DNA of 64,000 nucleotides from the IMG/VR virus record IMGVR_UViG_3300027996_002186, positions 124,001 through 188,000 of that record; one strand, written 5' to 3'. Under the pieces are notes generated by a model. That model was given only the letters and a program-made list of their open reading frames with translations. It did not search any database and was not told the origin of the DNA. The position numbers were made by a program, and so were the translations under genes. Below are positions 1 through 64,000 of the stretch, piece by piece. How positions within the stretch are numbered: position 1 is the first letter of the stretch; the number at the start of each line of letters is the position of its first letter.

Positions 1-639
1 AGTGAAGTAGATACGTTCAAGTGTAGTCAGGCAATAATGGATACTTTATGGTTATATAAATTTATGTATTTTGAGCATAACTTTATGAATATAGATGCTG
101 TTATATTAATGCCAGATGGTAATTCAATAGAAATGGCACGTGAAAAAAATATGTCTTCTGATAATAATATTAAGATGAAGGTCTCATTTGAGGTACAAAC
201 ATATTATCCAGCTTTTAGAAAAGATAGATATAATGGTGTGGGTTATCCTAGGAATTATGGTGATGGTATGACTGATTTAAATGGTCATACAATAGTAGAT
301 GGGTTTTCGGAGGGATTTGGTACTGATAACCCATCGAATTCTCCTGGACCGTTCGCGCCCGGAGGTGGTACTAATAACGTACCGAATTCTCCTTATGATT
401 ATATTGGTGGTCTAGATCCTAATATTAATACTGGTACTACACCATATGGTGCTACTGGTAATTATACATACATTCAAAATCCTAATGGTTCCGGTGATCC
501 TGATTATTATATCACACCTAAAAGAACTAGATGGTTTAATAATATACTAAGAGCTAGACAAAAATCTAGTATACCAATAAATAACCCAAATTCACAAGAT
601 CCTAATAATGGATCATCAGGAAATCCTTACACTCCGTAA
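1..639 (+). CDS. T4 gp15-like tail sheath stabilizer/terminator, 5'-truncated by the window edge; Pro/Gly/Asn-rich C-tail
   Basis: Frame is open from base 1 (SEVDTFKCSQAIM...). DTFKCSQAIMDTLW and SFEVQTYYP resemble gp15 segments. Morphogenesis context. Confidence 0.5.
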   Translation, partial: SEVDTFKCSQAIMDTLWLYKFMYFEHNFMNIDAVILMPDGNSIEMAREKNMSSDNNIKMKVSFEVQTYYPAFRKDRYNGVGYPRNYGDGMTDLNGHTIVDGFSEGFGTDNPSNSPGPFAPGGGTNNVPNSPYDYIGGLDPNINTGTTPYGATGNYTYIQNPNGSGDPDYYITPKRTRWFNNILRARQKSSIPINNPNSQDPNNGSSGNPYTP

Positions 640-696
640 ATATTTTACGATCTGTTAAAGGAATATATAAAAATGGTAAAAAATGACTTTTTACTA

Positions 697-706
697 TTAA
701 TATATA
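697..706 (+). promoter_or_regulatory. Putative late promoter core TTAATATATA
   Basis: Same decamer recurs upstream of many structural genes; 34 nt before ATG 741. Confidence 0.6.
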
Positions 707-740
707 ATAATAAGTAGAAAAAAAAATAATATTTTAAAGT

Positions 741-2024
741 ATGAAGAATCTTAAACTCGAGTTGTTTAACTTCAAGAAAAATCTTTCACTTGATCAAGAA
801 GACGTTGCACTTATTGTAGAGGGGCATATGAATGCTTGTAATGAGCATGCCGAGAAAGCAATAATTAATTCTCTTAATGAGAAATTAAGATCTTTCACGT
901 ATGATAGCGCTGTGAAGGGTCTATTGGAGAGTTTAAACGATGATATGTCAAATCACGAACTAATATATGAATTAAAAAGTTTATATAATGTTCTTAATAC
1001 CCAAAACCAAGGAGAGCTTTATAGACAACCAATTAATGTTCTTTTACAAACAATCAATTTAGAATCTGATGAAGATAGAATGTCTAAGGTTTTGAATGAA
1101 TTAGCTATTTATGACTGGGTTCCAGAAATTAAAGTATTTGTTCATAACTTAACAAAGTCTCCGGAGAAAAGAAATAACCTATTGAGTGGTGGTTCTGGTG
1201 AGTCAGTATTCACTATTGTTGAATCTGTTGAAGATGGTCACATCGCTTTAATTAAAGATTCTTGGTTCTTACTTACAGAAAATGTTATTGAAAAAACACT
1301 TTTAGAAAACCATGTTAAAAATGAAGAAGACTTAAAAAGTCTTAGAATGATTGAATCAGCTATGAAATATGCTACTATCAGTGAAGATAGAGTTAATTTC
1401 AGAATATCTGAATATCTAACAATTGGTCTTTCTGTTAGTAAAAAAGGTGGTATCTTTATTAATGAAGATGAATTAAATGAAGAAACTACATTAGAAAGTC
1501 TTTTCTCATCTCCAATTGTTCCTATTGTTAACAAAAACTTTTACCCTATTTTACTTGAGGTATCTCATAATATGGATAAATTTGTTGAATTGGATGTTGT
1601 TAAAAAGATTAATAACTTAATCAACCCTTATTTAGAGTGTTTTGCATTCAATTATAAAAACACTACTTTCTTATATAGATGTGATGAGAGATATGGTAAT
1701 TCATTCTTTAAGTATGAATCAGCTATCGAACTTGTTAATGAAGTAAGAAATGAACTTAATTATGATTTGACATATTTTTATGAAAATAAATTAGATGGTG
1801 AGTTAATCATTAAGAGAAAGCTTGAAGATAAAGAAAGAGAAATCACTCTTAAATTAGAGGATGTCAATTTCAATATTGAAAAGGTTAAAGGTTCTATACA
1901 AATGATTGGTGAATCGGAAGTTTTATCAACAGCTCTTAATAACCTAGAGAAAAGAAAAGTAAATCTTGATGGTGAATTATTGGGTATTAAAGAAGTACAA
2001 TTCAAAGAAGTAACTAAACTTTAA
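741..2024 (+). CDS. Hypothetical protein, probably virion/head-associated (427 aa, helical, many [LIV]-x-E sites)
   Basis: Long ORF with a late-type promoter and its own terminator; no recognisable motif. Confidence 0.6.
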   Translation: MKNLKLELFNFKKNLSLDQEDVALIVEGHMNACNEHAEKAIINSLNEKLRSFTYDSAVKGLLESLNDDMSNHELIYELKSLYNVLNTQNQGELYRQPINVLLQTINLESDEDRMSKVLNELAIYDWVPEIKVFVHNLTKSPEKRNNLLSGGSGESVFTIVESVEDGHIALIKDSWFLLTENVIEKTLLENHVKNEEDLKSLRMIESAMKYATISEDRVNFRISEYLTIGLSVSKKGGIFINEDELNEETTLESLFSSPIVPIVNKNFYPILLEVSHNMDKFVELDVVKKINNLINPYLECFAFNYKNTTFLYRCDERYGNSFFKYESAIELVNEVRNELNYDLTYFYENKLDGELIIKRKLEDKEREITLKLEDVNFNIEKVKGSIQMIGESEVLSTALNNLEKRKVNLDGELLGIKEVQFKEVTKL

Positions 2025-2042
2025 TTATAAAAAATAAATATT

Positions 2043-2074
2043 AAAAAATCCTCAAAGAAATTTGAGGATTTTTT
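2043..2074 (+). terminator. Intrinsic terminator
   Basis: Perfect 14-bp stem aaaaaatcctcaaa/tttgaggatttttt with GAAA loop. Confidence 0.85.
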
Positions 2075-2082
2075 GTTTATAT

Positions 2083-2109
2083 AAACTTTTCATGATTTAG
2101 TCCTATAAC
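2083..2109 (+). promoter_or_regulatory. Putative pre-replicative (middle) promoter AAAC-N17-TATAAC
   Basis: Motif and spacing recur upstream of about 12 enzyme genes. Confidence 0.55.
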
Positions 2110-2117
2110 ATGAAAGC

Positions 2118-2162
2118 ATGAAAGAACAAATAGAGTTCTATAAAAAAATAAATGCTAATTAA
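2118..2162 (+). CDS. Possible 14-aa leader ORF (MKEQIEFYKKINAN) abutting the late sigma start
   Basis: ATG 2118; TAA 2160-2162 is directly followed by ATG 2163. Confidence 0.25.
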   Translation: MKEQIEFYKKINAN

Positions 2163-2528
2163 ATGTACTTAAATAATAAAGATTTATATGTAGAGATTAT
2201 CGTATCAAAAGCCCAAGGAAGATTAACCAGATCGGCTGAAAAAATGTTAGAACTTCTAGCTAAAAAAACAATCAAAAAAATGAGATACTACTCAAATGAC
2301 GACAAAATGGATTGTTATCAAAGTGGGTTGTTGGATATGTTCCAAAACTGGTTCAACTTCAATGAGGAAAAATCGGTTAATGCCTTCGCATACTTTACAG
2401 AAGTCTTCAAGAGAGGTATTGCCAAGGGTTATAATGAACTTTATAAGAAAAAAGGTGATAACGAACACAAAATAAAATTAATCTCAATAGAGGGTTCTAA
2501 TGATGGTCAAGGTATTCACTCTTTGTAA
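2163..2528 (+). CDS. gp55: T4 gp55-like late transcription sigma factor
   Basis: YLNNKDL ... NFNEEKSVNAFAYFTEVF matches the gp55 YVNNKEL ... NFDETKYKNPHAYITQ pattern. Confidence 0.85.
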   Translation: MYLNNKDLYVEIIVSKAQGRLTRSAEKMLELLAKKTIKKMRYYSNDDKMDCYQSGLLDMFQNWFNFNEEKSVNAFAYFTEVFKRGIAKGYNELYKKKGDNEHKIKLISIEGSNDGQGIHSL

Positions 2529-2549
2529 TAAGTCATCAAAGGTATTCAC

Positions 2550-2633
2550 ATGTTTGGTCGGATCTCCGAATTTGAGAGAAACCAAATAAGAAAACAGAAA
2601 ATAAATAAGATACTAAAAAACCCACTCAAATAA
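2550..2633 (+). CDS. Possible 27-aa ORF MFGRISEFERNQIRKQKINKILKNPLK carrying the RxxKINxIL motif
   Basis: Hand translation. Lies between gp55 and a terminator; motif shared with other ORFs. Confidence 0.4.
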   Translation: MFGRISEFERNQIRKQKINKILKNPLK

Positions 2634-2649
2634 ATGAGTGGGTTTTTTT
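2615..2649. terminator. Bidirectional intrinsic terminator
   Basis: aaaaaacccactca/tgagtgggtttttt stem between convergent genes. Confidence 0.85.
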
Positions 2650-2667
2650 ATTTAATATAAATTATAT

Positions 2668-3750
2668 TTATACTGAAACTGGTACTTCACTAAATATCGT
2701 CTCTAACATTCTTTCAGTAACTTGGTATGGGTCACAATTAGAAGCTGGTCTTCTATCTTCAAAATACCCTTTCTTATCAACAATTGATTGTGCTGGTATT
2801 CTAATACTTGTGTCTCTCGTACTGTAACCGTGTGTAAATTCGTGTATAGTTGAAGTTTCATGTTCTCCTGTCATTCTCTTATCATTCTCTAATCCATATA
2901 CTGCCATGTGCTCTTTGTGAGTTTCTTTTAATTTCATAACAGCTTCATCTATTAAAGATAATCCACCTTCTTCTCTCATTTCCTTTGTTGAGAAGTTAAC
3001 GTGACACCCTGATCCATTCCAATCACCAGTCATTGGCTTTGGGTGTAATGATACAATAACATTGTATTTTTCAGCTACCCTTTCTAATAAGTATCTAGAT
3101 ACCCACATTTGGTCACATCCATTTAGTGGTTTCACTGGTCCAATTTGATATTCCCATTGGCCTAACATAACTTCCGCATTTACTCCTGAGATGTCTAAAT
3201 CAATTTCTATACACATATTCATATGATCTTCAACTATACCTCTACCAACAACACTATCAGATCCTATACCACAATAATAATCTCCTTGTTGTCTTGGTTC
3301 ACCTTTTTCGAATCCTAATGGTAGTGCTCCATTCGTTCCAAATGGATTTCTATCTTTCTTCGTTAAAGTGTATTCTTGTTCCCATCCAAACCAAGGTAAT
3401 TCATCCTTTTCGATTGTTTCGTCTATACCTAGTTCTTCGATTTTTTCTTGTAGTTTGTTTCTGTGATTACTTTCGTGTTGTGTACCATCTGGGTTTAATA
3501 CCTCACAAAAAACTAATTTGTTTTGGTCACCTCTAAATGGGTCCTTAGTTATGAAAACTGGATTTAGTAAACAATCTGTATTCTTCCCCTTTCCCGCTTC
3601 TGCTTGTTTTGTTGAACTTCCATCAAATGACCACATTGAGTAGTCTTCCACTTTTAAGGAATCCTTTGTTTTAATTACTTTTGTTTTACTTCTTAGTTGT
3701 TGTGGATTTGACCCATCCAACCATATATACTCTAATTTAATATTTTGCAT
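2668..3750 (-). CDS. glnA: Glutamine synthetase type II (GSII)
   Basis: LEYIWLDG, WSFDGSST, EQEY, QWEYQIGP, HPKP, WNGSGCH, GYFEDRRP, DPY; about 360 aa, typical of GSII. Confidence 0.95.
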   Translation of the reverse strand: MQNIKLEYIWLDGSNPQQLRSKTKVIKTKDSLKVEDYSMWSFDGSSTKQAEAGKGKNTDCLLNPVFITKDPFRGDQNKLVFCEVLNPDGTQHESNHRNKLQEKIEELGIDETIEKDELPWFGWEQEYTLTKKDRNPFGTNGALPLGFEKGEPRQQGDYYCGIGSDSVVGRGIVEDHMNMCIEIDLDISGVNAEVMLGQWEYQIGPVKPLNGCDQMWVSRYLLERVAEKYNVIVSLHPKPMTGDWNGSGCHVNFSTKEMREEGGLSLIDEAVMKLKETHKEHMAVYGLENDKRMTGEHETSTIHEFTHGYSTRDTSIRIPAQSIVDKKGYFEDRRPASNCDPYQVTERMLETIFSEVPVSV

Positions 3751-3798
3751 AAAAATAGTTTTTGTTTTTGTTTTTATTTTTATTTTTACTTTTTTTTT

Positions 3799-3823
3799 AA
3801 ACTTTGTTTACTTTTTAATATAA
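3799..3823 (+). promoter_or_regulatory. Putative middle promoter AAAC-N16-TATAA
   Basis: Recurring motif upstream of 3847. Confidence 0.4.
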
Positions 3824-3846
3824 AAAAACATATATAAAATATAATT

Positions 3847-4143
3847 ATGAATAAAGTTATTTTACAAATATGGGAAGAATCAGAGAGGGGTCAAGGATCA
3901 CGGCCTGATGGTTGCTCTTTACACATTGATTTAAATAATCAAAAAAAATATGTAAAGGATTCTTATGAAGATAGAAGTGGTGATGTTCCTGATACCTATG
4001 AAAGAATTGTTGGTGATCCAATAGAGGCTTTTATTGATGATGGTTTATTTGATATTATCAATGAAGATAAAAATGTTAGATTATTTGAAAATGAGTTAAA
4101 TAATCTAATAAAAATGGAAGAAATTATAATAAATCATGATTAA
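3847..4143 (+). CDS. Hypothetical protein (98 aa)
   Basis: ORF with A-rich leader, overlapping the next gene. Confidence 0.7.
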   Translation: MNKVILQIWEESERGQGSRPDGCSLHIDLNNQKKYVKDSYEDRSGDVPDTYERIVGDPIEAFIDDGLFDIINEDKNVRLFENELNNLIKMEEIIINHD

Positions 4144-4477
4144 TGTATTTTACATATTACCTATTTTATTCATTTTTATGAATGTTTATCATATGCTTAA
4201 GAATAAGCAATTAGATAAGAGATTTAGAGAAAGAGATATAATTGGTATGTCAAGATTGGATATTATATATTATTTTACTAAAATTTCATATTGGATATGG
4301 GTACCAATTGGTTTCTTTACTAATCAACCAGAACTATTCTATGTATTATTTGTTTTGGGATTTTTGAAATTTCCCACTTACCATTTTAATAAAAATATTT
4401 TCAGGATCTATAATGATATATACCCAATTTTTTCTATATCCACACTAATTACAATTTTTTTTCATTGGTTGTTTTGA
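4136..4477 (+). CDS. Hypothetical membrane protein (about 4 TM)
   Basis: Several hydrophobic segments. Confidence 0.65.
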   Translation: MINVFYILPILFIFMNVYHMLKNKQLDKRFRERDIIGMSRLDIIYYFTKISYWIWVPIGFFTNQPELFYVLFVLGFLKFPTYHFNKNIFRIYNDIYPIFSISTLITIFFHWLF

Positions 4478-5310
4478 AATTCGTACCATTTTTCAATATT
4501 AATAGATTCTGATACATCAAAGTTTTTAAAATTCTTAATTCTTGGTAATCTACCTTTCCATTTTTTATTTAAAAATAATAGTTTGTTTTTATCAATTTTA
4601 CAATTTTTATTCGAAATACTACCCTCATTAAAAAGGTTTATCATTTCATCCATACTTAATGTTTTATGTTTTTTGTCAAAATTTGGATCCGGATGCGACC
4701 ATCCAAATTTTACTAACCAATTTAATAAAACTTCTTTACTATATTCTTTGTAATCCTCTGTTGTTCCATTACCAGTTCTTTTCGATAGTTTTTTATTACC
4801 TTCGAATAAAAGACCAGCATGTGTTATTTCTGGAAATTGTTTATCAGACTCAACCTCACAAATTTTATTCCATATTATTCTTTGTTTTATTTCATTAGAA
4901 ATATGATCTACACCTCTTACTATATTTGTTACGTCATAATCATAATCATCTAATATAGAAGAGAAGTTATAGGTTGGGAATCCATTATTTCTAAGTATAA
5001 CCATTTCATAACCACCCATATCTAACACATAACCCTTTTCAGTTTTCGTTCCGATTTTCTCAGCAACTTCTTTATATCTGTCTAATCTTTCTGATTGTCT
5101 AAATGTTATATCACTATCCAAACCAAATTTATTCATTTGATCATAGATATAATCTATCCATTCTGGTTTATTTCTTTCTTGATCGGTGTCATCAATACGT
5201 AGTATGAAAGTACCATTGTTAGCTTTAGCCATTAAATAGTTTAGCAATGCTGTTCTTAAAGTTCCTAAGTGGAATTGTCCTGTTGGTGACGGAGCTACTC
5301 TTGTTATCAT
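4462..5310 (-). CDS. Minimal glutamyl-tRNA synthetase-like protein (gltX-like catalytic core, shortened CP insertion, no anticodon-binding domain)
   Basis: RVAPSPTG, HLGT (HIGH), LRIDDTD, PTYNF, RGVDH, KLSKR (KMSKS), stem-contact GWS...KLLFLN; only 282 aa. Confidence 0.85.
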   Translation of the reverse strand: MITRVAPSPTGQFHLGTLRTALLNYLMAKANNGTFILRIDDTDQERNKPEWIDYIYDQMNKFGLDSDITFRQSERLDRYKEVAEKIGTKTEKGYVLDMGGYEMVILRNNGFPTYNFSSILDDYDYDVTNIVRGVDHISNEIKQRIIWNKICEVESDKQFPEITHAGLLFEGNKKLSKRTGNGTTEDYKEYSKEVLLNWLVKFGWSHPDPNFDKKHKTLSMDEMINLFNEGSISNKNCKIDKNKLLFLNKKWKGRLPRIKNFKNFDVSESINIEKWYEFQNNQ

Positions 5311-5335
5311 AATAATATTATTTTTACTTATTAAG

Positions 5336-5345
5336 TATATATTAA
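5336..5345 (-). promoter_or_regulatory. Putative late promoter core TTAATATATA
   Basis: Reverse complement tatatattaa, 25 nt upstream of the GluRS-like gene. Confidence 0.5.
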
Positions 5346-5365
5346 AAATAATATGAGTAAATTTT

Positions 5366-5887
5366 TTAACTAAACATTTTCAAATGATCTTCTGTTATTA
5401 TAATAAATTCATAACCCTTTTTATTACACCAATTTATCATAGTTTCCCATTTATTCTTGTTCTTATATGCCATTTTTAAGTCATACTCGAAGTTTTTCAA
5501 CTTTTTAGTTCCTTTTTCAGGAACACTAAGTTTACCAGCATTAAGAGCGATTACCATATTATATTCCTTTTTAGGTTTTACTTCAACAACTACTTGTTTT
5601 AGTACACCATTTACCCTCATTTCATAATAGAAATCTACATAATACGTATGTTTTTTAACTTTAGCATCTCCATTTTCAAAATGTGTCATTTGGTAAGGTA
5701 TATTTAAACATTCGGCTCCCCACATTGTTACTTGATCATTATTATCTAACCAAAACATTATTTTCTTTTCCCAAGAACTCCTATAATAAAGTCCACGTTC
5801 AGCATTTAACTTTATCACTTTATCTTTATTTTTTGGTATATAATTACCACCATGATATTTAGAATTATTTGGTTTCGAGTTTAACAT
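5366..5887 (-). CDS. gp4: T4 gp4-like head completion nuclease (TnsA-like PD-(D/E)xK)
   Basis: YIPKNKDK, YRSSWE, WLDNN, W.AE...IPY, YYVDFY, VEVKP, NKNKW. Confidence 0.85.
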   Translation of the reverse strand: MLNSKPNNSKYHGGNYIPKNKDKVIKLNAERGLYYRSSWEKKIMFWLDNNDQVTMWGAECLNIPYQMTHFENGDAKVKKHTYYVDFYYEMRVNGVLKQVVVEVKPKKEYNMVIALNAGKLSVPEKGTKKLKNFEYDLKMAYKNKNKWETMINWCNKKGYEFIIITEDHLKMFS

Positions 5888-5926
5888 TATGATTATAATT
5901 TTTTTTATATATAAAAGAAAAATGTC

Positions 5927-6643
5927 TTGATGGGTGAATTAGCAGAAAGAGTTAAAATAAATTTATTGGTTAATGGTAATGGCATTCCGGATAACTTCAA
6001 AAATAATTCTTTATTTTTTTATAATAAATATCAAGAATCTACTAAGGAGGTTCTAGGAGTTTCTGTTACTGATATACAACCTGGAGGGTTTTATTTTATA
6101 CACTATTTAGATACCTCTAGTTGGATGCAATTTTCTCCAGTTTTTGTATCTGATTATAAGAAATTCTCAAATAAAATTATTATATTTGCTATCAACTTTA
6201 ACTTTATACCTATTGAGGTTAGAACATTGTTATTTGATCAGTATGTTAGTGAACAAGACTTTGAGAATGATGCTTTATTAAAAGTTGATTATAAAGGTGT
6301 TTATGATAAATTAAGAGATTTGGGTTTTGAATATGCTATGGTGGAGTATGATGCTTCAAGAGTTAAATTAGTACATAAAATAGAATTAGACCTATTACCA
6401 AGATTTTTATATTCACAACATCCTAAAAATATTTATGACCCTAAGAAGTTAATACAAATATGGGATGCTAAGATAGCTAATAGGGATGAGAGACATAAAG
6501 AAATGATGATGGCTAGTATAGATGAATTCTTTGATATAAATAATGATATATCGGAGAAGTATGGTGTTCTTAGAAACCACGTTTCTAGAATACGAAATAA
6601 TATGAAGAAGTATGGACCGGGAGGTTCTAACACATGGACTTAA
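5927..6643 (+). CDS. gp2: T4 gp2-like DNA end protector
   Basis: PGGFYFIHY...SPVFV...AINFNFIP resembles gp2 PGRIYAFAY...FPLII...GLNLHYIP; adjacent to gp4 as in T4. Confidence 0.65.
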   Translation: MMGELAERVKINLLVNGNGIPDNFKNNSLFFYNKYQESTKEVLGVSVTDIQPGGFYFIHYLDTSSWMQFSPVFVSDYKKFSNKIIIFAINFNFIPIEVRTLLFDQYVSEQDFENDALLKVDYKGVYDKLRDLGFEYAMVEYDASRVKLVHKIELDLLPRFLYSQHPKNIYDPKKLIQIWDAKIANRDERHKEMMMASIDEFFDINNDISEKYGVLRNHVSRIRNNMKKYGPGGSNTWT

Positions 6644-6655
6644 AAAATAATAATA

Positions 6656-7006
6656 ATGAGAATTTTCAGAAAAAGTAAAAAAGAACTTAGTGGTGATGTA
6701 AAACCTATGGGTATTAAATATACAATAGAAAGACCAAGTGAGTCTGATATTGCTAACTTACAGAGGCAAAGAGAAAATATGAAAAAGCCAATTACTAATA
6801 AGGTTGATAAGATGATTTTACAGGATATTTCGGATAGATTATATGGTCCTGATTCTGATGATTATATTAAATCGTTGAATAAATTGAATAAATTATTTAA
6901 ACCTAGAGCTGGAAAATCATGTAATGATTTCTTTGATCCAGATATAGTGGAGAATGTCAAGAAAAACCAGAAAAAAATAAATGAAATAATAAAACACGAG
7001 TCTTAG
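6656..7006 (+). CDS. Hypothetical protein (116 aa)
   Basis: ORF; C-terminal QKKINEII weakly resembles the recurring motif. Confidence 0.65.
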   Translation: MRIFRKSKKELSGDVKPMGIKYTIERPSESDIANLQRQRENMKKPITNKVDKMILQDISDRLYGPDSDDYIKSLNKLNKLFKPRAGKSCNDFFDPDIVENVKKNQKKINEIIKHES

Positions 7007-7019
7007 CTCGTGTTTTTTT
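6991..7019 (+). terminator. Intrinsic terminator
   Basis: aaaacacgag/ctcgtgtttt stem plus T-run. Confidence 0.75.
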
Positions 7020-7042
7020 GTTACAGGAGGTAGGTGTTAAAA

Positions 7043-7052
7043 TTAATATATA
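7043..7052 (+). promoter_or_regulatory. Putative late promoter core TTAATATATA
   Basis: 27 nt upstream of the portal ATG. Confidence 0.6.
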
Positions 7053-7079
7053 ACTTAAATTTTTAAATTATTTTAATAT

Positions 7080-8777
7080 ATGCCATCATATAATAACTTT
7101 AACGGAGCAGCAGGAGCAGATTCTAACTTCGCTGCTAGTAATTCAGCAGTTGAGAATAAAGGACTATTTAGTCGTATTCTAAGAAACCTTTCAAATTATG
7201 GTATGAACTATGATGATATGATCATCAGAAATCAAGTTGGTATCGGTATAAATGAGGATCCATATTCAGCTAGAGGTAATTCGATGTATGATTTCTTTAG
7301 TCAGAGAGCTGTGGCTTCTGTTTTGAATAGAAAGTCAATACCTTATCTAGATAAAGCATATGGTGATAAGAGAAGAATACTTAGAGAGTATTCTATTAAG
7401 GATGAAATAAGAGATTTTGTGAGTACTATATCGGATGAGTCTATTGTTTTTAATGATGATGTTGCCTTTTGCTCACCTAAATCACTATCAAATGAATATC
7501 CACAAGAAGTAAGAGATAAGTATCAAGAATATTTCGAAAAAATATACAATAAGTATGGATTTTCTGATGGTATTAGTGCTTGGGATATGATGAGAGATTT
7601 CCTTATTGATGGTTATATAGCTATTGAGATTATATATGATGATAAGAAAAAGAATATTGTTGGTTTCAATAGAATGAGACCAGAAACTTTAGTACCTGCT
7701 TATGAACCAGCTATTGGACACTTATGGATACAATTTCCAGAGGATCCACAATTAAGGAGAATATTTTTAGATTCACAAATAGTTTATATATCATATTCAA
7801 CACAGAATGATTATTCAGAAACTTCTTATGTTGAAGGTTTGATAAAACCATATAATCAATTAAAAATATTAGAACAAACTAGAATAATGTTCAATGTTAT
7901 AAACGCTACTCTTTATCAAAAATTTACAATTCCTATTAAAGGATTGTCTAGACAAAGAGCAGAAGAACAAATAGGTCAGTTAATACATGATTATTCAGAA
8001 GAAGTTGAGTGGGATGATAGTCTAGGAACACTTACTATCAATGGTGCTAAGCACTTACCTTACAATAAACAAATATGGTTTCCTGAGGGAGATGCTGGTA
8101 CTCCTAATATGGAGATGGTTTCACCAGAAGGTCATGATTTGAATGATGAAACTATGTTATCTTGGTTTTATAAGTCTCTTAAAAGAGCTTCTAAGATACC
8201 TATATCTAGATTCGAAGGTGAAAATGGTGGTGGTAACCTTTTTGGTGACGCTTCTGAGATGACTAGAGATGAGATTAAATTTCACAATTTTATTAGTAGA
8301 TTAAGAGCTAACTTTAAAGAACTTATTGTTAAGCCACTTAAATTACAAATGTTAATTGAGTTTCCTGAATTAACAGAGGATGAGGTATTTACTAATAGAG
8401 TTGATATTGACTTCTATACTAATCAAATATTTGAAGATTGGAAGAAGATAAATAACTTAGCTAAGAAATCAGAAATAGTTGGAACTTTATTAGGTGTTAT
8501 GAGAACAGATGAAAAACCTTATTTTCACATTGAGTGGATAATGGATAATATATTCAAGCTTACTCCAGAGGAGAAAGCTGAGAATGACAGGTATTGGGCT
8601 CGTGATGCTGGTGAAGGTGTTGGTTCTGGTGAAGAAGGCGCTGAAGGCGGAGATGATGGAGGCGACTTTGGTGAATCTGGTGATGTTGGTGGTGTAGATG
8701 ATGCTGGTGGTGGAGATGATGGTGGAGATGCTGGTGGAGATGCTGGTGGAGATGACGGTGGAGAATTTGAATTCTAA
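7080..8777 (+). CDS. gp20: Portal vertex protein (T4 gp20-like)
   Basis: FLIDG.IAIE, LIKPYNQLKILE, WFPEG, KSLKRASKIPISRF, TRDEIKFHNFI.RLR.NF; Gly/Asp-rich tail. Confidence 0.92.
   Translation: MPSYNNFNGAAGADSNFAASNSAVENKGLFSRILRNLSNYGMNYDDMIIRNQVGIGINEDPYSARGNSMYDFFSQRAVASVLNRKSIPYLDKAYGDKRRILREYSIKDEIRDFVSTISDESIVFNDDVAFCSPKSLSNEYPQEVRDKYQEYFEKIYNKYGFSDGISAWDMMRDFLIDGYIAIEIIYDDKKKNIVGFNRMRPETLVPAYEPAIGHLWIQFPEDPQLRRIFLDSQIVYISYSTQNDYSETSYVEGLIKPYNQLKILEQTRIMFNVINATLYQKFTIPIKGLSRQRAEEQIGQLIHDYSEEVEWDDSLGTLTINGAKHLPYNKQIWFPEGDAGTPNMEMVSPEGHDLNDETMLSWFYKSLKRASKIPISRFEGENGGGNLFGDASEMTRDEIKFHNFISRLRANFKELIVKPLKLQMLIEFPELTEDEVFTNRVDIDFYTNQIFEDWKKINNLAKKSEIVGTLLGVMRTDEKPYFHIEWIMDNIFKLTPEEKAENDRYWARDAGEGVGSGEEGAEGGDDGGDFGESGDVGGVDDAGGGDDGGDAGGDAGGDDGGEFEF
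8610..8774 (+). repeat. Low-complexity coding repeat (GGDA/GGDD units) at the portal C-terminus
   Basis: ggtggagatgct-type 12-mers. Confidence 0.8.
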
Positions 8778-8794
8778 AAGATATTTAAAAAAGG

Positions 8795-8826
8795 AAACCT
8801 CTTAAAATTAATTAAGAGGTTTTTTT
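8795..8826. terminator. Bidirectional intrinsic terminator
   Basis: aaacctcttaa/ttaagaggttt stem between convergent genes. Confidence 0.75.
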
Positions 8827-9280
8827 ATGCCGCAGTTTTTGGGTCGGGTATATCAAAGTAAAATTGTGTTACGCTATTACAACTTGGAAGTTTCATTTGT
8901 TTAACTTCTAGTAAACACCCCGATTCTAATATGTTTTTTAATTCTTTACCTTTTGGTGTATCTAGAACTTTTAATACTATTTTTAACTCATCCACTTTAT
9001 TATTCGTTATGATAAAAGACATTGACCTAACAAAAAATGATATACTTTTTAATAATATATCAGAATATTCTGGTTTTCCTAAACTACCATATACCGGACT
9101 ATTTATTTTTGATATTTCGGTTACGTCAAATCCAATCCTTTTACCTTCGTTTAATAAAACATTAAGTTTTATCTCACGTTTATATTGTATCCATTGTGGA
9201 AATTTAGTTAGTAATCGATCATAGTTATTTAACTCAACATCATTTCCTAAAACAACATTATATTCTAGTAAATCATCCAT
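8825..9280 (-). CDS. Catalytically dead paralog of the gp21-type prohead protease
   Basis: VYGSLGKPE vs own protease VYGEFDHPD; KVLDTPKGKELKNILESGC vs KLLSTYWGKEAKALVDDGC; the VSSR motif is absent. Confidence 0.55.
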   Translation of the reverse strand: MDDLLEYNVVLGNDVELNNYDRLLTKFPQWIQYKREIKLNVLLNEGKRIGFDVTEISKINSPVYGSLGKPEYSDILLKSISFFVRSMSFIITNNKVDELKIVLKVLDTPKGKELKNILESGCLLEVKQMKLPSCNSVTQFYFDIPDPKTAA

Positions 9281-11184
9281 TACATTTTTATGAAATCTAT
9301 TTGTTTCTTTTCTAAATCAACACCATTAACTATGATAGTTATCTCATCACCTAATCTGATTCTATCCCCAACATCATTAAAGATTTGATAGTTTTGTGTG
9401 TCTATATTATAATTACCTTCTAAAGATTGGTATCTTATCATACCCTCACATTTACTTTCTGTTAATTCAACATATAATCCCCAATCAGTTACACCAGAAA
9501 CTATCCCAGTGAATACTTTCCCAATTTTATCTAAAAGATATTCGGCTTGTTTGTATTTTATAGAATCTCTTTGGGCTCTGGATGCTATCAATTCTCTACT
9601 TGAACACCATTTAGCCTCATCTTCAACTTTAGTAGGGTTTCCTTGTTTCTTATTATGTAAGAAATCAAGTAACATTCTATGTGTCATTAAATCCGGATAC
9701 CTACGTATTGGACTTGTGAAGTGTGAATAGTGTGTGAATCCTAATCCATAATGTCCTATGTTTTGTATTGTGTATGTTGCTTTAGACATACATCTAGTTA
9801 CAACCGTACTTAACATATTTTCTTCTGGTGTTCCTTTAACATCTTGTAATAACTTGTTTATAGATTTTTTAAGATCTTCAGATTCGCCTTCTATTTTGAA
9901 TTCGTGACCAAAAGTCTTACACACATTTGATAATGCTGTTAACTTCTCCATATTAGGAGTATCATGTACTCTAAATACATTAGTTCTCGAATTACTTGAT
10001 AATAGTTTAGCAACAGATTTATTAGCTAGTAACATAAATTCTTCAATTAATTTATTAGCTTCTTTCTGTTCTTTGAAATAAACACCAATTGGTTTCTTAT
10101 TATCCTCTGCTAATTCGAATCGAACTTCCACACCACCCATCTCTAATGAACCGTCTTTAATTCTTTTCTTTCTTATTTTCTTAGCTAATGTGTTTAGATG
10201 ATTAATCATCAATGGATAAACACTACCATCACCTGTGTATTTTTCATCATTACCCTCGATTATCTCTTGAGCATCCTCATAAGCAAATCTCATATCAGAA
10301 TGTATGACTGTTTTACCGTGCCATTCTTTAACAATTTTACCATCCGAGTCTAGTGTAAATACAACTGAAAATGCTAACCTATCTTCATTAGGTTTTAATG
10401 AACATATTCCATTACTAAGTCTTTCTGGTAACATAGATACACATCTATCAACTAGATACACAGATGTTGCTCTTTCATAAGCTTCATCATCTAATTTAGT
10501 ACCAGGTTTAACATAGTGTCCAACATCAGCAATATGTACTCCTACTTCAAATCTATTATCATTCATTACTTTAAGTGATAATGCGTCATCAAAATCACGA
10601 GCATCTACTGGGTCGATTGTTATTGTTGTTGTATCTCTCATATCTCTACGAGATTTTATTTCCTTTTCGGTTATTACTTCTGGTGTGAGTTCTGATTCGT
10701 TTATAACATCTTGTGGAAAATCAACTGGTAATCCATATTCATACATTATCGAATTCATCTCAGCGTTATTATCACCAACATCTCCTAATATCTTAGTTAT
10801 CTTAGCTTGTGGGGATTTACTATCTACCCACTTTGTGAGTTCGACTATAACCTTTTGGTTATCTTCCGATTTTAATCCACCCTTGATATAGAAATCAACT
10901 GGTATTCTTTTATTATCTGCTATAACAAATGTTGATTTACCATTAATATGTACCTTACCAACGAATTCTTTCTTATTCCTTGATATTGTGTTAATTACTT
11001 TAGCTTCTAATTTCCTATCACCCCTAAATACTTCTACAATTACTTTATCTAAGTGTAAAGCATTTTTAGTATTCTTCTTATAAATGAAAATTGATTTATC
11101 GTTTATTGTGATTGTTGCGTGTCTGTTTGTTGAGAACTCTATTTGACCTTCGTAACGTTCTCCTTCTTTTATATTATTATTCAT
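9280..11184 (-). CDS. rnr: Ribonuclease R (RNB family, S1 C-terminus; N-terminal HTH absent)
   Basis: TIDPVDARDFDDALS, ATSVYLVDR..MLPE.LSN..CSL, LIEEFMLLAN, HFTSPIRRYPD. Frame is open to 11244; likely start MNNNIK at 11184. Confidence 0.95.
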   Translation of the reverse strand: MNNNIKEGERYEGQIEFSTNRHATITINDKSIFIYKKNTKNALHLDKVIVEVFRGDRKLEAKVINTISRNKKEFVGKVHINGKSTFVIADNKRIPVDFYIKGGLKSEDNQKVIVELTKWVDSKSPQAKITKILGDVGDNNAEMNSIMYEYGLPVDFPQDVINESELTPEVITEKEIKSRRDMRDTTTITIDPVDARDFDDALSLKVMNDNRFEVGVHIADVGHYVKPGTKLDDEAYERATSVYLVDRCVSMLPERLSNGICSLKPNEDRLAFSVVFTLDSDGKIVKEWHGKTVIHSDMRFAYEDAQEIIEGNDEKYTGDGSVYPLMINHLNTLAKKIRKKRIKDGSLEMGGVEVRFELAEDNKKPIGVYFKEQKEANKLIEEFMLLANKSVAKLLSSNSRTNVFRVHDTPNMEKLTALSNVCKTFGHEFKIEGESEDLKKSINKLLQDVKGTPEENMLSTVVTRCMSKATYTIQNIGHYGLGFTHYSHFTSPIRRYPDLMTHRMLLDFLHNKKQGNPTKVEDEAKWCSSRELIASRAQRDSIKYKQAEYLLDKIGKVFTGIVSGVTDWGLYVELTESKCEGMIRYQSLEGNYNIDTQNYQIFNDVGDRIRLGDEITIIVNGVDLEKKQIDFIKM

Positions 11185-11194
11185 ATTCCTTTTA

Positions 11195-11596
11195 TTAGGA
11201 AATATCGTTTTGTTTATTATCGCGTTTGGATATGTTGTCAACACCGTACTTATCTATAAGTGTTTTTTTCATTTTTTTCAATATTTTATTGTTTTGTATT
11301 GGATAGTCAACACCGTAATTTTCTCTTAATGATTTTTTCCTTTTTGATTCTGAGCATTTTCTACAAGAGTATTCACCCCAGTTATTATCATATTTAATAT
11401 AGTTCTTGAATATTACATCCTTTTCGATTCCACATTTATCACACTTACACTTTATTTTATAGTGGGATCCTTTGGATAGTAATTCAACTGGTATTATTAA
11501 TAATTCACCAATTGTAACATCACTATATCCTAGATTTTCATAGTATGAATAGTTTGCTTCGCTTATTTTAACTTTTATCTCTCTAGTTATTATCAT
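11195..11596 (-). CDS. Zn-binding protein with YGVD repeats typical of phage homing-endonuclease N-termini, no nuclease domain
   Basis: CKCDKC, CRKC, ENYGVDYP, DKYGVDNIS. Confidence 0.5.
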   Translation of the reverse strand: MIITREIKVKISEANYSYYENLGYSDVTIGELLIIPVELLSKGSHYKIKCKCDKCGIEKDVIFKNYIKYDNNWGEYSCRKCSESKRKKSLRENYGVDYPIQNNKILKKMKKTLIDKYGVDNISKRDNKQNDIS

Positions 11597-11686
11597 AAAA
11601 AACCTCAAAATTTTAATTATTTATTAAATATGTGTTGTCCTCTTCCCGTACTCACCAAACCTTCTTTAATAAAAGATTATAGAGCC

Positions 11687-11739
11687 TCTGTAAAGAATCC
11701 ACCTTTGTTATTTTTAGAATTTACATTGTCAATATATAC
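11687..11739 (+). promoter_or_regulatory. Strong late promoter with upstream box TCTGTAAAGAATCCACCTT and TATATAC core
   Basis: The 19-nt box is identical to 13910-13928; AATCCA lies 37 nt upstream of TATATAC. Confidence 0.7.
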
Positions 11740-11765
11740 TAAGAAGCAAAAAATAATTATTTTAC

Positions 11766-13907
11766 ATGAAACCGGTTTTAATAGTAGAAAATTCACAAAA
11801 CCAACTTATTAGAGAGAGTAACTCTGCTAATAAGGGGTACACATTAGGTGGTACATTCACCGAATTCGGTGTCAAGAACAGAAATGAACGTATTTATTCG
11901 GCTGATAAATTTTTACCAGCATTGAATGAAATGAATGAACGTATAAGTGGCTTAGGTGCTGTTTATGGTGAATTCGATCATCCAGACGTTTTTGACACAT
12001 CACTCTCAAGAGCCTCGCATATTATCACAAAGGCAAGTTATATCCAAGAGAAAAATATCGTAGCGGGAGAGATTAAATTACTAAGTACTTACTGGGGTAA
12101 GGAAGCAAAAGCACTTGTCGATGACGGGTGTCCTGTATTCGTTTCTTCAAGAGCTGCTGGTATTACTGAATCTGATGGTTCAGTTTCCCTTAAAAAATTA
12201 TTTACTTATGACATTGTTGCTGACCCAGGATTTGCGTCAGCTAAAATGGATGTTAAGGTACTTAATGAGTCATTGGGATATAATGACGAAAAATCTAACT
12301 TTAGGATATATGAAATGTCCGATGAGTCAAAAATAAATGAGTTATTCAATATGAACAAAAATGAGTTTGTAACAAAAAAACAATTGACTGACTACTCTAA
12401 CTACTTAGTTAACGAATTAGCATCAACTAAGAAGACAGTTAATACAGCCATTACTAAAGGTAATGTAGCTCCAAAGAAATTGGAACAATTATTAGAGTAT
12501 TATGAAGAGTTAAACAACTCTAATTCAAAAGTAGCTAAGTATCTTGATTATTTATCAGAAAAGGTACAAATAGTAGTTAATGAGAATAAATCATTAAAGA
12601 AGACAACTGAGAAATTAGTTAAACATAATGATTATTTAGCAGAAAACTTAGAGAAATCTATTAATTACGCTGAGTATTTAGGTGAAAACTTAGATAAGAA
12701 CATTGATTATTCTGAGTATTTAGCTGAGAATTTAGACAAGAACATATCTTATGCTGAGTATTTAGCTGAGAATGTTGATAAAAACATTTCATATTCTGAG
12801 TATTTAGCTGAGAGTTTAGATAAGAACATTGCTTATTCTGAATATATCGCTGAGAATTTAGACAAAAACATCGCTTATTCTGAGTATATCGCTGAGAATT
12901 TAGACAAAAACATTGCTTACTCTGAGTATATCGCAGAAAACGTTGATAATAATATCGCTTATTCTGAATACTTATCTGAGCATGTTGAAGGTAACATTGC
13001 TTACTCTGAGTATATCGCAGAACATTTAGATGATAACATCGCTTATTCTGAGTATGTAGCAGAGAATCTTGACAAATCAATTAATTATCAAGGATTGATA
13101 GTTGAGAGATTAAACGGAGATAAATTATTTGAATCTGTTGAAGGATCTGAAAGCTTCCCATCTCTAGACGATGCTGGTTTTGAAGCTTTTGATGATGAAG
13201 AAAACAAAGATGAAGAAAATTGTAATCTTGAAGTATCATTAGATAATAATGATGAAGAAAATGGTGTTGAAGAATCTGTTGAGAATACAGATGATTACGC
13301 AACAGAAGAAAACAAAGATGAAGAAAATAAAGATGAAGAAAACAAAGAAGATAAAACTGAAAGCCATGATATGGTAAACGGTGATAGTGATTCTGAATTA
13401 TCTGAATCTATTGATAAACTAATTGAAGAAGCTAAAAAACGAAAAGTTTCTGAAACAACAGATGTGAATTTCTTGAAGTTCATGTCTAAATCACAAGTTG
13501 ACAGCTTTTACGCTTTGTCAAATGACGAACAAGAGTCAGTTAAAGTCCATATAAACGAAAGAGACTACTTTACTCAAAAAGATGTTTTGTTATTGATATC
13601 TGAAGCACTATCAACTAAGAACGAATCTCTTGAAGAGAGAATAATCAGATTGATGCCTGAAAACACAAAGCCAATCTGGGAACAATTAAACGACACTTCT
13701 AAGAAATCTATCTTGTCACAAGCTAGATTATATCCAGAAGACGTTTTAACTACTGAGGCACAAGTTGAACATTTTTGGTCAACTAGAAAGCTAAAGACAA
13801 ATGAGTCTGTAACAAAGAAACTTGTATCACATGAAAGCCTTATCCAAGAAGATAAACTTTCAGATAATGATGTTCAAGCGATAATGGAAAGATTCAAAAA
13901 TATTTAA
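11766..13907 (+). CDS. gp21: Prohead core protease (gp21-like) fused to scaffold protein (gp22-like)
   Basis: GVKNRNERIY, YGEFDHP, VSSRAAG, TYDIVADPGF, then coiled-coil 14-aa repeats and an acidic region; directly upstream of the MCP. Confidence 0.88.
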   Translation: MKPVLIVENSQNQLIRESNSANKGYTLGGTFTEFGVKNRNERIYSADKFLPALNEMNERISGLGAVYGEFDHPDVFDTSLSRASHIITKASYIQEKNIVAGEIKLLSTYWGKEAKALVDDGCPVFVSSRAAGITESDGSVSLKKLFTYDIVADPGFASAKMDVKVLNESLGYNDEKSNFRIYEMSDESKINELFNMNKNEFVTKKQLTDYSNYLVNELASTKKTVNTAITKGNVAPKKLEQLLEYYEELNNSNSKVAKYLDYLSEKVQIVVNENKSLKKTTEKLVKHNDYLAENLEKSINYAEYLGENLDKNIDYSEYLAENLDKNISYAEYLAENVDKNISYSEYLAESLDKNIAYSEYIAENLDKNIAYSEYIAENLDKNIAYSEYIAENVDNNIAYSEYLSEHVEGNIAYSEYIAEHLDDNIAYSEYVAENLDKSINYQGLIVERLNGDKLFESVEGSESFPSLDDAGFEAFDDEENKDEENCNLEVSLDNNDEENGVEESVENTDDYATEENKDEENKDEENKEDKTESHDMVNGDSDSELSESIDKLIEEAKKRKVSETTDVNFLKFMSKSQVDSFYALSNDEQESVKVHINERDYFTQKDVLLLISEALSTKNESLEERIIRLMPENTKPIWEQLNDTSKKSILSQARLYPEDVLTTEAQVEHFWSTRKLKTNESVTKKLVSHESLIQEDKLSDNDVQAIMERFKNI
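12627..13088 (+). repeat. 11 tandem 42-nt coding repeats (SEYIAENLDKNIAY consensus)
   Basis: 462 nt = 11 x 42, in frame, synonymous variation, no spacers. Confidence 0.92.
13305..13349 (+). repeat. 3 x 15-nt coding repeat (EENKD)
   Basis: gaagaaaa(c/t)aaagat units. Confidence 0.8.
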
Positions 13908-13909
13908 TG

Positions 13910-13962
13910 TCTGTAAAGAATCCACCTTGGTAAAAATCAAGAATTTGTGGGTTTATATATAC
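13910..13962 (+). promoter_or_regulatory. Strong late promoter of the MCP with upstream box
   Basis: TCTGTAAAGAATCCACCTT; AATCCA 13919 to TATATAC 13956 = 37 nt. Confidence 0.7.
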
Positions 13963-13992
13963 ATTAATTAAAAAAAATAAAAAAAGAAAATT

Positions 13993-15723
13993 ATGTCACA
14001 CATTAGAATAGACAAACAAAAAGCTATGAAGAAATGGTCTCCAGTATTAGAGAACATGGGAGTTGCTGGTGAAGATAGATTGGATTGGATGTCAGAATAT
14101 GCTGAATTTCACTCAATCAATGAAAACGCTTACGCAAACGCTTCAAACGTATCGGGTATGGGAGCTGTAGTAGCTGCACAACCTAATTCATTAGCTGGTA
14201 ACACAATTGGCAATTACGCTGACTCAACTGGTTCAGGTGATGTTGGTCAAAACCTTTTACCGGTAGCGATGAAAATAGCAGCTCAAACAATCGGTTTAGA
14301 TTTAGTAGCTGTTAAACCTTCTCCAGGTCCAAAAATTGATTTATTATATATCGACTTTAGATATGATGATGCTCATTTAGGAGATTCAGACGAAAGACCA
14401 CAAGTCTTTAAGATTGCACCAAACGCTACATTTTTAACTACTGGTGCTGGTGGTATGACAGCAGTTATCGCTGGATTAAGAGCTCAATTAGCTACGAATA
14501 CAATCACTGAAACAGTTGGTGGTTTAACTGGTAGAATGTGGAATGATATCACAGATGGTTCAGATGTAGTTGTAGAACCAACACCTTCAAAAGAAGGAAA
14601 AGTTGAATTTTTAGGATTCTCTAGAATTGATGGTTATCCAATGTTCAGAGCTTACAGACAGATGAATACATCTCACACAGATGTTGGTTCAGCTCAAGCA
14701 AACTGGGGATTTGACCCGACTAGAAACACATTTAGTCCTACAATGTCAATGGCTTCTCAAATTACTGATTTAGGAGATGTTACTTTAACTGATGAGCCTA
14801 CTATTGAATTAGTATCAGCTCTTGAAGATCACATTCCTGGTTTCTCTGCAAACTGGATGTCGGATGCTACTGGCCCTGCTGGTAACTATCCAATGGATAG
14901 AGAAATGGACGATAAAAGATACTCTGGTATCATCGGACCAAAAATTAGTTCTAAAACAGTTGCCGTAGGTACTATTGAAGTATCTTCAGCTCTTAGAAGA
15001 ACTGAAATTGAAGATATCAAAGCTAACACTGGTATGGATATCGTTCAAAAAATGGAGTCAATTCTTGTTAATGAATTATCTCAAACAATCTCTAAGCAAA
15101 TTGTTGCTAAGATATTTGAAATGGGTTCACTTAACAGATTATCTGCACCAGCTTATGTTGGAACAGCACCGGCACCATTAGCGGGACAAACAATCTTTGA
15201 CTTAAACACAGCTTATGCAACTGTTGCTGCTGGTAATGGAAACGTTGGTGGTGAAACTACACACGCTGTTCAAAGAAAGCTTGTAACTAAGATAGCTCAC
15301 GCTTCTAACTACATCGCTACAGAGGGACGTGTTGGTCCAGCTCAATACCTTATTACAAATGGGGGATTAGCAGCAGCACTTTCTGATATCTCTGGTTATA
15401 CAATTAACCCAGTGAAATCAAAAATCAATGGTCAAGGTCAATTATACCCAGTAGGTTCAATTGGAGATATTTCAATATATGTTGATCCATATATGAGATA
15501 TAACGACAATAGAATTGCTCTTGGTAGAAAGAACAATCCAGATCAACCAGGTATTATTTTTGTACCTTACTTAATGGCTCAGTCTATATCTGTAATTTCT
15601 GAAGCGACTTTCGCTCCTAGAATGTTACTAAGATCTAGATACGCTGTAACAGAAGTTGGTTGGTTCCCACAAAAACAATTTATGACTATCGAAGTTACAG
15701 ATGTGAATACACTTCTTAACTAA
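13993..15723 (+). CDS. gp23: Major capsid protein (T4 gp23-like)
   Basis: KKWSPVLE, IAAQTIGLDLVAVKP, ILVNELSQTISKQIV, IYVDPY, FVPY, TFAPRMLLRSRYA; follows protease/scaffold. Confidence 0.92.
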   Translation: MSHIRIDKQKAMKKWSPVLENMGVAGEDRLDWMSEYAEFHSINENAYANASNVSGMGAVVAAQPNSLAGNTIGNYADSTGSGDVGQNLLPVAMKIAAQTIGLDLVAVKPSPGPKIDLLYIDFRYDDAHLGDSDERPQVFKIAPNATFLTTGAGGMTAVIAGLRAQLATNTITETVGGLTGRMWNDITDGSDVVVEPTPSKEGKVEFLGFSRIDGYPMFRAYRQMNTSHTDVGSAQANWGFDPTRNTFSPTMSMASQITDLGDVTLTDEPTIELVSALEDHIPGFSANWMSDATGPAGNYPMDREMDDKRYSGIIGPKISSKTVAVGTIEVSSALRRTEIEDIKANTGMDIVQKMESILVNELSQTISKQIVAKIFEMGSLNRLSAPAYVGTAPAPLAGQTIFDLNTAYATVAAGNGNVGGETTHAVQRKLVTKIAHASNYIATEGRVGPAQYLITNGGLAAALSDISGYTINPVKSKINGQGQLYPVGSIGDISIYVDPYMRYNDNRIALGRKNNPDQPGIIFVPYLMAQSISVISEATFAPRMLLRSRYAVTEVGWFPQKQFMTIEVTDVNTLLN

Positions 15724-15743
15724 ATAGTTAAATTGAAAATACC

Positions 15744-15772
15744 GAAAAAAGACTCCTTGTGGGTCTTTTTTC
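15744..15772 (+). terminator. Intrinsic terminator after the MCP
   Basis: gaaaaaagac/gtcttttttc stem. Confidence 0.8.
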
Positions 15773-15797
15773 TTTTTAAATAATTTATATATACACT

Positions 15798-16187
15798 ATG
15801 ATTAAAAAGTATAATTATTTCTTTGAGTCTAAGAAGACTAAGTTCCCTAATATTAAGAAAGTTGAAGTAGAAGGATTCTTTATTCATATAGGTAGAGACT
15901 CCAAATCTAACGACCACTTAACATTTAACGTTGCTGATGATAAAGACATCTGGATGCACGCTAAGGGTGTTCCTGGGAGTCATGTTATTATAAGAGTTAG
16001 AGAAAACTTACCAACTCAAGAAATACTAAGATATGTTGCTGAATTAGCTAAAAAGAATAGTAAAGCTAGTAAAGAAGATAATGTAACTGTTGTTTATTGC
16101 CAAAGAAAATTTGTTAAGAAAGAAAGTGGTATGAATGAGGGTCAAGTAAGAGTTGATTATATCAATGCCTACGAAATCGTAGTTTGA
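15798..16187 (+). CDS. NFACT-R (DUF814-type) RNA-binding domain protein with CTS-like N-terminus
   Basis: IGRDSKSNDHLTF...DIWMHAKGVPGSHVII...VVYCQRKFVKK...GQV; N-terminus MIKKYNYFFES. Confidence 0.85.
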   Translation: MIKKYNYFFESKKTKFPNIKKVEVEGFFIHIGRDSKSNDHLTFNVADDKDIWMHAKGVPGSHVIIRVRENLPTQEILRYVAELAKKNSKASKEDNVTVVYCQRKFVKKESGMNEGQVRVDYINAYEIVV

Positions 16188-16190
16188 TAT

Positions 16191-16200
16191 TTAATATATA
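16191..16200 (+). promoter_or_regulatory. Putative late promoter core TTAATATATA
   Basis: 24 nt upstream of ATG 16225. Confidence 0.55.
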
Positions 16201-16224
16201 AGATTAATAAAATAAATTTTTATA

Positions 16225-17580
16225 ATGGCAGGAGAAACTAAAAGAGTAAAATTTTCGGATAAATTACTAAAGATACTTAAAAGTATGGAGGATAATAATA
16301 GTTATCTAGCTTTTGAACTTCTTTGGATGAATGATCCAACTGCAAAATATCATAATGGCCTTAATATAACAAATGTTGATTGTGGTACAGATAAATCATC
16401 AGATTTTAATTTCACTGTTGTTATTGGTGGTAAGAAAAATATAATGAAAATTGGTAAATTCATTAGATATTACTTTTCTAATCTATTTAGTAGTGATGAG
16501 ATAACAAAATTTGCTCATGCTTTCAATAGAGTGAAGAATGGTGGTAAGGCTGAACAATCTGGTAAAAAAGTTGAAATACCTGAGTTTAGTTATAATCCAA
16601 AAGACCCTAGGTCTACATTCTTATCACTTGTTACAGAAACATACCCACACCCACATGAGGAGAAAGTTATGAAATACTTACCAAAAGACTTAGATAAAGA
16701 TGAATTTGGTAATTATTATAAAGTGATTCCTGGTGATGATACTACAATGTTTAGTTCTCACCTTGATACGGCTGATAGAAGTCCAGTTCCTACTAACCTA
16801 TTCACTAAAGAGGTAGATGGGGATGAGATAATCTATACTGATGGTAGTACAATATTAGGGGCTGATGATAAGTCTGGAGTTACTGTTATGATGTATATGA
16901 TGGTTCATAATATCCCAGGTATTTATTATTTCTTTATTGGTGAAGAAAGAGGTGGTATTGGTTCTAATCAATTAGCTGATGTTTATGATAAATTTGATTT
17001 CCTAAAAAATGTTAAGAAATGTATTTCTTTTGATAGAAGAAGAACAATTTCTGTTATAACACATCAAATGGGTGGTCGTTGTTGTTCTGATGCTTTTGGT
17101 ACAGGACTTTGTAAAGAGTACAATAAACAAGGACTTAACCTTTCATTGGATAATGGTGGCGTTTATACTGATTCTGCTTCATTTATGGATATTATTCCTG
17201 AGTGTACTAATTTATCTGTTGGTTATTTAAATGAACACACAGGTAGAGAAGAACAAAACATGACATTTTTAATACAGTTGTGTAAAACTTCTATTAATGT
17301 TGATTGGGCTGGATTACCAGTTGCTAGAAAAGTAGGTTTGAACCTTGATTTAGTGCAGAAGCACAAATCTTTAATTGATGTTATAAAAAATGCAGTATTT
17401 GAATTAGAGGTGAAGATGGTTGGGTTTGAGGATAAAATATATATAAGAATAGATTTAGATGATACTAATCTAGTAACTGTTTATGATACTTTGAATATTG
17501 TACAAAACTTACTTGATAAACATAAAGTAGATAGTATGTGTATTTTTACTGAAACATATCTTAAAATAGAATTAACATAA
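16225..17580 (+). CDS. M28/M20-family Zn peptidase-like protein with N-terminal extension (paralog 1)
   Basis: SHLDT, LGADDKSG, GEERGG, SFDRR, YTDSA, NLSVGYLNEH. Confidence 0.8.
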   Translation: MAGETKRVKFSDKLLKILKSMEDNNSYLAFELLWMNDPTAKYHNGLNITNVDCGTDKSSDFNFTVVIGGKKNIMKIGKFIRYYFSNLFSSDEITKFAHAFNRVKNGGKAEQSGKKVEIPEFSYNPKDPRSTFLSLVTETYPHPHEEKVMKYLPKDLDKDEFGNYYKVIPGDDTTMFSSHLDTADRSPVPTNLFTKEVDGDEIIYTDGSTILGADDKSGVTVMMYMMVHNIPGIYYFFIGEERGGIGSNQLADVYDKFDFLKNVKKCISFDRRRTISVITHQMGGRCCSDAFGTGLCKEYNKQGLNLSLDNGGVYTDSASFMDIIPECTNLSVGYLNEHTGREEQNMTFLIQLCKTSINVDWAGLPVARKVGLNLDLVQKHKSLIDVIKNAVFELEVKMVGFEDKIYIRIDLDDTNLVTVYDTLNIVQNLLDKHKVDSMCIFTETYLKIELT

Positions 17581-17581
17581 T

Positions 17582-18076
17582 ATGAAGAATATTAAGAATT
17601 ATAAGAAGTTCCTAGAAAAGGAAAATATAAGAGAGGATGAGAACTCATATCTTAATGATGATATTAACGATCCTTGGGGTGATCCAAGTGATAGATGGTC
17701 TGATCGGTCGGATTATGATGATGAGGGTTACCAGTATCTTAATGGTGGTGAGTCTAGATCTAGTGAGGATGATAATGATGATAGAGATGATGTTCAACAT
17801 TTACTTTACTTGTTAAGAACAATGTTTAAGAACAATGGTATTGAGGTTGAAATAGAACATAAGAACTTAGATATTATGATATATTGTGTTATGAATAGAA
17901 AGGAAAGATTAAAAGATGTTATTAATGTTTTAGATGTGGCTAATAAATTGAAGAAGGATGTATTACCACAATATGATTGTGAGTTTGAGATGTGGGAAAC
18001 TAGAAAAGGTAAACCAATGTTAACCTTTAACTTCTTTTATGATGAAGGTTTGAACGATGATCGTGTTCCATTTTAA
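17582..18076 (+). CDS. Acidic hypothetical protein with CTS-like N-terminus
   Basis: MKNIKNYKKFLE. Confidence 0.7.
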   Translation: MKNIKNYKKFLEKENIREDENSYLNDDINDPWGDPSDRWSDRSDYDDEGYQYLNGGESRSSEDDNDDRDDVQHLLYLLRTMFKNNGIEVEIEHKNLDIMIYCVMNRKERLKDVINVLDVANKLKKDVLPQYDCEFEMWETRKGKPMLTFNFFYDEGLNDDRVPF

Positions 18077-18077
18077 C

Positions 18078-18129
18078 TATAAACAATCCATTTTAACAAC
18101 TTTTAAATATTTTAGTATATTATATATAC
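18078..18129 (+). promoter_or_regulatory. tmRNA promoter with upstream AAACAATCCA box and TATATAC core
   Basis: tataaacaatcca is identical to 58921-58933; AATCCA lies 38 nt upstream of TATATAC. Confidence 0.6.
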
Positions 18130-18146
18130 ATTAATTACAAACACTT

Positions 18147-18526
18147 GGGGGTGTCATAGAATAGATTCGCAGAGTAAAGGTAGTTATGCAGGTATCGGAT
18201 TGTTAAATACCCGATTAATAAATTAAATAACAAAACAGTAAACGGAAACGTAACAGAAGTAGCAAGCAAAGAAGATTTAGTATTTGCTCTACAAAACAAC
18301 CTACTTAACGTAGGGGAGTTAGTTGAAGCTTAATAGAGGAAACTCTTGAAAATTTAACAACTGATTTACACAGTTAAAAAGGTAAGACCGTTATTTGATA
18401 ATTTTTAGAAGTCTTTTCAAAAAAATTATCTAGTTTGAAAGTTTAGAAAAACTTTCTAAGCCTGTAAATGAATAATTATTGTTAACTGAGGAAGACACGA
18501 TGGGCAGTACATCGTCATCTCCACAA
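18147..18526 (+). ncRNA. ssrA: tmRNA (one-piece); tag ORF 18244-18333 GNVTEVASKEDLVFALQNNLLNVGELVEA*
   Basis: 5' GGGGGTG pairs with CATCTCC-A (G3:U wobble); T-arm cgatg-GGCAGTA-catcg; about 380 nt; internal ORF after GTAAAC ending TAA TAG. Confidence 0.9.
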
Positions 18527-18529
18527 GAG

Positions 18530-18591
18530 CCGATTGAATACTTTCAATTGGATTTTTTAACCTCACTTCCTACATGGGAGTGAGGTTTTTT
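18530..18591 (+). terminator. Two tandem hairpins/terminators after tmRNA
   Basis: ccgattgaa/ttcaattgg and aacctcacttcc/gggagtgaggtt, each followed by a T-run. Confidence 0.8.
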
Positions 18592-18624
18592 AATGCTATA
18601 GAACTATGACGTATTGTTTTTGAT

Positions 18625-18651
18625 AAACTAATCTATTATTTTAAATATAAT
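18625..18651 (+). promoter_or_regulatory. Putative middle promoter AAAC-N17-TATAAT
   Basis: Directly upstream of NADAR. Confidence 0.55.
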
Positions 18652-18655
18652 AGTT

Positions 18656-19132
18656 ATGATTAATAAATTCGAAGGTCGCTGGAGATTTCTATCAAACTTC
18701 TATCCGTGTGTGGTAGAACACCAAGGTATATCATATCCATCAAATGAACATTATTATGTTGCTATGAAAGTGACGGATGAACAATTTATTAATGGTAGAT
18801 ATTATACCGCTGGTGATTTCAGAGAAATGATAGCGACAATACCAAGTGCTGCTATTGCTAAAAAGTTAGGACAGAAAATAAAGGTTCGTAAAGATTGGGA
18901 AGTTAAGAAGATTGAATTTATGAACTGGGGTGTTAGAGAAAAATTTAATAACAACTCAACTCTTCGAGAATTATTATTATCAACTGGTGACGATGAACTA
19001 ATCGAGGGTAATTTTCATAAAGATACTTTTTGGGGAGTTTGTAATGGAAAGGGTAAAAACCATCTTGGTAAAATTCTTATGGAAGTAAGAAGAGAGTTGA
19101 GAGGTGAGAAGAGAGTTGGTCTGTTTATTTGA
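18656..19132 (+). CDS. NADAR (YbiA-like) ADP-ribosylhydrolase family protein
   Basis: FLSNFYP, YPSNEHYYVAMK, AKKLG, W..KK..FM..GVREKF, LLSTG..ELIEG...DTFWG, GKNHLGKILMEVR. Confidence 0.9.
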   Translation: MINKFEGRWRFLSNFYPCVVEHQGISYPSNEHYYVAMKVTDEQFINGRYYTAGDFREMIATIPSAAIAKKLGQKIKVRKDWEVKKIEFMNWGVREKFNNNSTLRELLLSTGDDELIEGNFHKDTFWGVCNGKGKNHLGKILMEVRRELRGEKRVGLFI

Positions 19133-19143
19133 ATAAAAAAGGG

Positions 19144-19171
19144 AAACTTTTGATAAGATTGCTTCTATAAC
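19144..19171 (+). promoter_or_regulatory. Putative middle promoter AAAC-N18-TATAAC
   Basis: Upstream of the dam operon. Confidence 0.5.
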
Positions 19172-19226
19172 TAAAAGTAAGAAAAAATATAGAAAATAAT
19201 TTCTAAAAAATATAAAACCAATAAAA

Positions 19227-20198
19227 ATGTCTGTTATTAGCTATTTTGGTGGCAAGTCCTCAAAGGTCTTCCATCAGTTCATCAACACAAGAATACCAAA
19301 AGATGGTATCAAAACTTATGTAGAACCATTCTCAGGTGCAATGGGAACGTATATGGATGACCCAAATCTTAAATTCGATACAGTTGTTTATAATGATAAG
19401 AACCGCCACCAGGTGAACTTATATAAGTGTTGTCAAAATCCAACAGAAATGTTGATACATATAGATAATCTAAAGAGTGGTTTATTACACACAACAGAAA
19501 CGGATCCAATAAAAAATTGGGATTTTTATAAAGCTATTTATAAGACATTTCAAAAGAATGATTTCTTAGATGATATGGATTTTGAGATTGGGGATTATGA
19601 AAAAGCTGCTATGTATGCTTTCTTAATTACATCAGCTCATAATTCAGTTTATCCAAGAGGAGCAGGGTTTAATGGTTATAAGAAGAATAATGGCAAACTT
19701 AAAATAGAAGCACTTGTTAATAAACTAAAGAAGGGTAAGTACACAGAGAAATTGGAATCAATTACTGAGTTCTATAATATTGATTTTGAGGAATTGATAA
19801 ACAAATATGATTCAGTAGATACATTTCTTTACTTAGACCCACCTTACGCTAGATTTGACGAGGCTAAAGGAATGGATGATGCTAGGAGACTATTCTGGTA
19901 TGGATGTGATGATGAAGGTGTCTTTGGACCCGAATCACATAGAAGGTTATTAGAAATGCTTAAAAAGACTGATTGTAGATGGTCATTATCTTATTATTAC
20001 TTTCCTTTATTAGAAGAATTATTACCAAGAGACCAATATAACTGGGTTGAGAAAGAAGTATTTAGAAGTTCTGCTCATGGTGGTAACAATTCGGATAATA
20101 AAAAGGTACAAGCTAAAGGTGTTGAGATGCTTATTATGAATTATAATCCAGAAACGGGAGAAAAAATCACTAATAAGGATGTCGAATGTGAACTTTAA
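19227..20198 (+). CDS. dam: Dam-like (D12 class) DNA adenine methyltransferase
   Basis: YFGGKS, YVEPFSGA, YND, FLYLDPPY, EMLIMNY. Confidence 0.88.
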   Translation: MSVISYFGGKSSKVFHQFINTRIPKDGIKTYVEPFSGAMGTYMDDPNLKFDTVVYNDKNRHQVNLYKCCQNPTEMLIHIDNLKSGLLHTTETDPIKNWDFYKAIYKTFQKNDFLDDMDFEIGDYEKAAMYAFLITSAHNSVYPRGAGFNGYKKNNGKLKIEALVNKLKKGKYTEKLESITEFYNIDFEELINKYDSVDTFLYLDPPYARFDEAKGMDDARRLFWYGCDDEGVFGPESHRRLLEMLKKTDCRWSLSYYYFPLLEELLPRDQYNWVEKEVFRSSAHGGNNSDNKKVQAKGVEMLIMNYNPETGEKITNKDVECEL

Positions 20199-20931
20199 GA
20201 TTGTTGATATTTTCGAGAGTGTTAAGGATGATATTTTTTCAATTCAACCATATTTATCTATTAATAATAATCTAAAAAATTTCACTACTAATACATTTAG
20301 TTTATCAATTCCGATGGAATTGGATGGGTTTGGTGTTGATACTGATGCTGAGATGATAAGTCTTATTAGGATTGAGATGAATCAAAGTATTTATAAAACA
20401 ATTTTGAAAGAATTATTCAATACTTCAAAATTTGATTATATAGATATTTCTAAAACTGTTAATACTCACCAATCTGTTAATGATATTATTGATTTTTTAT
20501 CTATTGATTGTATAGATAAAAAATATAAGTATTTAGTTACGAATACTTCTATGGCTAATTCAATAGGTGATAGTTCATTATTTAACTTTAAACCAAGTGC
20601 ATCGGTTGTAGAATCTCAAGGTTTACCATATTTATTTGGGTCTTTGATTAAATATGATGTTTATATAGATCCTTTTATGAAATTTGATGATAATAGAATT
20701 TGCTTATTTGATTCTTGTGAGATTAATATAGAGAATATAAATCAAACTGTTACATCAGCGGCCACATTTGCACCTAAGATGATGATAAGTTATGATGTGG
20801 CTTTTAAAATAGCAGACTCTAAGGTTATATTTGTTTTAGATGGTAATGAATCAAGTAGTTCTTATAAGCAATATAAACAATTACAGCGTGATATAAAAAT
20901 AAATTCTTTATTAGATGGCTCAACAGATTAA
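20179..20931 (+). CDS. Truncated, diverged paralog of the major capsid protein (250 aa)
   Basis: YLVTN, QGLPYLFGSL.....YIDPFMKFDDNRICL and SAATFAPKMM align with MCP YLITN, QGQLYPVGSI.....YVDPYMRYNDNRIAL and SEATFAPRML. Confidence 0.8.
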   Translation: MSNVNFKIVDIFESVKDDIFSIQPYLSINNNLKNFTTNTFSLSIPMELDGFGVDTDAEMISLIRIEMNQSIYKTILKELFNTSKFDYIDISKTVNTHQSVNDIIDFLSIDCIDKKYKYLVTNTSMANSIGDSSLFNFKPSASVVESQGLPYLFGSLIKYDVYIDPFMKFDDNRICLFDSCEINIENINQTVTSAATFAPKMMISYDVAFKIADSKVIFVLDGNESSSSYKQYKQLQRDIKINSLLDGSTD

Positions 20932-21136
20932 TAATACATTCCAGGTGAATTCGGCTTCTAATAAAAATGCTATTGTGGTTGATCCAGATGGATACACAAC
21001 TATTGATAAATTAATACTTGTTGATCAAAAAGATGGAACTAAGTGGGATTTTTCAATTTATGATGGTGAGGTATTAGTTGAGCCACATGGTAAATCAGAA
21101 AAAAGAGAATATAGAATCAATAAGGTTATTTCTTAA
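20915..21136 (+). CDS. Small hypothetical protein with C-terminal REYRINKVI motif
   Basis: ORF coupled to the MCP paralog. Confidence 0.65.
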   Translation: MAQQINNTFQVNSASNKNAIVVDPDGYTTIDKLILVDQKDGTKWDFSIYDGEVLVEPHGKSEKREYRINKVIS

Positions 21137-21584
21137 TTAATTTAATCTTTAAGTTACCATTTCCTTTTATTAGTCTATGATAAACACCCATAGGTATTTC
21201 TACAATACCCTCAATTACTTTTGGAAGTTGATTATCGATTTGAATCATCCAATCAGTTTCATTTATAGACTCTATAATTCTATCTTCTCTATCACGATGC
21301 CAAATAAATTCACCTGAATCAGTTTCTTGTTTAAATTCTCTGATAAATGTATTCTCTGATAACTGTTCTTCAATAAATGGTAATACAACGTCTGGGTTTT
21401 CATTTTGCCATTCTTTCAAAGCTTTCATATCAAATTCTTTTAATTCATTATCATATCCACATTGGTGACATAAATATTTTCTATCATCATTTATTTCAAT
21501 TTCCCAATTCCAATCACAGTTATCACAAGTAATTTCTTTGATTTTAGCGATTTCGAATATTTTATATGTTTCTAAGTGTTTCAT
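21126..21584 (-). CDS. CTS-tagged protein: Zn-ribbon (CDNC...CHQC) plus cupin-like C-terminal domain
   Basis: MKHLETYKIFE; WHRD.EDR and IPMGVYHRLIKG suggest a cupin fold. Confidence 0.6.
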   Translation of the reverse strand: MKHLETYKIFEIAKIKEITCDNCDWNWEIEINDDRKYLCHQCGYDNELKEFDMKALKEWQNENPDVVLPFIEEQLSENTFIREFKQETDSGEFIWHRDREDRIIESINETDWMIQIDNQLPKVIEGIVEIPMGVYHRLIKGNGNLKIKLIKK

Positions 21585-21604
21585 TTATTATAAATACTAA
21601 TATT

Positions 21605-22174
21605 TTACCAATACCCAGGGTAGGTTCGCCCATTCCAAAGATGTCCGTATTTCGTGAGACGACAAGCCCAATATCCAGCAGTTGTTCTATCCTTTTTGGT
21701 TGAGCATTTATGTCTAGCCGCGAAGCTCTTTCTAGCATCTGGGTTACTAACTTTAGCTGTTAGTCCACCATGTACATCTCCAAAGGCAAGTTTTTTAACA
21801 TTACCAGTCTTTGGGTTTTTAACATAAACGTGATATTTCTTAGTCCCGCCTCTTTTAGGATAATTTAATTTAACTTCTTTACCCTTATACTCTGCTTCAT
21901 TTAATTCTTGAATATTTTCTATTGGTAAATCAAGTGGTACTAATTCATTATTAAACACTCCGAACCTACCAATATCTGTTGATTCGAATAATTCATTATC
22001 TATATCACACAATTCAACAGTATTAGAATCGAATAACTTTCTAGCTTCTTTTATTACTTCATAAAAAGCATCTGAACCAGGTCTAAAAACATTTTCAGTT
22101 ATAGGTTTAGAACTATCTAAATGGTATTTTAGATTCTCTGATATTTCTTTATATTGATTAAATTTGTGTATCAT
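21605..22174 (-). CDS. CTS-tagged protein with basic C-terminal domain (RKSFAARHKC...GYWAC)
   Basis: MIHKFNQYKEISE; several [LIF]-x-E sites precede the basic domain. Confidence 0.65.
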   Translation of the reverse strand: MIHKFNQYKEISENLKYHLDSSKPITENVFRPGSDAFYEVIKEARKLFDSNTVELCDIDNELFESTDIGRFGVFNNELVPLDLPIENIQELNEAEYKGKEVKLNYPKRGGTKKYHVYVKNPKTGNVKKLAFGDVHGGLTAKVSNPDARKSFAARHKCSTKKDRTTAGYWACRLTKYGHLWNGRTYPGYW

Positions 22175-22590
22175 TCTTCTACTTCATTTTCACCATCACT
22201 TGTAAATTCAGAGAAGTTAATAACACCAACACCATCACTCTCAACACATTCGCATCCGGGGCATCCACATTCACAGCCAGCTTCTCCGGTGCAATTATCA
22301 CAACAAGCACAATCTCCTGATAAAGTTTCATCACTTTCTTCTTCTAATTCATTCTCCATATCAATATTCTCAATATTCTCAATATTATCGATGTTAATCG
22401 TTATGAAGTTTTCAAACTTAACAATCTTATCCATTTCTTTTTTAAATGCCTTATCAACCTTTTCTTGGTCCTCAACAGATGTTGTGAATCCAGGTTCAAC
22501 ATCTTTATCAACTAGTTCTTTAGCATCAAATGTAATTTCTTGTGTTTCTTCTTCTTTTTTGGCTTCATTAAACCTTTTAATCTTTTTCAT
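22171..22590 (-). CDS. CTS-tagged acidic protein with metallothionein-like Cys cluster
   Basis: MKKIKRFNE; CACCDNCTGEAGCECGCPGCEC. Confidence 0.7.
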   Translation of the reverse strand: MKKIKRFNEAKKEEETQEITFDAKELVDKDVEPGFTTSVEDQEKVDKAFKKEMDKIVKFENFITINIDNIENIENIDMENELEEESDETLSGDCACCDNCTGEAGCECGCPGCECVESDGVGVINFSEFTSDGENEVEE

Positions 22591-22598
22591 AGTTTTAA

Positions 22599-22805
22599 TT
22601 ATTTCTTTTGGTACATTCCTTCCAGTACTTGGTACATAGCATCAACAACTCCATAAGAGTCAACTCCGAAGTCACCTTCATATTTTTCAGCAATTGAGAT
22701 TATATCCTTTTCAAGTTCTTCCCATTTATCTCCAGATCTTTGTTTTTTTAGAACATCATCCCAATTAAACTCTTCACTTTCGTTAAATTTCTTTAAGTGT
22801 TTCAT
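22599..22805 (-). CDS. CTS-tagged small protein
   Basis: MKHLKKFNE. Confidence 0.7.
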   Translation of the reverse strand: MKHLKKFNESEEFNWDDVLKKQRSGDKWEELEKDIISIAEKYEGDFGVDSYGVVDAMYQVLEGMYQKK

Positions 22806-23179
22806 TATTTACTACTTATTTTTTTAATTATCTGAGCACATTTTTCATACTCTTCTTTATCTTCATATTCAGTTAGAAACTCTCTTAATTGTTGAGTATC
22901 TGCCAATTCTAATTTTATTAGAAATTTAATTTCCTTTAATTCATCGAAGTTTTTTATTTCATGGTCAATTATTTTATCAACAATTTCTCTATCAAATTGT
23001 GACATTCCCATAAAATCATTCCAATCATTAATATCATTATCTTTTAAGAATTCTAAAATGTTAAATAAACAAGTATCTAATCTTGATTTTTTAGATGACT
23101 TATTTGTTTTTTTCTTATTAAATATCTTTCTAAAGAATTCTTCGTTTATAAATTCCATATAGCTATCGATTCTTATCAT
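22805..23179 (-). CDS. CTS-tagged protein with C-terminal UVR-like motif
   Basis: Likely start MIRIDSYMEFINE at 23179; EDKEEYEKCAQI at the C-terminus. Confidence 0.6.
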   Translation of the reverse strand: MIRIDSYMEFINEEFFRKIFNKKKTNKSSKKSRLDTCLFNILEFLKDNDINDWNDFMGMSQFDREIVDKIIDHEIKNFDELKEIKFLIKLELADTQQLREFLTEYEDKEEYEKCAQIIKKISSK

Positions 23180-23183
23180 TACA

Positions 23184-23227
23184 TATATATTAATTTTCTC
23201 TATCAAGAAATGTAAAATTAATATATA
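23184..23227. promoter_or_regulatory. Divergent pair of late promoter cores TTAATATATA (23184-23193 minus; 23218-23227 plus)
   Basis: Exact decamer on each strand facing the divergent operons. Confidence 0.65.
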
Positions 23228-23249
23228 AACAAAACCGGAATGTAAATAG

Positions 23250-26200
23250 ATGTCAAATCATAAGAATCTTGTATTTTTCAATAAAGAAGGAGACTACTTA
23301 AACTTTAATTATAGTGAATCTAATGATAGATTCGAAGGAGATATGCTCTTTCACGAAAATTCAACAGATACGTTTAAGACTTATGGTCTTTATACTATGG
23401 AAAATATACCATCTTTTGAGTTTGAATTACCTGGTGAATTAACAACTAAAAAGTTTCAATTATTTAATGAATATGGTTTAAACCTATATGGTGCTAAGTA
23501 TGATGACCAAGATATAATAAATATCGAACCGGTTAATAACGATCCCTCTTTCTACTCTAAATGGATATATGGTATTGACTTTGAATCAAAATTCCCAACA
23601 GGAACACTTATCAAGTTTAATAGTCCTTTATTTGAGTTTAATAATATTAACCAAACATATGCTGTTGTTAGTAGTAAGAAAAATGCTATTATGATTATTG
23701 GGCAGATGGATAATGCTACATTTGAAAGTACTTACTATTCATCATATATTGATGTGAATAGTTATGATAATAAAACGATAACGGGAATTAATGCTGTTGG
23801 TGTTTATAATTATATAGATTCTTCTTATGATAATAATTTATCTGATTGGTCAGAGCCGGATTTTTATGATGAATATTATGTTGGTAAGAAATTAAATTTA
23901 GTTAATACTGAATTTAATGATTCGGTAGTCTCTGTTGAGAATATAGATGTTACAGATCAAGTTCATTTTGAATTCTCAACAAACAATTCTAATTTACCCG
24001 ATGATTCAAATTTTATAATAGAAGTTATAACAAAAACTGATATACCTAAGGTGTATGAAGGAGGGTTAAGTATAACTACTGATAGTAGAATCTATATAAA
24101 TAACGTTTTTAATTACCCACATATACTAAAATCTGGTACGGAATTCAAAATTATAGGATCTGTTGATAATCAAAATTTTTTAAGAGTTTCTAATATACCA
24201 ACATTTGCTGGTAACACACAATTAACATATTATGCTACACAGTCTCAAGTTTTATTCAATAATAGAATATATGAATGTGTAAAAGGTTATACACAAAGCT
24301 TTGCATCACAAACAACATCCTTTGTAACACCTTTAAATACTAATTATTGGTCTAACCCAACTTATGTTAAAGTTGAACAGTCCACGGTTGCAGAATCTTT
24401 ATTATCTGCTCAGATATATTTAACAACAGATAGATATTATTTTTATACTGGTTGGACTAGTTCAGCTGCTGTTACATTAGCGTCTGCTGCTGATAAATAT
24501 AAAGAAGATCTTAAAATATTTAATATTGATTTATTTTATAAAAATAATACATTAAAATCTGATTTAATTTATCCTAGTGATTATGCTAAAGTTAACTTTT
24601 ATCATAGTGAAATAGGTGCTACCTATTCCATCGGCTCTGAATTAAAAACTTCTGAGAGATTGGTTGAGGTTGAAGAAGAATTAAATTATGAATTAAATTA
24701 TGATATATCTGAGAATTTCAAATATAATATTGTTTTTACTGATATTGATGAATTTGGTATACTGGTCGAGGTCAATAAAATGATATATGATGAAGAAGTT
24801 GCCTTTATTTATACCGGATCAATCATTGATATGGAAAGAACAATAGATAGAACTTTAAGATCTTGGTTATCACGGTGGTATTTAAGATTATTATCATTAG
24901 GTATAATAGCTGAATTAAAATATGTAGGTAATTATACTTCTGTATTTTATAATTCAATTGTTTTGAGAACAGAATATCCTAATGTTCCACTTGATATAAA
25001 TAATGTTGAGGTTGGTATAACAGCAAATTATCATATAGAACACTCTAGAGTTTTGTTCGATGACATGGGACCATTTTTAAATATCATAATAAATGATGAA
25101 TCATATTCACAACAAACAATTTATAGTGGATTACTTCCGGATATCCCATCTACTTTATCAGCTTGGATGGAAAAACATTCTGAGATATTAGTCAGCTTCG
25201 AGATTTTCGTAACAAATATTAATAATTTATTGAAATTTGATATTAAGCATTTGGGTAGAAGACTAGATTATACAATAACTACTGGTAAATTAAATATACC
25301 GGGTTTACAAGATTATATAATAACAGAAAAGATATTAGGTAATCATGGTATGTTAATAGCTTCTAATGAGGTTTTACTACCTGATACATCATTAACATCA
25401 TTTGAGGATTCTGGGTTCGCTACGGGTATGGTATTTGCTATAAACAATACATACCATCCATATGTTAATCAAGATTTTAATATACAATTTTTAGACCCAC
25501 AGGTGCTGAATTTGAGTTATCAAGGACCTTTTTGGGGATTAACCGATAGTATTTGTAATTCATCAGCTTTTGTTACATTAGCATTTGATTATGGTTTTGG
25601 CCAAACTGGTTGCCAGCCAATAATTGTACCAACTCAATCTGAGGGTGGTGCGTTTGGCGGAGGTGATGATGGTGCTTCTCCAGGATTACCAATGAGCTCC
25701 TTCGATTTGAATATGTTCTCTTTATCATATAATCTGAATGAATATGTGGTTAATGAATATGATTTAAATTCTTTCTCTGGGACTACCGGATTAGTTGATA
25801 TTAAATATGTTCAGTTATCTAATTCTATGTATGCTTATGGAGATGAATTAGTTGTTATAGATGCTTATATAGGACAATATATAACAACAGTTGCTTTACC
25901 AGGTAATACACAAAGTATAGAGGTTGAATTTAACCCTATAAATAATTATCTTTACTGTTTATCTAAAAACAGTATTTATGTTGTTGATCCTCTTATTAAT
26001 ACCTTGATTAACACAATTTCTTTATCTAATGACGCTTTTGATATCGGGATGAATCCAATAAATGGTGATGTTTATGTTACATATGATAATATACCATATA
26101 TTGATATTTGGGAATATAATAATTTAACTAATATACCAAATCATAATCTGACAACACCATCACCATTAGATACTAAGACGGGAAAAATGGTATTTAATGA

Positions 26201-29117
26201 TTTTGAAGGTGATATGTATATTACAACTAATGCTGATTTGGTAGTTAGAATAGATGGTTTAACAAGAACATTTCAGACGAGTTATGGTGTTACTGGATTA
26301 ACACATTCGATTTTTTATGAACCGGTTAATGAGGGTATATATGTTTATGGATCTGCTAGTTTATGGAAAATAGATAATGGCGCTACACAATCGATTGCTT
26401 TACCATCACAAGCATTCAATGATGTTATATTTAATAATATAACTGGTGAGATGAACGTATCCGATTCATCTACAAATTTTACTAGAATGAATTTAGATAC
26501 TGATTTTTATTTACAAACCGGTGTTTCTAATTATGGGTATTTAATGATAAATCAATTTGATGGTGATGTTTATTTATCATCACAAACATATGATAATATA
26601 CTGGTTTTGGATGGTGTTGATGGTACTGTTAAATATACCGCTCCTGTGAGCGCACAGACGACAAAATTAGTTTATAATCCTGAAAGAAAATCTATATGGG
26701 CAATACAGCCATCTATAAACTCAGTCGTTGAGCTTGATGTTGAGCTTGGTGGTGTTATAAATTTATTACCACCAACATATGATACAATTGAGGATAATCA
26801 ATACGGTACTTTGGATCCAGATTATGAACAAAGAGAAAGTATTTGGTTAAAAACCAGAGATTATATGAGAAGACCGAGAGAAAATTTTGAGGGTGATGTC
26901 TCTGTTAAGTATTATTGGAGGTGGCTTTCTGATAATGTTCCTCAATTCTTCTTATATGATTTTAGTGGTATTCAATTAGATAGAACCACAACTGGATCAT
27001 ATTCTTATATTGGTGAAAGACCTTTAACAGAAGTAGTTCTTAATAAATATCCAAATAGTGATATTAGTAAGGTATCTTTGTCACAATACCAACAAACTAT
27101 ATTCGATAAGGTCGAACAAACATTAAGTTATGTTGATGATGAGGATGATATTTCAACTGATGTAGAACCTTTGCAATTATTTTTGGGATTCAAATCTGAA
27201 AATCCAGGTGCTTTAAGATCTGTATTGCAATTGTATAAGAAAGAAGAAATTTATTTCGATATTATATCGGATACTGTGAATAGTATTACACTTGAAACTT
27301 TGGATATTAATAATGAGAATAAAAGAGGTCAATTAACAATATTAGAATCATCAATTGAAACATTTACTAAAAAGGGATTAAAACCTGGTCAACATATTGT
27401 TGTTTATTTAAAGGATACTATGAATGATGAAAATCAGTATATATCTGGTAATAATGGTATTCTTTTGAAGGTTAGGGAGGTTTATACCAAGACGTTAGTT
27501 GTGGATTTCTTTAATCTATCTTATGACTTCATAGAGTATGAAAATACTGTTATATCGGATTATCCATTTGTCGGTACTAATACTTATTTAGATTTAAGTA
27601 TAAAGGTTGTTGATAGAGAAATAGGTAGGTTCACAACCTATGCTGAGACAGAGGAGGAAGATATTCGATTTAAAGTAGAATTGGGTAATGTTGGTAAATT
27701 AATTGGTCCAAATGAAGTTTTTATATTCAAGGAGTATGATATATTAGAGGGTGGTATAGACTGGCCTTATCTCAATAAGAAGAGAAAGGAGATGTTGATG
27801 ATGAAACATTTGATATATCCTTATATCGGAGCTTATAAGTCTATTATAAATGCGATTAATTACTTTGGTTATAATGATTTACAATTGAATGAATATTATA
27901 AAAATGTTGATCCAGCTTCCGAGAATTTCTCTAAGTTGTTTAAGGTTGAAATACCTGATATATTTGATAATAGTGTTGATGGTTGGGAAGAAAATGACTT
28001 CATAAAACACACAATGCCGAATAATAAATTTGATGGTACAAATTTATTTAATTTAACATATTTTATAACAGATAAAGAGGGTAATAATGTACTCAGTTAT
28101 AGTATTGATGAAATTATTATAAAATTACAAGGATTGAAATTTTGGCTTAAGAATAATATTATCCCATTGACACATAAGATAATGGATATAACAGGTAAAT
28201 CTTATATAAATAATGGTACTTATATAGTACACAAGGTACATGATGTTAGAATATTTAATATAAATCAAGAAATGACACCGATAACATTTAAATTAAATGA
28301 GTCTTATTTATCTCCTGTTAATAGTGGATCTACTGTTTATGATTGTGTTCTTGATTTTTATTCAATAATACCTGGAGTTGGTGCTGAGATTACACCATCG
28401 GAGACATTATTAGAAAAGCCTAAAACTTTTAATGGTTCTAATTTGGTTCTTCCTGATTATTTTAATATTAAAATAAGAACTTATAAAACTTATAAAGAAT
28501 GGGCTCCTTTTAAAACTTATATTACCGGTGATAAGGTTACTTATTATGATAAATTATATGAGTCTGTTATTGATAACAATAAGGTTAAAAATCCTAGAAA
28601 ATATGAAAATGCTACTGAGTGGAATGCTACTGATGGTTACCAATTAACTAATATAGTTCAATATAGAAGAGATTTTTATGTTTATAGTGGTTTAGGTAAT
28701 ACACAATCAATCATCAGTCCTAATTTAGATCCAGGAAATTGGTTAGATGTTACTGAGTGGAGGCAACTTGATTATGATCCTGTACAGACTATAAATGAAT
28801 TTAGATCTGGTGATGATTTGTTACCATTTAATTTCATTATTGATTCAAATATTGACCCGTTTATAGTCATTGAAGTTACATCAGATAATGGATATGGTAG
28901 TGTTTATAGTGATAAAAAAAATTATGAAATTAGAGGATTGAAAGATTTAACAGAACCATATAATCCTATTGATCCAATTGGTCCTTTTGAGCCAATACCA
29001 CCAGTTTATGGAGAACAACCAGCAATTCCTTTCCATGGTGGGCATGGAAACCCACATGGTGAGCCACCAGTACTACCACCACCCGGCCGTGGAGGAATTC
29101 CAAATATTTCGCCGTAG
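23250..29117 (+). CDS. Large virion structural protein (baseplate wedge/tail-associated) with beta-propeller and CBM-like modules
   Basis: 1955 aa; YVTN-like repeats (EFNPINNYLY, MNPINGDVYV); W...TY.TGDKV.Y..KLY modules; YIGAYKSIINAINYFGY is baseplate-like. Confidence 0.65.
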   Translation: MSNHKNLVFFNKEGDYLNFNYSESNDRFEGDMLFHENSTDTFKTYGLYTMENIPSFEFELPGELTTKKFQLFNEYGLNLYGAKYDDQDIINIEPVNNDPSFYSKWIYGIDFESKFPTGTLIKFNSPLFEFNNINQTYAVVSSKKNAIMIIGQMDNATFESTYYSSYIDVNSYDNKTITGINAVGVYNYIDSSYDNNLSDWSEPDFYDEYYVGKKLNLVNTEFNDSVVSVENIDVTDQVHFEFSTNNSNLPDDSNFIIEVITKTDIPKVYEGGLSITTDSRIYINNVFNYPHILKSGTEFKIIGSVDNQNFLRVSNIPTFAGNTQLTYYATQSQVLFNNRIYECVKGYTQSFASQTTSFVTPLNTNYWSNPTYVKVEQSTVAESLLSAQIYLTTDRYYFYTGWTSSAAVTLASAADKYKEDLKIFNIDLFYKNNTLKSDLIYPSDYAKVNFYHSEIGATYSIGSELKTSERLVEVEEELNYELNYDISENFKYNIVFTDIDEFGILVEVNKMIYDEEVAFIYTGSIIDMERTIDRTLRSWLSRWYLRLLSLGIIAELKYVGNYTSVFYNSIVLRTEYPNVPLDINNVEVGITANYHIEHSRVLFDDMGPFLNIIINDESYSQQTIYSGLLPDIPSTLSAWMEKHSEILVSFEIFVTNINNLLKFDIKHLGRRLDYTITTGKLNIPGLQDYIITEKILGNHGMLIASNEVLLPDTSLTSFEDSGFATGMVFAINNTYHPYVNQDFNIQFLDPQVLNLSYQGPFWGLTDSICNSSAFVTLAFDYGFGQTGCQPIIVPTQSEGGAFGGGDDGASPGLPMSSFDLNMFSLSYNLNEYVVNEYDLNSFSGTTGLVDIKYVQLSNSMYAYGDELVVIDAYIGQYITTVALPGNTQSIEVEFNPINNYLYCLSKNSIYVVDPLINTLINTISLSNDAFDIGMNPINGDVYVTYDNIPYIDIWEYNNLTNIPNHNLTTPSPLDTKTGKMVFNDFEGDMYITTNADLVVRIDGLTRTFQTSYGVTGLTHSIFYEPVNEGIYVYGSASLWKIDNGATQSIALPSQAFNDVIFNNITGEMNVSDSSTNFTRMNLDTDFYLQTGVSNYGYLMINQFDGDVYLSSQTYDNILVLDGVDGTVKYTAPVSAQTTKLVYNPERKSIWAIQPSINSVVELDVELGGVINLLPPTYDTIEDNQYGTLDPDYEQRESIWLKTRDYMRRPRENFEGDVSVKYYWRWLSDNVPQFFLYDFSGIQLDRTTTGSYSYIGERPLTEVVLNKYPNSDISKVSLSQYQQTIFDKVEQTLSYVDDEDDISTDVEPLQLFLGFKSENPGALRSVLQLYKKEEIYFDIISDTVNSITLETLDINNENKRGQLTILESSIETFTKKGLKPGQHIVVYLKDTMNDENQYISGNNGILLKVREVYTKTLVVDFFNLSYDFIEYENTVISDYPFVGTNTYLDLSIKVVDREIGRFTTYAETEEEDIRFKVELGNVGKLIGPNEVFIFKEYDILEGGIDWPYLNKKRKEMLMMKHLIYPYIGAYKSIINAINYFGYNDLQLNEYYKNVDPASENFSKLFKVEIPDIFDNSVDGWEENDFIKHTMPNNKFDGTNLFNLTYFITDKEGNNVLSYSIDEIIIKLQGLKFWLKNNIIPLTHKIMDITGKSYINNGTYIVHKVHDVRIFNINQEMTPITFKLNESYLSPVNSGSTVYDCVLDFYSIIPGVGAEITPSETLLEKPKTFNGSNLVLPDYFNIKIRTYKTYKEWAPFKTYITGDKVTYYDKLYESVIDNNKVKNPRKYENATEWNATDGYQLTNIVQYRRDFYVYSGLGNTQSIISPNLDPGNWLDVTEWRQLDYDPVQTINEFRSGDDLLPFNFIIDSNIDPFIVIEVTSDNGYGSVYSDKKNYEIRGLKDLTEPYNPIDPIGPFEPIPPVYGEQPAIPFHGGHGNPHGEPPVLPPPGRGGIPNISP

Positions 29118-29234
29118 TGTTTCGAATCCAAAATAATAGCTCATCAAAAGTTGAATATTTTACCTAACGCTCGATTAATTTAATGGTACACGTTTCCAGA
29201 CATATACGGTTTTTAGTAAAACTAAACATCATAA

Positions 29235-29266
29235 AAAAACCCCATCATAAAAATGATGGGGTTTTT
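29235..29266. terminator. Bidirectional intrinsic terminator
   Basis: aaaaaccccatcat/atgatggggttttt. Confidence 0.85.
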
Positions 29267-29287
29267 ATTTATTGTTTATTCTATTAT

Positions 29288-29968
29288 TTAGTTGTTTGGT
29301 TCAACAACGTTTGCTTCAACAACTTCCGATTCAACCTCTTTAGCTACTGGTGGTGCGATATTAACACCCTCTTCAAAAGAAAGTACCCAGTCTTGTATTT
29401 GAGTTGAAAGATTCTTAGCTGTAGCATCATAGTAATTAAATACTTTACTGATTGCTCCAATTCTACGTAGAACTTGTGCGAAGTAATAAGCTGCGTTTGT
29501 AAGTCCTTTTACTTTATGCTCTGATATTAAGTGATAGATATATGTTATCTCAGTTGCGTTTACAGGAAAAGATACTAGGTCTGTATCATTTGTGTATTTA
29601 GCTTCTTTCATACCACCTAATAATTCTGTTAGTTCGATAGCAAAGAATACAGTATTTGTATCATATTCTAAATGCTTAAGAATTAAATCAGTTAAGAATT
29701 TATATTGTTTTCTGTTTAGGTGAAAATTATATTTCGCATTTGTCATAACAACCGACAATTCTTTCCAAAGCATTTGTGAATTTTTATAAAGTTCATCTTT
29801 TTCTTCAGCGGATTTACCTTCACCATGATTATTTATCATATAATCATTGATTTCTTCTATTTTAGAATCAAGAGCTGATTCATTTTCAGGTGTTAATAAC
29901 AGTTGTTCTATTTCATTTTCCATGAAAGTAACATCTGGTTTGATAACATTTGTTTCGATTTGTGTCAT
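29288..29968 (-). CDS. Hypothetical protein (226 aa)
   Basis: ORF in a minus-strand operon. Confidence 0.7.
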   Translation of the reverse strand: MTQIETNVIKPDVTFMENEIEQLLLTPENESALDSKIEEINDYMINNHGEGKSAEEKDELYKNSQMLWKELSVVMTNAKYNFHLNRKQYKFLTDLILKHLEYDTNTVFFAIELTELLGGMKEAKYTNDTDLVSFPVNATEITYIYHLISEHKVKGLTNAAYYFAQVLRRIGAISKVFNYYDATAKNLSTQIQDWVLSFEEGVNIAPPVAKEVESEVVEANVVEPNN

Positions 29969-29998
29969 ATTAATTAATTTATTTTTTATCTATATTTA

Positions 29999-30253
29999 TT
30001 ATACTCTTTCTGTGTAAATTGTTTCGTCAAATATTGAATTTAATGATTCTAATTTATCTTTTGAGTTTGTATATTTTTCAATCCATTTATCATGTTCATC
30101 CATTAAATCAGAATGTTCACCTATAGCTACTAAGTTGTTTACATATAGTGAAAGGTTAGCTCTTGCTTCTTCCATTTCTGCTTCATACTTTTTTCTTAAA
30201 GCTTTGATGTAGTTATATCCTAGGTTTTCACCTTGTTTTATCTTGTTTTCCAT
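29999..30253 (-). CDS. Small coiled-coil hypothetical protein (IGEHSD motif)
   Basis: ORF in operon. Confidence 0.7.
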   Translation of the reverse strand: MENKIKQGENLGYNYIKALRKKYEAEMEEARANLSLYVNNLVAIGEHSDLMDEHDKWIEKYTNSKDKLESLNSIFDETIYTERV

Positions 30254-30254
30254 A

Positions 30255-30686
30255 TTAAACTATAAATTCTTCGTCACTTTTAGCATCCTTTTGTTGCTCT
30301 TGATACAATTCCTCAACTTTATTAGCTCTTGCTACTTTTTCCACACCATATTTGTTTACTAATCCAGAGAATGTATTAAGGTCTGTTCTAACTAATTTAA
30401 TTTTACCAGAATCGATGTTAATATTAATTTTATCAATTTCTTGTTCGAATAAAATTGTTATTGATTCATCATCATAAGCAGTTAATAAATCTTCATTGAT
30501 TGAAATCAATAATTCCTTATCCATGATTGCTACATACTTATCTGGTATTTTACTCACGTTGATGATTGCTTTTTGTTTCTGGTCTCCTTGAAATTGAAAT
30601 TTCATTGATACAGGGAATGACTTTTTATTGAAAATCTCATAAAAGTCGCTTATTGTGTCTTCCGACAGTTCGTAAAATCTATCCAT
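30255..30686 (-). CDS. Hypothetical protein, possibly a degenerate phage metallopeptidase-like fold
   Basis: LLISINE...ILFEQEIDKI sits where HExxH would be expected; weak. Confidence 0.5.
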   Translation of the reverse strand: MDRFYELSEDTISDFYEIFNKKSFPVSMKFQFQGDQKQKAIINVSKIPDKYVAIMDKELLISINEDLLTAYDDESITILFEQEIDKININIDSGKIKLVRTDLNTFSGLVNKYGVEKVARANKVEELYQEQQKDAKSDEEFIV

Positions 30687-30708
30687 TGTTTAATGTTTTT
30701 GTTTTTAT

Positions 30709-30735
30709 ATTATAAGGTGTATATATGAAAAGTTT
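30709..30735 (-). promoter_or_regulatory. Putative middle promoter AAAC-N17-TATAAT
   Basis: Minus-strand copy upstream of 30686. Confidence 0.5.
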
Positions 30736-30740
30736 ACTAT

Positions 30741-31214
30741 TTATATAAATAAAAATAGTAATATCGTTGATAAAACGACAGCAGTTGGTATTACTTTATA
30801 ATATAAGTTATTGTAATACTTATCTGACTTAAAAATTGAAAATCCAACAACAATTAAGTATGAGTATTTATCAACTTTATCAATCTTATAAACATCATAA
30901 AGTTCTAGTAGTCCTTTTGAAGATAAATACTTTGATAATTCTGATGTATATTCTTTTATGTAGGTTTCTGATATTTTATCTATATCTGCCTTTTTAAGTG
31001 AAAAATTTTCCCCTATTAAATCTTCTGGTACGTTAAGTACTGTGTAAATTCTCTTAGCACTATCAATTCTAACATTGAATTTTGGCTCTAGTTCAAATTG
31101 TATTTCCTTTAAAATCTTTTTATAAGATCTAAAGAGTTTGATCTTTTTAAAGAGTGATATATTCTTATTCATAAATGTTATATCATTAATAATGTTTTTG
31201 TTTATGTGAATCAT
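30741..31214 (-). CDS. Hypothetical protein with C-terminal membrane anchor
   Basis: VIPTAVVLSTILLFLFI. Confidence 0.65.
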   Translation of the reverse strand: MIHINKNIINDITFMNKNISLFKKIKLFRSYKKILKEIQFELEPKFNVRIDSAKRIYTVLNVPEDLIGENFSLKKADIDKISETYIKEYTSELSKYLSSKGLLELYDVYKIDKVDKYSYLIVVGFSIFKSDKYYNNLYYKVIPTAVVLSTILLFLFI

Positions 31215-31226
31215 TAATTTTAAAAA

Positions 31227-34200
31227 TTAGTTTAATTCCTCTACATTCTGAATCTTTCCATCACTCGCATCTTGTATAAATTCATCTATTGTGTTTGTTG
31301 ATTTGTCAATATTTGTCAATAATCCTATTAATAAATCCAGTTGTTGTGGTATTGATCTACCTTCTAAACCATACTTAGTTTTATCTGTAAGATTAGGTAA
31401 CTTAACATTCTTTTTACCAACTGATTCTGGTTTATCTTCTCCACCCCATAATCCGGTAAATTTACCGAGGTCATCCATTGGGTGCCATCCACCATCATTC
31501 TCACTTTTTATTTGACTTAAATCATTTGCTAATTGATCAGTTTGAAGAGATTTAACTTCCTTTAGCTTTTCCATGTTGATTGCTTCTAAAGCAATTCCAA
31601 ATTTCTCAAAAGAGGTGGTTAATATATCATATGAATCCGCTAATACAACCATACCACCTGCAATTCTCATTATTGGATCCTCTCCAAATCCAAATGCGCC
31701 AGCAACACTACCCAAGAAGGATCCTTCTTTTTCTTCGACTCTTGTTAAATACTCAGCTAATCTAGTATAGTCTATTATATTTCTGCTTAATTTCTTTATA
31801 AAGAGAGGGTCTATTTTAACATCAAAATATTTTTTATTTTTATAAAAAATATAAGCTGTGTTTGCCATAGCTTGTGCTACTCTATCAATAATACCCATAT
31901 CTTTTTCAGTTCTAACCACTTCCGTTTTCGTACTCGTCTTAGCACCGAAACCAGCAAATCCTCCTGATTTACTACTTGTAGTTTTTGTTGAAGTAGTTAC
32001 TAACATATCATCAAGCCATTTTCCCAACTTTGCGAATCCCATTACATTCGTAGCTATATTTGGTATAAATTTTGGATCTAGTTTAACTGCAAAATATCTT
32101 TTATTATCAAAAAGAATACGGGCTGTGTTTGCCATTGATTGAACACCACCCTCCAACATTGAGGAGTTCACAGAAAAACTGTATTCGCTGTATCCAGCCA
32201 TAGTTAAATCATAAAATATATCTAAAAAGGAATTTATCGCCTTTCGAATACCGATACCCCATGCTTCATCAGGATGATTTTGCCAATATTCTTTCCCAAC
32301 ACTCCCTAGTGTTTCTCCAGCACTCCTTATAGATCTAGCTATGATTCTTATCCCAGATCCTAGTGATTGTGCTACTTCCTCTTGGCTTGGTCCAGTCCAT
32401 CCACCACCATTTGTCATCATCAGATTAAAGACTTCCGAGAACGATCCAATTGCTTCTGCAACACCTTTACCCCAACCTTTACCAGGAACATTGTCCTTTT
32501 TCCATATTTCTGGGATAGTGTCATAAAATATCCAACCCGCATCAACTATCGCCCTTGAAACCGATCGAATTCCGTAACTCATTGCCTTTATTGTCGTAAC
32601 AGACGAAGAATACCAGCTCGTATTGTTCATAGCTTCAAATACTGGTGCAAATGAGTTAATTGCTGCTCCAACACCTTCTCCCCAACGTTTTTTTGGATAG
32701 TTTTTCTTAAATGCTGCTTTATTTTCTGCGAATATACCCGCTGCATCTATAATAGCATAAGATATAGATCGGATAGCTCTTTCCATATCAGCTACTGATG
32801 GTCCATTGGACCACCCTCCTTGATTGTTCAAAACCTCATATACTGGTGCGAATGCGCCAATTGCTGTTCCAACCCCTTCGGCCCAACGTTTTGATGGTCC
32901 ATCCTTGAATTGGTCACTCGCTCCGGAAAATTTATCAGCGGCTGATATAATACCATCAGAAACCGTTGTGATAGCATTCGTAAAATCATCAGGACCTACA
33001 CCACTACCACCAAGTATTGACATTATAGAATTCATCTGCATCATTTTATAAATAGGCATAAATGCTCCTAATGCTATCGATATTCCTTCTGCCCACTCTT
33101 TTGTTGGACCACCTTTATAATTTCCCTTATAAAGAGTATGTGATACGGCTACTATTGTATCTGCTATCGTCAACATCATACCCTGTGCTACTAAAAATGG
33201 ATCATCTCCTCCGAAGAATGAAATAATAGCACCCGCTACACTCATGACACCCAATGCCATTATAATTGGTGTAAATGTTAAATATAATAATGCTGTAGCT
33301 GTTGCCCATTCTAACATACCTGCATTATCATATTTACCCTTGGATAGAATATCTGATACTTTTGCTATAGTAGCAGCTACAACTAGTATAGCACCTAAAC
33401 CAGCTAAAAATATTAGTGCTTGTGGACCAAATACCATCAGACCCAAGAGTATAGCGGCGGTAGCCATAACTGTCATAGCTAAGGCCACTCCGGCTAACCA
33501 CTCTATACCTGGGTAGGTTTCATAAGTACCTAATGCTTGAATGTAATCCAATGCTACAATAGCAAGTGCTACAACTAGTATAGCAACTAAACCAGCTAAA
33601 AATACTAGTGCTTGTGGACCAAATACAAACGATCCTAAGAGTACAGCAGCGACACCCATCGCTACCATACTTAAACCTACTCCGATTATCCAATCTAAAC
33701 CTGGATATGTATCATAATTACCTAATGCTAAAATGTGTGATGTTACCATTACTGCTACCGCTATAATCAAAATTGCTAATCCACCTTTTAATAGATCAAC
33801 AACACCCATCTTACTTAATACCTTCATTGGTCCGACTAATGCAATAGTAAGACCGGCCATTAATACACCAATTGCTGCTATTTTAAGTATTAGTCCCCAA
33901 CTTATATCAGCGGTTAATGCTAAAATGTGTGATGATACCATAATCGCTATTGATATCAATGTAAAGAATATTGGTATTTTAGGGAGTGATGACCATTCCA
34001 TTTTATTCATTGCTTTAACTATTTTTACCATCCCAAATGATAAAACAACAAATAATATTGCTATAAGTACTGATGTAAACCATTGCATAAGACCCACTGG
34101 TTGTACTAAAGAGAGTGCGTATGATGCTCCTGCTATACCTAGTGCGATAGCTGGTAGAATTAATGGTAAGAAAATAGATGCTTGTATTAAATCTTTGGTA

Positions 34201-35051
34201 CCCATTCCCTTAAATGCTTGTAACATATTTCTAATACCATATGATACTACTGCGAATATTGCCGCTATGAATATAGATGCTATTACTTGTGAGAATCCTA
34301 TTGGTTGTACTAATCCTAATGCGTATGATGCGAGAGCAATACCTAATGCGATAGCTGGTAAAATCAATGGTAAGAAAAGAACAGATTTCACTATACTGGC
34401 CATTGATAGACCCTTAAATGCTCCTAATAATTTTCTAATACCAAATGCAATTACCGAAAATACACCAGCTACAAAAACAGCGGTTATTGCTTGCATAAAT
34501 GATATAGGCCTTATCATTGATAATGCGTAAGATGAAAGAGCTACTGCTATTGACATAAATACCATAGCTAAAGAAGCCAGAGCTATATCTTTTAATGAGG
34601 ATCCTTTGGTCGCTTCCGCCACTTGAGCAAACGCGAATCCTATTGCTACCATAGCTAATCCTAAACCAATAGCTGATAAAACATCAACCGGTCCGACTAA
34701 TTTCAACGCTAATCCTATTGCTAAAACAGCTACTGCTATTAGTAATATAGTACCAACACCTTTTTTAATACTACTTTCTTTCTTCTTATCAGTACCACTT
34801 TCCTCAATAACATCCTTAGATTTCTCTTTGGAAAGAGCTATTATTGTTTTCTGATTGGTTAAAATTTCTTGAGTATCAGTTTTAATTGATTGTATACCTA
34901 CGTTTATGGCTTCTAATTTCTTACCAAAATCACCTCCTTTTAATGCAGCGCCTGTTGCAGAAGCACCATCTTTCTTACTATCGAGAGCTGCCGCTATCAT
35001 TTCTAATGAAACTGATAAATTGTCTAATGCTTTTAATAATTGCTTATCCAT
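31227..35051 (-). CDS. Tape-measure-like protein (1274 aa)
   Basis: Ala/Gly-rich helical repeats (VQPIGF x3; W.EG...AI..F.PV x5) with long hydrophobic stretches; late promoter upstream. Confidence 0.65.
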   Translation of the reverse strand: MDKQLLKALDNLSVSLEMIAAALDSKKDGASATGAALKGGDFGKKLEAINVGIQSIKTDTQEILTNQKTIIALSKEKSKDVIEESGTDKKKESSIKKGVGTILLIAVAVLAIGLALKLVGPVDVLSAIGLGLAMVAIGFAFAQVAEATKGSSLKDIALASLAMVFMSIAVALSSYALSMIRPISFMQAITAVFVAGVFSVIAFGIRKLLGAFKGLSMASIVKSVLFLPLILPAIALGIALASYALGLVQPIGFSQVIASIFIAAIFAVVSYGIRNMLQAFKGMGTKDLIQASIFLPLILPAIALGIAGASYALSLVQPVGLMQWFTSVLIAILFVVLSFGMVKIVKAMNKMEWSSLPKIPIFFTLISIAIMVSSHILALTADISWGLILKIAAIGVLMAGLTIALVGPMKVLSKMGVVDLLKGGLAILIIAVAVMVTSHILALGNYDTYPGLDWIIGVGLSMVAMGVAAVLLGSFVFGPQALVFLAGLVAILVVALAIVALDYIQALGTYETYPGIEWLAGVALAMTVMATAAILLGLMVFGPQALIFLAGLGAILVVAATIAKVSDILSKGKYDNAGMLEWATATALLYLTFTPIIMALGVMSVAGAIISFFGGDDPFLVAQGMMLTIADTIVAVSHTLYKGNYKGGPTKEWAEGISIALGAFMPIYKMMQMNSIMSILGGSGVGPDDFTNAITTVSDGIISAADKFSGASDQFKDGPSKRWAEGVGTAIGAFAPVYEVLNNQGGWSNGPSVADMERAIRSISYAIIDAAGIFAENKAAFKKNYPKKRWGEGVGAAINSFAPVFEAMNNTSWYSSSVTTIKAMSYGIRSVSRAIVDAGWIFYDTIPEIWKKDNVPGKGWGKGVAEAIGSFSEVFNLMMTNGGGWTGPSQEEVAQSLGSGIRIIARSIRSAGETLGSVGKEYWQNHPDEAWGIGIRKAINSFLDIFYDLTMAGYSEYSFSVNSSMLEGGVQSMANTARILFDNKRYFAVKLDPKFIPNIATNVMGFAKLGKWLDDMLVTTSTKTTSSKSGGFAGFGAKTSTKTEVVRTEKDMGIIDRVAQAMANTAYIFYKNKKYFDVKIDPLFIKKLSRNIIDYTRLAEYLTRVEEKEGSFLGSVAGAFGFGEDPIMRIAGGMVVLADSYDILTTSFEKFGIALEAINMEKLKEVKSLQTDQLANDLSQIKSENDGGWHPMDDLGKFTGLWGGEDKPESVGKKNVKLPNLTDKTKYGLEGRSIPQQLDLLIGLLTNIDKSTNTIDEFIQDASDGKIQNVEELN

Positions 35052-35071
35052 AAAAAACTTTTATTTCCAAA

Positions 35072-35108
35072 GTATATATAAAAACTGGATACGTCTTCTT
35101 AATATATA
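35072..35108. promoter_or_regulatory. Divergent late promoter cores (TTATATATAC minus 35072-35081; TTAATATATA plus 35099-35108)
   Basis: Motif on each strand between divergent genes. Confidence 0.55.
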
Positions 35109-35130
35109 CATGTACAAATAATACATTATT

Positions 35131-35580
35131 ATGGGATTTAAAAAGTTAGTTAATTACTACGTATTACGCAAATCTTTAAAAGAAATCGAGATGAATAGAA
35201 TTTTAGAAAAAATATACAAGAAAATAAAAATTTCTACTAAAGAAAAGAAATTTTTGGATTTATATAATCGTACTACCGAAGAGGTTGCTAAGGATTTGAT
35301 GTTCTTGTCTAAAAATGCAACTTCTAGAAAGGTTAAAGAAATATTAGAAAGAGGTAAGAAAGTCATTTGTGATTTACATGATAGGGATGGTAAAATTGGA
35401 CTTGAGATACTTAGTATTGAGAATAATGTCGATTCTGTTACATGTGATGTTATTATGAGAAATGAGACACATCAATTACATGATAGATTTTTATATAATA
35501 TTATTTATAATAATATAAAAAAAGAGTATTCATTACAAGAACAAGACGAATATTATGAAAAAATAGAAGCTACGAAATGA
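35131..35580 (+). CDS. Hypothetical protein with DUF6576-like segment
   Basis: MNRILEKI......TKEKKFL. Confidence 0.65.
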   Translation: MGFKKLVNYYVLRKSLKEIEMNRILEKIYKKIKISTKEKKFLDLYNRTTEEVAKDLMFLSKNATSRKVKEILERGKKVICDLHDRDGKIGLEILSIENNVDSVTCDVIMRNETHQLHDRFLYNIIYNNIKKEYSLQEQDEYYEKIEATK

Positions 35581-35849
35581 TAAAGAAATTTAAACAATTT
35601 AATGAAGAAATATCTGGTACTGAATTGGTTGGTCCTATTGGTCCTGCTTATGGTGAGACGGGGTTACAGAATAAAACCATAAATTCACATGACACAAATG
35701 TTATTTATTCAGAGATGGATTCTAAGATATATACAATAGATGAATATAATGATATTTATGGTGAGTACCTTAAATTTGGTGGATCTCCGTTAGATGGATT
35801 TACAAAAGAAAATATAGATATAATATTGGATTTTTTACAAACTAATTAA
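35577..35849 (+). CDS. CTS-tagged small protein
   Basis: MIKKFKQFNEE. Confidence 0.7.
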   Translation: MIKKFKQFNEEISGTELVGPIGPAYGETGLQNKTINSHDTNVIYSEMDSKIYTIDEYNDIYGEYLKFGGSPLDGFTKENIDIILDFLQTN

Positions 35850-35894
35850 TTTAATTTATATATACATTTTGATAAAAAACAGAAATCAAAATTT

Positions 35895-37223
35895 ATGAGC
35901 AAGTTAGTAACATTAAACGGGTTAAATGATGAAGAAATATTAAATGATATATTCATCGATGAGATAATTGTCCTTGAAGATATACAGGGAAGTAAAATAT
36001 GGGTTAATTGGGATGGTAAGCATTTTAATATCAAACCTAAATCTATATCAAATGAGTCAATAAATCTAATTGACTTAGCAATGCAAAATTATTATAATCC
36101 GGCTATCAATTATTTAAATTCATTAGATGATAGAACAAAAAGCCTTTTAAATAAAAAATGGTGGTTTTGTTTCGAGTATTTTCCTGATGAGCAACCTGCT
36201 AATATAGAGTATAATAGAGTTCCTAAGAATAATCTTGTTCTTACAGCTATTTCTAAGTCTAGAAAATATGAATTTACTATTGAAGAGTTAGATGAGTATT
36301 CTAGATTATTTAATGTTGATGTGGTGCCGGTTATATATCAAGGTACTTTGACCGAAAGTATGAAAGAAGCGATAAAGTATTTTATTAATACTAGTGAGGA
36401 TGATTTAGAGTATATTTTTGGTGAAAAGTCATTTGCATTCTTCTTTTATGGAATATTAAACCCATCAGTTAATAACTCTTTCTTAATGGATAATGAATTC
36501 CAAAATAATGTTGAGAAACTTATTATTAAGAGTAAAACAAAGGATATTTCATTTCAGTTATTAAATCCTTTATATAAAAGGTTGAGTGATGATAATCATA
36601 CAGACTTTGTTGAGATTTATACATTAATATTAATTAATTTCTTGAATTTTTCTCAATCTATTAATTTAGAAGATATTAAATTGAAAGGTGATAGAAAAGA
36701 TGAAGTTTACATATATTTAGTTTCTAAAATATTCAATGTTTATATATCGGAGGTCAAACAAGATTTACTTGACTTTGACTTTGTTGTTCCTGAATTCTTT
36801 GATAAGGATAAATTTAAGATAAATATTGAATTGATTAGTAATAAATTAACAAAGGATTATATAAAAGAGAGTGATAAATTAGAATATATTTTTAAGGTTA
36901 TTCTTGGATCTTTCAACAAGAAAAGAAAGAAACCAATTGGTATATTCACTGAGAATACAGTTAAGTTATTTAATAAATTTGTAGTTGATATCGATGATTA
37001 TATCGATACTTATTTAGGAAAACTACATGAAATTGAATTAGGTAGATCTGGTCTACTAGATTTCGGTGACTTCTTTGATATTCAATATGATACTGATGGA
37101 GAGGGTGAAGTTTATCCAGATGTTTACTCAGAGTTTTCTAAGACTGGTGGTCAGAACAAGAAGAAGAAAAAAGGTAAGGGTGGTAAATTCCCAATTGATC
37201 CAGGTAAAATTCCATTTAAATAA
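35895..37223 (+). CDS. RNA-ligase-like (Rnl2-type nucleotidyltransferase fold) protein lacking the adenylated Lys
   Basis: VLEDIQGS in place of EKxDGS; FCFEYF, VVPVIYQG, VEKLIIK resemble motifs III, IIIa and IV. Confidence 0.45.
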   Translation: MSKLVTLNGLNDEEILNDIFIDEIIVLEDIQGSKIWVNWDGKHFNIKPKSISNESINLIDLAMQNYYNPAINYLNSLDDRTKSLLNKKWWFCFEYFPDEQPANIEYNRVPKNNLVLTAISKSRKYEFTIEELDEYSRLFNVDVVPVIYQGTLTESMKEAIKYFINTSEDDLEYIFGEKSFAFFFYGILNPSVNNSFLMDNEFQNNVEKLIIKSKTKDISFQLLNPLYKRLSDDNHTDFVEIYTLILINFLNFSQSINLEDIKLKGDRKDEVYIYLVSKIFNVYISEVKQDLLDFDFVVPEFFDKDKFKINIELISNKLTKDYIKESDKLEYIFKVILGSFNKKRKKPIGIFTENTVKLFNKFVVDIDDYIDTYLGKLHEIELGRSGLLDFGDFFDIQYDTDGEGEVYPDVYSEFSKTGGQNKKKKKGKGGKFPIDPGKIPFK

Positions 37224-37414
37224 TGATTGATATTAAAATGACCTCTGTCGAGGTAAAGGCCGAAGTACGCGAACTAAAATGTAAATATACTCGTGAAATG
37301 GCTAAGGATATACACTATTATAGTGGTTTAGATCCTTTTAGTATGGATAATAGAAGAACAACAAGAAAAGATTCGATTAATAATATTTTTAATATAACAA
37401 AACATGATAAATAA
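37223..37414 (+). CDS. 63-aa mini-protein consisting of a gp23-like capsid segment plus the R..SINNIF motif
   Basis: VEVKAEVRELKCKYTREMAKDIHYYSGLD resembles T4 gp23 VIEAKSRQLKAAYSIELAQDLRAVHGMD; overlaps both neighbours. Confidence 0.65.
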   Translation: MIDIKMTSVEVKAEVRELKCKYTREMAKDIHYYSGLDPFSMDNRRTTRKDSINNIFNITKHDK

Positions 37415-38666
37415 TCCGCCTATAAAGAATATGAAGGTATCAAAAAAATTATCCAGTACGGATTCTTCCAAAAATATAGTTGAAAAGCTAAACAAGAAAA
37501 CTTTCCTATTACAATACTTACCATCCGTTTTAGAATACTTAGAATCAGAAAAATACATAAATTATAAAAATGAAAAGTTAAAAACAGCTTACTTGATCGA
37601 TATCATACATAATATGGTATTAAAATATTATTTCAAGAAAGAGAATAAATTTGTTATAAATGCAACTATATTGAAAGATAAGTATGGATATCTTTATAAT
37701 TATTATATCAATTATCTAATTGAGACCAAGATAATAAGTATGGTTTCTAATTATAGGAAAGGTGTATCTTCTCGTAAATATTCACTAAATGCTAAAATCA
37801 TCAAATCAAAGATTCAAAGAAGATATAGAAACAAAGATAAAGTCTTATTGAAGAAATATAAAAAGAAAGTAATGGATAGCATTGACTTCTCTGATAATGA
37901 TGATTATTTGATAGGTAAAGATATCCGAGAGAAATTAATATCTGACCTTTTTTCCGTTGAGATTCAATTCGATAGAGCTATATTTTTCCTGGATGCATTA
38001 AAAGATGAAAAATATGATGTCTATAATAGAAATGTTTATTCTGTTGAGTGTGTTAATGATAAGCATATATTTTATCACTTTGATAGCTATGGTAGAATGC
38101 ACACCAATTTCACAATACTTAGATCATTCATTAGAAAGAATTGTTTATTGATAGATGGTGAGGAAACTTGTGAGATAGATATTAAAAATAGCCAACCATT
38201 ATTCCTATCTAAATTAATAAAAGATAGTGATACTAAGTGGGTCAAGGAGGAAGAGTTTGAATTATTTAGAGAACTAACACTTAGTGGTAATTACTACCAA
38301 TACATGATGAATGTATTGGGTATTAAAAATAGAAACGATGCTAAGGAATTAACATACAAAGTTCTTTTTGGTAGAAACATTACTAGTAAGGCTGATATTG
38401 GATTTAGAAAGGCTTTCCCGACTATACACAATTTTATAAAATTATATAAAAAGGATAATGGTAATTATAAAACGATGGCTTATGATTTACAAAAAGCAGA
38501 GTCGAATCTTATATTCAATCGAATAATAAGACGTATAATTGTATTATACCCAGAAATAAAAATGATAACGGTACATGATAGTATTGTTTTTCCTAAAAAA
38601 TATAAAGACATTATTGATGATATCTTTGAACAAGAACTTGAAAATGAATTCAATTTAACAAAATAA
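37404..38666 (+). CDS. Compact family-A polymerase-superfamily protein (TV-Pol/T7-RNAP-like core, no exonuclease)
   Basis: YGRMH, motif A EIDIKNSQP, motif B RNDAKELTYKVLFG, Q..ES, motif C TVHDS. Confidence 0.75.
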   Translation: MINNPPIKNMKVSKKLSSTDSSKNIVEKLNKKTFLLQYLPSVLEYLESEKYINYKNEKLKTAYLIDIIHNMVLKYYFKKENKFVINATILKDKYGYLYNYYINYLIETKIISMVSNYRKGVSSRKYSLNAKIIKSKIQRRYRNKDKVLLKKYKKKVMDSIDFSDNDDYLIGKDIREKLISDLFSVEIQFDRAIFFLDALKDEKYDVYNRNVYSVECVNDKHIFYHFDSYGRMHTNFTILRSFIRKNCLLIDGEETCEIDIKNSQPLFLSKLIKDSDTKWVKEEEFELFRELTLSGNYYQYMMNVLGIKNRNDAKELTYKVLFGRNITSKADIGFRKAFPTIHNFIKLYKKDNGNYKTMAYDLQKAESNLIFNRIIRRIIVLYPEIKMITVHDSIVFPKKYKDIIDDIFEQELENEFNLTK

Positions 38667-38676
38667 TATATACAAT

Positions 38677-38838
38677 ATGAAAACTTACTATTTAAAATCA
38701 AAATTATCAAAAGAGGTTATAAGTAAATCAGTTTTTGAATCATTATCAATAGCTATTGAGTATTTTTCTGAAGTTAAGAGATTAAACCCTGAAGAACTTC
38801 TTAAAATATACATAGTCAATGATAGTGAACTAAAATAG
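38677..38838 (+). CDS. 53-aa hypothetical protein missed by the ORF track (MKTYYLKSKLSKEV...ELK)
   Basis: Hand translation; TAATATATAC immediately upstream; fills the intergenic gap. Confidence 0.6.
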   Translation: MKTYYLKSKLSKEVISKSVFESLSIAIEYFSEVKRLNPEELLKIYIVNDSELK

Positions 38839-38853
38839 TTAATATATACCTTT

Positions 38854-39393
38854 GTGATTGATTTAACTAACCCCAAAATATCATATATTGTGATATCATC
38901 TGAAAAGATTGATGATATTATGTCAATTTTGTATGCTAAAAATTATCAAATTATACCGATAAAGGGTTATTATCAAGGTCAATATGAGGATTCATTGATG
39001 GCTTTTGGTGTTGATAATGATGAGTTAAGAAAAGATTTGATTTTTTTACTTAACCATTTTAGAGAGGATTGTGGTATAGTTAAATACTTTGGTGAGACCG
39101 GTGCTAAGAAAGTGTTCAAAGACGGCTCAGAGAAGCCCTTAGGTATCGTATTGTATAATACAGACTCAGATAACATTTCATATTTATATGATGGTATATC
39201 GTTCTCTTTTGTTGAACAAGTTAGATATTGGAAACCTAAGAATAAAGAAGATTTTTCTGTTGGTATGTTAGTTGAATATATGAATAATAATAAGTGGTAT
39301 GAAAAGGAAGTTATTAATCCATCAGAAGAATACCATAAGCTATATAAGCTTATGATAAAGTATGATAAGATTAGAGTAGCTACTACTAACTAA
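38854..39393 (+). CDS. Hypothetical protein (179 aa)
   Basis: GTG start 5 nt after TTAATATATA. Confidence 0.7.
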   Translation: MIDLTNPKISYIVISSEKIDDIMSILYAKNYQIIPIKGYYQGQYEDSLMAFGVDNDELRKDLIFLLNHFREDCGIVKYFGETGAKKVFKDGSEKPLGIVLYNTDSDNISYLYDGISFSFVEQVRYWKPKNKEDFSVGMLVEYMNNNKWYEKEVINPSEEYHKLYKLMIKYDKIRVATTN

Positions 39394-40189
39394 TCTCAAA
39401 CCAAACAATTCGATTCTCGAATGTTGGTGTTTCTTTTATAAAATAAGTTTGATAATTATCTCCGTTATTAACATTGTTAACAACATTTAATCCTGTACAT
39501 CTCTCACCTTTTGGTCTTACTCCGATTACTTTACTTGGATTTATTTTACTTGAGTGTATTACTTGAGCCCCATTTATATTACCTATGATGTCATCATAAT
39601 TATTTGATAAATTAAAATTATATGATGTTGATAATAAGTATTCTACTATATTATCTCCTATAATAAATGCGGTAGCGGGACCTAAGTTACTTTTCATAGA
39701 TAAAACATTACTAATAAATGTCATCTTTGTGATTATTCTTCTGGAATCAGCATCTGATTGTTCATTTGTTGTTAAAAATTTATCATTTTTTAATTTAAGA
39801 GTTACGTCTGTGTAAAATTTACATTTTTTCATTGGTTTACTTGTTAAAGTATCCAATGTTGATATAATATCATTATATAATAATGCTTCACTTATGAATT
39901 TTTTAGCAGTTACATTTTGCGACATCATTCTTGTTGAGAATGTTCCAATTGTATCCAACCCATCATAAATACCTTGCGGTAACCAATCCATATCATCATA
40001 TTCTTCTTGTTTTTCAGCAAGAACAGAATTTATAGATGATTGTCTATGTCTTCTTTTGAGTTCATTCATTATCCACTCATCATCAGATGATAAAGTATCC
40101 GTATAATAAATAACACCCTTGGGTAAAGAGGGTTTATTATTTTCTGTGTAATTACATATCAATTTTATATTAGACAGCAAGGTGCTCAT
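39386..40189 (-). CDS. Second diverged, truncated major-capsid-protein paralog
   Basis: SRRIITKMTFISNVLSMKSNLGPATAFI aligns with MCP QRKLVTKIAHASNYIATEGRVGPAQYLI; IGNING..V and VIGVR..GL.VV also align. Confidence 0.6.
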   Translation of the reverse strand: MSTLLSNIKLICNYTENNKPSLPKGVIYYTDTLSSDDEWIMNELKRRHRQSSINSVLAEKQEEYDDMDWLPQGIYDGLDTIGTFSTRMMSQNVTAKKFISEALLYNDIISTLDTLTSKPMKKCKFYTDVTLKLKNDKFLTTNEQSDADSRRIITKMTFISNVLSMKSNLGPATAFIIGDNIVEYLLSTSYNFNLSNNYDDIIGNINGAQVIHSSKINPSKVIGVRPKGERCTGLNVVNNVNNGDNYQTYFIKETPTFENRIVWFEIS

Positions 40190-40937
40190 ATTTGTTTTTC
40201 ATTCCTATTTTTGGTATAGATGCGTTTGTTATCTTTTGTATTTCTTCTTTACTCATCTTGGAAGTTTTTTCTAATAATTGTAAAGTTCTTTGGTAATATC
40301 TATTATCAGGAGCCACTCTTTCATGGTATAGGTGATAACATCTAGCTTTTAATTCGGTGTGTTTCAAGAAGTGTTTAACTTTCATTGTTTGATAATCATC
40401 TTCACCACCCCAGCCTATAAAGTCTTCGTTCCACCCACCAATTCTTAATAAAGAATCTCGTCTGAAAATTGCTATACCTCCTGAAATATTTATTTTTTGG
40501 TTATCTGTCTCACCTCTACCAGGTCTATTAATATTAACAACCTGTTCCAAAGGTAGATTGGACTCCTGTGGATTTAGATCAACCACGGAATGATATGGAC
40601 TAACCATATCATATTCTGTTAATGCCTGGAGACCCTTTATGAAATCTTTTGGATTCATAACTAAATCAGAATCACCACAAACAATTATGTTTGAGTTGGA
40701 GTGTTTTAATCCTATATTAAATGCCCAAGACCTATTATAAGGCATTTTTGATTTTATGAAAATATGCTTACATCTTAAATTTAAGTGTGATATTTTTGAG
40801 TGTTTATCTTGTTCTACAAGAATAATTTCTGATCCTGAAAAGGAGTTAGCCCAATCCAGTGTTCTTCTTAGGTTGTTTAACCTATCTATTGTGTGTCTAT
40901 ATCCTATTATAAACGTGAATTTGTATGATTGTTGCAT
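40170..40937 (-). CDS. GT-A glycosyltransferase (galactosyltransferase-like C-terminus)
   Basis: YNRSWAFNIG, CGDSDL (DxD), GGWNEDFIGWGGEDD, YHLYH. Confidence 0.85.
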   Translation of the reverse strand: MQQSYKFTFIIGYRHTIDRLNNLRRTLDWANSFSGSEIILVEQDKHSKISHLNLRCKHIFIKSKMPYNRSWAFNIGLKHSNSNIIVCGDSDLVMNPKDFIKGLQALTEYDMVSPYHSVVDLNPQESNLPLEQVVNINRPGRGETDNQKINISGGIAIFRRDSLLRIGGWNEDFIGWGGEDDYQTMKVKHFLKHTELKARCYHLYHERVAPDNRYYQRTLQLLEKTSKMSKEEIQKITNASIPKIGMKNKYEHLAV

Positions 40938-40955
40938 TAAAAAAGTTATTTTTTA

Positions 40956-41025
40956 TTTATATAAACACTTATAGCTTTTGTTTTATAGTTCTTAACTAAA
41001 CATTATATAAATATTATTCTATAAT
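40956..41025. promoter_or_regulatory. Divergent middle promoters (AAAC-N18-TATAAA minus 40956-40983; AAAC-N18-TATAAT plus 40998-41025)
   Basis: Motif on each strand. Confidence 0.5.
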
Positions 41026-41042
41026 ACTTTAAATCTTATATT

Positions 41043-41447
41043 ATGGATAAAAAAGTAGGAAGATTTGAAAAAATATTTTTTCCTGAACTAAATATAAAAG
41101 TGGATTCTAAAATAGACACTGGTGCTTATAGCGTTTCTTTACACGTTGAGGATATCAACGAAGTGGATGGTAAATTATACTTCTGGGTTGGTGATGAATC
41201 TAATAAATTCATATATGATGATTTTAATATTATTAGTGTTAAGAGTTCTTTTGGTAAAAATCAAAAAAGATATTCTATAAAATTGAAGATGCATCTGGGT
41301 AAACTTACCTATGATGTTTTCGTATCACTGAGTGATAGAAAAAAAATGAAGTTTCCTTGTTTGATAGGTAGAAAATTTCTACATAAACACGGATTTTTGG
41401 TAGATGTGAGAAAAAAGAATTTACATGATAGAAATAAAAAAATGTAA
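41043..41447 (+). CDS. Retropepsin-like putative protease (RimK-associated family)
   Basis: SKIDTGAYSVSLH, LSDRKKMKFPCLIGRKFL. Confidence 0.8.
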   Translation: MDKKVGRFEKIFFPELNIKVDSKIDTGAYSVSLHVEDINEVDGKLYFWVGDESNKFIYDDFNIISVKSSFGKNQKRYSIKLKMHLGKLTYDVFVSLSDRKKMKFPCLIGRKFLHKHGFLVDVRKKNLHDRNKKM

Positions 41448-41964
41448 TTATTTTACTGGTGATAATAGCATCTCTGATGGTATTAAAGATATTGTTAATT
41501 TTTTAGAATTATCAGGCAGAAATTATTTGCTATTAACTCCACCTAAAAATAGTGACATTGATAAATCAACACAAACAAATACAATAAAATATTATTTGGA
41601 TAATCAATTACACTTTAATAACTTTGTTGAGTTTGTTGATATTATAGAAAATGAAGGCAATTTATTTAGGGTTGATTTGTTGGTTTTGGATTTTTGGCAT
41701 TTAACACCTATTGAGATATCTATTTGGAAAAAAGAAATTGATAAATTGGGATTAGACCATTTGATAATAGCTAAAGAATATCACTATAAATCTACTGATG
41801 ATGTTACAGACTATCATCTTAGAAGAGAGTATAAAACGGTTGGTAAAAATGAATTATTTATAACTGATAATATAAATAAATGGACATCAACTTTAGAATC
41901 TTTAATAAAATCTTATAGAAGAGATAAGAAAATCAATGATATATTTGGTGGAACTGATAATTAG
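41425..41964 (+). CDS. Hypothetical protein, possibly a degenerate RecA-like fold; C-terminal RDKKINDIF motif
   Basis: RVDLLVLDFWHL resembles helicase KIDMIVVDYITL; no Walker A. Confidence 0.55.
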   Translation: MIEIKKCNYFTGDNSISDGIKDIVNFLELSGRNYLLLTPPKNSDIDKSTQTNTIKYYLDNQLHFNNFVEFVDIIENEGNLFRVDLLVLDFWHLTPIEISIWKKEIDKLGLDHLIIAKEYHYKSTDDVTDYHLRREYKTVGKNELFITDNINKWTSTLESLIKSYRRDKKINDIFGGTDN

Positions 41965-41975
41965 CCCTATATTTG
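41944..41975 (+). promoter_or_regulatory. Bacteroidota sigma-A-type promoter TTTG-N20-TATATTTG
   Basis: Exact -33/-7 consensus, 24 nt upstream of ATG 42000. Confidence 0.6.
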
Positions 41976-41999
41976 TTATTAAATATAAACTAAATATAT

Positions 42000-43082
42000 A
42001 TGAGAACTAGACGAAAATTTATTAAACTAACAAAGTTTACATATCCATATGGAACCGAAAATCAATTAAAAAAATTCTTACCGAAGGGATATACAGAAGA
42101 TGAGCATGGTAATTTCTATTTGAAGATTGGTGATAAACCATCTACTATGTTTACTTGTCACCTTGATACGGCTTGTGCTGAACAAGAAAGAGTTAATCAT
42201 GTATTTCGTGGTAAGTTTGTTGGTACTGATGGGACTACAATTTTAGGAGCTGATGATAAAGCCGGAATGGTTATTATCTTATCACTTATCGAAAAAAAAG
42301 TACCTGGACTTTATTACTTCTTTATTGGAGAGGAAGTTGGGTGTATTGGTTCAAACGCACTTTCCGGAACTTGGTTAAAAACTGAATTCTCTGAATACAT
42401 TACAAAATGTGTATCTTTTGATAGAAGAGGTACTACTTCTGTTATTACAGAACAATTGTATGGTAGATGTGCGTCTGATGAATTCGCAACTGAACTTTCA
42501 CTTAGATTAAATAATGTTGGTAAATTTAATTTCTCACCTGATGATACTGGAGTTCTAACAGACTCAATTAACTTTATGGATTTTGTACCGGAGTGTACTA
42601 ATATATCTGTTGGTTATTATAATGAACATGGTGGTGATGAAATCCAAGATTTGGATTTCTTGAAGAAATTAAGTAAAGCTGTTTGTGAAATTGATTGGGA
42701 AACACTTCCAATTAAAAGAGATCCAATATCTGATTTTGATGATGATGATGATGATTTACATGAGTATGAAGAAGATGGTAAATTCTCAACAGAGTTCTAT
42801 TCATACTTTAAGAGTAAAGAAGATGTGAAGAAAATGTATATATCTATTAATCATATAGAATCCGAAAAAGCTGAAATACGCAATTGGTTATATGTGAGTG
42901 GTTCTTATCCTGGATTTACTGATATTTTATGGAATGGCCATAAATTAAGAGTTAAAATTAATGATGATATAGAAGTTGTTGGTGATAGAATTGAGTTAAT
43001 TGATTTGATGCCGGAATTAGGATCTGTTCCTAAAAGTCAATTAAGTGCTAGTGTTAAAAAATATAGAAGTATTGTGATGTAA
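42000..43082 (+). CDS. M28/M20-family Zn peptidase-like protein (paralog 2)
   Basis: CHLDT, LGADDKAG, GEEVG, SFDRRG, LTDS, NISVGYYNEH. Confidence 0.8.
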   Translation: MRTRRKFIKLTKFTYPYGTENQLKKFLPKGYTEDEHGNFYLKIGDKPSTMFTCHLDTACAEQERVNHVFRGKFVGTDGTTILGADDKAGMVIILSLIEKKVPGLYYFFIGEEVGCIGSNALSGTWLKTEFSEYITKCVSFDRRGTTSVITEQLYGRCASDEFATELSLRLNNVGKFNFSPDDTGVLTDSINFMDFVPECTNISVGYYNEHGGDEIQDLDFLKKLSKAVCEIDWETLPIKRDPISDFDDDDDDLHEYEEDGKFSTEFYSYFKSKEDVKKMYISINHIESEKAEIRNWLYVSGSYPGFTDILWNGHKLRVKINDDIEVVGDRIELIDLMPELGSVPKSQLSASVKKYRSIVM

Positions 43083-43607
43083 TCAGATTCTTTTATCTGG
43101 ACTTACAAAATCATTATAGGTGTCTGCCTTTACAACGAGGTAGGCATCTTCTAGTTCATACCAATTTCCTTCATCCACATCATCACCTCCTAATCCTCTA
43201 TTAGCAACATCATCAGTAAAAACTTTGAACTTATAAATTGAATAACCACCATCAAAATAAACAGCGATAACTTCATCACCGTCCTTAACAGAATCTCTTT
43301 CATCAGAAAGTTCTTTTAATTCATTAACATCAATTTCACTTGATCTTATTTTTTTGAAATCTTTTCCTAGATTTTGATGAACTTGTTTAGATATTAACTT
43401 AGCCATTTTCTCTTGAAGGTCACCCAATTCAAATGATTGTCCTGGTGTTATATCTCCTGATACTGTATCAAATTCTCCGTGTATATCAAAAAATAAATCA
43501 TTAATTTTATCTTCTAATAAATCTAATGTATATTTATAAATATCATCCTCTGTATGAGAAACCTTTTCAAAAGACTCAGTTATATATTCTGACCATTTTT
43601 TAATCAT
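43083..43607 (-). CDS. CTS-tagged acidic protein
   Basis: MIKKWSEYITE. Confidence 0.7.
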   Translation of the reverse strand: MIKKWSEYITESFEKVSHTEDDIYKYTLDLLEDKINDLFFDIHGEFDTVSGDITPGQSFELGDLQEKMAKLISKQVHQNLGKDFKKIRSSEIDVNELKELSDERDSVKDGDEVIAVYFDGGYSIYKFKVFTDDVANRGLGGDDVDEGNWYELEDAYLVVKADTYNDFVSPDKRI

Positions 43608-43756
43608 AATTTAGGGGTTTTATATTCTGGTTTATTTGCTATTATTAACATCTGTCCAGTTGTTAACTCATTATAATTCCAACCATTCTTTTTACAAAAG
43701 CCTATTATAAACCTCTCTCTTAGTATCGATTTTCCTTTATTTGCTTTCTTTTTCAT
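43604..43756 (-). CDS. 50-aa basic protein missed by the ORF track (MKKKANKGKSILRERF...PKL)
   Basis: Hand translation; ATGA overlap with 43607; fills the gap. Confidence 0.6.
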   Translation of the reverse strand: MKKKANKGKSILRERFIIGFCKKNGWNYNELTTGQMLIIANKPEYKTPKL

Positions 43757-43758
43757 AA

Positions 43759-44166
43759 TTAAATTAAAAATATATATATGAACACTTGTAAAGAAACACC
43801 AAATAAAACCATTGGTGTTTTCTTTTTATCTTGTTCTGAAGGTGGTAAATGCACATGTGTCTCTGTTATTGAATTTTTATCCAATTTTTTAATTGTTTGT
43901 TCAAATATTATTCTATGAAAATACTTGAACATAAAAATTTGTGCTATTATAAATGGTATTGATACCCATCCAATTGTATATGTTAATAATGTCCCAGTCG
44001 TTAATAACACTAAAAATCTTTGAATATTGAATATTTTTTTAGCACAAAATTCAGAACTCCTTTTATTTTTACTCTTGATATGTTCAAAAAAACCTTCCCG
44101 TAAACCTTCCGACATAGAATAAAGTATCCAGATTAAGTTTGTTATTGTTATTGCTATAAAATCCAT
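43759..44166 (-). CDS. Hypothetical membrane protein
   Basis: 3-4 hydrophobic segments; TTAATATATA (minus) at 44190-44199. Confidence 0.65.
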   Translation of the reverse strand: MDFIAITITNLIWILYSMSEGLREGFFEHIKSKNKRSSEFCAKKIFNIQRFLVLLTTGTLLTYTIGWVSIPFIIAQIFMFKYFHRIIFEQTIKKLDKNSITETHVHLPPSEQDKKKTPMVLFGVSLQVFIYIFLI

Positions 44167-44185
44167 ACTTATAAACTTCTGCTTT

Positions 44186-44217
44186 TTTGTATATATTAAA
44201 TATAATAACTATATTTG
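44186..44217 (+). promoter_or_regulatory. Bacteroidota sigma-A-type promoter TTTG-N20-TATATTTG
   Basis: Exact consensus; only 4 nt before ATG 44222. Confidence 0.55.
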
Positions 44218-44221
44218 TTGT

Positions 44222-44680
44222 ATGTTTGAAATAAAAGGTAAAATAGTATTCGATCCAATCGATAAAACTAAGAAGCACTCTAAGCAGTCTTCCTGGAAGA
44301 AAGTCGTTATGATCGAGTTCAAGGATGATACTTGGTCTTACTATTCTTGGTTTTTAAAAAAAAGATTTGGACTAGTCTTGAATAAACCACTTCGAGGAAC
44401 CCACTTTACTATTATTAACGATATTGTTGATGATGTAATATACAAACAAGCTAAGAAAATGTTTGATGGTACTGAAATAACAATTCAATACGATCCAACA
44501 AATATACGTTCTAATGATAAAGGTCACTGGTGGATAAAGGCTTATTCTGATGATGCTATAAATATAAGAAGTGTTATGGGATTGGGTGATCCTTATTTCG
44601 GTTTCCACATTACTATGGGATTAGCTACTAACACACAATTAGAACACTCTAAATATATTAAACAATATTTGAGATTGTAA
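44222..44680 (+). CDS. 2H phosphoesterase superfamily protein
   Basis: Two HxT motifs: GTHFTII and GFHITMG. Confidence 0.7.
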   Translation: MFEIKGKIVFDPIDKTKKHSKQSSWKKVVMIEFKDDTWSYYSWFLKKRFGLVLNKPLRGTHFTIINDIVDDVIYKQAKKMFDGTEITIQYDPTNIRSNDKGHWWIKAYSDDAINIRSVMGLGDPYFGFHITMGLATNTQLEHSKYIKQYLRL

Positions 44681-44705
44681 ACTAAAATAATAATACCACT
44701 ATAAT
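44679..44705 (+). promoter_or_regulatory. Putative middle promoter AAAC-N17-TATAAT
   Basis: Upstream of 44710/thyA. Confidence 0.5.
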
Positions 44706-44709
44706 CTAT

Positions 44710-45186
44710 GTGGTTAATAATCTAAGAAATATAATTATTGGTGATACCAATGTAGGAAAATCTACTTATTTGTATCAAATAGCAAACACATTAAATAAAT
44801 GTGGGTATTCGGTATGCCTTATTGATGGTGATGGGTCTGGTATATCAAACCCTATTGATAATGATGTTATAAACCTTGTGAATAAGAATGATGTTAGGTT
44901 ATTTAAGATGGTAAATAATATTGATGATATTGATGTTATTTTAATTGATGATATTGGATATTTATCTTCTGAGTGTATATCTGAGGTTTCTGATAGTAAA
45001 AAGGTTATTATATCAATTTGTTTCAAGGACTGGGGATCCAAACTGAATAAGTTTGTTGAAAAAAGTGAAATATTTAAATTGACTAAGACAACAATTGAGT
45101 ATAATAATTCTATTATAGATAGAAATGGATATTTATTACAATCAATAAGAGAAACAAAACTAAAATACTTATTAAATGAAAAATAG
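44710..45186 (+). CDS. Miniature P-loop NTPase (RecA/DnaB-like fragment) with C-terminal RETKLKYLL motif
   Basis: IIIGDTNVGKS Walker A, VILIDD Walker B; 158 aa. Confidence 0.65.
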   Translation: MVNNLRNIIIGDTNVGKSTYLYQIANTLNKCGYSVCLIDGDGSGISNPIDNDVINLVNKNDVRLFKMVNNIDDIDVILIDDIGYLSSECISEVSDSKKVIISICFKDWGSKLNKFVEKSEIFKLTKTTIEYNNSIIDRNGYLLQSIRETKLKYLLNEK

Positions 45187-46234
45187 TGTGGATAAACAGT
45201 ATATAGATTTTCTAAAATATATACTTGAAAATGGTGAATTAAAAGAAGATAGAACCGGAACCGGAACCATTTCAATATTTGATTATTCAATGACATTTGA
45301 TATGTCAGAGGGTTTTCCGTTATTAACTTCTAAGAAAGTTTTTACAAAAGCTGTAATACACGAGCTAATATGGTTTTTGAGAGGTGATACAAATATAAAA
45401 TATCTTGTCGATAATGGTGTTAATATTTGGAATGGTGATGCCTTTAAGAATTATATGAAGAATTCTAGTGAATTTAAGGGTGATTGGCCAGATACTATGA
45501 TTGATTTTATTGATAGGGTTAAATCTGATGGTGAATTTGCTAAGAAATGGGGAGATTTAGGCCCTGTTTATGGTAAACAATGGAGAAACTGGAAAGGTTA
45601 TAAGAAAGTTGTTAATGGTTGGGAACATAATTCTCCTTCTAGTTGGAAGGACGTTCCTCAGGTAGACCAAATAGCCGATTTAATAAGAGACCTTAAAAAT
45701 AATCCAGATTCTAGAAGGCTTATGGTCAGTGCTTGGAATCCTGGAGAGCTTGATAAGATGGTTTTACCACCTTGTCATTATGGGTTTCAGTGTTATACTA
45801 ATAAAATGACACACGATGAAAGAAGGGAATGGTGGTGTTCGTCAATAAATAAGTCTTTAATATATTCACAGGATATGACTGATGATATGTTAGATGATAG
45901 AGAAGTACCTAGAAAAAAATTGAGTCTTAAATGGAATCAAAGATCAGTGGATTCATTTTTAGGATTACCATTTAATATAGCATCATATGGTATATTATTA
46001 CACCTTTTAGCTAGAGAGGTTAATATGGTTCCAAATCAATTAAAGTTTTCTGGTGGTGATTGTCATATATATACTAACCATGTTGATCAAGTAAAACAAC
46101 AATTAACAAGAGAAACATTTGGTTTGTGTAAAATAGAATTAAATAACATTTCGATAGATAATTTATATTTTGATAATATCAAGATTATTAATTATGAATC
46201 ATCTGGTGTTATAAAAGCACCTTTATCAAACTAA
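45176..46234 (+). CDS. thyA: Thymidylate synthase
   Basis: DRTGTGT, FPLLTSKK, ELIWFLRG, LGPVYGKQWR, RRLMVSAWNP, LPPCH, QRSVD.FLGLPFN, HIY.NH. Confidence 0.97.
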   Translation: MKNSVDKQYIDFLKYILENGELKEDRTGTGTISIFDYSMTFDMSEGFPLLTSKKVFTKAVIHELIWFLRGDTNIKYLVDNGVNIWNGDAFKNYMKNSSEFKGDWPDTMIDFIDRVKSDGEFAKKWGDLGPVYGKQWRNWKGYKKVVNGWEHNSPSSWKDVPQVDQIADLIRDLKNNPDSRRLMVSAWNPGELDKMVLPPCHYGFQCYTNKMTHDERREWWCSSINKSLIYSQDMTDDMLDDREVPRKKLSLKWNQRSVDSFLGLPFNIASYGILLHLLAREVNMVPNQLKFSGGDCHIYTNHVDQVKQQLTRETFGLCKIELNNISIDNLYFDNIKIINYESSGVIKAPLSN

Positions 46235-46279
46235 TTTATTATTAATAGATGGGTTTAAAAATTAAAATTAAAAATATAA

Positions 46280-46774
46280 ATGAGTAATTTAGCAAAACAA
46301 TATGAATATTTAGAAAAACTTGTTGAACAGGTTAAAGATATGGATACTGATGAATTATCAGATGAGGTGGATAATGAATCTTCTACTAAGGTAATTGAAG
46401 AACAAAAGATATTTTTTTGGATTAGACTTTATTTAAGTGAGGAAGATCCTAATGTTAAAGTTGGTGATGATATCACAATAGAATGGGTACATACGGGTGA
46501 GAAGTTAAAAACTAAATTTGCTGCTTATGGTAAAGAAGGTGTTAATAAAGACCAAGGTGATGAAATGACAAATTATAACCCAGAAGATGATAAAAGAATA
46601 CTTTGTTTGATGATAGATACTAAAATGATTAACTTCAATGATGATTTACCTTTTATAAGAACATTATTTAAGACTGGTTATCATTATGAGTATCAATTAG
46701 TGAAAAGAAATGATTTAACATTTACTAATGATAGAAGTGGTATTATGTTGGATTATTTTGATTGTGATTTTTAA
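46280..46774 (+). CDS. Hypothetical protein (164 aa)
   Basis: ORF with A-rich leader. Confidence 0.7.
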   Translation: MSNLAKQYEYLEKLVEQVKDMDTDELSDEVDNESSTKVIEEQKIFFWIRLYLSEEDPNVKVGDDITIEWVHTGEKLKTKFAAYGKEGVNKDQGDEMTNYNPEDDKRILCLMIDTKMINFNDDLPFIRTLFKTGYHYEYQLVKRNDLTFTNDRSGIMLDYFDCDF

Positions 46775-46815
46775 TAAAAGTGTATTTCATACTTTATATA
46801 TACTTTAATTAATTA

Positions 46816-46860
46816 TATCCCGAAATATCAAGGAAACGAGTTTTTGGATATAATATATAC
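46816..46860 (+). promoter_or_regulatory. Late promoter TAATATATAC with upstream TATCC...GGATA dyad
   Basis: TATCC 46816, GGATA 46846; same spacing as the AATCCA box. Confidence 0.45.
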
Positions 46861-46883
46861 AGTATAAAAAATTATATTTTAAT

Positions 46884-47279
46884 ATGAAATATTTAAAGAC
46901 GTTTGAAAATTACTCTCCAGTAAATGAAGAGGAAGAAGGAATAAGAAAGTTCTTTACTGGTCATGACAGTAGTGATGATAGAGATAAGGCTATGGTAGCT
47001 TTCAATAAAGCTTTAGATGATGCTGAAGAAGCTGCAAATAAAAATCCAAAGGGTTATTCGTTTAACAGAGAACGTTTAGAAAAAGAAGCTAGTGAAAATA
47101 ACTATAAAGGTGGATTAAGAATCCAAAGAGGTGGTAGAAAAGACAGATCACCCGGTCAAGCATCCGCTAATTCGAGTAGAATGTACGTTGTTTATGACGA
47201 TGGTGTTACTGGATTTGTAGATGTGTTTGTAAAACCAGCAGCTGCTAATAGAAAAGATAGTGGATTTAATAGACCATAA
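46884..47279 (+). CDS. CTS-tagged protein
   Basis: MKYLKTFENYSPVNE. Confidence 0.75.
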   Translation: MKYLKTFENYSPVNEEEEGIRKFFTGHDSSDDRDKAMVAFNKALDDAEEAANKNPKGYSFNRERLEKEASENNYKGGLRIQRGGRKDRSPGQASANSSRMYVVYDDGVTGFVDVFVKPAAANRKDSGFNRP

Positions 47280-47300
47280 TTCATAAGGAGTTAAATAAAT

Positions 47301-47330
47301 AAAAAAAGGGACTTTTGAGTCCCTTTTTTT
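47301..47330. terminator. Bidirectional intrinsic terminator
   Basis: aaaaaaagggact/agtcccttttttt. Confidence 0.85.
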
Positions 47331-47339
47331 ATGCCTTTT

Positions 47340-47756
47340 TTATGATGCTGTTGATGATAAAATATTTTTATCAATTTTATCTAGTGAGTCCATACCAGTT
47401 TCATTAATCTTATCAAGTATATCATCAATCGAAGTCGTTTCTACTCGAAAATCTTCAAATAGGTAAGGTGTTAATTTCTCTACTTCTGGATATTTTTTTT
47501 GTGTCTTACCCTTAATAACCGAATCAGTTACATCAAGAACATCAAATTCAAATCCGTATTTTGTGAAAATATTAGCAAATGTATCAACTTTATAATCATT
47601 TAGTCTAATAAAGACATCATCATTTTCTGTGAATCCTACATATTTTACATCCTCAGGATTTAAACAATTAGTAAAGTCATTATATATTGGGTGTTTTACA
47701 TCCTCAATATCGACAAGTTTCGTGAATTTTAGTAAGTAAATTTTGTTAGCTTTCAT
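47340..47756 (-). CDS. Hypothetical protein with C-terminal DUF6576-like motif
   Basis: IDDILDKINETGMDSL...DK.IL. Confidence 0.65.
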   Translation of the reverse strand: MKANKIYLLKFTKLVDIEDVKHPIYNDFTNCLNPEDVKYVGFTENDDVFIRLNDYKVDTFANIFTKYGFEFDVLDVTDSVIKGKTQKKYPEVEKLTPYLFEDFRVETTSIDDILDKINETGMDSLDKIDKNILSSTAS

Positions 47757-47899
47757 AATAGTGGTTTTAATGAATATCTTAATTGATATACTACAATATA
47801 CGAATAATATATCAATTAACCTAATTTTTAGTAAGTTATTTTTAATATAATTACTTTATATATTGTCTAATAAATATACACATATTATTTCGATAAACA

Positions 47900-47926
47900 A
47901 AACATTTCATAACTTTTCTCTATAAA
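47900..47926 (+). promoter_or_regulatory. Putative middle promoter AAAC-N17-TATAAA
   Basis: Upstream of the PolB gene. Confidence 0.5.
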
Positions 47927-47953
47927 TTATCTATAATAAATTAAAATAAGAAT

Positions 47954-49492
47954 ATGTTAGTCGAAACTCAATATTTAACACATAGTAAAAAATTAGTAGT
48001 AAGTTACGTTGATAAGACGGGCGATATAAAATTAAAATATTATAATTGGGATAATCCAATGAAATATGTTTCTTGTGAAGATACTGATAAGCAAAAGCAT
48101 CCAAAGTTTAAATCTTGGGATGGTAAGAATGTTAAGCAAATAGAGGTTAATCACCCAGATAGATATGCTGTTTATGAATTCTTAGATGGTTTACCAGAGA
48201 GTGAGAGAGAAGAAATATTCGAATTTAATTTACCTAAAATATACTTTATTGATATTGAGACAGAAATTGTTGATGGCTTTCCAGAAGCTGCTGATATTTA
48301 TAAGGAGGATGCTGATGGTAATAATATCCTTATAAAGGAGGGAGCTTGTACTAGAGTATTATCTATATCGATAGTTTATGATGATAAAATCATTCTATTG
48401 GGATTAAAGGATATGCCGGAAGATATGCAGGAAAGAATAATAACAAATACCAATGAATATTTCAAAGATGTTGGTGGTGTAGAGTATAAATTTAAGTATG
48501 TCAAATATGAAGATGAGTTTGATATGTTATATGCTTTCTTTCATAAGATGGTTCCTAAGATGCCACTACTAACTGGTTGGAATTTCCTTAAATATGATTG
48601 GTTGTATTTAGTTAACCGTTGTAAAAAGATATCAAAATGGGTAAATGGTAAAGAATATACCATAAATCCAAATGTTTCATCTTTAACAAAAAGATTAAAT
48701 AAGAAATGGGGTACTGAATATGAAGTTCCTGCTCATAGGATGATTTTTGATTATATGCAGTTGTATGAGATATGTGATACATCTATTAAAGTAAAGGAAT
48801 CATCATCTTTAGATTTCGTTTCGAGTAAATTAGTTGGTGTTGAAAAGATTAAATACACTGGGTCGTTACAGAAGCTATATGAGGATGACTTTGAAACATT
48901 TATGTATTATAATGCTGTCGATTCTGTATTGGTACAAAAAATACATGATTCAAGAAATTATATCTCTATTATTTATGCGATTTCTTCATTGTCTAAAATC
49001 AGAATAGTTGATGTTGTTTCTCAAATGAATAATGCTCTTGGTTCATTAGCTATTACAGAAGGCGTTTTGAGAAACAGATTTCGTGAAATGGATAACATAG
49101 TATTATTCAAAGAAGAAAAGGGTGATGCTGAATCCACAATCGCCGGCGGATGGGTTAAGGATCCTGTCGTGGGTATGAATGAGTGGGTTGTGTGTTACGA
49201 TTTTGCTTCCTTGTATCCAACTACACAAAGGCAATTTTATATATCACCAGAGAACTTTGTGGGTATCCAAGATAAAGAGGATAAGGCTAAGTGTGCTAAT
49301 GGTAGACCGATTGAAGATAATATGGTCGTCTGTGTAAACGGTAGTGTTTTTGAAAAAAGATTATCACCTACACTTAGGATGTTGGAGGATGTTTATGGTG
49401 ATAGAAAGAAGAATAAGAAAATAATGATGGTTAAGAAAGAAGAACGTAAAGATATTCTTGATCAAATAGCTGAATTAGAAGGAGAGATATAA
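47954..49492 (+). CDS. gp43: Family B DNA polymerase, N-terminal subunit (3'-5' exonuclease plus motif A); split gp43A-like
   Basis: FIDIETE, TGWNFLKYDW.Y, YNAVD, YDFASLYP; ends before KxxxNSxYG and YGDTDS. Confidence 0.88.
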   Translation: MLVETQYLTHSKKLVVSYVDKTGDIKLKYYNWDNPMKYVSCEDTDKQKHPKFKSWDGKNVKQIEVNHPDRYAVYEFLDGLPESEREEIFEFNLPKIYFIDIETEIVDGFPEAADIYKEDADGNNILIKEGACTRVLSISIVYDDKIILLGLKDMPEDMQERIITNTNEYFKDVGGVEYKFKYVKYEDEFDMLYAFFHKMVPKMPLLTGWNFLKYDWLYLVNRCKKISKWVNGKEYTINPNVSSLTKRLNKKWGTEYEVPAHRMIFDYMQLYEICDTSIKVKESSSLDFVSSKLVGVEKIKYTGSLQKLYEDDFETFMYYNAVDSVLVQKIHDSRNYISIIYAISSLSKIRIVDVVSQMNNALGSLAITEGVLRNRFREMDNIVLFKEEKGDAESTIAGGWVKDPVVGMNEWVVCYDFASLYPTTQRQFYISPENFVGIQDKEDKAKCANGRPIEDNMVVCVNGSVFEKRLSPTLRMLEDVYGDRKKNKKIMMVKKEERKDILDQIAELEGEI

Positions 49493-49496
49493 TTAA

Positions 49497-50135
49497 TTAC
49501 TTGACCTTAATAGGTTCCCAATTTAAATTTGGAAGTCTTTCTTTTATAACCTTAGTTGCTTTTCTTAAAAATTTTGAATTATCATCATAGAATATAACTT
49601 TATTAACACCAGTTTCTTTAACAAGTTCAACTATTTTGTGACCTTTCCACTCACCCGCATTTTTTATTCTGGTTGGTAACATATGTAATCCATATTTTGG
49701 ATATTCAATTCCTAACTTTGATAAAACGGATATTAACTTTTCTTTTATTACTTCTGGTCTAGCTGTTACTATACATTTATTATCCACCTTATTATATAGG
49801 TCAATTAGTGGTTTTAATTCTGTTGGTAAACTCTCATCTGTTTGTGAAAATATATTTGGAGTTACTAGATATAATCTAGATTTTTTTCTAACCCAGTTTC
49901 CAAATTCTTTATATCTATATGTTGGGTCGTCAAGATATATGCGACCATTTTCCCATTTTAAATCTTCGATTTTACAACCTGATCTTCTAATAGAAATATC
50001 TAATAGGTCTTTGACTGAATAACTCTCCTTTAAGTATTTTAGAGCTAGTTCCTCAAAACTAGGAGTCTCTACTAATGTATCATCAAAATCAAATACATAT
50101 AAGGTATCATATTCTTCAAATCTGTTAATCCTCAT
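49497..50135 (-). CDS. HAD-superfamily phosphatase (RNA-repair-associated type), CTS-like N-terminus
   Basis: VFDFDDTL, IVTAR, FYDDN; MRINRFEE. Confidence 0.75.
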   Translation of the reverse strand: MRINRFEEYDTLYVFDFDDTLVETPSFEELALKYLKESYSVKDLLDISIRRSGCKIEDLKWENGRIYLDDPTYRYKEFGNWVRKKSRLYLVTPNIFSQTDESLPTELKPLIDLYNKVDNKCIVTARPEVIKEKLISVLSKLGIEYPKYGLHMLPTRIKNAGEWKGHKIVELVKETGVNKVIFYDDNSKFLRKATKVIKERLPNLNWEPIKVK

Positions 50136-50304
50136 AAAGAACTTCGTTAATTATATCCGAAAGCATATCACCAAACATAAATATACATTTATTATAAACG
50201 ATTTTATCATCAGTCTCTCCTAGACCAATCAAATTTTCGATATATATTTCAATGTCTTCTTTTGTTGTGTAAGTTCCGAATTCGTCATAAAAGTGCGGTA
50301 TCAT
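50125..50304 (-). CDS. 59-aa hypothetical protein missed by the ORF track (MIPHFYDEFG...VLYED)
   Basis: Hand translation; overlaps the HAD start by 11 nt. Confidence 0.6.
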   Translation of the reverse strand: MIPHFYDEFGTYTTKEDIEIYIENLIGLGETDDKIVYNKCIFMFGDMLSDIINEVLYED

Positions 50305-50361
50305 AAAATATTTAGGTGTTTTCTTATATATTTATATTACTTCTTAAAAAAGTACATTTTA

Positions 50362-50388
50362 CAACTAAAGTCTAAAAAAAGATATAAT
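50362..50388 (+). promoter_or_regulatory. Putative middle promoter variant CAAC-N17-TATAAT
   Basis: Upstream of ATG 50410. Confidence 0.4.
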
Positions 50389-50409
50389 TTTTATAAAATA
50401 AATTATTCT

Positions 50410-52077
50410 ATGTCTCTAAAAAAAGATTTATCCAAATACAAACCTAGAAAAGAACAACAAGAAGCTTTAGAATTTATTGATGGTCAATTCAATGCTGATC
50501 CTCTAAAGAAATTCTTTCTACTTAATTTACCAGTTGGGACCGGTAAAAGTCACTTAGCTTTGATGATATCAGAATGGTATCGAAAAAATGTTAACCGAAC
50601 AGCTAGAGTTGATATTATAACTAACAGTAAAATATTACAAGATCAATATGCTGATACTTATAAATCAATATCCGATTTAAAGGGTAAAGATAATTATGAG
50701 TGTGAGCAATACTCTTGTTCTTGTGCTCAAGGTGCTGAGTTTAATAAACTTAATAAGACTACTTGTGATTCTTGTCCATATTCAAATTCTAGAGAATCTT
50801 ATATGGCTGGGGGTATTTCATTGACAAATTTCTATCTTTATATATTATACGCTATGTATAATCCTAAGATGATGGAGAATAGAGGGGCTAGGGTATTGGT
50901 GGTCGATGAAGCTCATGATTTTGATGATGTTATGTCTGATTTTGTTTCTATTAGAATGACAGAGGGTATAATTAAGAAATTTATGTTTAGTGACGAAAAG
51001 AATCTTATTAAGAAATTAAAAGCTGTTCGTAACATAGAACAGTATGTTTCATATCTTAGAATATTAAATAGTGAGATACTATCAACTGTTGAGAGTATGG
51101 AAAAGGGAATTGGTTCTAAGAGTAGAAATGTTCGAGAAGATAAGAGAGATCTTAAATTAAGTAAGTTATTTAAATCTAAAAATTCGGATGTTAAGGTAAT
51201 GCAATTAGTTAATGATTTGAGACAGTATCAAGTCAAGATAGAACTTTTCTTAAAAGAGTTCAAGGAGAATCCAAATAACTGGGTGCTTGAATCTAGATAT
51301 AATGAAAAGTTAAGGCAAAAAGAGTTATCATTAGAGCCTATTTGGGCTTATGACTACTTAGATAAGTATGTATTTAGTAATTATGATATGGTTTTTCTTA
51401 TGTCTGGTACTATTTTGGATAAGAATTTATTCTGTCAGTTGAATGGTTTAGATATTAAGAAAGCAGCTTATTACTCAATTGAGTCTCCATTTCCATTAAA
51501 GAATAGACCACTATATTATATGCCTCTTGGTAAGATGTCATATAAGAGTAAAGAGGAAACATTCAAAAGATATATTCCATATATTAAGAAGTTATTGAGT
51601 AAGTATGAGGGTAAGAAAGGTATTATACACACCAATTCATTTGAATTAGCTAATTGGATACAGAAATCAATAAAGGATCCAAGATTGGTTTACCATGATT
51701 CATCCAATAAAGATGAAGTTCTAAAGATGCATTTTGAGAGTGATGAACCAACAGTTATTGTTAGTCCAAGTATGGGTACTGGTGTTTCGTTTGATGATGA
51801 AAGAGCTAGATTTCAAATAATCGCTAAGGTTCCTTATCCTAGTTTAGCTTCTCAGAAGAATAAATTGAGACAAAGTAATAACCCGGATTGGTATGCTTGG
51901 AAGACGGTTTCTGGTATAATACAGATGAGTGGTAGAGCAGTTAGGTCAAATACTGACTACTGTGATACGATTATAATCGATGGTTCTTTTGGTGATGTTA
52001 TTAAACATAGTTCACACTTCTTACCACAATGGGTACAAAGTGCGGTCAAACGTATTAATATAAAAATAGAAGCCTAA
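50410..52077 (+). CDS. DinG/XPD-like SF2 helicase
   Basis: LPVGTGKS, DEAH, MSGTI, IIAKVPYP, QMSGRAVRS..D; likely start MSLKK at 50410. Confidence 0.85.
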   Translation: MSLKKDLSKYKPRKEQQEALEFIDGQFNADPLKKFFLLNLPVGTGKSHLALMISEWYRKNVNRTARVDIITNSKILQDQYADTYKSISDLKGKDNYECEQYSCSCAQGAEFNKLNKTTCDSCPYSNSRESYMAGGISLTNFYLYILYAMYNPKMMENRGARVLVVDEAHDFDDVMSDFVSIRMTEGIIKKFMFSDEKNLIKKLKAVRNIEQYVSYLRILNSEILSTVESMEKGIGSKSRNVREDKRDLKLSKLFKSKNSDVKVMQLVNDLRQYQVKIELFLKEFKENPNNWVLESRYNEKLRQKELSLEPIWAYDYLDKYVFSNYDMVFLMSGTILDKNLFCQLNGLDIKKAAYYSIESPFPLKNRPLYYMPLGKMSYKSKEETFKRYIPYIKKLLSKYEGKKGIIHTNSFELANWIQKSIKDPRLVYHDSSNKDEVLKMHFESDEPTVIVSPSMGTGVSFDDERARFQIIAKVPYPSLASQKNKLRQSNNPDWYAWKTVSGIIQMSGRAVRSNTDYCDTIIIDGSFGDVIKHSSHFLPQWVQSAVKRINIKIEA

Positions 52078-52106
52078 AAAAAGAGACTCGATTGAGTCTC
52101 TTTTTT
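52077..52106. terminator. Bidirectional intrinsic terminator
   Basis: aaaaaagagactc/gagtctctttttt. Confidence 0.85.
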
Positions 52107-52124
52107 GTTTTATATATCTGTTAA

Positions 52125-52466
52125 TTATTTCTTTTCTATTGTTACTTCATAATAAGTACCATTTCTACCACCTACACTAAGTACTGGAAATTTCTCTTTC
52201 ATTTCTTTGAGAATTTCCTCATCAAAAGGCATATATACATAAAAAGCTTCTTTACCATCATTTTTCCATCCATCTCCATTCCAAATGAATGCTGTTTTAT
52301 CTGACCCAGGATCACTTACACCCTTGAACTTTTTACCTAAATCATGACCCTCATTACCTGAGTTGATATCTTTAACTTCTAAATCATTGTTTTGTAAGAA
52401 GGATTTAGCCATGTCAATTTCTTTAGATTCTACACTTTCGTTAAATTTTAACCAATTCTTAATCAT
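52125..52466 (-). CDS. CTS-tagged small protein
   Basis: MIKNWLKFNE. Confidence 0.7.
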   Translation of the reverse strand: MIKNWLKFNESVESKEIDMAKSFLQNNDLEVKDINSGNEGHDLGKKFKGVSDPGSDKTAFIWNGDGWKNDGKEAFYVYMPFDEEILKEMKEKFPVLSVGGRNGTYYEVTIEKK

Positions 52467-52939
52467 TATTTCTTTTTCTTTTTAGCTAAGATTGCTTTTT
52501 GTAATCCAGCTGGAAGTTTCTTTTGACCCGCAGTTAATCCTTTGGTATCTACTTTATCTTCCTTCTTATCTTCCTTCTTATCTTTAGTATCTTTCTTACC
52601 TTTAACATCTTTCTTATCATCCTTATCAACATCTTTACCTTCTTTTTTCTTACCTTTTTGTTTATCTAAGTAAGCTTTTAACCCAGCGTTCATGCCTTTT
52701 TTCTCAACTACTTGTGATTCTTCGTCACCCCAGAGTCTTATTTTTCTTTGGTTTTCTTTTTCTTCTAAATCTTCTTCTTCTTCATCTGATACGGAACCTA
52801 ACTGTCCTTCAAAATCTTCAATACCTTCAACATCATCGATTAAATCTGTATTTTCTTCTTCCGGATTGATATCATCTTCATTATTAAATCTACCAAGATC
52901 TCTAGGATCGTAGTTTTCAAATTTCTTTAGGTATTTCAT
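52466..52939 (-). CDS. CTS-tagged protein: acidic N-half, Lys-rich C-half (possible DNA-binding internal protein)
   Basis: MKYLKKFEN; KKDxK repeats; KLPAGLQKAILAKK; TTAATATATA (minus) at 52963-52972. Confidence 0.7.
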   Translation of the reverse strand: MKYLKKFENYDPRDLGRFNNEDDINPEEENTDLIDDVEGIEDFEGQLGSVSDEEEEDLEEKENQRKIRLWGDEESQVVEKKGMNAGLKAYLDKQKGKKKEGKDVDKDDKKDVKGKKDTKDKKEDKKEDKVDTKGLTAGQKKLPAGLQKAILAKKKKK

Positions 52940-53074
52940 ATATGTTAATATTTTTTATAACTTATATATTAAATTATATAATGTAATTTCTTGATTTATC
53001 TTCTTTTGTTAATGTTTTTAAAAAAAAACATTTTATTTCACCTTTTTTCTAGGTGGTTTTTAATATATATTAAT

Positions 53075-53887
53075 ATGAATAGTATAAAGAGATATGGTGA
53101 ATATGTGAGTTTCGATGACATGGCCTTTGAGTTTGTTGACTCATTCCAAACGATGATAAAAGAGAATGATGAGTTGGATGATGATGGTGATTGGAAAACA
53201 CATTGGAAAAAATTTAAAAACGATTTAAAATTACACGGTGGTCTTATCGGTACATTTGGTGCTGGTATCGGTGCTTTCATACCCGTTGTTCAATCAATGA
53301 TGGGTAATATGAATATATCAACCGAGGTCACTCTTGAAATTTCTGTATTACTCACTATATGTTCATTGACTATAATTTATTTAGAAGAAAAGAAATTTAA
53401 AAATTATGAGGAAGAAGCTTTATTAACAAAAGATTCTAAATCTATGTTAGAAGAATTGAAGATGAGAGGTATTGGAAACGGCCTTGTTAAATTGGTTATC
53501 AAATCTTTTGAATCTGTGACTAATATATTTTCGGTTATTGGAAAACATTTAGGAGCTCTTGTTGGAGGTGTTATTGATATGTTTACTTATACAGCTTTAA
53601 TGATTCCTGTTATGAATGGTATATTGTATTTAATTGGTAAGTATGAACTTACTCCTGAAACAGTTATTCAAAATCTTATAGGCCTTGCTGCTGGTATAGG
53701 TACATTAGTTGCTAAACATGGCATAAATTATATAATTAATAAGATTAAAGGAAAATTCAAAATAGAAAAAGGTGATGTCCTTGATGAACTCGACACACCA
53801 AAAATCCAAAAATTTAATCTTTATGGATCCGATATCGATGATATGTTTGATGATATTGAACCTATAAACGATGAGAACTTAATTTAA
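53075..53887 (+). CDS. Membrane protein with CTS-like N-terminus
   Basis: Likely start MNSIKRYGEY, 5 nt after TTAATATATA; 4-5 hydrophobic helices. Confidence 0.65.
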   Translation: MNSIKRYGEYVSFDDMAFEFVDSFQTMIKENDELDDDGDWKTHWKKFKNDLKLHGGLIGTFGAGIGAFIPVVQSMMGNMNISTEVTLEISVLLTICSLTIIYLEEKKFKNYEEEALLTKDSKSMLEELKMRGIGNGLVKLVIKSFESVTNIFSVIGKHLGALVGGVIDMFTYTALMIPVMNGILYLIGKYELTPETVIQNLIGLAAGIGTLVAKHGINYIINKIKGKFKIEKGDVLDELDTPKIQKFNLYGSDIDDMFDDIEPINDENLI

Positions 53888-53903
53888 GATACTGGATTAT
53901 TAT

Positions 53904-53930
53904 AAACTTAGTTAGTTCATTTAATATAAT
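53904..53930 (+). promoter_or_regulatory. Putative middle promoter AAAC-N17-TATAAT
   Basis: Upstream of the replicative helicase. Confidence 0.55.
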
Positions 53931-53950
53931 ATTAAAATAAAAGATATTTA

Positions 53951-55285
53951 ATGACTACACCTCAATTAGAGAAAGTATATTTTAATTACGTTGTAAGCAA
54001 CAAGAAGTTTTTCGAGATCGTAAAACCGTTCTTCTTTAGGAATTCAGAAATCCAATTTGTTTATGGGGTAATTAGAAATTATATGTTAAGTGGTAAAGAC
54101 CCTGACATTCCAAGCCCAAGACAAATATTAGATATGGTTTCTTTAGAAGATAAAGAAGGTAATATCACGAAAGATATTTTAAAATCAATACTAAAAGTAG
54201 ATCTTAAAGAATATGATGAGAAGAATTTCATCGAACCTAATTTTAATGGTTGGGTACTTTCTAATAGGTTGAAAACTGGTACTGTTGATATAATAGATGA
54301 GACAAGAGGTCTTGATAATATATCTGATTTTGATAAAGCGATTGAAGCAGCAAATAGAATAAAATGTATAGTTGATGATATGTCAAGTTTAAATTTTATT
54401 CAAGATGATGATTTAGGATCCGATTTTGATGATGCTGAAAATCACATACAAGATTCTTCCAAATTTAAAGTTAAATGTGGATTTGAGACAATTGATCATA
54501 TGCTTGGTGGTGGATGGGACATTCAAACACTAAATGTGATAATGGCTGAAACTAATGGTGGTAAATCACTATGGATGCAAAATTTTGCTGTTCATTCCGC
54601 TAATATGGGTTCTAACGTCCTATATATAACTATGGAAATGAGTGAGCGAAAAGTTATGAAGAGACTTGGTGCTATGAGATTGAAGATTCCTATCAATGAT
54701 TATGATAATGTATCAAAGGATACTGATTTAATTAAAAAGAAAATAGCGGCTTTGAGTCAAACTGAGGGGGTTGGTGATATTTTTGAAAAGAGTGTCGGTA
54801 AAATTTATACTAAATTTTGGGCTGCTGGTACCGCGAACATTTCAGACTTTGATAACTATATTCAAAGATTGAAAGAAAAGAAAGGTATTAAGATAGACAT
54901 GATAGTTGTTGATTATATAACATTAATTGCTCCTATTAAAGGAATCGGATCTGATAACTTATACTCTAAAGGTAAACAATTAGCCGAGGGTCTGAGAGCA
55001 CTGGGAGCTAAATATATGTGTCCTGTTATCACCGGTGTTCAAGTAGCTAAAGATGCTTGGGGATCATCTGATATAACATTAGAGAGTGTTCCTGAGTCTA
55101 AGGCGATAGCCGAAACTGCTGATACATTCTTCGCTATTATCAGAACGGAAGAAATGAAAAGACAAAACCTTTATAGGTTTAAGTTATTAAAACAAAGAGA
55201 TGGTGATTTCTTAAAATCACAGATAAGGTTGAATTTGAATTCGACATATTTGACTCTTGAAAATGATCAATTTATCGATCAATAA
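53951..55285 (+). CDS. gp41: DnaB-like replicative helicase (T4 gp41-like)
   Basis: GFETID.MLGGG, MAETNGGKS, YITMEMSE, IVVDY, ITGVQ, ESKAIAETAD, KQRDG. Confidence 0.9.
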   Translation: MTTPQLEKVYFNYVVSNKKFFEIVKPFFFRNSEIQFVYGVIRNYMLSGKDPDIPSPRQILDMVSLEDKEGNITKDILKSILKVDLKEYDEKNFIEPNFNGWVLSNRLKTGTVDIIDETRGLDNISDFDKAIEAANRIKCIVDDMSSLNFIQDDDLGSDFDDAENHIQDSSKFKVKCGFETIDHMLGGGWDIQTLNVIMAETNGGKSLWMQNFAVHSANMGSNVLYITMEMSERKVMKRLGAMRLKIPINDYDNVSKDTDLIKKKIAALSQTEGVGDIFEKSVGKIYTKFWAAGTANISDFDNYIQRLKEKKGIKIDMIVVDYITLIAPIKGIGSDNLYSKGKQLAEGLRALGAKYMCPVITGVQVAKDAWGSSDITLESVPESKAIAETADTFFAIIRTEEMKRQNLYRFKLLKQRDGDFLKSQIRLNLNSTYLTLENDQFIDQ

Positions 55286-55300
55286 AAATGAAAAAAATCT

Positions 55301-56203
55301 ATGATTAAAAAGAAAGATGAAGAATTCGATGATGAGTTGAATGATGAAATAAATGATGATGATAAATTAGACATCGTTGAAGAGTCGGGTGATGCTGAAG
55401 AGTCGGGTGATGCTGAAGAGTCGGGTGATGCTGAAGAGTCGGGTGATGCTGAAGAGTCGGGTGATGCTGATAAGAAGAAAGAGGGAGATGTTCTTTTATC
55501 TAAACATAAAGAGGAAGGTAAACACGCATTGAAATATGACTCTATATTTAAGGGTAGTAAAAAAGAACCTTTAGCTGATGATGACTTTGATAGTTTTTCT
55601 GGATACTATCCAGATAGTATTGAGGTTGATAAATCATCACAATATCATTTTGAATCTATTGATAACGAGCAGTATGTTAGACAGAAGCAAGTTAAAGAAA
55701 GTGTTTATGATATTTTAAATGAACATACTAGTATAAATTTTTTGAATAATAGAAGAAAACCCTCTAAAGTTGATTTCAATAATTACTACGCTTTATTGAA
55801 ATCACATCTTAAAGAAGAGAGTTTTACCAATATTGAATTGTTCAATGAGTTGTCTGTTTATTTTTCAGATAATATATTTAATATGTTTAAGCTTTTAGAT
55901 AACGAATGGAGAAATTTGATATTAAAAGAACTTGAAGACCATATTGGCAAAAACAAAAAATCAAAAGATGTCATAAATCGTAATATTTATGAAGGAACTG
56001 AAATTGAATTCATGTGGGAAGATGAATTTGGTGATGATAAAGTAATAACAGGAGTTGTGTTGGAAACAGATTATGAAAATTCATGTTACAAGATAGATTC
56101 TTATGAAAATATTTTCACGATTGAGCTAGATCAGATAACACAAATTTTAAATAATAAATTCAAGTATAACTTAAATAAGTTAAACAACATAGACTTTTTG
56201 TAA
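55301..56203 (+). CDS. Acidic hypothetical protein with EESGDA repeats
   Basis: ORF directly after the helicase. Confidence 0.7.
   Translation: MIKKKDEEFDDELNDEINDDDKLDIVEESGDAEESGDAEESGDAEESGDAEESGDADKKKEGDVLLSKHKEEGKHALKYDSIFKGSKKEPLADDDFDSFSGYYPDSIEVDKSSQYHFESIDNEQYVRQKQVKESVYDILNEHTSINFLNNRRKPSKVDFNNYYALLKSHLKEESFTNIELFNELSVYFSDNIFNMFKLLDNEWRNLILKELEDHIGKNKKSKDVINRNIYEGTEIEFMWEDEFGDDKVITGVVLETDYENSCYKIDSYENIFTIELDQITQILNNKFKYNLNKLNNIDFL
55379..55468 (+). repeat. 5 perfect tandem copies of 18-nt GAAGAGTCGGGTGATGCT
   Basis: Read directly; in frame; no spacers. Confidence 0.95.
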
Positions 56204-56225
56204 AAATTTTTATAAAAAAAGATAA

Positions 56226-56252
56226 AAACTTTAATATAAAAAACCTTATAAA
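56226..56252 (+). promoter_or_regulatory. Putative middle promoter AAAC-N17-TATAAA
   Basis: Upstream of nrdA. Confidence 0.45.
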
Positions 56253-56325
56253 AATGAAATGTTGTACTTTTTAATGTAAGTAAAACATCAATATATAAAA
56301 AACAAAAAATAATTAATAAAAAGCA

Positions 56326-58869
56326 ATGATAAAAGTAATAAAAAGAAATGGGAAGAAAGAGCCGGTAATGTTAGATAAGATTGTTGATAGAATAACTCAA
56401 CAAACTTACAAACTAGACCAGAAGTGGGTAATTCCTTTTGACGTAGCTCAAAAAGTAATTGCTGGAGTGGCTCCTAATATTAAAACTTCCGTACTTGATA
56501 GATTAGCTATGGAAACTGCAGCGTCTTTGGCGACTAAACATCCAGATTATTCTATACTAGCAGCTAGGTTGGCTATAACAACCTTACACAAAGAAACTAA
56601 GAAGAGTTTTTCGGAGACAGTTTCAGACTTATATAATTATATTGATCCAAGAACAAATAGATTATCTCCTATTGTTTCTGATTCTTTTCAGAATATTGTA
56701 AATGAGCATAAGGGTAGATTAGATTCTGCTATTGTTCACTCTCGTGATCATAATTTTGATTATTTTGGATTTAAGACACTTGAGAAATCATATCTATTGA
56801 AATTAAATGGTGTTGTAGCTGAAAGACCTCAGTATATGTATATGAGAACAGCAATACAAATTTGGGGTAATAATATTGATAAGGTTATTGAAACATATAA
56901 CTACCTATCAGAAGGATATTATACACACGCTACACCAACATTATTTAATTCCGGTACAGGTAGACCACAATTATCTTCTTGTTTTCTATTAGATACCGAA
57001 GATGATTCAATTGAGGGAATATTTAATACTCTTAAAGAATCAGCTCAAATATCAAAGAACGCCGGAGGTATTGGTATATCTTTTAATAAAGTAAGAGGTA
57101 AAGGAACATATATCGCTGGTACTAATGGTACTTCAAATGGTATTATTCCATTCTTGAAGATTTTTAATGAGACTGCAAGAGCTGTTGATCAAGGTGGGGG
57201 AAAACGTAAAGGTTCTATTGCTATTTATATGGAACCTTGGCACTCTGATATTATGGAGTTCTTAGACCTTCGTAAGAATCAAGGTAAAGATGAGATTAGA
57301 GCTAGAGATTTATTCTTGGCTATGTGGATGAATGACTTATTTATGGAAAGAGTTGATTTAGATGAGGATTGGTCTTTGATGTGTCCACATGAATGTACTG
57401 GTTTGAATGAAACTTATGGTGAAGAATTCCGTGAATTGTATTTGAAATATGAAAAGGAAGGAAGATATAAGAAAGTTATTAAGGCTAGAGAAGTTTGGAA
57501 TAAAATACTTGAATCGCAAATAGAAACTGGTACACCATATATCTTATATAAAGATGCTATTAATGAGAAATCAAATCAATCAAATATTGGTATTGTTAGA
57601 TCTTCTAACTTATGTGCTGAGATTGTTGAAGCTACTGGTATTACTAAGATTCAAAAGGAAGTATTGAAGAATAAAGAATTACTTGAGAGTTTAGATTTGG
57701 GTGAGTTTTATGGTAGAGAATATGTTAATGAAACTGCTGTATGTAACTTAGCGTCTATTGCTCTTCCAAAGTTTGTGAATAAGAATAAAACTTATAACCA
57801 TAAGAAGTTATATGATGTGGCTTACAATGCTACTATTAACCTTAATAATGTTATTGATGTTAATTTTTATCCATCAGAGGGTGCTAAATTTTCTAACCTA
57901 TTACATAGACCAATTGGTTTGGGTGTTCAGGGATTGGCTGATGTTTTCTTTATGACAAACTTAGCATATGATTCAGATGAGGCTAAAGAATTAAACAGAG
58001 AGATATTTGAAACGATTCACTTCGCGGCAATGAAAGCTTCTTGTGACTTAGCTAAAGAACAAGGACCATACGCTACTTATAAAGGTTCTCCGATATCAGA
58101 GGGTAAATTTCAATTTGATTTGTGGGGTGTTGTTCCGACAAAGAGATGGGATTGGGATAAACTAAGATCTGAGATTTTAGAATTTGGTGTGAGAAACTCA
58201 TTAACTGGTTGTATAATGCCAACAGCATCAACGGCTAATATATTGGGTAACGAAGCATCTTGTGAGGGTCAAACTTCAAATATGTACACTAGAAGTGTTC
58301 TTTCTGGAACTTTCATTATGGTTAATAAATATTTAGTTAAAGAATTGGTTAAATTAGGAATTTGGGATGATTCGTTAAGAAGAAAGATAATTTCTGAGAA
58401 TGGTTCAGTTCAAAACATACCAGAAGTACCAACGAATATTAAAGAAATATTTAAAACTGTTTATGAGATTAAACAAAAAGATGTAATTGATATGGCGGCT
58501 GATAGAGGAGCCTTTATTGACCAAACACAATCAATGAATATCTTTATGGATTCTCCGAATTTTGCTAAATTAACAGCAATGCACTTCTACGGTTGGGGAA
58601 GAAGAAACTTTATGTTAGATGATAAAGGACAACCAATCTTACCAAAAGGTGAAGGTATCGAAATCGTTTATGATGAAGATGGGAAACCAAGATTCTTTAG
58701 AGATAAGAAGTACTCACTTAAAACTGGTATTTATTATTTGAGAAATAAATCAGCAACGGATGCTGTTAAATTCACTGTTCAAGAAGATAAGAAATCTATT
58801 GAGGAGCAAATGGATGAAATAGCTTGTTCGCTTGATAATCCAGATGATTGTTTGTCTTGTGGAGCATAA
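56326..58869 (+). CDS. nrdA: Ribonucleotide reductase class Ia alpha subunit with ATP cone
   Basis: VIKRNG, THATPTLFN.G, QLSSCF, SSNLCAEI, TAVCNLAS, IMPTAST, LKTGIYYLR, C-terminal CLSC. Confidence 0.96.
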   Translation: MIKVIKRNGKKEPVMLDKIVDRITQQTYKLDQKWVIPFDVAQKVIAGVAPNIKTSVLDRLAMETAASLATKHPDYSILAARLAITTLHKETKKSFSETVSDLYNYIDPRTNRLSPIVSDSFQNIVNEHKGRLDSAIVHSRDHNFDYFGFKTLEKSYLLKLNGVVAERPQYMYMRTAIQIWGNNIDKVIETYNYLSEGYYTHATPTLFNSGTGRPQLSSCFLLDTEDDSIEGIFNTLKESAQISKNAGGIGISFNKVRGKGTYIAGTNGTSNGIIPFLKIFNETARAVDQGGGKRKGSIAIYMEPWHSDIMEFLDLRKNQGKDEIRARDLFLAMWMNDLFMERVDLDEDWSLMCPHECTGLNETYGEEFRELYLKYEKEGRYKKVIKAREVWNKILESQIETGTPYILYKDAINEKSNQSNIGIVRSSNLCAEIVEATGITKIQKEVLKNKELLESLDLGEFYGREYVNETAVCNLASIALPKFVNKNKTYNHKKLYDVAYNATINLNNVIDVNFYPSEGAKFSNLLHRPIGLGVQGLADVFFMTNLAYDSDEAKELNREIFETIHFAAMKASCDLAKEQGPYATYKGSPISEGKFQFDLWGVVPTKRWDWDKLRSEILEFGVRNSLTGCIMPTASTANILGNEASCEGQTSNMYTRSVLSGTFIMVNKYLVKELVKLGIWDDSLRRKIISENGSVQNIPEVPTNIKEIFKTVYEIKQKDVIDMAADRGAFIDQTQSMNIFMDSPNFAKLTAMHFYGWGRRNFMLDDKGQPILPKGEGIEIVYDEDGKPRFFRDKKYSLKTGIYYLRNKSATDAVKFTVQEDKKSIEEQMDEIACSLDNPDDCLSCGA

Positions 58870-58880
58870 CATATATAATT

Positions 58881-58918
58881 AAAAAAAAGGAGAAGATTTT
58901 TAACTTCTCCCTTTTTTT
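58881..58918 (+). terminator. Intrinsic terminator after nrdA
   Basis: ggagaag/cttctcc stem flanked by A and T runs. Confidence 0.8.
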
Positions 58919-58920
58919 GC

Positions 58921-58971
58921 TATAAACAATCCACCTTCGAAAAAAATGAAATTTTAGAGGTTGATATATAC
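58921..58971 (+). promoter_or_regulatory. Promoter for the Y-RNA-like locus with AAACAATCCACCTT box and TATATAC core
   Basis: AATCCA 58928 to TATATAC 58965 = 37 nt. Confidence 0.65.
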
Positions 58972-58997
58972 ATATAGAAATTAGAAACGAATAAAAA

Positions 58998-59069
58998 ACC
59001 AGTAGTGATTTAAAGAGTTACTTCGAAATATAAATTCTAAAAACACACTCTTTGATAACTTCCTCTGGT
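58998..59069 (+). ncRNA. Y-RNA-like RNA 1 (short, 72 nt)
   Basis: Terminal stem accag/ctggt; TAGTGA; inner stem aaagagt/actcttt followed by TACTTCGA; upstream of Ro60. Confidence 0.7.
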
Positions 59070-59084
59070 CTATTATTATAATAA

Positions 59085-59298
59085 GCAAACATAGCGATAG
59101 TTTGAGATACTTCGAGATCTAAATGATCAACTATGAAAAAAAGTGATTAGCGACAGCGAATCTACCAAAACACTATAAAGTAGTTGAGGTGAAAAAGTCC
59201 GAGTGACTACGTAAAGGTCAAAGTGAGATGGTCACTTAAACTATCGGCGAATATTCTCACGAATCTTCGTAGCGCTTCGGCTAAATTTTCTTGTTTGC
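59085..59298 (+). ncRNA. Y-RNA-like RNA 2 (long, 214 nt)
   Basis: Terminal stem gcaaaca/tgtttgc; TAGCGA; 12-bp stem cgatagtttgag/cttaaactatcg followed by ATACTTCGA; multi-hairpin insert. Confidence 0.7.
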
Positions 59299-59309
59299 AA
59301 ATATTATAT

Positions 59310-59355
59310 AAAAGACCAGATTAACTACAAATGTAGAGAGTCTGGTCTTTTTTTT
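59310..59355 (+). terminator. Terminator-like hairpin between the Y-like RNAs and Ro60
   Basis: aaaagaccaga/tctggtctttt plus inner ctac/gtag and a long T-run. Confidence 0.8.
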
Positions 59356-59384
59356 GAATTAAAAATTAAATAAAAATAAAAATT

Positions 59385-60836
59385 ATGTCAAAATTTAACA
59401 CAACAATGCCAAAGGCAATAACAAAGACTTCCAATTTAGCTGGTGGGGAATCTTATTCACAATCTAATGAGTTAGTGTTGGTTTCGCTATTATTAACATC
59501 ATTTGTTAATACTCAATTTTATAGAGATGGTGGTAATTCTTTAGTAGATTTGAAAAATATTTCTGAGAAGGTTAAGGATAAAGAGTTTGTTGCGAAAGCT
59601 GCTATATTTGCTCGTGACCGTTTCGGGATGAGAAGTATTACTCACGCTTTAGCTGGTGAATTGACTTCACAACTTACTGGTCAAGAGTGGGCTAAGGATT
59701 TCTACGAGAAAGTGGTTGTTCGTGTTGATGATATGACAGAAATATTATCTTACTACTTAGAAAACAAAACATCTAAAGATAATCCAAAGTTTCCAAATGC
59801 TTTGAAGAAGGGATTTGCGAAGGCTTTTGATAAATTTGATGGATATAATCTATCTAAGTATAAAGGTGAGAATAAGGAAGTGAAGTTAGTTGATATTGTG
59901 AACTTAGTTCACCCTGTTCCGACTTCTAGAAATAAAGAAGCGCTTGAGTCACTTATCAGAGGTGAGTTGAAAAACACACAAACTTGGGAAGCTAAGTTAT
60001 CTGAAGCTGGTCAAAAGGCTGATTCTAAGGAAGATTTGGAAAAATTAAAATCAGATGCTTGGGGAGAGTTAATCTCAACTGGTAAGATTGGATATTTCGC
60101 TCTTTTGAGAAACTTGAGAAATATTATAACTCAATCACCTACTTCTATTAAGGAAGCTTGTGAGATGTTAGTTAATGAAAAGTTAATCAAGAAGTCAAGA
60201 ATTCTTCCATTCCGTTTCGCTACGGCTTATGAGGAAATCAATAAGATTGGTTCTTCTAAGGATGTCAGAGATGTACTTATTGCTCTTAATCAAGCACTTG
60301 ATATATCAGTAGCTAACGTTCCTAAGTTCGAAGGAGAAACACTTGTAGTTATGGACGTTTCAGCTTCTATGAGGGGTATAGCATCTGACACGGCTTCTTT
60401 ATTCGGTGCAATTCTATCAAAGGTTAATAACTGTGATGTTATGACATTTGCTAGAGAAGCTAACTATATGGCATATAATCCAATGGATTCTGTGTTAACT
60501 ATTAGAGATGGTTTTAGATTTGCTGGTGGTGGAACAAACTTTAAGTCAATTTTCACAACTGCTAACAAGAAGTATGATAGAATAATAATTCTTTCAGATA
60601 TGCAAGGATGGGTTGGTTATACTACACCATCTGATGAATTTAACCAATATAAGAATATGTTTGGTGCTACACCATTCGTTTATTCTTGGGATCTCGCTGG
60701 GTATGGTACATTGCAGTTCCCAGAAAATAATGTCTTTGCTTTAGCCGGATTTTCCGATAAAGTATTCGATATTATGAAGTTGATGGAGGTCGACAAAAAG
60801 GCTCTCTTCAATGAGATAAAGTCTATCCAGCTTTAA
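59385..60836 (+). CDS. rsr: Ro60/Rsr TROVE-vWA ribonucleoprotein
   Basis: NLAGGESY, ARDRFGMRS, RVDDMTEIL, IGYFALLRNLRNI, ILPFRF, MIDAS DVSASM, GGTNF, LSDMQ. Confidence 0.93.
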   Translation: MSKFNTTMPKAITKTSNLAGGESYSQSNELVLVSLLLTSFVNTQFYRDGGNSLVDLKNISEKVKDKEFVAKAAIFARDRFGMRSITHALAGELTSQLTGQEWAKDFYEKVVVRVDDMTEILSYYLENKTSKDNPKFPNALKKGFAKAFDKFDGYNLSKYKGENKEVKLVDIVNLVHPVPTSRNKEALESLIRGELKNTQTWEAKLSEAGQKADSKEDLEKLKSDAWGELISTGKIGYFALLRNLRNIITQSPTSIKEACEMLVNEKLIKKSRILPFRFATAYEEINKIGSSKDVRDVLIALNQALDISVANVPKFEGETLVVMDVSASMRGIASDTASLFGAILSKVNNCDVMTFAREANYMAYNPMDSVLTIRDGFRFAGGGTNFKSIFTTANKKYDRIIILSDMQGWVGYTTPSDEFNQYKNMFGATPFVYSWDLAGYGTLQFPENNVFALAGFSDKVFDIMKLMEVDKKALFNEIKSIQL

Positions 60837-60839
60837 CAA

Positions 60840-60880
60840 AAACACACTTCTTTGAAGTGGGTTTTTTGTTTTAATATATA
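60840..60880 (+). terminator. Terminator hairpin (60840-60867) followed by late promoter TTAATATATA (60871-60880)
   Basis: cacttc/gaagtg stem plus T-run; exact decamer. Confidence 0.65.
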
Positions 60881-60901
60881 CAAAAAAGAAATATAAATAT
60901 T

Positions 60902-61201
60902 ATGGCTATTAAAAAATTTAATGAAGCTTGGGATGAGAATTCTGGTGAGTATGTTGATTACAATGGATATATAGATCAACACGGAGAATTTGGTGATATA
61001 CATGATTCTTTAGGATCGAGTAAATATGGTGTGGGTGAGTTTAATAATATGATGGCTGAGTTAAATGTTAATGAAAATGAATTACCACAAGAATTGATTG
61101 ATATGATAGAAGATATCAGAGGTGATTTAGGTGGAATCAAAGGTAAAATAGTAGATTTATTCTCGGCCTTAACAAAAGAAGATATGTCATATTTAAAATA
61201 A
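60902..61201 (+). CDS. CTS-tagged acidic protein
   Basis: MAIKKFNE. Confidence 0.75.
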   Translation: MAIKKFNEAWDENSGEYVDYNGYIDQHGEFGDIHDSLGSSKYGVGEFNNMMAELNVNENELPQELIDMIEDIRGDLGGIKGKIVDLFSALTKEDMSYLK

Positions 61202-61524
61202 TGAAACATTTGAAAACATTTAATGAGGGAAATTTACCAGAAAGAGAGGTAGTTTTTACTAATAAGAGAAATAGACATATGGTTTTTTCTGTGTTTAAAA
61301 CTCCTGATGGTAAAATAACAAGAATCGAAAAATTACCAAATATTAGATTCCCTTTTCAAGTAGGTCAACTATTTAATAGAACTATTGAAGTATGGGCTTG
61401 TAATAATAATTACCTAATGGATGGTAAAGATACTTGTCCTGAGAAAAAGATTATGGGTATGAGAGCTTCTGATATACCAAAGGGTCATGAACTAAGACAC
61501 ATATTCCCACATAAATTCAAATAA
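61201..61524 (+). CDS. CTS-tagged protein
   Basis: MKHLKTFNE. Confidence 0.75.
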   Translation: MKHLKTFNEGNLPEREVVFTNKRNRHMVFSVFKTPDGKITRIEKLPNIRFPFQVGQLFNRTIEVWACNNNYLMDGKDTCPEKKIMGMRASDIPKGHELRHIFPHKFK

Positions 61525-61544
61525 TAAAATTAATATATAGAATA

Positions 61545-61829
61545 ATGAAACATTTAATAAAATTTAATGAGGGTGTTATAGGTAGAAGTGATGATGATTT
61601 TGATCCACCTAAATCTAAGTGTCCTAGTTACGAAGAAGCTTTAGAAAAAATGTGTAAATATATAGCAGATCAGATATACGGTGATTATATGGATGGATCT
61701 ATGAATCCTAGTTATGATGGTCAGTCAGGTTGTGAAGATACATTATCAATATTATATGGTGTTAGTAGGAAGAAGGTACGTAGGGATGTTGATACTATCA
61801 TCGAAGAATACAGAACAGGAAAAAGATAA
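61545..61829 (+). CDS. CTS-tagged protein
   Basis: MKHLIKFNE; TTAATATATA at 61530-61539. Confidence 0.75.
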   Translation: MKHLIKFNEGVIGRSDDDFDPPKSKCPSYEEALEKMCKYIADQIYGDYMDGSMNPSYDGQSGCEDTLSILYGVSRKKVRRDVDTIIEEYRTGKR

Positions 61830-61837
61830 TTATAATT

Positions 61838-62245
61838 ATGAAATATTTAAGAAAATTTAACGAAGAATTAGAGAGTGAGGGATTAGATACTATCAATGAT
61901 TTGAAAGAAATATTTGAAAATGGTATTAATGTTCCGGTATTCTTAGAAGATTTATTATCTGGTACAGGTATTATACTTGTAACAACAGAGGGTAAGGTAT
62001 TTGAAAAATCAAAATCAGGAGAATGGAAAGAATATGAATCACCAGAAGCATTTAAAAATGAGACAGGTGCTTCTTTGGACGAAGAATATGTAGGTAGTAA
62101 AAGTCAACAATTGTTGAATTTAATAACTGGTGCCGATGGTGAGTATGATGGTATTGATGATTATAGAGTAGGTTATATAGAATCAATTTATTTTGATGAT
62201 GAGCCAACTGATATGTTAAAAAAATTATTAAGAAATTATGATTAA
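61838..62245 (+). CDS. CTS-tagged protein
   Basis: MKYLRKFNE. Confidence 0.75.
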   Translation: MKYLRKFNEELESEGLDTINDLKEIFENGINVPVFLEDLLSGTGIILVTTEGKVFEKSKSGEWKEYESPEAFKNETGASLDEEYVGSKSQQLLNLITGADGEYDGIDDYRVGYIESIYFDDEPTDMLKKLLRNYD

Positions 62246-62729
62246 AAAGTGGAAACAATTCGTTAATGAATCAAATAGTGATTATAGTTTATTGAACTTC
62301 TTTCAGGAGATGCAATCATTTCCAGCGGCGGGAGTAGATAAACAAGACATTGAAGAAGCGTCTAAACCTGTGAATAAAATGAAGACAGTTAGTAATGTTC
62401 CTGAACTTCAAGGATTGTTAGATGATTGGAGTGGTGGGAAGTATGATGAAGATCCTGGATATTTAGTAAATGAATTAAGAGGTTTACTTGAGAGTAATAA
62501 AATTGATGAGAATCTATCAGCAGAATTAGATAAAGAAACAATATTACATATTTTAAATTTGAAAGTTAAAGAAGGTCTAAATAAGAAAGTAAATTATGAA
62601 TTATGGGATTTTGATGATGCCTACAAAGGTGTCTCTGATGGTGGTACAGTAAATGCTTATAAATCTGGTAGAAAAAAAGCTTTTAAGGAAGTTTTGGATA
62701 TGATAAATGATTTTGATAAAAATAAATAA
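62238..62729 (+). CDS. CTS-tagged protein
   Basis: MIKKWKQFVNE. Confidence 0.75.
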   Translation: MIKKWKQFVNESNSDYSLLNFFQEMQSFPAAGVDKQDIEEASKPVNKMKTVSNVPELQGLLDDWSGGKYDEDPGYLVNELRGLLESNKIDENLSAELDKETILHILNLKVKEGLNKKVNYELWDFDDAYKGVSDGGTVNAYKSGRKKAFKEVLDMINDFDKNK

Positions 62730-62735
62730 AGAAAG

Positions 62736-63176
62736 ATGATTAAAAAGTGGAGTCAATTTAACGAAAGTAAAGCAGAGAAACCAGGTGAAAATATACCGGG
62801 TTCTGTTAAGGTAAATTTAACTGATGAGGATGTTAACGCATTTACAGATAACACATCTTTACAAAAATTAATTTCTGATGATAAAGTTGCATTACTTGAT
62901 GGAGAAGCTTGGTATTGGGAAGATGATATGACTACTAAAGGTATTTTAGATCAATATTTAGAAATACCTGGTACTGTTGAAGAAGAACCAACTGGAGATT
63001 TAGTTAGTGAGAATTTTCAATGGTCGGATGATGAAATCAATAAATTAGAAATAGATATTCATGATGAGATTGCTAAAGGTATGACTAAGGAAGAATTTTT
63101 AGAATATTCTTCTAGTTACTCTTTTGGTATGGGTGAGGTTTTTGAAGTATTGAAAAAGTGGGCTTTTAGACCTTAA
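62736..63176 (+). CDS. CTS-tagged protein
   Basis: MIKKWSQFNE. Confidence 0.75.
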   Translation: MIKKWSQFNESKAEKPGENIPGSVKVNLTDEDVNAFTDNTSLQKLISDDKVALLDGEAWYWEDDMTTKGILDQYLEIPGTVEEEPTGDLVSENFQWSDDEINKLEIDIHDEIAKGMTKEEFLEYSSSYSFGMGEVFEVLKKWAFRP

Positions 63177-64000
63177 TTATCTTTTAAGATTTTCCCAAAG
63201 TATTTGATAGATATCATCTATTTTATTATACTTTATTCTAATTAAATTAATATAATTATCTTCACAGTAATTCTTCTTAATTTTATCTATTTCCCTTATC
63301 CTATTTAGTGTTTTTAATCCCCCAAACTCATCTATTGGTTCAAAATGATGTCTACCATCAAATTCTATTATTGTTCTTGTTTTTGGTAGATAATAATTAA
63401 ATATTAAACCATCTATGTTGTGGTTTTTATAATACCTTATGTCATTTTCATCTAAGAAATGTGATATATAATTCATATACTTAAATTCATCACATTTTTT
63501 ACAACCTATTCCGTAATTTAAGTGTGTATATGCCCTTTGTATAAAGGAACCGTGTATAGGACACAAAACTTCTATATGTGAGTTTATATTTTTATATTCA
63601 TTTACATTTATAATGTATTTATATTTAAAATTGTGTGTTATTTGACACTTGGATATTAGTTCATTTATTTTATTTTCTCTTGTTTTCTTATAAACTTTAA
63701 CCTTTGGTTGCTTCGCCTTTTTTGCTTCTGTGAGAGAGTAATATTCTGCTAATATATTTTCTATGTTTTTATAATCGGTGAATTTTATCCTCAATAAATC
63801 TATTTTATTATCGGTACAAAACTTATTTTTAATATTATCTCTTATTTGTGTTTCCTTTAACTTTTTGATACCACCCCATGTTTCTATTATTTCCGAGTGT
63901 TGTGGTCCATCATATTCTATACAAGAATTGAATTTGGGTATATAAAAATCAAATTTTAAGTTTTTTTTATATTCACACCCCTCAAATTCCTTTTGTGATA
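63177..64000 (-). CDS. Homing-endonuclease-like protein with two tandem PD-(D/E)xK (Vsr/DUF559-like) modules; 5'-truncated by the window edge
   Basis: Frame stays open to the window end: LKFDFYIP...CIEYDGPQH...RIK, then CPIHG/GCKKC Zn motif and IFNYYLP...IIEFDGRHH...RIK. Confidence 0.75.
   Translation of the reverse strand, partial: SQKEFEGCEYKKNLKFDFYIPKFNSCIEYDGPQHSEIIETWGGIKKLKETQIRDNIKNKFCTDNKIDLLRIKFTDYKNIENILAEYYSLTEAKKAKQPKVKVYKKTRENKINELISKCQITHNFKYKYIINVNEYKNINSHIEVLCPIHGSFIQRAYTHLNYGIGCKKCDEFKYMNYISHFLDENDIRYYKNHNIDGLIFNYYLPKTRTIIEFDGRHHFEPIDEFGGLKTLNRIREIDKIKKNYCEDNYINLIRIKYNKIDDIYQILWENLKR

What the first reader, a model, noticed from the sequence alone, without database searches (positions are those of the whole stretch)
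18147..18526. Phage tmRNA with a 29-codon tag ending VEA and a GGCAGUA T-loop
Seen: Ala acceptor stem with G3:U wobble; T-loop GGCAGTA rather than TTCRAAT; encoded 3' end ACAA rather than ACCA; tag GNVTEVASKEDLVFALQNNLLNVGELVEA. Known: bacterial tags are mostly about 10 aa and end in AA for ClpXP, and the GGCRGUA T-loop is an alphaproteobacterial trait. Inference: the phage may rescue stalled ribosomes while redirecting or avoiding degradation of tagged products. The resume codon (18244) is inferred.
Basis: partly seen in the sequence, partly recalled or inferred. Interest (0 to 1): 0.6.

Follow-up and report, generated by a model that had tools for sequence, protein, structure and literature searches.

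The report
Hidden tmRNA of marine megaphages
A giant marine phage carries its own expressed ribosome-rescue RNA (tmRNA), of an unusual kind that the standard gene finders miss, and its long tag lacks the usual "destroy me" ending.

Summary
ARAGORN finds nothing. Rfam's tmRNA model gives 8.8 bits against a cut-off of 47. Homologues settle the matter. There are 14 distinct full-length copies (67-100% identical), from IMG/VR contigs of up to 483 kb and from two phage genomes of 634 and 642 kb. They keep a canonical one-piece tmRNA fold: 78 pairs, 94% of cells paired, and 30 pairs with changes on both sides. All keep G3:U, a T-loop of the GGCRGUR type, no encoded CCA, and an open tag frame of 27-29 codons ending in TAA. 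Rfam's resume codon aligns to 18244. The window is 100% identical to a 483-kb phage genome, which also encodes SmpB, a CCA-adding-type enzyme, two ClpP and a ClpC-like ATPase. Marine metatranscriptome contigs from three studies match the gene exactly and stop at its edges. The tmRNA identity is therefore strongly supported. The idea that the tag redirects or avoids proteolysis stays an inference. What favours it: no family member ends in AA, and the C-terminal half of the tag is its least conserved part. I rate it a new variant of a known kind.

The parts
18093..18129 (+). Promoter region. A sigma-70-like pair, TTAACA (18093-18098) and TATATT (18116-18121), overlaps the phage motif TTATATATAC (18120-18129). 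The motif ends 17 nt before the mature 5' end.
   Evidence: One search gives the best promoter-like site of the region (10/12); the motif occurs 6 times in the window against 0.98 expected, each time just upstream of a gene in the right orientation; 18 nt around it are identical to the sequence 31 nt upstream of the major capsid gene.
18147..18526 (+). tmRNA gene, one-piece and not permuted. The mature RNA is predicted to run 18147-18523 plus an added CCA.
   Evidence: fold, covariation, full-length alignment to RF00023. RNA-library contigs cover 18155-18532, 18167-18524 and 18080-18468 with 0 differences.
18147..18153 (+). Acceptor stem, 5' strand, with G3 of the G3:U pair (alanine identity).
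   Evidence: pairs 1-7 with 381-387 of alignment A2. Pair 3 is G:U in 14/14 copies. Pair 5 is A-U, G-C or G-U.
18166..18193 (+). Helix 2, 5' strand. It pairs with 18456-18496.
   Evidence: 21 pairs, 99% paired, 4 with changes on both sides.
18194..18232 (+). Pseudoknot 1. Stem 1 is 18194-18198 with 18211-18215. Stem 2 is 18201-18205 with 18228-18232.
   Evidence: Stem 1 is invariant. In stem 2, 3 of 5 pairs change on both sides (for example U-A, C-G, A-U).
18244..18333 (+). Tag reading frame: resume codon GGA at 18244, 29 codons, stop TAA at 18331-18333, then TAG at 18334-18336.
   Evidence: the frame is open for 27-29 codons in 14/14 copies and always ends in TAA, while the other frames close within 2-20 codons; indels in the tag are only 3 or 6 nt, and third codon positions vary most (22/27 against 15-16/27); the Rfam resume codon aligns here.
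18260..18291 (+). Hairpin inside the tag frame. The stem is 18260-18270 with 18283-18291. The 12-nt loop at 18271-18282 is nearly invariant and encodes EDLV.
   Evidence: 8 pairs, 94% paired, 5 with changes on both sides; 8 of 500 shuffles reach that; this is the best-conserved stretch of the tag region.
18361..18385 (+). Pseudoknot 2. Stem 1 is 18361-18363 with 18371-18373. Stem 2 is 18366-18369 with 18382-18385.
   Evidence: Stem 2 is 100% paired, with 2 pairs changed on both sides; 1 of 500 shuffles reaches that.
18386..18430 (+). Pseudoknot 3. Stem 1 is 18386-18388 with 18411-18413. Stem 2 is 18397-18406 with 18421-18430.
   Evidence: Stem 2 has 10 pairs, 79% paired, 6 with changes on both sides. 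It is shorter and poorly aligned in the three most distant copies.
18437..18456 (+). Hairpin at the position of pseudoknot 4 (18437-18444 with 18449-18456). No second stem was established.
   Evidence: 6 pairs, 98% paired, 3 with changes on both sides.
18497..18515 (+). T arm: 6-bp stem and the 7-nt loop GGCAGTA (18503-18509).
   Evidence: 4 of 6 stem pairs change on both sides. The family's loops are GGCAGTA, GGCGGTA, GGCAGTG, AGCAGTA and GGCAGA(A).
18516..18526 (+). Acceptor stem 3' strand (18516-18522), discriminator A (18523) and the CAA trailer in place of CCA.
   Evidence: the 3' end is CCACAA in 13 copies and CCACTA in one. None encodes CCA.
18530..18597 (+). Two tandem terminator-like hairpins with T runs (18530-18551 and 18559-18587).
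   Evidence: 3 terminator-like sites in the region against 0.3 expected; the second hairpin is conserved in LR745206.

Best explanation
This is a functional one-piece tmRNA (ssrA) gene of a marine megaphage of about 483 kb.

Shown:
- A tRNA-like domain with the alanine identity pair G3:U, the long helix 2, pseudoknots 1-3, a terminal hairpin, and a tag frame of 27-29 codons are all kept through compensating changes in 14 distinct relatives.
- The gene has its own promoter-like motif and terminators.
- The phage genome also encodes a canonical SmpB and a CCA-adding-type nucleotidyltransferase.
- RNA-library contigs cover the gene and not its neighbours.

Inferred mechanism:
1. The gene is transcribed from a promoter of the same type as the major capsid gene.
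2. The precursor is trimmed (RNase P at 18147; the 3' trailer is removed and CCA added) and charged by the host AlaRS, since this phage has no AlaRS.
3. The RNA is bound by the phage SmpB and enters stalled ribosomes.
4. Translation resumes at GGA (18244) and adds Ala plus a 29-residue tag before the TAA stop frees the ribosome.

The benefit to the phage is most likely ribosome recycling during heavy late translation or after host-inflicted RNA damage.

The fate of the tagged chains is open. The tag has no AA ending, so it is probably not a standard ClpX substrate. It may be a degron of a different kind, as in Mycoplasma, possibly for the phage's own ClpC-like/ClpP proteins.
For: - Fold and covariation.
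- Tag frame. Resume codon.
- Same phage as a 98%-complete 483,262-bp record: 19.9 kb at 100% identity, with the tmRNA at 142,147.
- SmpB at E 1e-50 to 1e-54 in all four complete relatives tested (G001, G002, W01, W02), including that record, with the conserved C-terminal tail.
- A CCA-adding-type enzyme in the same four genomes.
- No other tmRNA candidate over the Rfam cut-off in five near-complete relatives, so this element is the only partner available for their SmpB.
- Expression: 14 marine metatranscriptome runs from 7 studies hold about the tmRNA's share of the sampled words. Exact contigs from 3 studies are confined to the gene, with zero depth over 17600-18079 and 18600-19200.
- Promoter and terminators.
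- No AlaRS in this phage.
Against: - Both standard detectors fail: ARAGORN and Rfam at 8.8 bits against a cut-off of 47.
- The T-loop lacks the U54, U55 and A58 equivalents, and the D-loop analogue lacks the usual GG, so the tRNA-like elbow is non-standard.
- No CCA is encoded, and no CCA-tailed RNA end was seen. Only contigs were available, and contigs cannot show ends.
- One RNA-library contig starts at 18080, upstream of the promoter motif. Read-through transcription or some DNA carry-over therefore cannot be excluded.
- Aminoacylation, SmpB binding and tagging are untested.
- Non-synonymous differences outnumber synonymous ones in the tag (409 against 122). The peptide is only weakly constrained, and part of the conservation in the tag is at the RNA level.
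Confidence: 0.85

Rival explanations
1. It is a working tmRNA and the long tag is simply an ordinary degron. Tagged chains are destroyed by host proteases that accept hydrophobic C-termini or hydrophobic stretches (Lon, FtsH, ClpAP, Tsp). Nothing is redirected or spared. Tag length and sequence reflect drift in an AT-rich genome.
For: All 14 tags end in A or V and are rich in L, V, I and M. The peptide is weakly constrained: 409 non-synonymous against 122 synonymous differences. Mycoplasma tags are long, end in AFA and are degraded by Lon (PMC3985003).
Against: Length (27-29 codons) and the central EDLV-x-AL part are kept across copies that are only 67% identical. No copy has drifted to the AA ending that all 33 sampled bacterial tags have.
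Confidence: 0.4
2. It is a decoy. The RNA binds SmpB or ribosomes and blocks the host's trans-translation rather than tagging, like the TLD-only tmRNA-like gene of mycobacteriophage DS6A.
For: Phage TLD-only molecules are known, and a similar molecule inhibits tmRNA (PMC4131195, PMC11915505). The elbow of this tRNA-like domain is non-standard.
Against: The full tmRNA body, pseudoknot 1, the sequence before the resume codon and an in-frame tag with a conserved TAA stop are kept in all 14 copies. The phage also brings its own SmpB, which a decoy for host SmpB would not need.
Confidence: 0.05
3. It is not a tmRNA but another structured RNA, or a small protein gene that happens to be flanked by hairpins.
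For: Sub-threshold scores in both dedicated detectors.
Against: RF00023 aligns end to end (positions 1-374) at exactly these coordinates. The 3' part matches alpha_tmRNA at E 0.009. Acceptor stem, T arm, helix 2 and pseudoknot 1 covary in the expected places. The frame has no start codon or ribosome-binding site at 18244. An SmpB gene is present with no other tmRNA in the genomes.
Confidence: 0.02
4. It is a decaying passenger: a tmRNA gene captured from a host long ago and no longer used.
For: Very low Rfam score, low G+C (32%), an odd T-loop and no CCA.
Against: Purifying selection on the structure is evident across 14 diverged copies. The tag frame, its stop and G3:U are intact in all of them. 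The position downstream of the capsid gene cluster is conserved. Exact RNA contigs come from three independent studies.
Confidence: 0.03

Closest known systems
Standard one-piece bacterial tmRNA (Rfam RF00023; ssrA)
   Same: Gene order, size (380 nt) and architecture: acceptor stem with G3:U, T arm, helix 2, pseudoknot 1, a resume codon near nt 98 that begins with G, a stop codon, and downstream pseudoknots. It also needs SmpB.
   Different: It scores 8.8 bits, against 105-198 bits for 57 sampled Bacteroidota tmRNAs. The T-loop is GGCRGUR instead of UUCRANU (0 of 33 sampled). The D-loop analogue is longer and has no GG. The tag is 27-29 aa rather than 8-10 and never ends in AA. There is a covarying hairpin inside the tag frame. 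G+C is 32%.
Two-piece (permuted) alphaproteobacterial tmRNA (Rfam RF01849), also carried by marine pelagiphages and phage Melnitz (PMC9004378)
   Same: The T-loop of the alpha_tmRNA consensus is GGCgGUA, as here. The 3' piece of that model matches 18400-18532 at 15.5 bits, E 0.009, which is better than the standard model does there. Both occur in marine phages.
   Different: The gene here is not permuted. The 5' acceptor strand, tag, T arm and 3' acceptor strand lie in the standard order, and RNA contigs run through nearly the whole gene without a gap. The phage SmpB has no alphaproteobacterial affinity: its best matches, at 40-53% identity, are spread over many phyla. ARAGORN, which found the pelagiphage genes, does not find this one.
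[quoted passage not shown]
   Same: A long tag of about 27 aa with a polar start and a hydrophobic end, without the ALAA ending recognised by ClpX and ClpA.
   Different: Mycoplasma lacks ClpXP and its tag ends in AFA. Here the phage encodes ClpP (two copies) and a ClpC-like ATPase but no Lon, and the C-terminus is variable. Sequence similarity of the tags was not tested.
tmRNA and SmpB genes reported in huge phages (Al-Shayeb et al. 2020, PMC7162821), Bacillus phage G and Bxz1-like mycobacteriophages (PMC4131195)
   Same: Phage-encoded trans-translation components in very large phage genomes. Two relatives of this element lie in records of 634,780 and 642,428 bp, lengths that match two of the four largest genomes of that study.
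   Different: That study assigned tmRNAs with ARAGORN, and ARAGORN finds none at these loci. Rfam finds none over its cut-off anywhere in those genomes. This family has probably gone unannotated, leaving their SmpB without a visible partner. I could not check the paper's supplementary tables for these two genomes.

Membership tests
tmRNA (ssrA), standard one-piece form | tRNA-like acceptor stem of 7 bp with the G3:U70 alanine identity pair and discriminator A | tested here: met
   7/7 pairs. G:U at pair 3 in 14/14 copies. Pair 5 varies while staying paired. A follows the stem in all copies.
tmRNA (ssrA), standard one-piece form | T arm with a 7-nt loop of T-psi-C type (UUCRANU) | tested here: not met
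   The stem is present and covaries (4 of 6 pairs). The loop is GGCAGUA or a close variant in all copies. All 33 sampled bacterial tmRNAs have TTC[GA]A[ACG]T. The same variant loop is the consensus of the accepted alphaproteobacterial tmRNA family, so it does not exclude tmRNA function.
tmRNA (ssrA), standard one-piece form | [quoted passage not shown] | tested here: met
   helix 2 has 21 pairs at 99% paired. Pseudoknot 1 stem 1 is invariant. Stem 2 has 3 of 5 compensating pairs.
tmRNA (ssrA), standard one-piece form | Internal tag frame without a start codon, resumed near nt 90-100 and ending at a stop codon | tested here: met
   resume at nt 98, 27-29 codons, TAA in 14/14, in-frame indels only, and the Rfam resume codon aligns to 18244.
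tmRNA (ssrA), standard one-piece form | Tag ending in a hydrophobic (A)LAA-type degron | tested here: not met
   the last two residues are EA, TA, TV, VA, AV or LV, and never AA. In the bacterial sample 33/33 end in AA.
tmRNA (ssrA), standard one-piece form | Downstream pseudoknots 2-4 (variable among bacteria) | tested here: inconclusive
   Pseudoknots 2 and 3 are supported by compensating changes. At the position of pseudoknot 4 only a hairpin was established.
tmRNA (ssrA), standard one-piece form | Score over the curated thresholds of the dedicated detectors (Rfam gathering score; ARAGORN) | tested here: not met
tmRNA (ssrA), standard one-piece form | SmpB partner in the same genome | tested here: met
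   a canonical 145-aa SmpB in the 483-kb genome that is identical to the window, and in three other relatives.
tmRNA (ssrA), standard one-piece form | Mature 3' CCA end, charging with alanine, tagging of stalled chains | not testable with these tools
   CCA is not encoded. A CCA-adding-type enzyme is encoded by the phage. Contigs cannot show RNA ends.
tmRNA (ssrA), standard one-piece form | Accumulates as a discrete stable RNA | tested here: met
   exact contigs in RNA libraries of three studies are confined to the gene while the flanking genes are silent. Caveat: these are contigs, not raw reads.
Two-piece alphaproteobacterial tmRNA (RF01849) | Circularly permuted gene, with the acceptor piece encoded upstream of the coding piece | tested here: not met
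   the gene order is standard. Only the 3' piece of the model matches.
Two-piece alphaproteobacterial tmRNA (RF01849) | GGCRGUA T-loop | tested here: met

The most novel reading that the evidence does not exclude
These megaphages run a private trans-translation system. A tmRNA with a remodelled tRNA-like elbow (GGCRGUR T-loop and a D-loop analogue without GG) has co-evolved with the phage's own SmpB. It is switched on together with the capsid genes. It adds a long tag without the AA ending, whose conserved central part or embedded RNA hairpin, rather than its C-terminus, carries the signal. Tagged chains would then be kept away from host ClpXP and either spared or handed to the phage's own ClpC-like/ClpP machine.
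Probability: 0.2. Interest if true: 0.8.

Novelty: new variant of a known kind. Interest (0 to 1): 0.6.

Why it matters
Phage tmRNAs are known but rare, and they are normally found with ARAGORN or Rfam. This is a whole family, in some of the largest phage genomes known, that both tools miss. The SmpB genes of those phages have therefore had no visible partner.

The family combines features normally seen apart: standard gene order, a T-loop otherwise typical of alphaproteobacterial and mitochondrial tmRNAs, a Mycoplasma-length tag without the ClpX ending, and a covarying hairpin inside the tag frame.

It gives three things:
- a concrete sequence set for improving tmRNA models;
- a natural test of how much the T-loop/D-loop elbow and the tag C-terminus can change while trans-translation still works;
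- a testable case of a virus bringing its own ribosome-rescue and protein-turnover kit (tmRNA, SmpB, a CCA-adding-type enzyme, ClpP, a ClpC-like ATPase and an RqcH-type NFACT-R protein).

Tried and rejected
- ARAGORN at default settings on the window and on 39 loci, and at thresholds down to -ps40: nothing found.
- As a diagnostic of the detector only, I swapped the T-loop for a canonical one, and the 3' end for CCA, in a scratch copy. ARAGORN still found nothing. The T-loop alone does not explain the miss.
- Rfam at gathering thresholds: nothing. A weak 'L10 leader' match at 18437-18600 is an artefact of the terminator hairpin.
- A covariance model of the whole element was not built. At about 380 positions it exceeds the calibration limit stated for the tool. 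I used an nhmmer profile instead.
- I did the pair counts in a script rather than with the count of structure pairs, to avoid typing a 391-character structure string.
- 12 of the 37 IMG/VR loci holding the 16-mer seed are chance hits inside unrelated protein genes.
- A 22-base family motif has no match in 185,579 species-representative bacterial and archaeal genomes. No bacterial donor or host copy was found.
- The phage SmpB gives no clear donor: best matches are 40-53% identical and spread over many phyla.
- No Lon, no ClpX equivalog and (in this phage) no AlaRS were found.
- No long-range partner was found for the invariant loop of the tag hairpin.
- Another genetic code was considered. Table 11 gives long ORFs throughout the window, so none was used.
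The large protein searches were not needed and not used. Complex prediction was not used, because the tag is shorter than its 30-residue minimum and no binding claim is made.

Full report
**Observation.**
- A 7-bp acceptor stem (18147-18153 with 18516-18522) carries G3:U.
- The T arm has the 7-nt loop GGCAGTA (18503-18509).
- Discriminator A (18523) is followed by CAA rather than CCA.

The dedicated detectors do not support it on their own. ARAGORN finds nothing in the window, even at very relaxed thresholds. Rfam finds nothing at gathering thresholds. With permissive thresholds RF00023 aligns end to end (model 1-374) at exactly 18147-18526, but at only 8.8 bits against a cut-off of 47. On a narrower scan the 3' part matches the alphaproteobacterial model RF01849 at 15.5 bits, E 0.009.

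**Relatives.** In the phage collection only two records match: uncultured phage genomes of 634,780 and 642,428 bp. In the more distant one the match is confined to the element itself. A 16-base seed from the element finds 37 IMG/VR loci.
- 25 of them are homologues, on contigs of up to 483 kb.
- The other 12 are chance hits in protein genes.
- This gives 14 distinct full-length copies, 67-100% identical to the window.
- ARAGORN finds none of them.
- A 22-base family motif is absent from 185,579 species-representative bacterial and archaeal genomes.

**Structure.** RNAalifold on the 14 copies returns the tmRNA layout: acceptor stem, a long helix 2, the first stem of pseudoknot 1, and the T arm. 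19 of its 57 pairs change on both sides. I added the crossing stems by hand: pseudoknot 1 stem 2, pseudoknots 2 and 3, and a terminal hairpin. The full model has 78 pairs.
- 94.2% of cells are paired and 30 pairs change on both sides.
- None of 500 column shuffles reaches either figure.
- Sliding the partners by 1-3 columns gives 39-47% paired and 5-10 such pairs.
- G3:U is kept in 14/14 copies. Pair 5 of the acceptor stem runs through G-U, A-U and G-C. Four of six T-stem pairs covary.
- The T-loop is GGCAGTA, GGCGGTA, GGCAGTG, AGCAGTA or GGCAGA(A). No copy encodes CCA.

**Tag.** The frame is open for 27-29 codons in all 14 copies and always ends in TAA. The other two frames close within 2-20 codons. 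Indels inside it are 3 or 6 nt only, while outside it they are 1, 2, 4, 5 or 10 nt. Third codon positions vary most.

The resume point is supported in three ways:
- The resume codon of the Rfam consensus aligns to 18244 at top posterior probability.
- It is nt 98 of the gene, against nt 94-101 in four bacterial tmRNAs.
- The preceding GTAAA is invariant, while single-base indels further upstream break any common longer frame.

Tags start GNV(T/N)EV, GKTNE(V/L) or DNVSEV. They share a central EDLV-x-AL and end in EA, TA, TV, VA, AV or LV. The C-terminal half is the least conserved part. This is the reverse of bacterial tags: in 33 sampled tmRNAs (Bacteroidota in the GTDB sense plus one Marinimicrobia) tags are 8-10 aa, all end in AA, and all T-loops are TTC[GA]A[ACG]T. 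Those genes score 105-198 bits on RF00023.

A hairpin lies inside the tag frame (18260-18291). Five of its eight pairs covary. Here amino-acid changes on one strand (SK, TR, TS) go with changes on the other (FA, AA) that keep the base pairing. Its 12-nt loop is nearly invariant. Part of the conservation in the tag is therefore at the RNA level.

**Genome context.**
- 19.9 kb of the window is 100% identical to a 483,262-bp IMG/VR record rated 98% complete. It is the same phage, with the tmRNA at position 142,147.
- That genome and three other complete relatives each encode a canonical SmpB (E 1e-50 to 1e-54, with the conserved basic C-terminal tail) and a CCA-adding-type nucleotidyltransferase.
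- No other tmRNA candidate passes the Rfam cut-off anywhere in five near-complete relatives. This element is the only available partner for their SmpB.
- Al-Shayeb et al. 2020 reported tmRNA and SmpB in huge phages in general, but assigned tmRNAs with ARAGORN (PMC7162821). That program would have missed this family.
- The phage also encodes two full-length ClpP homologues and a two-module Hsp100 ATPase of ClpC type with a VGF loop. It has no Lon, no ClpX equivalog and no AlaRS.
- The phage SmpB is only 40-53% identical to bacterial ones from many phyla, so no donor is evident.

**Local context**. Upstream lie a prohead-protease-like gene, a gp23-type major capsid gene, a stand-alone NFACT-R protein (like the C-terminal part of RqcH), an M20/M28/PepT-like peptidase and a 164-aa unknown. 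Downstream lie a NADAR protein and a Dam-type methylase. The order capsid gene, peptidase-like gene, small gene, tmRNA is kept in distant relatives. Table 11 gives long ORFs throughout, so no other genetic code is indicated.

**Expression signals.** A promoter-like site lies at 18093-18121 and two terminator hairpins at 18530-18587. The motif TTATATATAC (18120-18129) occurs six times in the window against about one expected, always just upstream of a gene. The 18 nt around it are identical upstream of the major capsid gene. I infer co-expression with late or structural genes.

**Expression evidence.** Fourteen marine metatranscriptome runs from seven studies hold 0.14-0.21 of the sampled words of 17600-19200. 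The tmRNA makes up 0.24 of that stretch. Laid on it, contigs from three studies match with no differences at 18080-18468, 18155-18532 and 18167-18524. A fourth run holds a relative. Depth is zero over both flanking genes in all four runs. That fits a discrete, abundant, unsplit RNA and a marine habitat. Two limits apply: contigs cannot show exact ends or CCA, and one contig begins upstream of the promoter motif.

**Interpretation.** I am confident (0.85) that this is a functional one-piece tmRNA working with the phage SmpB. The steps from processing to tagging are inferred from the established mechanism (PMC3985003).
- For it: there is no AA ending anywhere in the family, the C-terminus is variable, the central part is conserved, and the phage has its own Clp proteins.
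- Against it: the tags are hydrophobic and end in A or V, there is the precedent of Mycoplasma's long Lon-dependent tag, and the peptide is under weak constraint.
- A decoy role, a non-tmRNA identity and a decaying passenger are each unlikely.

**Novelty.** Phage tmRNAs are known. Examples are Bacillus phage G and Bxz1-like mycobacteriophages (PMC4131195), the two-piece alphaproteobacterial-type genes of marine pelagiphages and Melnitz (PMC9004378), and huge phages (PMC7162821). This family is a new variant. It has the standard gene order with the alphaproteobacterial-type T-loop, a long tag without the AA ending, and an internal hairpin, and it is invisible to the usual tools.

Noticed in passing
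window 15798-16187 (+): A 129-aa protein that consists only of an NFACT-R domain (Pfam PF05670, E 8e-16). It resembles the C-terminal part of RqcH/FbpA-type ribosome quality-control proteins (NCBIfam RqcH_arch, EfbA). It lies 2 kb upstream of the tmRNA and behind the same promoter motif. A same-sized ORF sits at the same place in LR745206. This is a second ribosome-rescue-type gene in the neighbourhood.
   Followed up: partly
window 16225-17580 (+): A 451-aa protein matching phrog_4191 'peptidase' (E 8e-63), with weak similarity to peptidase T and M20/M28 metallopeptidases. It is kept directly upstream of the tmRNA in distant relatives. A 400-nt part of it has 67-69% identical paralogous copies at several places in the 483-kb genome.
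   Followed up: partly
window 18260-18291 (+): A covarying hairpin inside the tag reading frame, with a nearly invariant 12-nt loop (GAAGATTTAGTA). Paired codons change amino acid together so that base pairing is kept. No long-range partner for the loop was found.
   Followed up: partly
window 13953, 15785, 18120, 35856, 46794 (+) and 35081-35072 (-): The motif TTATATATAC occurs 6 times against about 1 expected, each time just upstream of a gene in the right orientation, including the major capsid gene and the tmRNA. It is probably a phage promoter element, possibly late. Its timing is not known.
   Followed up: partly
G002 (the 483-kb genome identical to the window): about 36.7 kb, 68.6 kb, 316-318 kb, 275.9 kb, 398.7 kb: Outside the window the same phage encodes two ClpP homologues, a ClpC-like double-AAA ATPase with a VGF loop, SmpB and a CCA-adding-type nucleotidyltransferase. 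Together these form a sizeable translation and proteostasis kit.
   Followed up: partly
window 18656-19132 (+) and 19227-20198 (+): A NADAR-domain protein (E 5e-28) and a D12-class adenine methyltransferase lie directly downstream of the tmRNA terminators.
   Followed up: no
window 18080-18146 (+): One RNA-library contig (run X1, adapters at both ends) begins at 18080. That is upstream of the promoter motif and 4 nt after the stop of the preceding ORF. It points to read-through transcription from the upstream gene or to some DNA carry-over.
   Followed up: no
LR745206.1 368019-368711: This 634-kb relative has a 292-aa ORF matching only parts of the AlaRS catalytic domain. The window's own phage has none.
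   Followed up: no
loci L007, L009, L022, L030, L034, L038: The 16-base seed also hits a conserved protein-coding motif in unrelated IMG/VR phage contigs. The shared flanks suggest one protein family. It is unrelated to the tmRNA.
   Followed up: no

What the first reader, a model, noticed from the sequence alone, without database searches (positions are those of the whole stretch)
20179..20931. Truncated paralog of this phage's own major capsid protein, outside the head module
Seen: three collinear blocks align with the 13993 MCP: GVDTDAEMISLIRIEMNQSIYKTIL vs GMDIVQKMESILVNELSQTISKQIV; YLVTN...QGLPYLFGSLIKYDVYIDPFMKFDDNRI vs YLITN...QGQLYPVGSIGDISIYVDPYMRYNDNRI; SAATFAPKMM vs SEATFAPRML. The N-arm and E-loop/insertion regions are missing (250 vs 576 aa). 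It overlaps the end of dam and ends in the RDIKINSLL motif. Inference: too reduced for a normal gp24 vertex protein and in a non-structural operon, so probably a repurposed A/P-domain core.
Basis: partly seen in the sequence, partly recalled or inferred. Interest (0 to 1): 0.7.

Follow-up and report, generated by a model that had tools for sequence, protein, structure and literature searches.

The report
Pruned, dispensable capsid-protein paralog in megaphage
A marine giant phage carries a small, complete copy of the core fold of its own major capsid protein; the copy is optional, evolves fast, sits in a counter-defence-type operon, and ends in a short peptide tag shared by dozens of unrelated small phage proteins, so it looks like an accessory capsid-protein mimic and not a standard head part.

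Summary
ORF 20179..20931 (250 aa) is homologous to the window's gp23-type major capsid protein (MCP, 13993..15723): BLASTP E 3e-15, profile comparison 99.2%. It is not a fresh truncation. It belongs to a phage-only family (192 clusters, nearly all 225-265 aa). A confident AlphaFold model (pLDDT 86.7) is a compact but complete HK97 fold that lacks only the MCP's N-terminal extension, long E-loop and insertion domain.

It is not core head machinery.
- Two strong terminators separate it from the MCP, and it lies in a NADAR-Dam-X-p73 unit.
- It is absent from 7 of 28 related phages, scattered over the MCP tree, and from a 95%-complete relative.
- Public metagenomes hold an in-frame 627-nt deletion allele of this same phage.
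- Its median pairwise identity is 27%, against 89% for the homologous MCP core, although dN/dS is 0.2-0.4.

It ends in the tag R-D-x-K-I-N-x-I-L. That tag closes 27 ORFs in this 483-kb genome and 68 in LR745206, against fewer than 1 expected.

Best reading (about 0.4): an accessory MCP mimic or modulator used in conflict. Main rival (about 0.3): an optional gp24-like vertex subunit. Function is untested.

The parts
20179..20931 (+). Gene for the 250-aa compact HK97-fold paralog of the MCP ('short' family)
   Evidence: ORF. BLASTP vs MCP E 3e-15. hhalign 99.2%. 192 homologous clusters of ~240 aa. AF2 pLDDT 86.7, pTM 0.83. Best structural matches are T4 gp23 Z 13.2 and gp24 Z 12.4/11.9.
20197..20307 (+). 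N-terminal helix (res 7-18) and short beta-hairpin (res 26-43). These replace the MCP's first ~343 residues (propeptide/N-arm, E-loop, insertion domain).
   Evidence: DSSP of the model. Model residues 3-229 superpose on a 561-aa Gp23-type model. Alignments to HK97 gp5 and encapsulins start at model residues 1-10.
20317..20799 (+). Region with sequence homology to MCP residues 344-552: spine helix (res 55-80, nt 20341-20418), A domain, long P-domain strands
   Evidence: hhalign A2 vs MCP; BLASTP.
20668..20700 (+). DPFMKFDDNRI block. It is the best-conserved stretch of the family and is shared with the MCP (DPYMRYNDNRI).
   Evidence: Alignments A1/A3: D164 nearly invariant, consensus VDPYMxxxDxRIxLF. 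MCP columns 481-560 are 97-98% conserved.
20857..20916 (+). Extra C-terminal helix (res 227-246) beyond the HK97 fold. It carries the tag RDIKINSLL (20887-20913).
   Evidence: Model. HK97-fold alignments end at ~222. R237 is invariant and I241 nearly invariant in 94 sequences. The tag is shared genome-wide.
20254..20880 (+). Natural in-frame 627-nt deletion allele. It removes residues 26-234 and leaves a 41-aa ORF made of the first 25 residues plus the tag.
   Evidence: Contigs in runs X15 and X16 join 20253 to 20881. The X16 record is 302 nt with 0-1 mismatches at depth 5.08. Frame and product were checked.
18656..19132 (+). First gene of the operon: NADAR-domain protein
   Evidence: Pfam NADAR 5.1e-28. 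Phage NADARs act as counter-defence against DarTG1 (PMC11825919).
19227..20198 (+). Second gene: D12-class N6-adenine DNA methyltransferase (Dam). Its end overlaps the short gene's start.
   Evidence: Pfam MethyltransfD12 3.4e-16, PHROG DNA methyltransferase 1.2e-30.
20915..21136 (+). Last gene: p73, a small all-beta protein that ends in the same tag (KREYRINKVIS). Its start overlaps the short gene's end.
   Evidence: ORF. Motif. It is present with or without the short gene in relatives. AF2 pLDDT 73.5, no fold match.
13993..15723 (+). Parent gene: gp23-type major capsid protein, 576 aa
   Evidence: Pfam Gp23 2.7e-26, phrog_138 major head protein 1.9e-24. RNA contigs cover its 3' end.
15744..15772 (+). 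Intrinsic terminator just after the MCP stop (12-bp stem plus T run)
   Evidence: Metatranscriptome contigs over the MCP end at 15707.
18559..18587 (+). Second strong terminator, after the tmRNA-like gene. The NADAR-Dam-short-p73 unit starts behind it.

Best explanation
The ORF is an intact gene for a pruned but complete HK97-fold protein derived from this marine megaphage's own gp23-type capsid protein. It is an optional accessory, not a core head part.

Shown:
- the homology, the fold and the breadth of the family;
- purifying selection;
- operon membership with NADAR and Dam;
- repeated absence in relatives and a natural in-frame deletion allele;
- roughly ten-fold faster amino-acid divergence than the MCP core;
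- a C-terminal helix whose tag (R-D/E-x-K-I/L-N/D-x-I/L-L/F) is shared by dozens of otherwise unrelated small proteins.

Inferred:
- Because it keeps the spine helix and the DPxMxxxDxRI block that the MCP itself keeps invariant, it most likely works by occupying sites made for the MCP.
- Those sites could be on MCP or capsomers, or on whatever recognises the MCP. It would then be an MCP mimic. It could act as a decoy for capsid-sensing host immunity, or as a modulator or dominant-negative of capsid assembly, for instance of co-infecting relatives.
- The tag would tie it to a hub common to the tagged accessory proteins.
For: Homology and fold.

Old, length-constant, phage-only family.

Functional gene: dN/dS 0.17-0.38 in unsaturated pairs.

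Not in the MCP unit: two terminators, one unit with NADAR and Dam, start/stop overlaps. Phage NADARs are an established counter-defence (PMC11825919).

Dispensable:
- Family HMM finds no copy within 10 kb on either side in 7 distinct loci where Dam abuts p73 or other small ORFs.
- None anywhere in the 385-kb, 95%-complete G005.
- 6 state changes on the MCP tree, at least 3 forced by supported branches, which is no better than shuffled labels.
- In-frame deletion of residues 26-234 in a near-identical background in two runs.

Hypervariable: median identity 27% vs 89% for MCP 344-552 in the same 20 phages.

Tag class:
- 27 of 782 ORF tails in G004 (0.4 expected) and 68 of 1117 in LR745206 (0.9 expected), with none at N-termini.
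- 31 of 34 DNA-level matches lie in frame before a stop.
- 17 of the 20 tagged ORFs that have a LR745206 hit keep the tag there.

Other MCP-fragment mini-ORFs, several of them tagged, exist in the same genome.
Against: No direct evidence of binding or of any conflict phenotype exists.

- The homo-oligomer prediction gave no answer.
- Operon neighbours are only context, and Dam and NADAR are conserved where this gene is not.
- The gene order portal-protease-MCP...paralog and the patchy distribution also match T4 gene 24. Gene 24 is bypassable and is absent from cyanomyoviruses (PMC3012670, PMC2984593).
- No other gp24-like gene exists in the complete relatives, so a vertex role is open.
- The tag's partner is unknown.
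- RNA contigs gave no expression data for the gene.
Confidence: 0.4

Rival explanations
1. Optional gp24-like vertex subunit. Pentamers of the compact HK97 core would fill the eleven non-portal vertices. Phages that lack it would use MCP pentamers, as T4 bypass-24 mutants and cyanomyoviruses are thought to do.
For: - MCP paralog with a complete HK97 fold. T4 gp23 and gp24 are the best structural matches.
- Same strand, downstream of portal-protease-MCP.
- No other MCP-like gene in the complete relatives.
- gp24 is described as a recent, bypassable addition (PMC3012670) and is absent from cyanomyoviruses (PMC2984593).
- Proteins named vertex protein of only 297-317 aa appear among the structural matches.
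- HK97 gp5 and encapsulins of similar size form pentamers (established knowledge).
Against: - Median identity of 27% where the surfaces it would have to fit (the MCP core) are 89% identical.
- Gains or losses among close relatives and a deletion allele within one population.
- No MCP column tracks presence or absence, so there is no bypass-like signature.
- Separated from the MCP by two terminators and co-transcribed with NADAR and Dam.
- Short E-loop and no N-arm extension for inter-capsomer contacts.
- The tag is shared with about 30-70 unrelated small proteins.
Confidence: 0.3
2. Assembly helper. A soluble MCP-like cap or chaperone would bind MCP monomers or capsomers transiently, for example to restrain premature polymerisation of a very large shell, and would not end up in the virion.
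For: It retains the MCP-like spine helix and the DPxMxxxDxRI block. Several other mini-ORFs copy single MCP segments.
Against: A helper needed for a giant capsid should be conserved, yet the gene is repeatedly lost and hypervariable. No precedent was tested here.
Confidence: 0.1
3. Encapsulin-like separate shell. The compact HK97 protein would build a small compartment that loads the tag-bearing proteins as cargo through their C-terminal peptide.
For: Its size and fold match encapsulins (Z about 11). A C-terminal peptide on many small proteins recalls encapsulin cargo-loading peptides (encapsulin biology from established knowledge).
Against: - The shell candidate itself carries the tag.
- Phages without the gene keep tagged proteins such as p73.
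- Sequence kinship is to the phage's own MCP, not to encapsulins.
- The self-association prediction gave no answer.
Confidence: 0.05
4. Decaying duplicate without function.
For: It is frequently lost and evolves fast.
Against: - 192 clusters keep the same length and an open frame.
- dN/dS is 0.17-0.38.
- There are invariant residues (G154, R237) and a confident fold.
Confidence: 0.03

Closest known systems
Bacteriophage T4 gp24 (head vertex protein, paralog of gp23)
   Same: - MCP paralog encoded downstream of the MCP.
- HK97 fold, and among the best structural matches (1yue Z 11.9, 5vf3_a Z 12.4).
- Non-universal among relatives and dispensable in principle (PMC3012670, PMC2984593).
   Different: - 250 vs 427 aa, with no insertion domain and a short E-loop.
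- Not in a head transcription unit.
- About ten times more divergent than the MCP core.
- Carries a C-terminal tag shared with unrelated proteins.
- Virion presence is unknown.
Encapsulin shell proteins and HK97 gp5 (minimal HK97 folds)
   Same: Same compact fold and size. Alignments cover model residues 1-220 (Z 10-11).
   Different: Its sequence relatives are gp23-type MCPs, not encapsulins. There is no Pfam encapsulin match. It is encoded in a phage next to a full-size MCP. Particle formation was not shown.
Shared C-terminal capsid-binding helices of scaffolding-type proteins (staphylococcal phage 80alpha scaffold and SaPI1 CpmB) and encapsulin cargo-loading peptides
   Same: A short C-terminal helix or peptide is reused by different proteins to dock on an HK97-fold shell. 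This offers a working model for the tag. It rests on memory plus PDB 6b0x.
   Different: Here 27-68 unrelated proteins carry the tag. The phage's own protease-scaffold protein does not. No binding partner was identified.
Phage counter-defence accessory genes (e.g. AdfN NADAR of T4-like phages)
   Same: It shares an operon with a NADAR gene. It shows patchy presence, fast divergence and a deletion polymorphism (PMC11825919).
   Different: No defence system, target or activity is known for this protein. To my knowledge an MCP-derived decoy has not been described.

Membership tests
gp23/HK97-fold capsid protein superfamily | Significant sequence relationship to a gp23-type MCP | tested here: met
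   BLASTP E 3e-15 to the window's MCP. Profile vs MCP 99.2%, E 3.5e-19.
gp23/HK97-fold capsid protein superfamily | Pfam Gp23 (PF07068) match above the gathering score | tested here: not met
   15.6 bits against a cut-off of 24.4, E 0.011. The nearest Atlas clusters of ~241 aa carry PF07068 in 85% of members.
gp23/HK97-fold capsid protein superfamily | HK97 fold (spine helix, A domain, P-domain strands, E-loop, N-arm) | tested here: met
   AF2 pLDDT 86.7. All top Foldseek and VIA matches are HK97-fold proteins. TM 0.75 to a 561-aa Gp23 model over residues 3-229. The E-loop is reduced to a short hairpin.
T4 gp24-type vertex protein | Paralog of the phage's MCP | tested here: met
T4 gp24-type vertex protein | gp23/gp24 architecture with insertion domain, about 400 aa | tested here: not met
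   250 aa. The MCP's first ~343 residues are replaced by 46.
T4 gp24-type vertex protein | Forms pentamers at the eleven non-portal vertices and is present in virions | not testable with these tools
   No cultured member of the clade (PMC9723777). The 4-copy complex prediction returned no answer.
T4 gp24-type vertex protein | Conserved together with the MCP it must fit | tested here: not met
   27% vs 89% median identity. 6 presence/absence changes on the MCP tree. Deletion allele.
Encapsulin system | Shell protein of the encapsulin families in a cellular operon with cargo that bears a C-terminal loading peptide | tested here: not met
   No encapsulin Pfam hit. No relatives in bacterial or archaeal genomes. 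The tag is also on the shell candidate and persists in phages that lack the gene.
Pseudogene / truncated remnant | Broken frame, variable length, neutral evolution | tested here: not met
   Intact frame, family length 225-265 aa, dN/dS 0.17-0.38.

The most novel reading that the evidence does not exclude
This megaphage clade may run two linked, undescribed devices.

(1) A C-terminal address tag (R-D-x-K-I-N-x-I-L) on about 5% of its proteins. The tag would deliver them to one hub, for example into the prohead as ejectable cargo in the way encapsulins load cargo, or to a host or phage hub protein.

(2) A set of proteins cut out of its own capsid protein: the 250-aa core plus 60-170-aa pieces of the N-arm, spine helix and P-domain. 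These would act as mimics, blunting host immunity that senses the capsid protein or poisoning the capsid assembly of competing phages.
Probability: 0.25. Interest if true: 0.85.

Novelty: new variant of a known kind. Interest (0 to 1): 0.62.

Why it matters
MCP paralogs are textbook only as vertex proteins (T4 gp24). This is a large, uncharacterised family of minimal HK97-fold paralogs in the largest known phages. It behaves genetically like an accessory or conflict gene, and it is linked to a proteome-wide C-terminal tag that has no described function.

If it is a vertex protein, it defines the smallest gp23-lineage penton and shows how giant capsids can swap pentons freely. If it is a mimic, it would be a first example of a phage using pieces of its own capsid protein as decoys or assembly poisons.

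Both readings can be tested without culturing the phage: by heterologous co-expression, by tag pull-downs, and by metaproteomics of the marine samples that hold it.

Tried and rejected
- Complex prediction of four copies of the protein: no answer (score 0.00). This is not evidence either way.
- PDB sequence search with the protein and with the MCP: no hits.
- Scan of bacterial and archaeal genomes for family members: none.
- Clamp-binding reading of the tag: no gp45-type (PF09116) or beta-clamp (PF02768) gene in the 483-kb genome. A host clamp was not tested, so the idea was shelved.
- DNA-element reading of the tag (promoter or RBS): rejected. 31 of 34 DNA-level matches lie in frame just before a stop, the information sits at codon positions 1-2, and four different Arg codons are used.
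- Pfam on ten tag bearers: nothing.
- p73 structure: no fold match (best Z 3.7).
- Search for an MCP residue that tracks presence or absence of the gene (a bypass-24-like signature): none.
- Metatranscriptome contigs: no coverage of the gene in four runs where the MCP and the tmRNA-like RNA are covered. Contigs show presence only, so no conclusion on expression.
- ARAGORN and Rfam gathering thresholds on the expressed RNA at 18155-18532: negative.
It was rerun without them.

Full report
**What the window is.** The window lies in a 76.9-kb IMG/VR contig. The same sequence sits at 124,001-188,000 of a 483,262-bp viral contig, G004, rated 98% complete by CheckV. The nearest named relatives are the uncultured megaphages LR745206 (634,780 bp) and LR756502 (642,428 bp). 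These belong to the Mahaphage clade, which is predicted to infect Bacteroidetes (PMC7162821; PMC9723777). Runs that hold the sequence are marine.

The head genes are T4-like:
- portal gp20 (7080..8777, Pfam 2e-56);
- a gp21-like protease fused to a repeat-rich scaffold (11766..13907);
- a 576-aa gp23-type MCP (13993..15723).

**The observation.** ORF 20179..20931 encodes 250 aa. BLASTP against the MCP gives E 3e-15, 30% identity over residues 105-203 vs 439-546. A 96-sequence family profile aligns columns 47-207 to MCP 344-552 at 99.2% probability, E 3.5e-19. The overlap with the end of dam (20 nt) and the terminal RDIKINSLL (20887-20913) are as stated.

**Not a truncation but a family.** A word-indexed search found nine homologues at 58-94% identity, most of them 247-256 aa. 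An exhaustive HMMER search found 192 clusters at E <= 1e-3 (108 at <= 1e-10), almost all 225-265 aa. No relative was found in bacterial or archaeal genomes. ESM-Atlas neighbours are clusters of 'Gp23 domain-containing' proteins of about 241 aa.

**Structure.** AlphaFold2 with 94 sequences gives pLDDT 86.7 and pTM 0.83. The elements, in order, are:
- helix 7-18;
- a short hairpin at 26-43;
- a 26-residue spine helix at 55-80;
- the A-domain helices;
- long P-domain strands at 180-211;
- an extra C-terminal helix at 227-246.

Every strong match is an HK97-fold protein. The best are T4 gp23 (Z 13.2, model 22-222 vs 108-521) and T4 gp24 (Z 12.4 and 11.9). Encapsulins and HK97 gp5 follow at Z 10-11, with alignments that start at model residues 1-10. 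Residues 3-229 superpose on a 561-aa Gp23-type model (TM 0.75, 221 residues, rmsd 3.0). The protein is therefore the complete core of the MCP. What has been stripped is the N-terminal extension, the long E-loop and the insertions. MCP columns 121-280 are the variable ones, and 321-360 and 441-560 are 95-98% conserved.

**Context.** Strong intrinsic terminators follow the MCP stop (15744-15772) and a tmRNA-like gene (18559-18587). None lies between 18656 and 21136. NADAR (18656..19132), Dam (19227..20198), the short gene and p73 (20915..21136) therefore form one unit, with start/stop overlaps at both ends of the short gene. Phage NADARs are a proven counter-defence against DarTG1 (PMC11825919). 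The order portal / RNase R(-) / protease-scaffold / MCP / NFACT-R / p451 / p164 / NADAR / Dam / short / p73 is conserved in about 30 IMG/VR loci and in LR745206 and LR756502.

**Dispensability.**
- In seven distinct related loci, Dam is followed directly by p73 or by other small ORFs. A family HMM finds no copy within 10 kb on either side.
- The junction holds different inserts in different phages: the short gene, a 66-aa ORF, a 110-aa ORF, or nothing.
- The 385-kb, 95%-complete relative G005 has the MCP but no family member anywhere.
- On an MCP tree of 28 loci, presence or absence needs 6 changes, at least 3 of them forced by well-supported branches. Shuffled labels give 6.4 on average.
- In two metagenome runs of one study, contigs identical to the window join 20253 to 20881. 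This deletion is in frame (627 nt, 3-nt microhomology) and removes residues 26-234. It leaves 25 N-terminal residues fused to the tag and keeps p73's start intact. Two other runs of the same study hold the full-length gene.

**Rate.** In 20 phages that carry the gene, median pairwise identity is 27% (minimum 20%). For the homologous MCP segment 344-552 it is 89% (minimum 80%). In unsaturated pairs dN/dS is 0.17-0.38, so the gene is under purifying selection. Dam gives 0.02-0.12. Some pairs have Dam at 94% and the MCP at 81-86% but the short protein at only 39-42%. No MCP column separates phages with the gene from phages without it.

**The tag.** The last helix carries R-D/E-x-K-I/L-N/D/K-x-I/L/V-L/F/I, followed by 0-8 polar residues. 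R237 is invariant in the family.
- In G004 a strict pattern hits the last 16 residues of 27 of 782 ORFs, where 0.4 would be expected. A PSSM finds 44 tails against 15 internal sites.
- In complete LR745206 it hits 68 of 1117 ORF tails (0.9 expected) and no N-termini.
- A DNA matrix finds 34 sites, and 31 of them lie in frame just before a stop. Third codon positions and Arg codons vary, so selection acts on the peptide.
- The bearers are 55-251 aa. They are unrelated to one another, have no Pfam match, and lie on both strands.
- 20 of the 27 tagged G004 ORFs have a hit in LR745206. 17 of those hits keep the tag, and the other three carry near-matches.
- The partner is unknown. No phage clamp gene was found.

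**Other MCP pieces.** The same genome holds small ORFs similar to single MCP segments:
- the N-terminal region: 163 aa (E 2e-13), 84 aa (7e-6), 172 aa (0.002);
- the strand-plus-spine-helix region: 63 aa at window 37223..37414 (Pfam Gp23 E 3.7e-5) and 68 aa (2.5e-4);
- the C-terminal strands: 67 aa (5.6e-6).

Several of these are tagged.

**Interpretation.** The gp24 analogy fits the paralogy, the fold, the gene order, the lack of any other gp24-like gene, and the fact that gp24 itself is bypassable and absent from cyanomyoviruses. It does not fit easily with several other facts:
- the extreme divergence next to an almost invariant MCP core;
- turnover among close relatives and within one population;
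- co-transcription with NADAR and Dam;
- membership in a class of tagged, fast-evolving small proteins.

I therefore rank an accessory MCP-mimic or modulator role first (about 0.4) and an optional vertex subunit second (about 0.3). An assembly helper, an encapsulin-like shell and a decaying duplicate rank lower. The mechanism is inferred, and no binding or phenotype has been shown. The only complex prediction gave no answer, and RNA contigs were uninformative for this gene.

**Novelty.** An MCP paralog is a known kind of thing. A minimal, tagged, dispensable and hypervariable one, in the largest phages, is a new variant. The tag and the MCP-fragment mini-ORFs appear undescribed in the literature I could search.

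Noticed in passing
window 20887-20913, 21104-21130, 37223..37414, 41425..41964, 44908..45186, ~2589-2633; genome-wide in G004 (L089-L113) and LR745206 (L116-L147): A C-terminal peptide tag (K-x-x-L/R-R-D/E-x-K-I/L-N/D/K-x-I/L/V-L/F/I, then 0-8 polar residues) ends 27-44 small ORFs in the 483-kb genome and 68 in LR745206, against fewer than 1 expected. It is selected at protein level and kept in orthologues. The partner is unknown.
   Followed up: partly
window 37223..37414; G004 335553..335759, 198754..198957(-), 234140..234631, 41158..41412, 436351..436869(-), 463514..463735: Small ORFs (63-172 aa) similar to single segments of the MCP: the N-terminal region, the strand plus spine helix, and the C-terminal strands. 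Several carry the tag, and several have orthologues in LR745206.
   Followed up: partly
window ~18147-18540 (+), terminator 18559-18587: An ORF-free, conserved (65-90% identity in about 50 related loci) RNA of about 375 nt. In four marine metatranscriptomes its contig depth is at or above that of the MCP. The consensus fold has a tRNA-like acceptor stem and T-arm, 33 of 62 pairs show compensatory changes, and there is an internal frame ending at a conserved UAA. It is a divergent tmRNA that ARAGORN and the Rfam threshold miss. tmRNAs in huge phages are known (PMC7162821).
   Followed up: yes
window 9280..11244 (-), 15798..16187 (+), 18147-18540: RNase R/II (RNB 1e-110), an NFACT-R RNA-binding protein and the tmRNA-like gene are interleaved with the head genes. 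Together they look like a ribosome-rescue / RNA-decay theme.
   Followed up: no
junction at window 20198/20915; L073, L074, L080, L085, L088: The Dam-p73 junction is an insertion hotspot. Depending on the phage it holds the short MCP paralog, a 66-aa ORF, a 110-aa ORF or nothing. The ORF after p73 in relatives also ends in the tag.
   Followed up: partly
window 16225..17580 and 42000..43082: The 451-aa protein downstream of the MCP has a 360-aa paralog (48% identity). That paralog lies directly after the tagged 179-aa ORF 41425..41964. Neither has a Pfam match.
   Followed up: no
window 11766..13907: The gp21-like protease domain (weak Peptidase_S77 match) is fused to a long scaffold-like region. 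That region has about a dozen tandem copies of a ~13-aa unit (NIAYSEYIAENLDK), followed by an acidic stretch. This was seen in the translation.
   Followed up: no
window 19227..21136 vs L114: Synonymous divergence differs five-fold between adjacent genes in the closest relative (Dam dS 0.42, short 0.08, p73 0.18). This hints at recombination mosaicism around the locus.
   Followed up: no
window 2668..3750 (-), 47954..49492, 59385..60836: Also encoded here: a glutamine-synthetase-like gene, a family-B DNA polymerase that appears split or short (512 aa), and a TROVE (Ro60-like) domain protein.
   Followed up: no

What the first reader, a model, noticed from the sequence alone, without database searches (positions are those of the whole stretch)
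37223..37414. 63-aa mini-protein built from a canonical T4-type gp23 segment that differs from this phage's own MCP
Seen: VEVKAEVRELKCKYTREMAKDIHYYSGLD, translationally coupled between the dead ligase and the PolA-like gene, followed by the RKDSINNIF motif. Known (recalled): T4 gp23 has VIEAKSRQLKAAYSIELAQDLRAVHGMD, a highly conserved segment. This phage's MCP reads TVAVGTIEVSSALRRTEIEDIKANTGMD there, so the mini-protein resembles other T4-like capsids more than its own. Inference: a capsid-mimic peptide aimed at a sensor or at competing T4-like phages.
Basis: partly seen in the sequence, partly recalled or inferred. Interest (0 to 1): 0.72.

Follow-up and report, generated by a model that had tools for sequence, protein, structure and literature searches.

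The report
Capsid-gene fragment turned conserved mini-protein
A marine giant phage carries a real, evolutionarily conserved 63-residue gene whose first 38 residues are a captured piece of a foreign T4-type (gp23) major capsid protein, the founding example here of a large family of such capsid-fragment mini-proteins whose job is still unknown.

Summary
Window 37223-37414 (+) encodes the 63-aa peptide as quoted, with a TAATG stop/start overlap upstream and an 11-nt overlap with the next gene. The gp23 likeness is homology, not chance: this copy scores Pfam Gp23 E 1e-4, relatives reach 35 bits (above the cut-off), and the family profile matches full-length gp23 capsid proteins (hhalign E 3.5e-12).

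It belongs to a family of more than 100 sequence clusters of 41-80 aa proteins. The resident capsid protein's homologous stretch scores 5 bits or less against the mini's N-block, while foreign gp23 proteins score 27-58 bits. That divergent stretch is shared by the whole Mahaphage/Lak clade, including relatives that lack the mini-gene, so a foreign fragment was probably captured.

Selection acts on the peptide: pN/pS is 0.1-0.4 in the N-block and 0.2-0.5 in a basic C-terminal block, and about 1 in the linker. The N-block equals T4 gp23 residues 259-287: the strand plus the short P-domain helix that makes inter-capsomer contacts and carries head-length mutation sites.

Function is untested. My best guess is a free-standing mimic of that capsid element. 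A polymerase-accessory role is the main rival.

The parts
37223..37414 (+). Mini-gene, 63 codons plus stop (protein P0001)
   Evidence: ORF list and translation. Orthologues at the same position in 15 or more loci.
37221..37225 (+). TAATG: the stop of the upstream 442-aa gene overlaps the mini's start
   Evidence: Sequence. A stop/start overlap or abutment is kept in L001, L002, L007, L011, L014, L017 and L018.
37226..37336 (+). N-block, residues 2-38: homologue of the gp23 I-domain-linker-2 strand, the short P-domain helix and the HG(M/L)D turn (T4 gp23 about 254-286; Pfam Gp23 positions 131-169)
37241..37312 (+). Most constrained core, TSVEV...KDI (residues 7-30). pN/pS is 0.1-0.4, GC is 40% against 26-28% in the flanks, and it holds the only CGC codon seen in 9 genes
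37313..37351 (+). Hypervariable linker (residues 31-43) with indels; pN/pS about 1
37352..37411 (+). C-block, residues 44-63: basic helix R(R/K)..RK.SI.(N/K)IF. Mean net charge is +4.8, where gp23 has -6 to -8. pN/pS is 0.2-0.5. No significant match to any MCP
37404..38666 (+). Downstream 420-aa family-A-polymerase-like gene. Its start overlaps the mini's last 11 nt, and it moves together with the mini
   Evidence: Atlas. Foldseek finds family A DNA polymerases at E 3e-5, probability 1.00. The L015 rearrangement breakpoint lies at the mini's 5' edge.
35895..37223 (+). Upstream 442-aa RNA-ligase(Rnl2)-like gene
   Evidence: Atlas neighbours carry PF09414/PF18043. No Pfam hit of its own.
14929..15039 (+). 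Homologous but divergent stretch (residues 313-349) of the phage's own MCP gene (13993-15723)

Best explanation
SHOWN. The ORF is a real small gene under purifying selection. It is one member of a large family of 41-80-aa proteins. Its first ~38 residues are homologous to one element of gp23-type major capsid proteins: the strand that returns from the insertion domain, plus the short P-domain helix and the turn that follows (T4 gp23 259-287). The C-terminal half has been remade into a basic amphipathic helix, where capsid proteins are strongly acidic.

The N-block is of the mainstream gp23 type, not the divergent type carried by the resident MCP. The whole Mahaphage/Lak clade shares that divergent type, including relatives that lack the mini-gene.

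INFERRED, ORIGIN. A ~40-codon piece of a foreign gp23 gene was captured and exapted once. It then spread or was rearranged into at least two genomic contexts.

INFERRED, MECHANISM. After long divergence, and in both contexts, the family still keeps the residues that gp23 proteins themselves conserve (R16, L18, W/Y22, T23, E25, A27, D29, the G-x-D turn). The peptide therefore most likely works as a free-standing copy of that capsid element. It would add its strand and dock its acidic short helix onto whatever surface this element normally meets in an HK97-fold capsomer, with the basic tail adding a second contact. The target could be a co-infecting mainstream gp23 phage, the phage's own capsid proteins, or a host factor that reads this element. 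In T4 the same element sits at the quasi-threefold inter-capsomer contacts and carries head-length mutations, so the expected effect is on capsomer-capsomer association.
For: Homology:
- Pfam Gp23 hits of this copy and relatives.
- Plain tblastn of family members hits MCPs of Mel-JY01 (2e-7) and immuto (9e-6). Subfamily-2 protein P0094 hits 1387 records; every row shown is an MCP or gp24 gene, or is unannotated there.
- Library-wide profile hits to gp23 MCPs; hhalign E 3.5e-12.

Selection:
- Core pN/pS 0.1-0.4, C-block 0.2-0.5, linker about 1.
- Synonymous and multi-step codon changes keep the residues, e.g. CGT/AGA for R24.

Foreign type:
- N-block 27-58 bits on foreign gp23 against 4.6 or less on own-clade MCPs.
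- The divergent MCP stretch is shared by LR756501, LR756504, LR756500 and Lak.
- LR756501 and LR756504 lack the mini.

Function independent of the neighbours: a second subfamily has other neighbours yet is closer to subfamily 1 (hhalign E 7.5e-23) than to MCPs (E 4e-7).

Structural meaning of the element: T4 A268, A275, D285 and D287 head-length mutations and the charged short P-domain helix at quasi-threefold contacts (PMC9546572), mapped by the alignment.

Charge inversion of the C-terminal half.

The AF2 model has an extended N-terminus, then helices 24-34 and 40-56, as in gp23.
Against: No partner has been identified.
- The gene does not sit in the head-gene module; it lies among nucleic-acid enzymes.
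- Genomes with and without the mini have equally divergent MCP stretches, so there is no sign that it compensates for the resident MCP.
- In subfamily 1 it is tightly tied to the polymerase-like gene.
- Transcription and translation are not shown. RNA-library contigs cover only upstream genes.
- Retention of gp23-consensus residues could reflect only the folding needs of a strand-helix unit.
Confidence: 0.35

Rival explanations
1. Accessory subunit or regulator of the downstream minimal family-A-polymerase-like enzyme. The capsid fragment was recruited as a small basic partner, for example a nucleic-acid clamp or tether. It is made in fixed ratio with the enzyme through translational coupling.
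For: - The mini lies immediately upstream of the polymerase-like gene in every subfamily-1 locus, mostly with a stop/start overlap.
- In L015 the homology to the window starts exactly at the mini's start, so the pair moved as a unit.
- In L024 an extra ORF sits before the mini, not after it.
- In L010 both genes are damaged together.
- The C-block is basic.
- The enzyme folds as a family A polymerase with invariant D259 and H391-D392-S393.
Against: - The polymerase-like gene exists without any mini in LR756501 and LR756504.
- Subfamily-2 minis have no such neighbour.
- This reading does not explain why gp23-consensus residues are kept.
Confidence: 0.25
2. One reading: an anti-defence decoy or antagonist that occupies a host immune sensor which recognises this conserved gp23 element.
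For: - Capsid proteins are known triggers of bacterial immunity: Gol-Lit (PMC3014915) and CapRel, CBASS (PMC13728456).
- The resident MCP has lost the mainstream motif, while a mainstream copy is kept separately.
- The linker is hypervariable.
Against: - No sensor is known for this segment. Gol lies in the first quarter of gp23, not here.
- A faithful copy of a trigger would be expected to set the sensor off rather than block it.
- The host is unknown.
Confidence: 0.12
3. A decaying relic of a recombination junction, kept open only as a coupling ORF that hands ribosomes from the ligase-like gene to the polymerase-like gene. The peptide itself would have no function.
For: - Whole-gene dN/dS is 0.2-0.75 against 0.03-0.17 in the flanks.
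- The linker evolves neutrally, with indels.
- The mini is absent from outgroup genomes in which the two flanking genes are far apart.
- A natural deletion variant exists.
Against: - Two blocks have pN/pS of 0.1-0.5 with residue-preserving codon changes.
- More than 100 diverged clusters keep the same motifs.
- Subfamily 2, and L015, L019 and L002, lack the overlap or the upstream gene yet keep the peptide.
Confidence: 0.1

Closest known systems
gp23-family major capsid proteins (Pfam PF07068; T4 gp23/gp24, HK97 fold)
   Same: Residues 2-38 are homologous and collinear with Pfam positions 131-169 (T4 259-287). In some members the whole peptide is collinear to position 195.
   Different: - Only about 17% of the fold is present: no A domain, no P-domain sheet, no N-arm and no insertion domain.
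- The C-terminal half is charge-inverted.
- It is encoded away from the head genes and evolves 2-3 times faster than its neighbours.
Gol peptide of T4 gp23 (trigger of the e14 Lit protease)
   Same: A short stretch of gp23 with a biological activity of its own.
   Different: Gol is not separately encoded. It lies in the first quarter of gp23 (PMC3014915), whereas this piece corresponds to the middle (259-287 of 521).
Capsid-assembly redirecting or interfering proteins of satellites (P4 Sid, SaPI CpmB, PICI capsid homologues) - recalled from general knowledge, not tested here
   Same: Small or capsid-related proteins that act on another element's capsomer-capsomer geometry. The element copied here carries T4 head-length mutation sites.
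   Different: This gene is encoded by a giant phage rather than a satellite. No binding or size effect has been shown, and there is no sequence relation.
Small processivity or accessory partners of family A polymerases (e.g. thioredoxin with T7 gp5) - recalled from general knowledge
   Same: A small protein genetically coupled to a minimal family-A-polymerase-like gene.
   Different: There is no evidence of binding, and the polymerase-like gene occurs without the mini in related genomes.

Membership tests
Pfam Gp23 (PF07068) major capsid protein | Profile match above the curated cut-off (24.4 bits) | tested here: inconclusive
   This copy scores 22.1 bits, E 1.1e-4, below the cut-off. Relatives P0003, P0005, P0007, P0011 and P0014 score 26-35 bits and L048's mini scores 35.3 bits, all above it.
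Pfam Gp23 (PF07068) major capsid protein | Complete HK97-type fold (N-arm, P domain with spine helix and sheet, A domain) able to form capsomers | tested here: not met
   The 63 aa cover profile positions 131-195 of 376 at most. The AF2 model is one extended stretch plus two helices.
Resident (Mahaphage/Lak-type) MCP lineage | Carries the clade's own version of the segment (VGTIEVSSALRRTEIEDIK...) | tested here: not met
   The N-block HMM gives 4.6 bits or less on all seven own-clade MCPs, against 27-58 bits on foreign gp23 proteins.
Gol-type gp23 immune trigger | Corresponds to the Gol region in the first quarter of gp23 | tested here: not met
   The mini aligns to T4 259-287 of 521. Gol lies in the first quarter (PMC3014915).
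Functional small protein (as opposed to a chance ORF) | ORF kept open, and purifying selection on the encoded residues across diverged genomes | tested here: met
   More than 100 clusters at 50% identity. Core pN/pS 0.1-0.4, C-block 0.2-0.5, linker about 1.
Functional small protein (as opposed to a chance ORF) | Evidence of transcription and translation | tested here: inconclusive
   Three metatranscriptome runs give short contigs over the upstream genes only and none over 37223-37414. Depth was too low to conclude anything.
Polymerase accessory subunit | Physical complex with the neighbouring polymerase-like protein | tested here: inconclusive
   The co-folding job gave no answer either way.
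Capsid-assembly interference or anti-defence decoy | Binds a capsid protein or a host sensor and changes the outcome of infection | not testable with these tools

The most novel reading that the evidence does not exclude
Giant phages carry a dedicated, mobile family of microproteins made from the inter-capsomer contact element of mainstream gp23 capsids. They use it as a weapon or control device on HK97-fold capsid assembly. One version: it poisons capsomer association of co-infecting mainstream gp23 phages, while the resident capsid, whose own copy of the element has diverged beyond recognition, is immune. The other version: it tunes curvature in the phage's own very large shell.
Probability: 0.15. 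Interest if true: 0.85.

Novelty: new variant of a known kind. Interest (0 to 1): 0.6.

Why it matters
Exaptation of a fragment of a structural gene into an independent, selected microprotein is rarely documented in phages, and I found no description of a capsid-derived one in the papers searched.

The family is large and gives a concrete, cheap experiment: a 60-aa peptide, tested against its own and foreign gp23 capsids. The outcome bears on three questions:
- how giant phages compete with ordinary T4-like phages;
- how they control very large shells;
- how capsid elements are read by host immunity.

It also warns annotators that short 'Gp23' hits in megaphage genomes are not broken capsid genes.

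Tried and rejected
- Co-folding of the mini with the downstream polymerase-like protein gave no answer either way and is not used as evidence.
- A Foldseek search of the 63-aa model against the PDB returned only chance hits with E above 5.
- A PDB sequence search with the family profile put T4 gp23 at E about 1, tied with a chance bromodomain hit. I used it only for residue mapping.
- Rfam found no RNA family in 35000-39500, so there is no intron signature. The promoter scan was uninformative in this AT-rich DNA.
- Metatranscriptome contigs were too sparse to decide on expression.
- I tested whether the C-block resembles the resident MCP's 'IVAKIF' more than foreign MCPs. On its own it matches no MCP, so I dropped the idea.
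- I tested whether the core is unusually conserved at the nucleotide level. It is no more conserved than the flanks.
- I considered that the mini supplies a strand and helix missing from the 250-aa MCP paralogue at 20179-20931. By my reading of its sequence, the paralogue seems to keep a shortened version of its own, and I could not test the idea further.
- The search for related loci failed on the broad alignment and on P0094 in viral contigs.
- Gol equivalence is rejected on position.

Full report
WHAT IS THERE

The stop of the upstream 442-aa gene (37221-37223) overlaps the mini's ATG (TAATG). The downstream 420-aa gene starts at 37404, 11 nt before the mini's stop.

The window is part of a 76.9-kb IMG/VR fragment with 30% GC. 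Its nearest complete relatives are the uncultured 635-735-kb phages LR745206, LR756502, LR756504 and LR756501, followed by the Lak phages. That places it in the Mahaphage-type megaphage group of Al-Shayeb et al. 2020 (PMC7162821, listed). The same DNA occurs in many seawater metagenomes. The window also holds a T4-type portal gene, a weak prohead-protease match and the MCP gene at 13993-15723.

IS THE gp23 LIKENESS REAL?

Yes.
- This copy's only Pfam hit is Gp23: residues 3-37 onto profile positions 135-169, E 1.1e-4, 22.1 bits, just under the 24.4-bit cut-off. PHROGs gives 'major head protein'.
- Every other tblastn hit of the mini in the phage collection (141 records besides its orthologue in LR745206.1) falls in a major capsid gene.
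- Fourteen close homologues exist in metagenomes. Of 17 family members, 15 hit Gp23. The most divergent (P0014) scores 34.8 bits, E 1.6e-8, over its whole length onto positions 132-195.
- A profile of the close family, searched against 1.84 billion representative proteins, returned 157 hits at E 1e-3 or better. About 110 are 41-80-aa proteins of the same design. The hits also include full-length 551-643-aa proteins (E 1e-6 to 4e-4) that are bona fide Gp23 (188-262 bits).
- hhalign of a 56-member family alignment against one such MCP gives probability 97.6 and E 3.5e-12 over 39 columns.
- Single family members reach MCPs by plain tblastn: P0017 against Microcystis phage Mel-JY01 at 2e-7, and P0094 against 1387 phage records, covering 87% of its length.

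ANATOMY AND SELECTION

The family has three parts.
- An N-block (residues 2-38 here). Family consensus: x-I-(D/N)-L-x-(M/L)-T-S-V-E-V-K-A-E-x-R-x-L-R-x-x-W-T-R-E-M-A-x-D-(I/L)-x-x-Y-H-G-(I/L)-D.
- A linker that varies in length and sequence.
- A basic C-block: R-(R/K)-x-x-R-K-x-S-I-x-(N/K)-I-F.

Nei-Gojobori counts on ten loci give whole-gene dN/dS of 0.2-0.75, against 0.03-0.17 for the two flanking genes. Split by segment, pN/pS is 0.1-0.4 in the core TSVEV...KDI, about 1 in the linker and 0.2-0.5 in the C-block. Residue-preserving codon changes are visible, for example GCT/GCG, ATA/ATT and CGT/AGA for R24. Nucleotide identity in the core is no higher than in the flanks, so the constraint acts on the protein.

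The peptide evolves faster than its neighbours: 37-78% identity where the flanks keep 58-95%. AlphaFold2 gives an extended N-terminus followed by helices 24-34 and 40-56 (pLDDT 73), the same order of elements as in gp23.

The part after the N-block is charge-inverted. The linker averages -2.1 and the C-block +4.8, where the same stretch of gp23 proteins carries -6 to -8. Taken alone, the C-block matches no MCP.

WHICH CAPSID PROTEIN DOES IT COME FROM?

An HMM of the N-block scores as follows.
- Uncultured gp23 proteins: 48-58 bits.
- The 484-kb phage LR756508, Microcystis phage Mel-JY01 and Flavobacterium phage immuto: 42-46 bits.
- Rhodothermus phage RM378: 34 bits.
- Classical T4-likes (Acinetobacter ZZ1, cyanophage Syn1): 27-28 bits.
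- The resident MCP and its relatives (LR745206, LR756502, LR756504, LR756501, LR756500, Lak-B5): 4.6 bits or less.

The divergent resident version (VGTIEVSSALRRTEIEDIKANTGMD...) is shared by the whole clade. LR756501 and LR756504 have both flanking genes, but far apart, and no mini next to either. By parsimony, the resident MCP's stretch had already diverged when the mini appeared. The N-block was therefore most likely captured from a foreign, mainstream gp23 gene. An older origin followed by loss in the outgroups cannot be excluded. The 40% GC of the core and its CGC codon (absent from about 190 Arg codons in eight other genes) fit a foreign origin, but they could also follow from amino-acid content.

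CONTEXT

In all subfamily-1 loci examined the order is ligase-like gene, mini, polymerase-like gene, a 179-aa gene, then a glycosyltransferase. The atlas search places the 442-aa protein among Rnl2-type RNA ligases and the 420-aa protein among 'family A polymerase palm' proteins. A model of the 420-aa protein finds family A DNA polymerases (Foldseek E 3e-5, probability 1.00). D259 and H391-D392-S393 are invariant.

The mini is tied to the polymerase-like gene.
- In L015 the upstream neighbourhood is unrelated, and homology to the window begins exactly at the mini's start.
- In L024 an extra ORF sits before the mini.
- In L010 a 109-nt deletion in the mini and a 16-nt duplication in the polymerase-like gene occur together in otherwise identical DNA.

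A second subfamily also exists (L048, L049, L051). It has a basic N-terminal extension and an acidic C-terminus. L048's member scores 35.3 bits on Pfam Gp23. Its neighbours are different: D12 methyltransferases, an aminoacyl-tRNA-synthetase-like gene and a PAS-domain gene. It is much closer to subfamily 1 (hhalign E 7.5e-23) than to MCPs (E 4e-7), and it shares the derived WTREM motif where MCPs have WTPEL. There was therefore one capture followed by dispersal, and the family's common denominator is the capsid-like block, not the polymerase neighbour.

WHAT THE COPIED ELEMENT DOES IN A CAPSID

The alignment to T4 gp23 maps mini V11-F39 onto I259-D287. According to the T4 head structures (PMC9546572), this region holds the short, negatively charged P-domain helix near the quasi-threefold axes, which makes charge contacts with neighbouring capsomers. 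It also carries the head-length mutations A268V, A275T, D285V and D287V/N. Three of those four positions correspond to mini C20, A27 and D37, of which A27 is nearly invariant and D37 is conserved. By my own positional inference, the strand just before the helix belongs to I-domain linker 2, which reinforces inter-capsomer association according to the same paper. The Gol region, which triggers Lit, lies in the first quarter of gp23 and is a different segment (PMC3014915).

HOW IT MOST LIKELY WORKS

Shown: origin by homology, selection on the peptide, family size and the contexts.

Inferred: the family keeps the very residues that gp23 proteins conserve, across deep divergence and in two genomic settings. 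I therefore think the peptide acts as a free copy of that capsid element and binds the surface the element normally meets, with the new basic helix as a second contact (confidence 0.35). The target may be a competitor's mainstream capsid, the phage's own capsid proteins, or a host factor.

Rivals:
- A polymerase-accessory role (0.25) is favoured by the linkage but weakened by subfamily 2 and by mini-less polymerase genes.
- A functionless coupling ORF (0.10) is hard to square with the block-wise selection.

Nothing here demonstrates expression. RNA-library contigs cover only upstream genes, at very low depth.

COMPARISON AND NOVELTY

By descent it is a fragment homologue of PF07068. It is not a capsid protein: it fails the fold-completeness test and this copy is under the Pfam cut-off. 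It is not a Gol analogue. I found no description of separately encoded capsid-fragment microproteins in the papers searched. I rate it a new variant of a known kind, an exapted gene fragment or molecular mimic, with a real chance of being something new if a capsid-directed activity is shown.

Noticed in passing
window 20179-20931 (+), just after the D12 N6-adenine methyltransferase gene at 19227-20198: A 250-aa ORF that is an N-terminally shortened paralogue of the clade's own MCP. blastp gives E 5e-14 against own MCP residues 439-546 and E 2e-15 against LR745206 MCP residues 352-544; Pfam Gp23 is only 0.011. It could be a vertex protein or another HK97-fold accessory.
   Followed up: partly
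L010 4215-4620 (JGI contig Ga0452209_006803), compared with L007: A natural variant with a 109-nt deletion that removes the mini from residue 27 onwards, plus a 16-nt tandem duplication that frameshifts the polymerase-like gene. The surrounding DNA is otherwise identical. It is either a defective genome in the population or an assembly artefact.
   Followed up: partly
window 37241-37254 (+): A small hairpin, ACCTC-TGTC-GAGGT, lies directly after the internal ATG at 37238. The third positions of the Thr and Glu codons pair as C:G, T:A or T:G in most loci, but pairing is broken in L022, L050, L051 and LR756502. This is weak evidence for an RNA element at the start of the ORF.
   Followed up: partly
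L048 2301-2513, L049 1333-1536, L051 962-1114: A second subfamily of gp23-fragment mini-proteins. It has a basic N-terminal extension and an acidic C-terminus, and it lies in other genomic contexts. In L048 and L049 a D12 methyltransferase lies upstream, the same enzyme class that precedes the MCP paralogue in the window.
   Followed up: partly
window 35895-37223 (+): The 442-aa protein resembles Rnl2-type RNA ligases only by language-model features; it has no Pfam hit. The gene is strongly conserved (dN/dS 0.03-0.06).
   Followed up: no
window 37404-38666 (+): A minimal 420-aa family-A-polymerase-like protein with invariant D259, K314, Y318, G323 and H391-D392-S393. The HDS motif is like that of T7 RNA polymerase (recalled from memory). 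More than 1300 homologues exist in metagenomes, some on contigs of up to 641 kb.
   Followed up: partly
window 37241-37312: The mini's core has 40% GC against 26-28% in both flanking genes. It contains a CGC arginine codon that is absent from eight other genes examined (about 190 Arg codons).
   Followed up: partly
window 9280-11244 (-), 15798-16187 (+), 18656-19132 (+): The region around the head genes also encodes an RNase II/R-type exoribonuclease (RNB, E 1e-110), an NFACT-R RNA-binding domain protein and a NADAR domain protein.
   Followed up: no
window 31227-35051 (-): A 1274-aa protein whose first half consists of many repeated hydrophobic, membrane-like segments. It is transcribed divergently from the operon that holds the mini-gene.
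   Followed up: no
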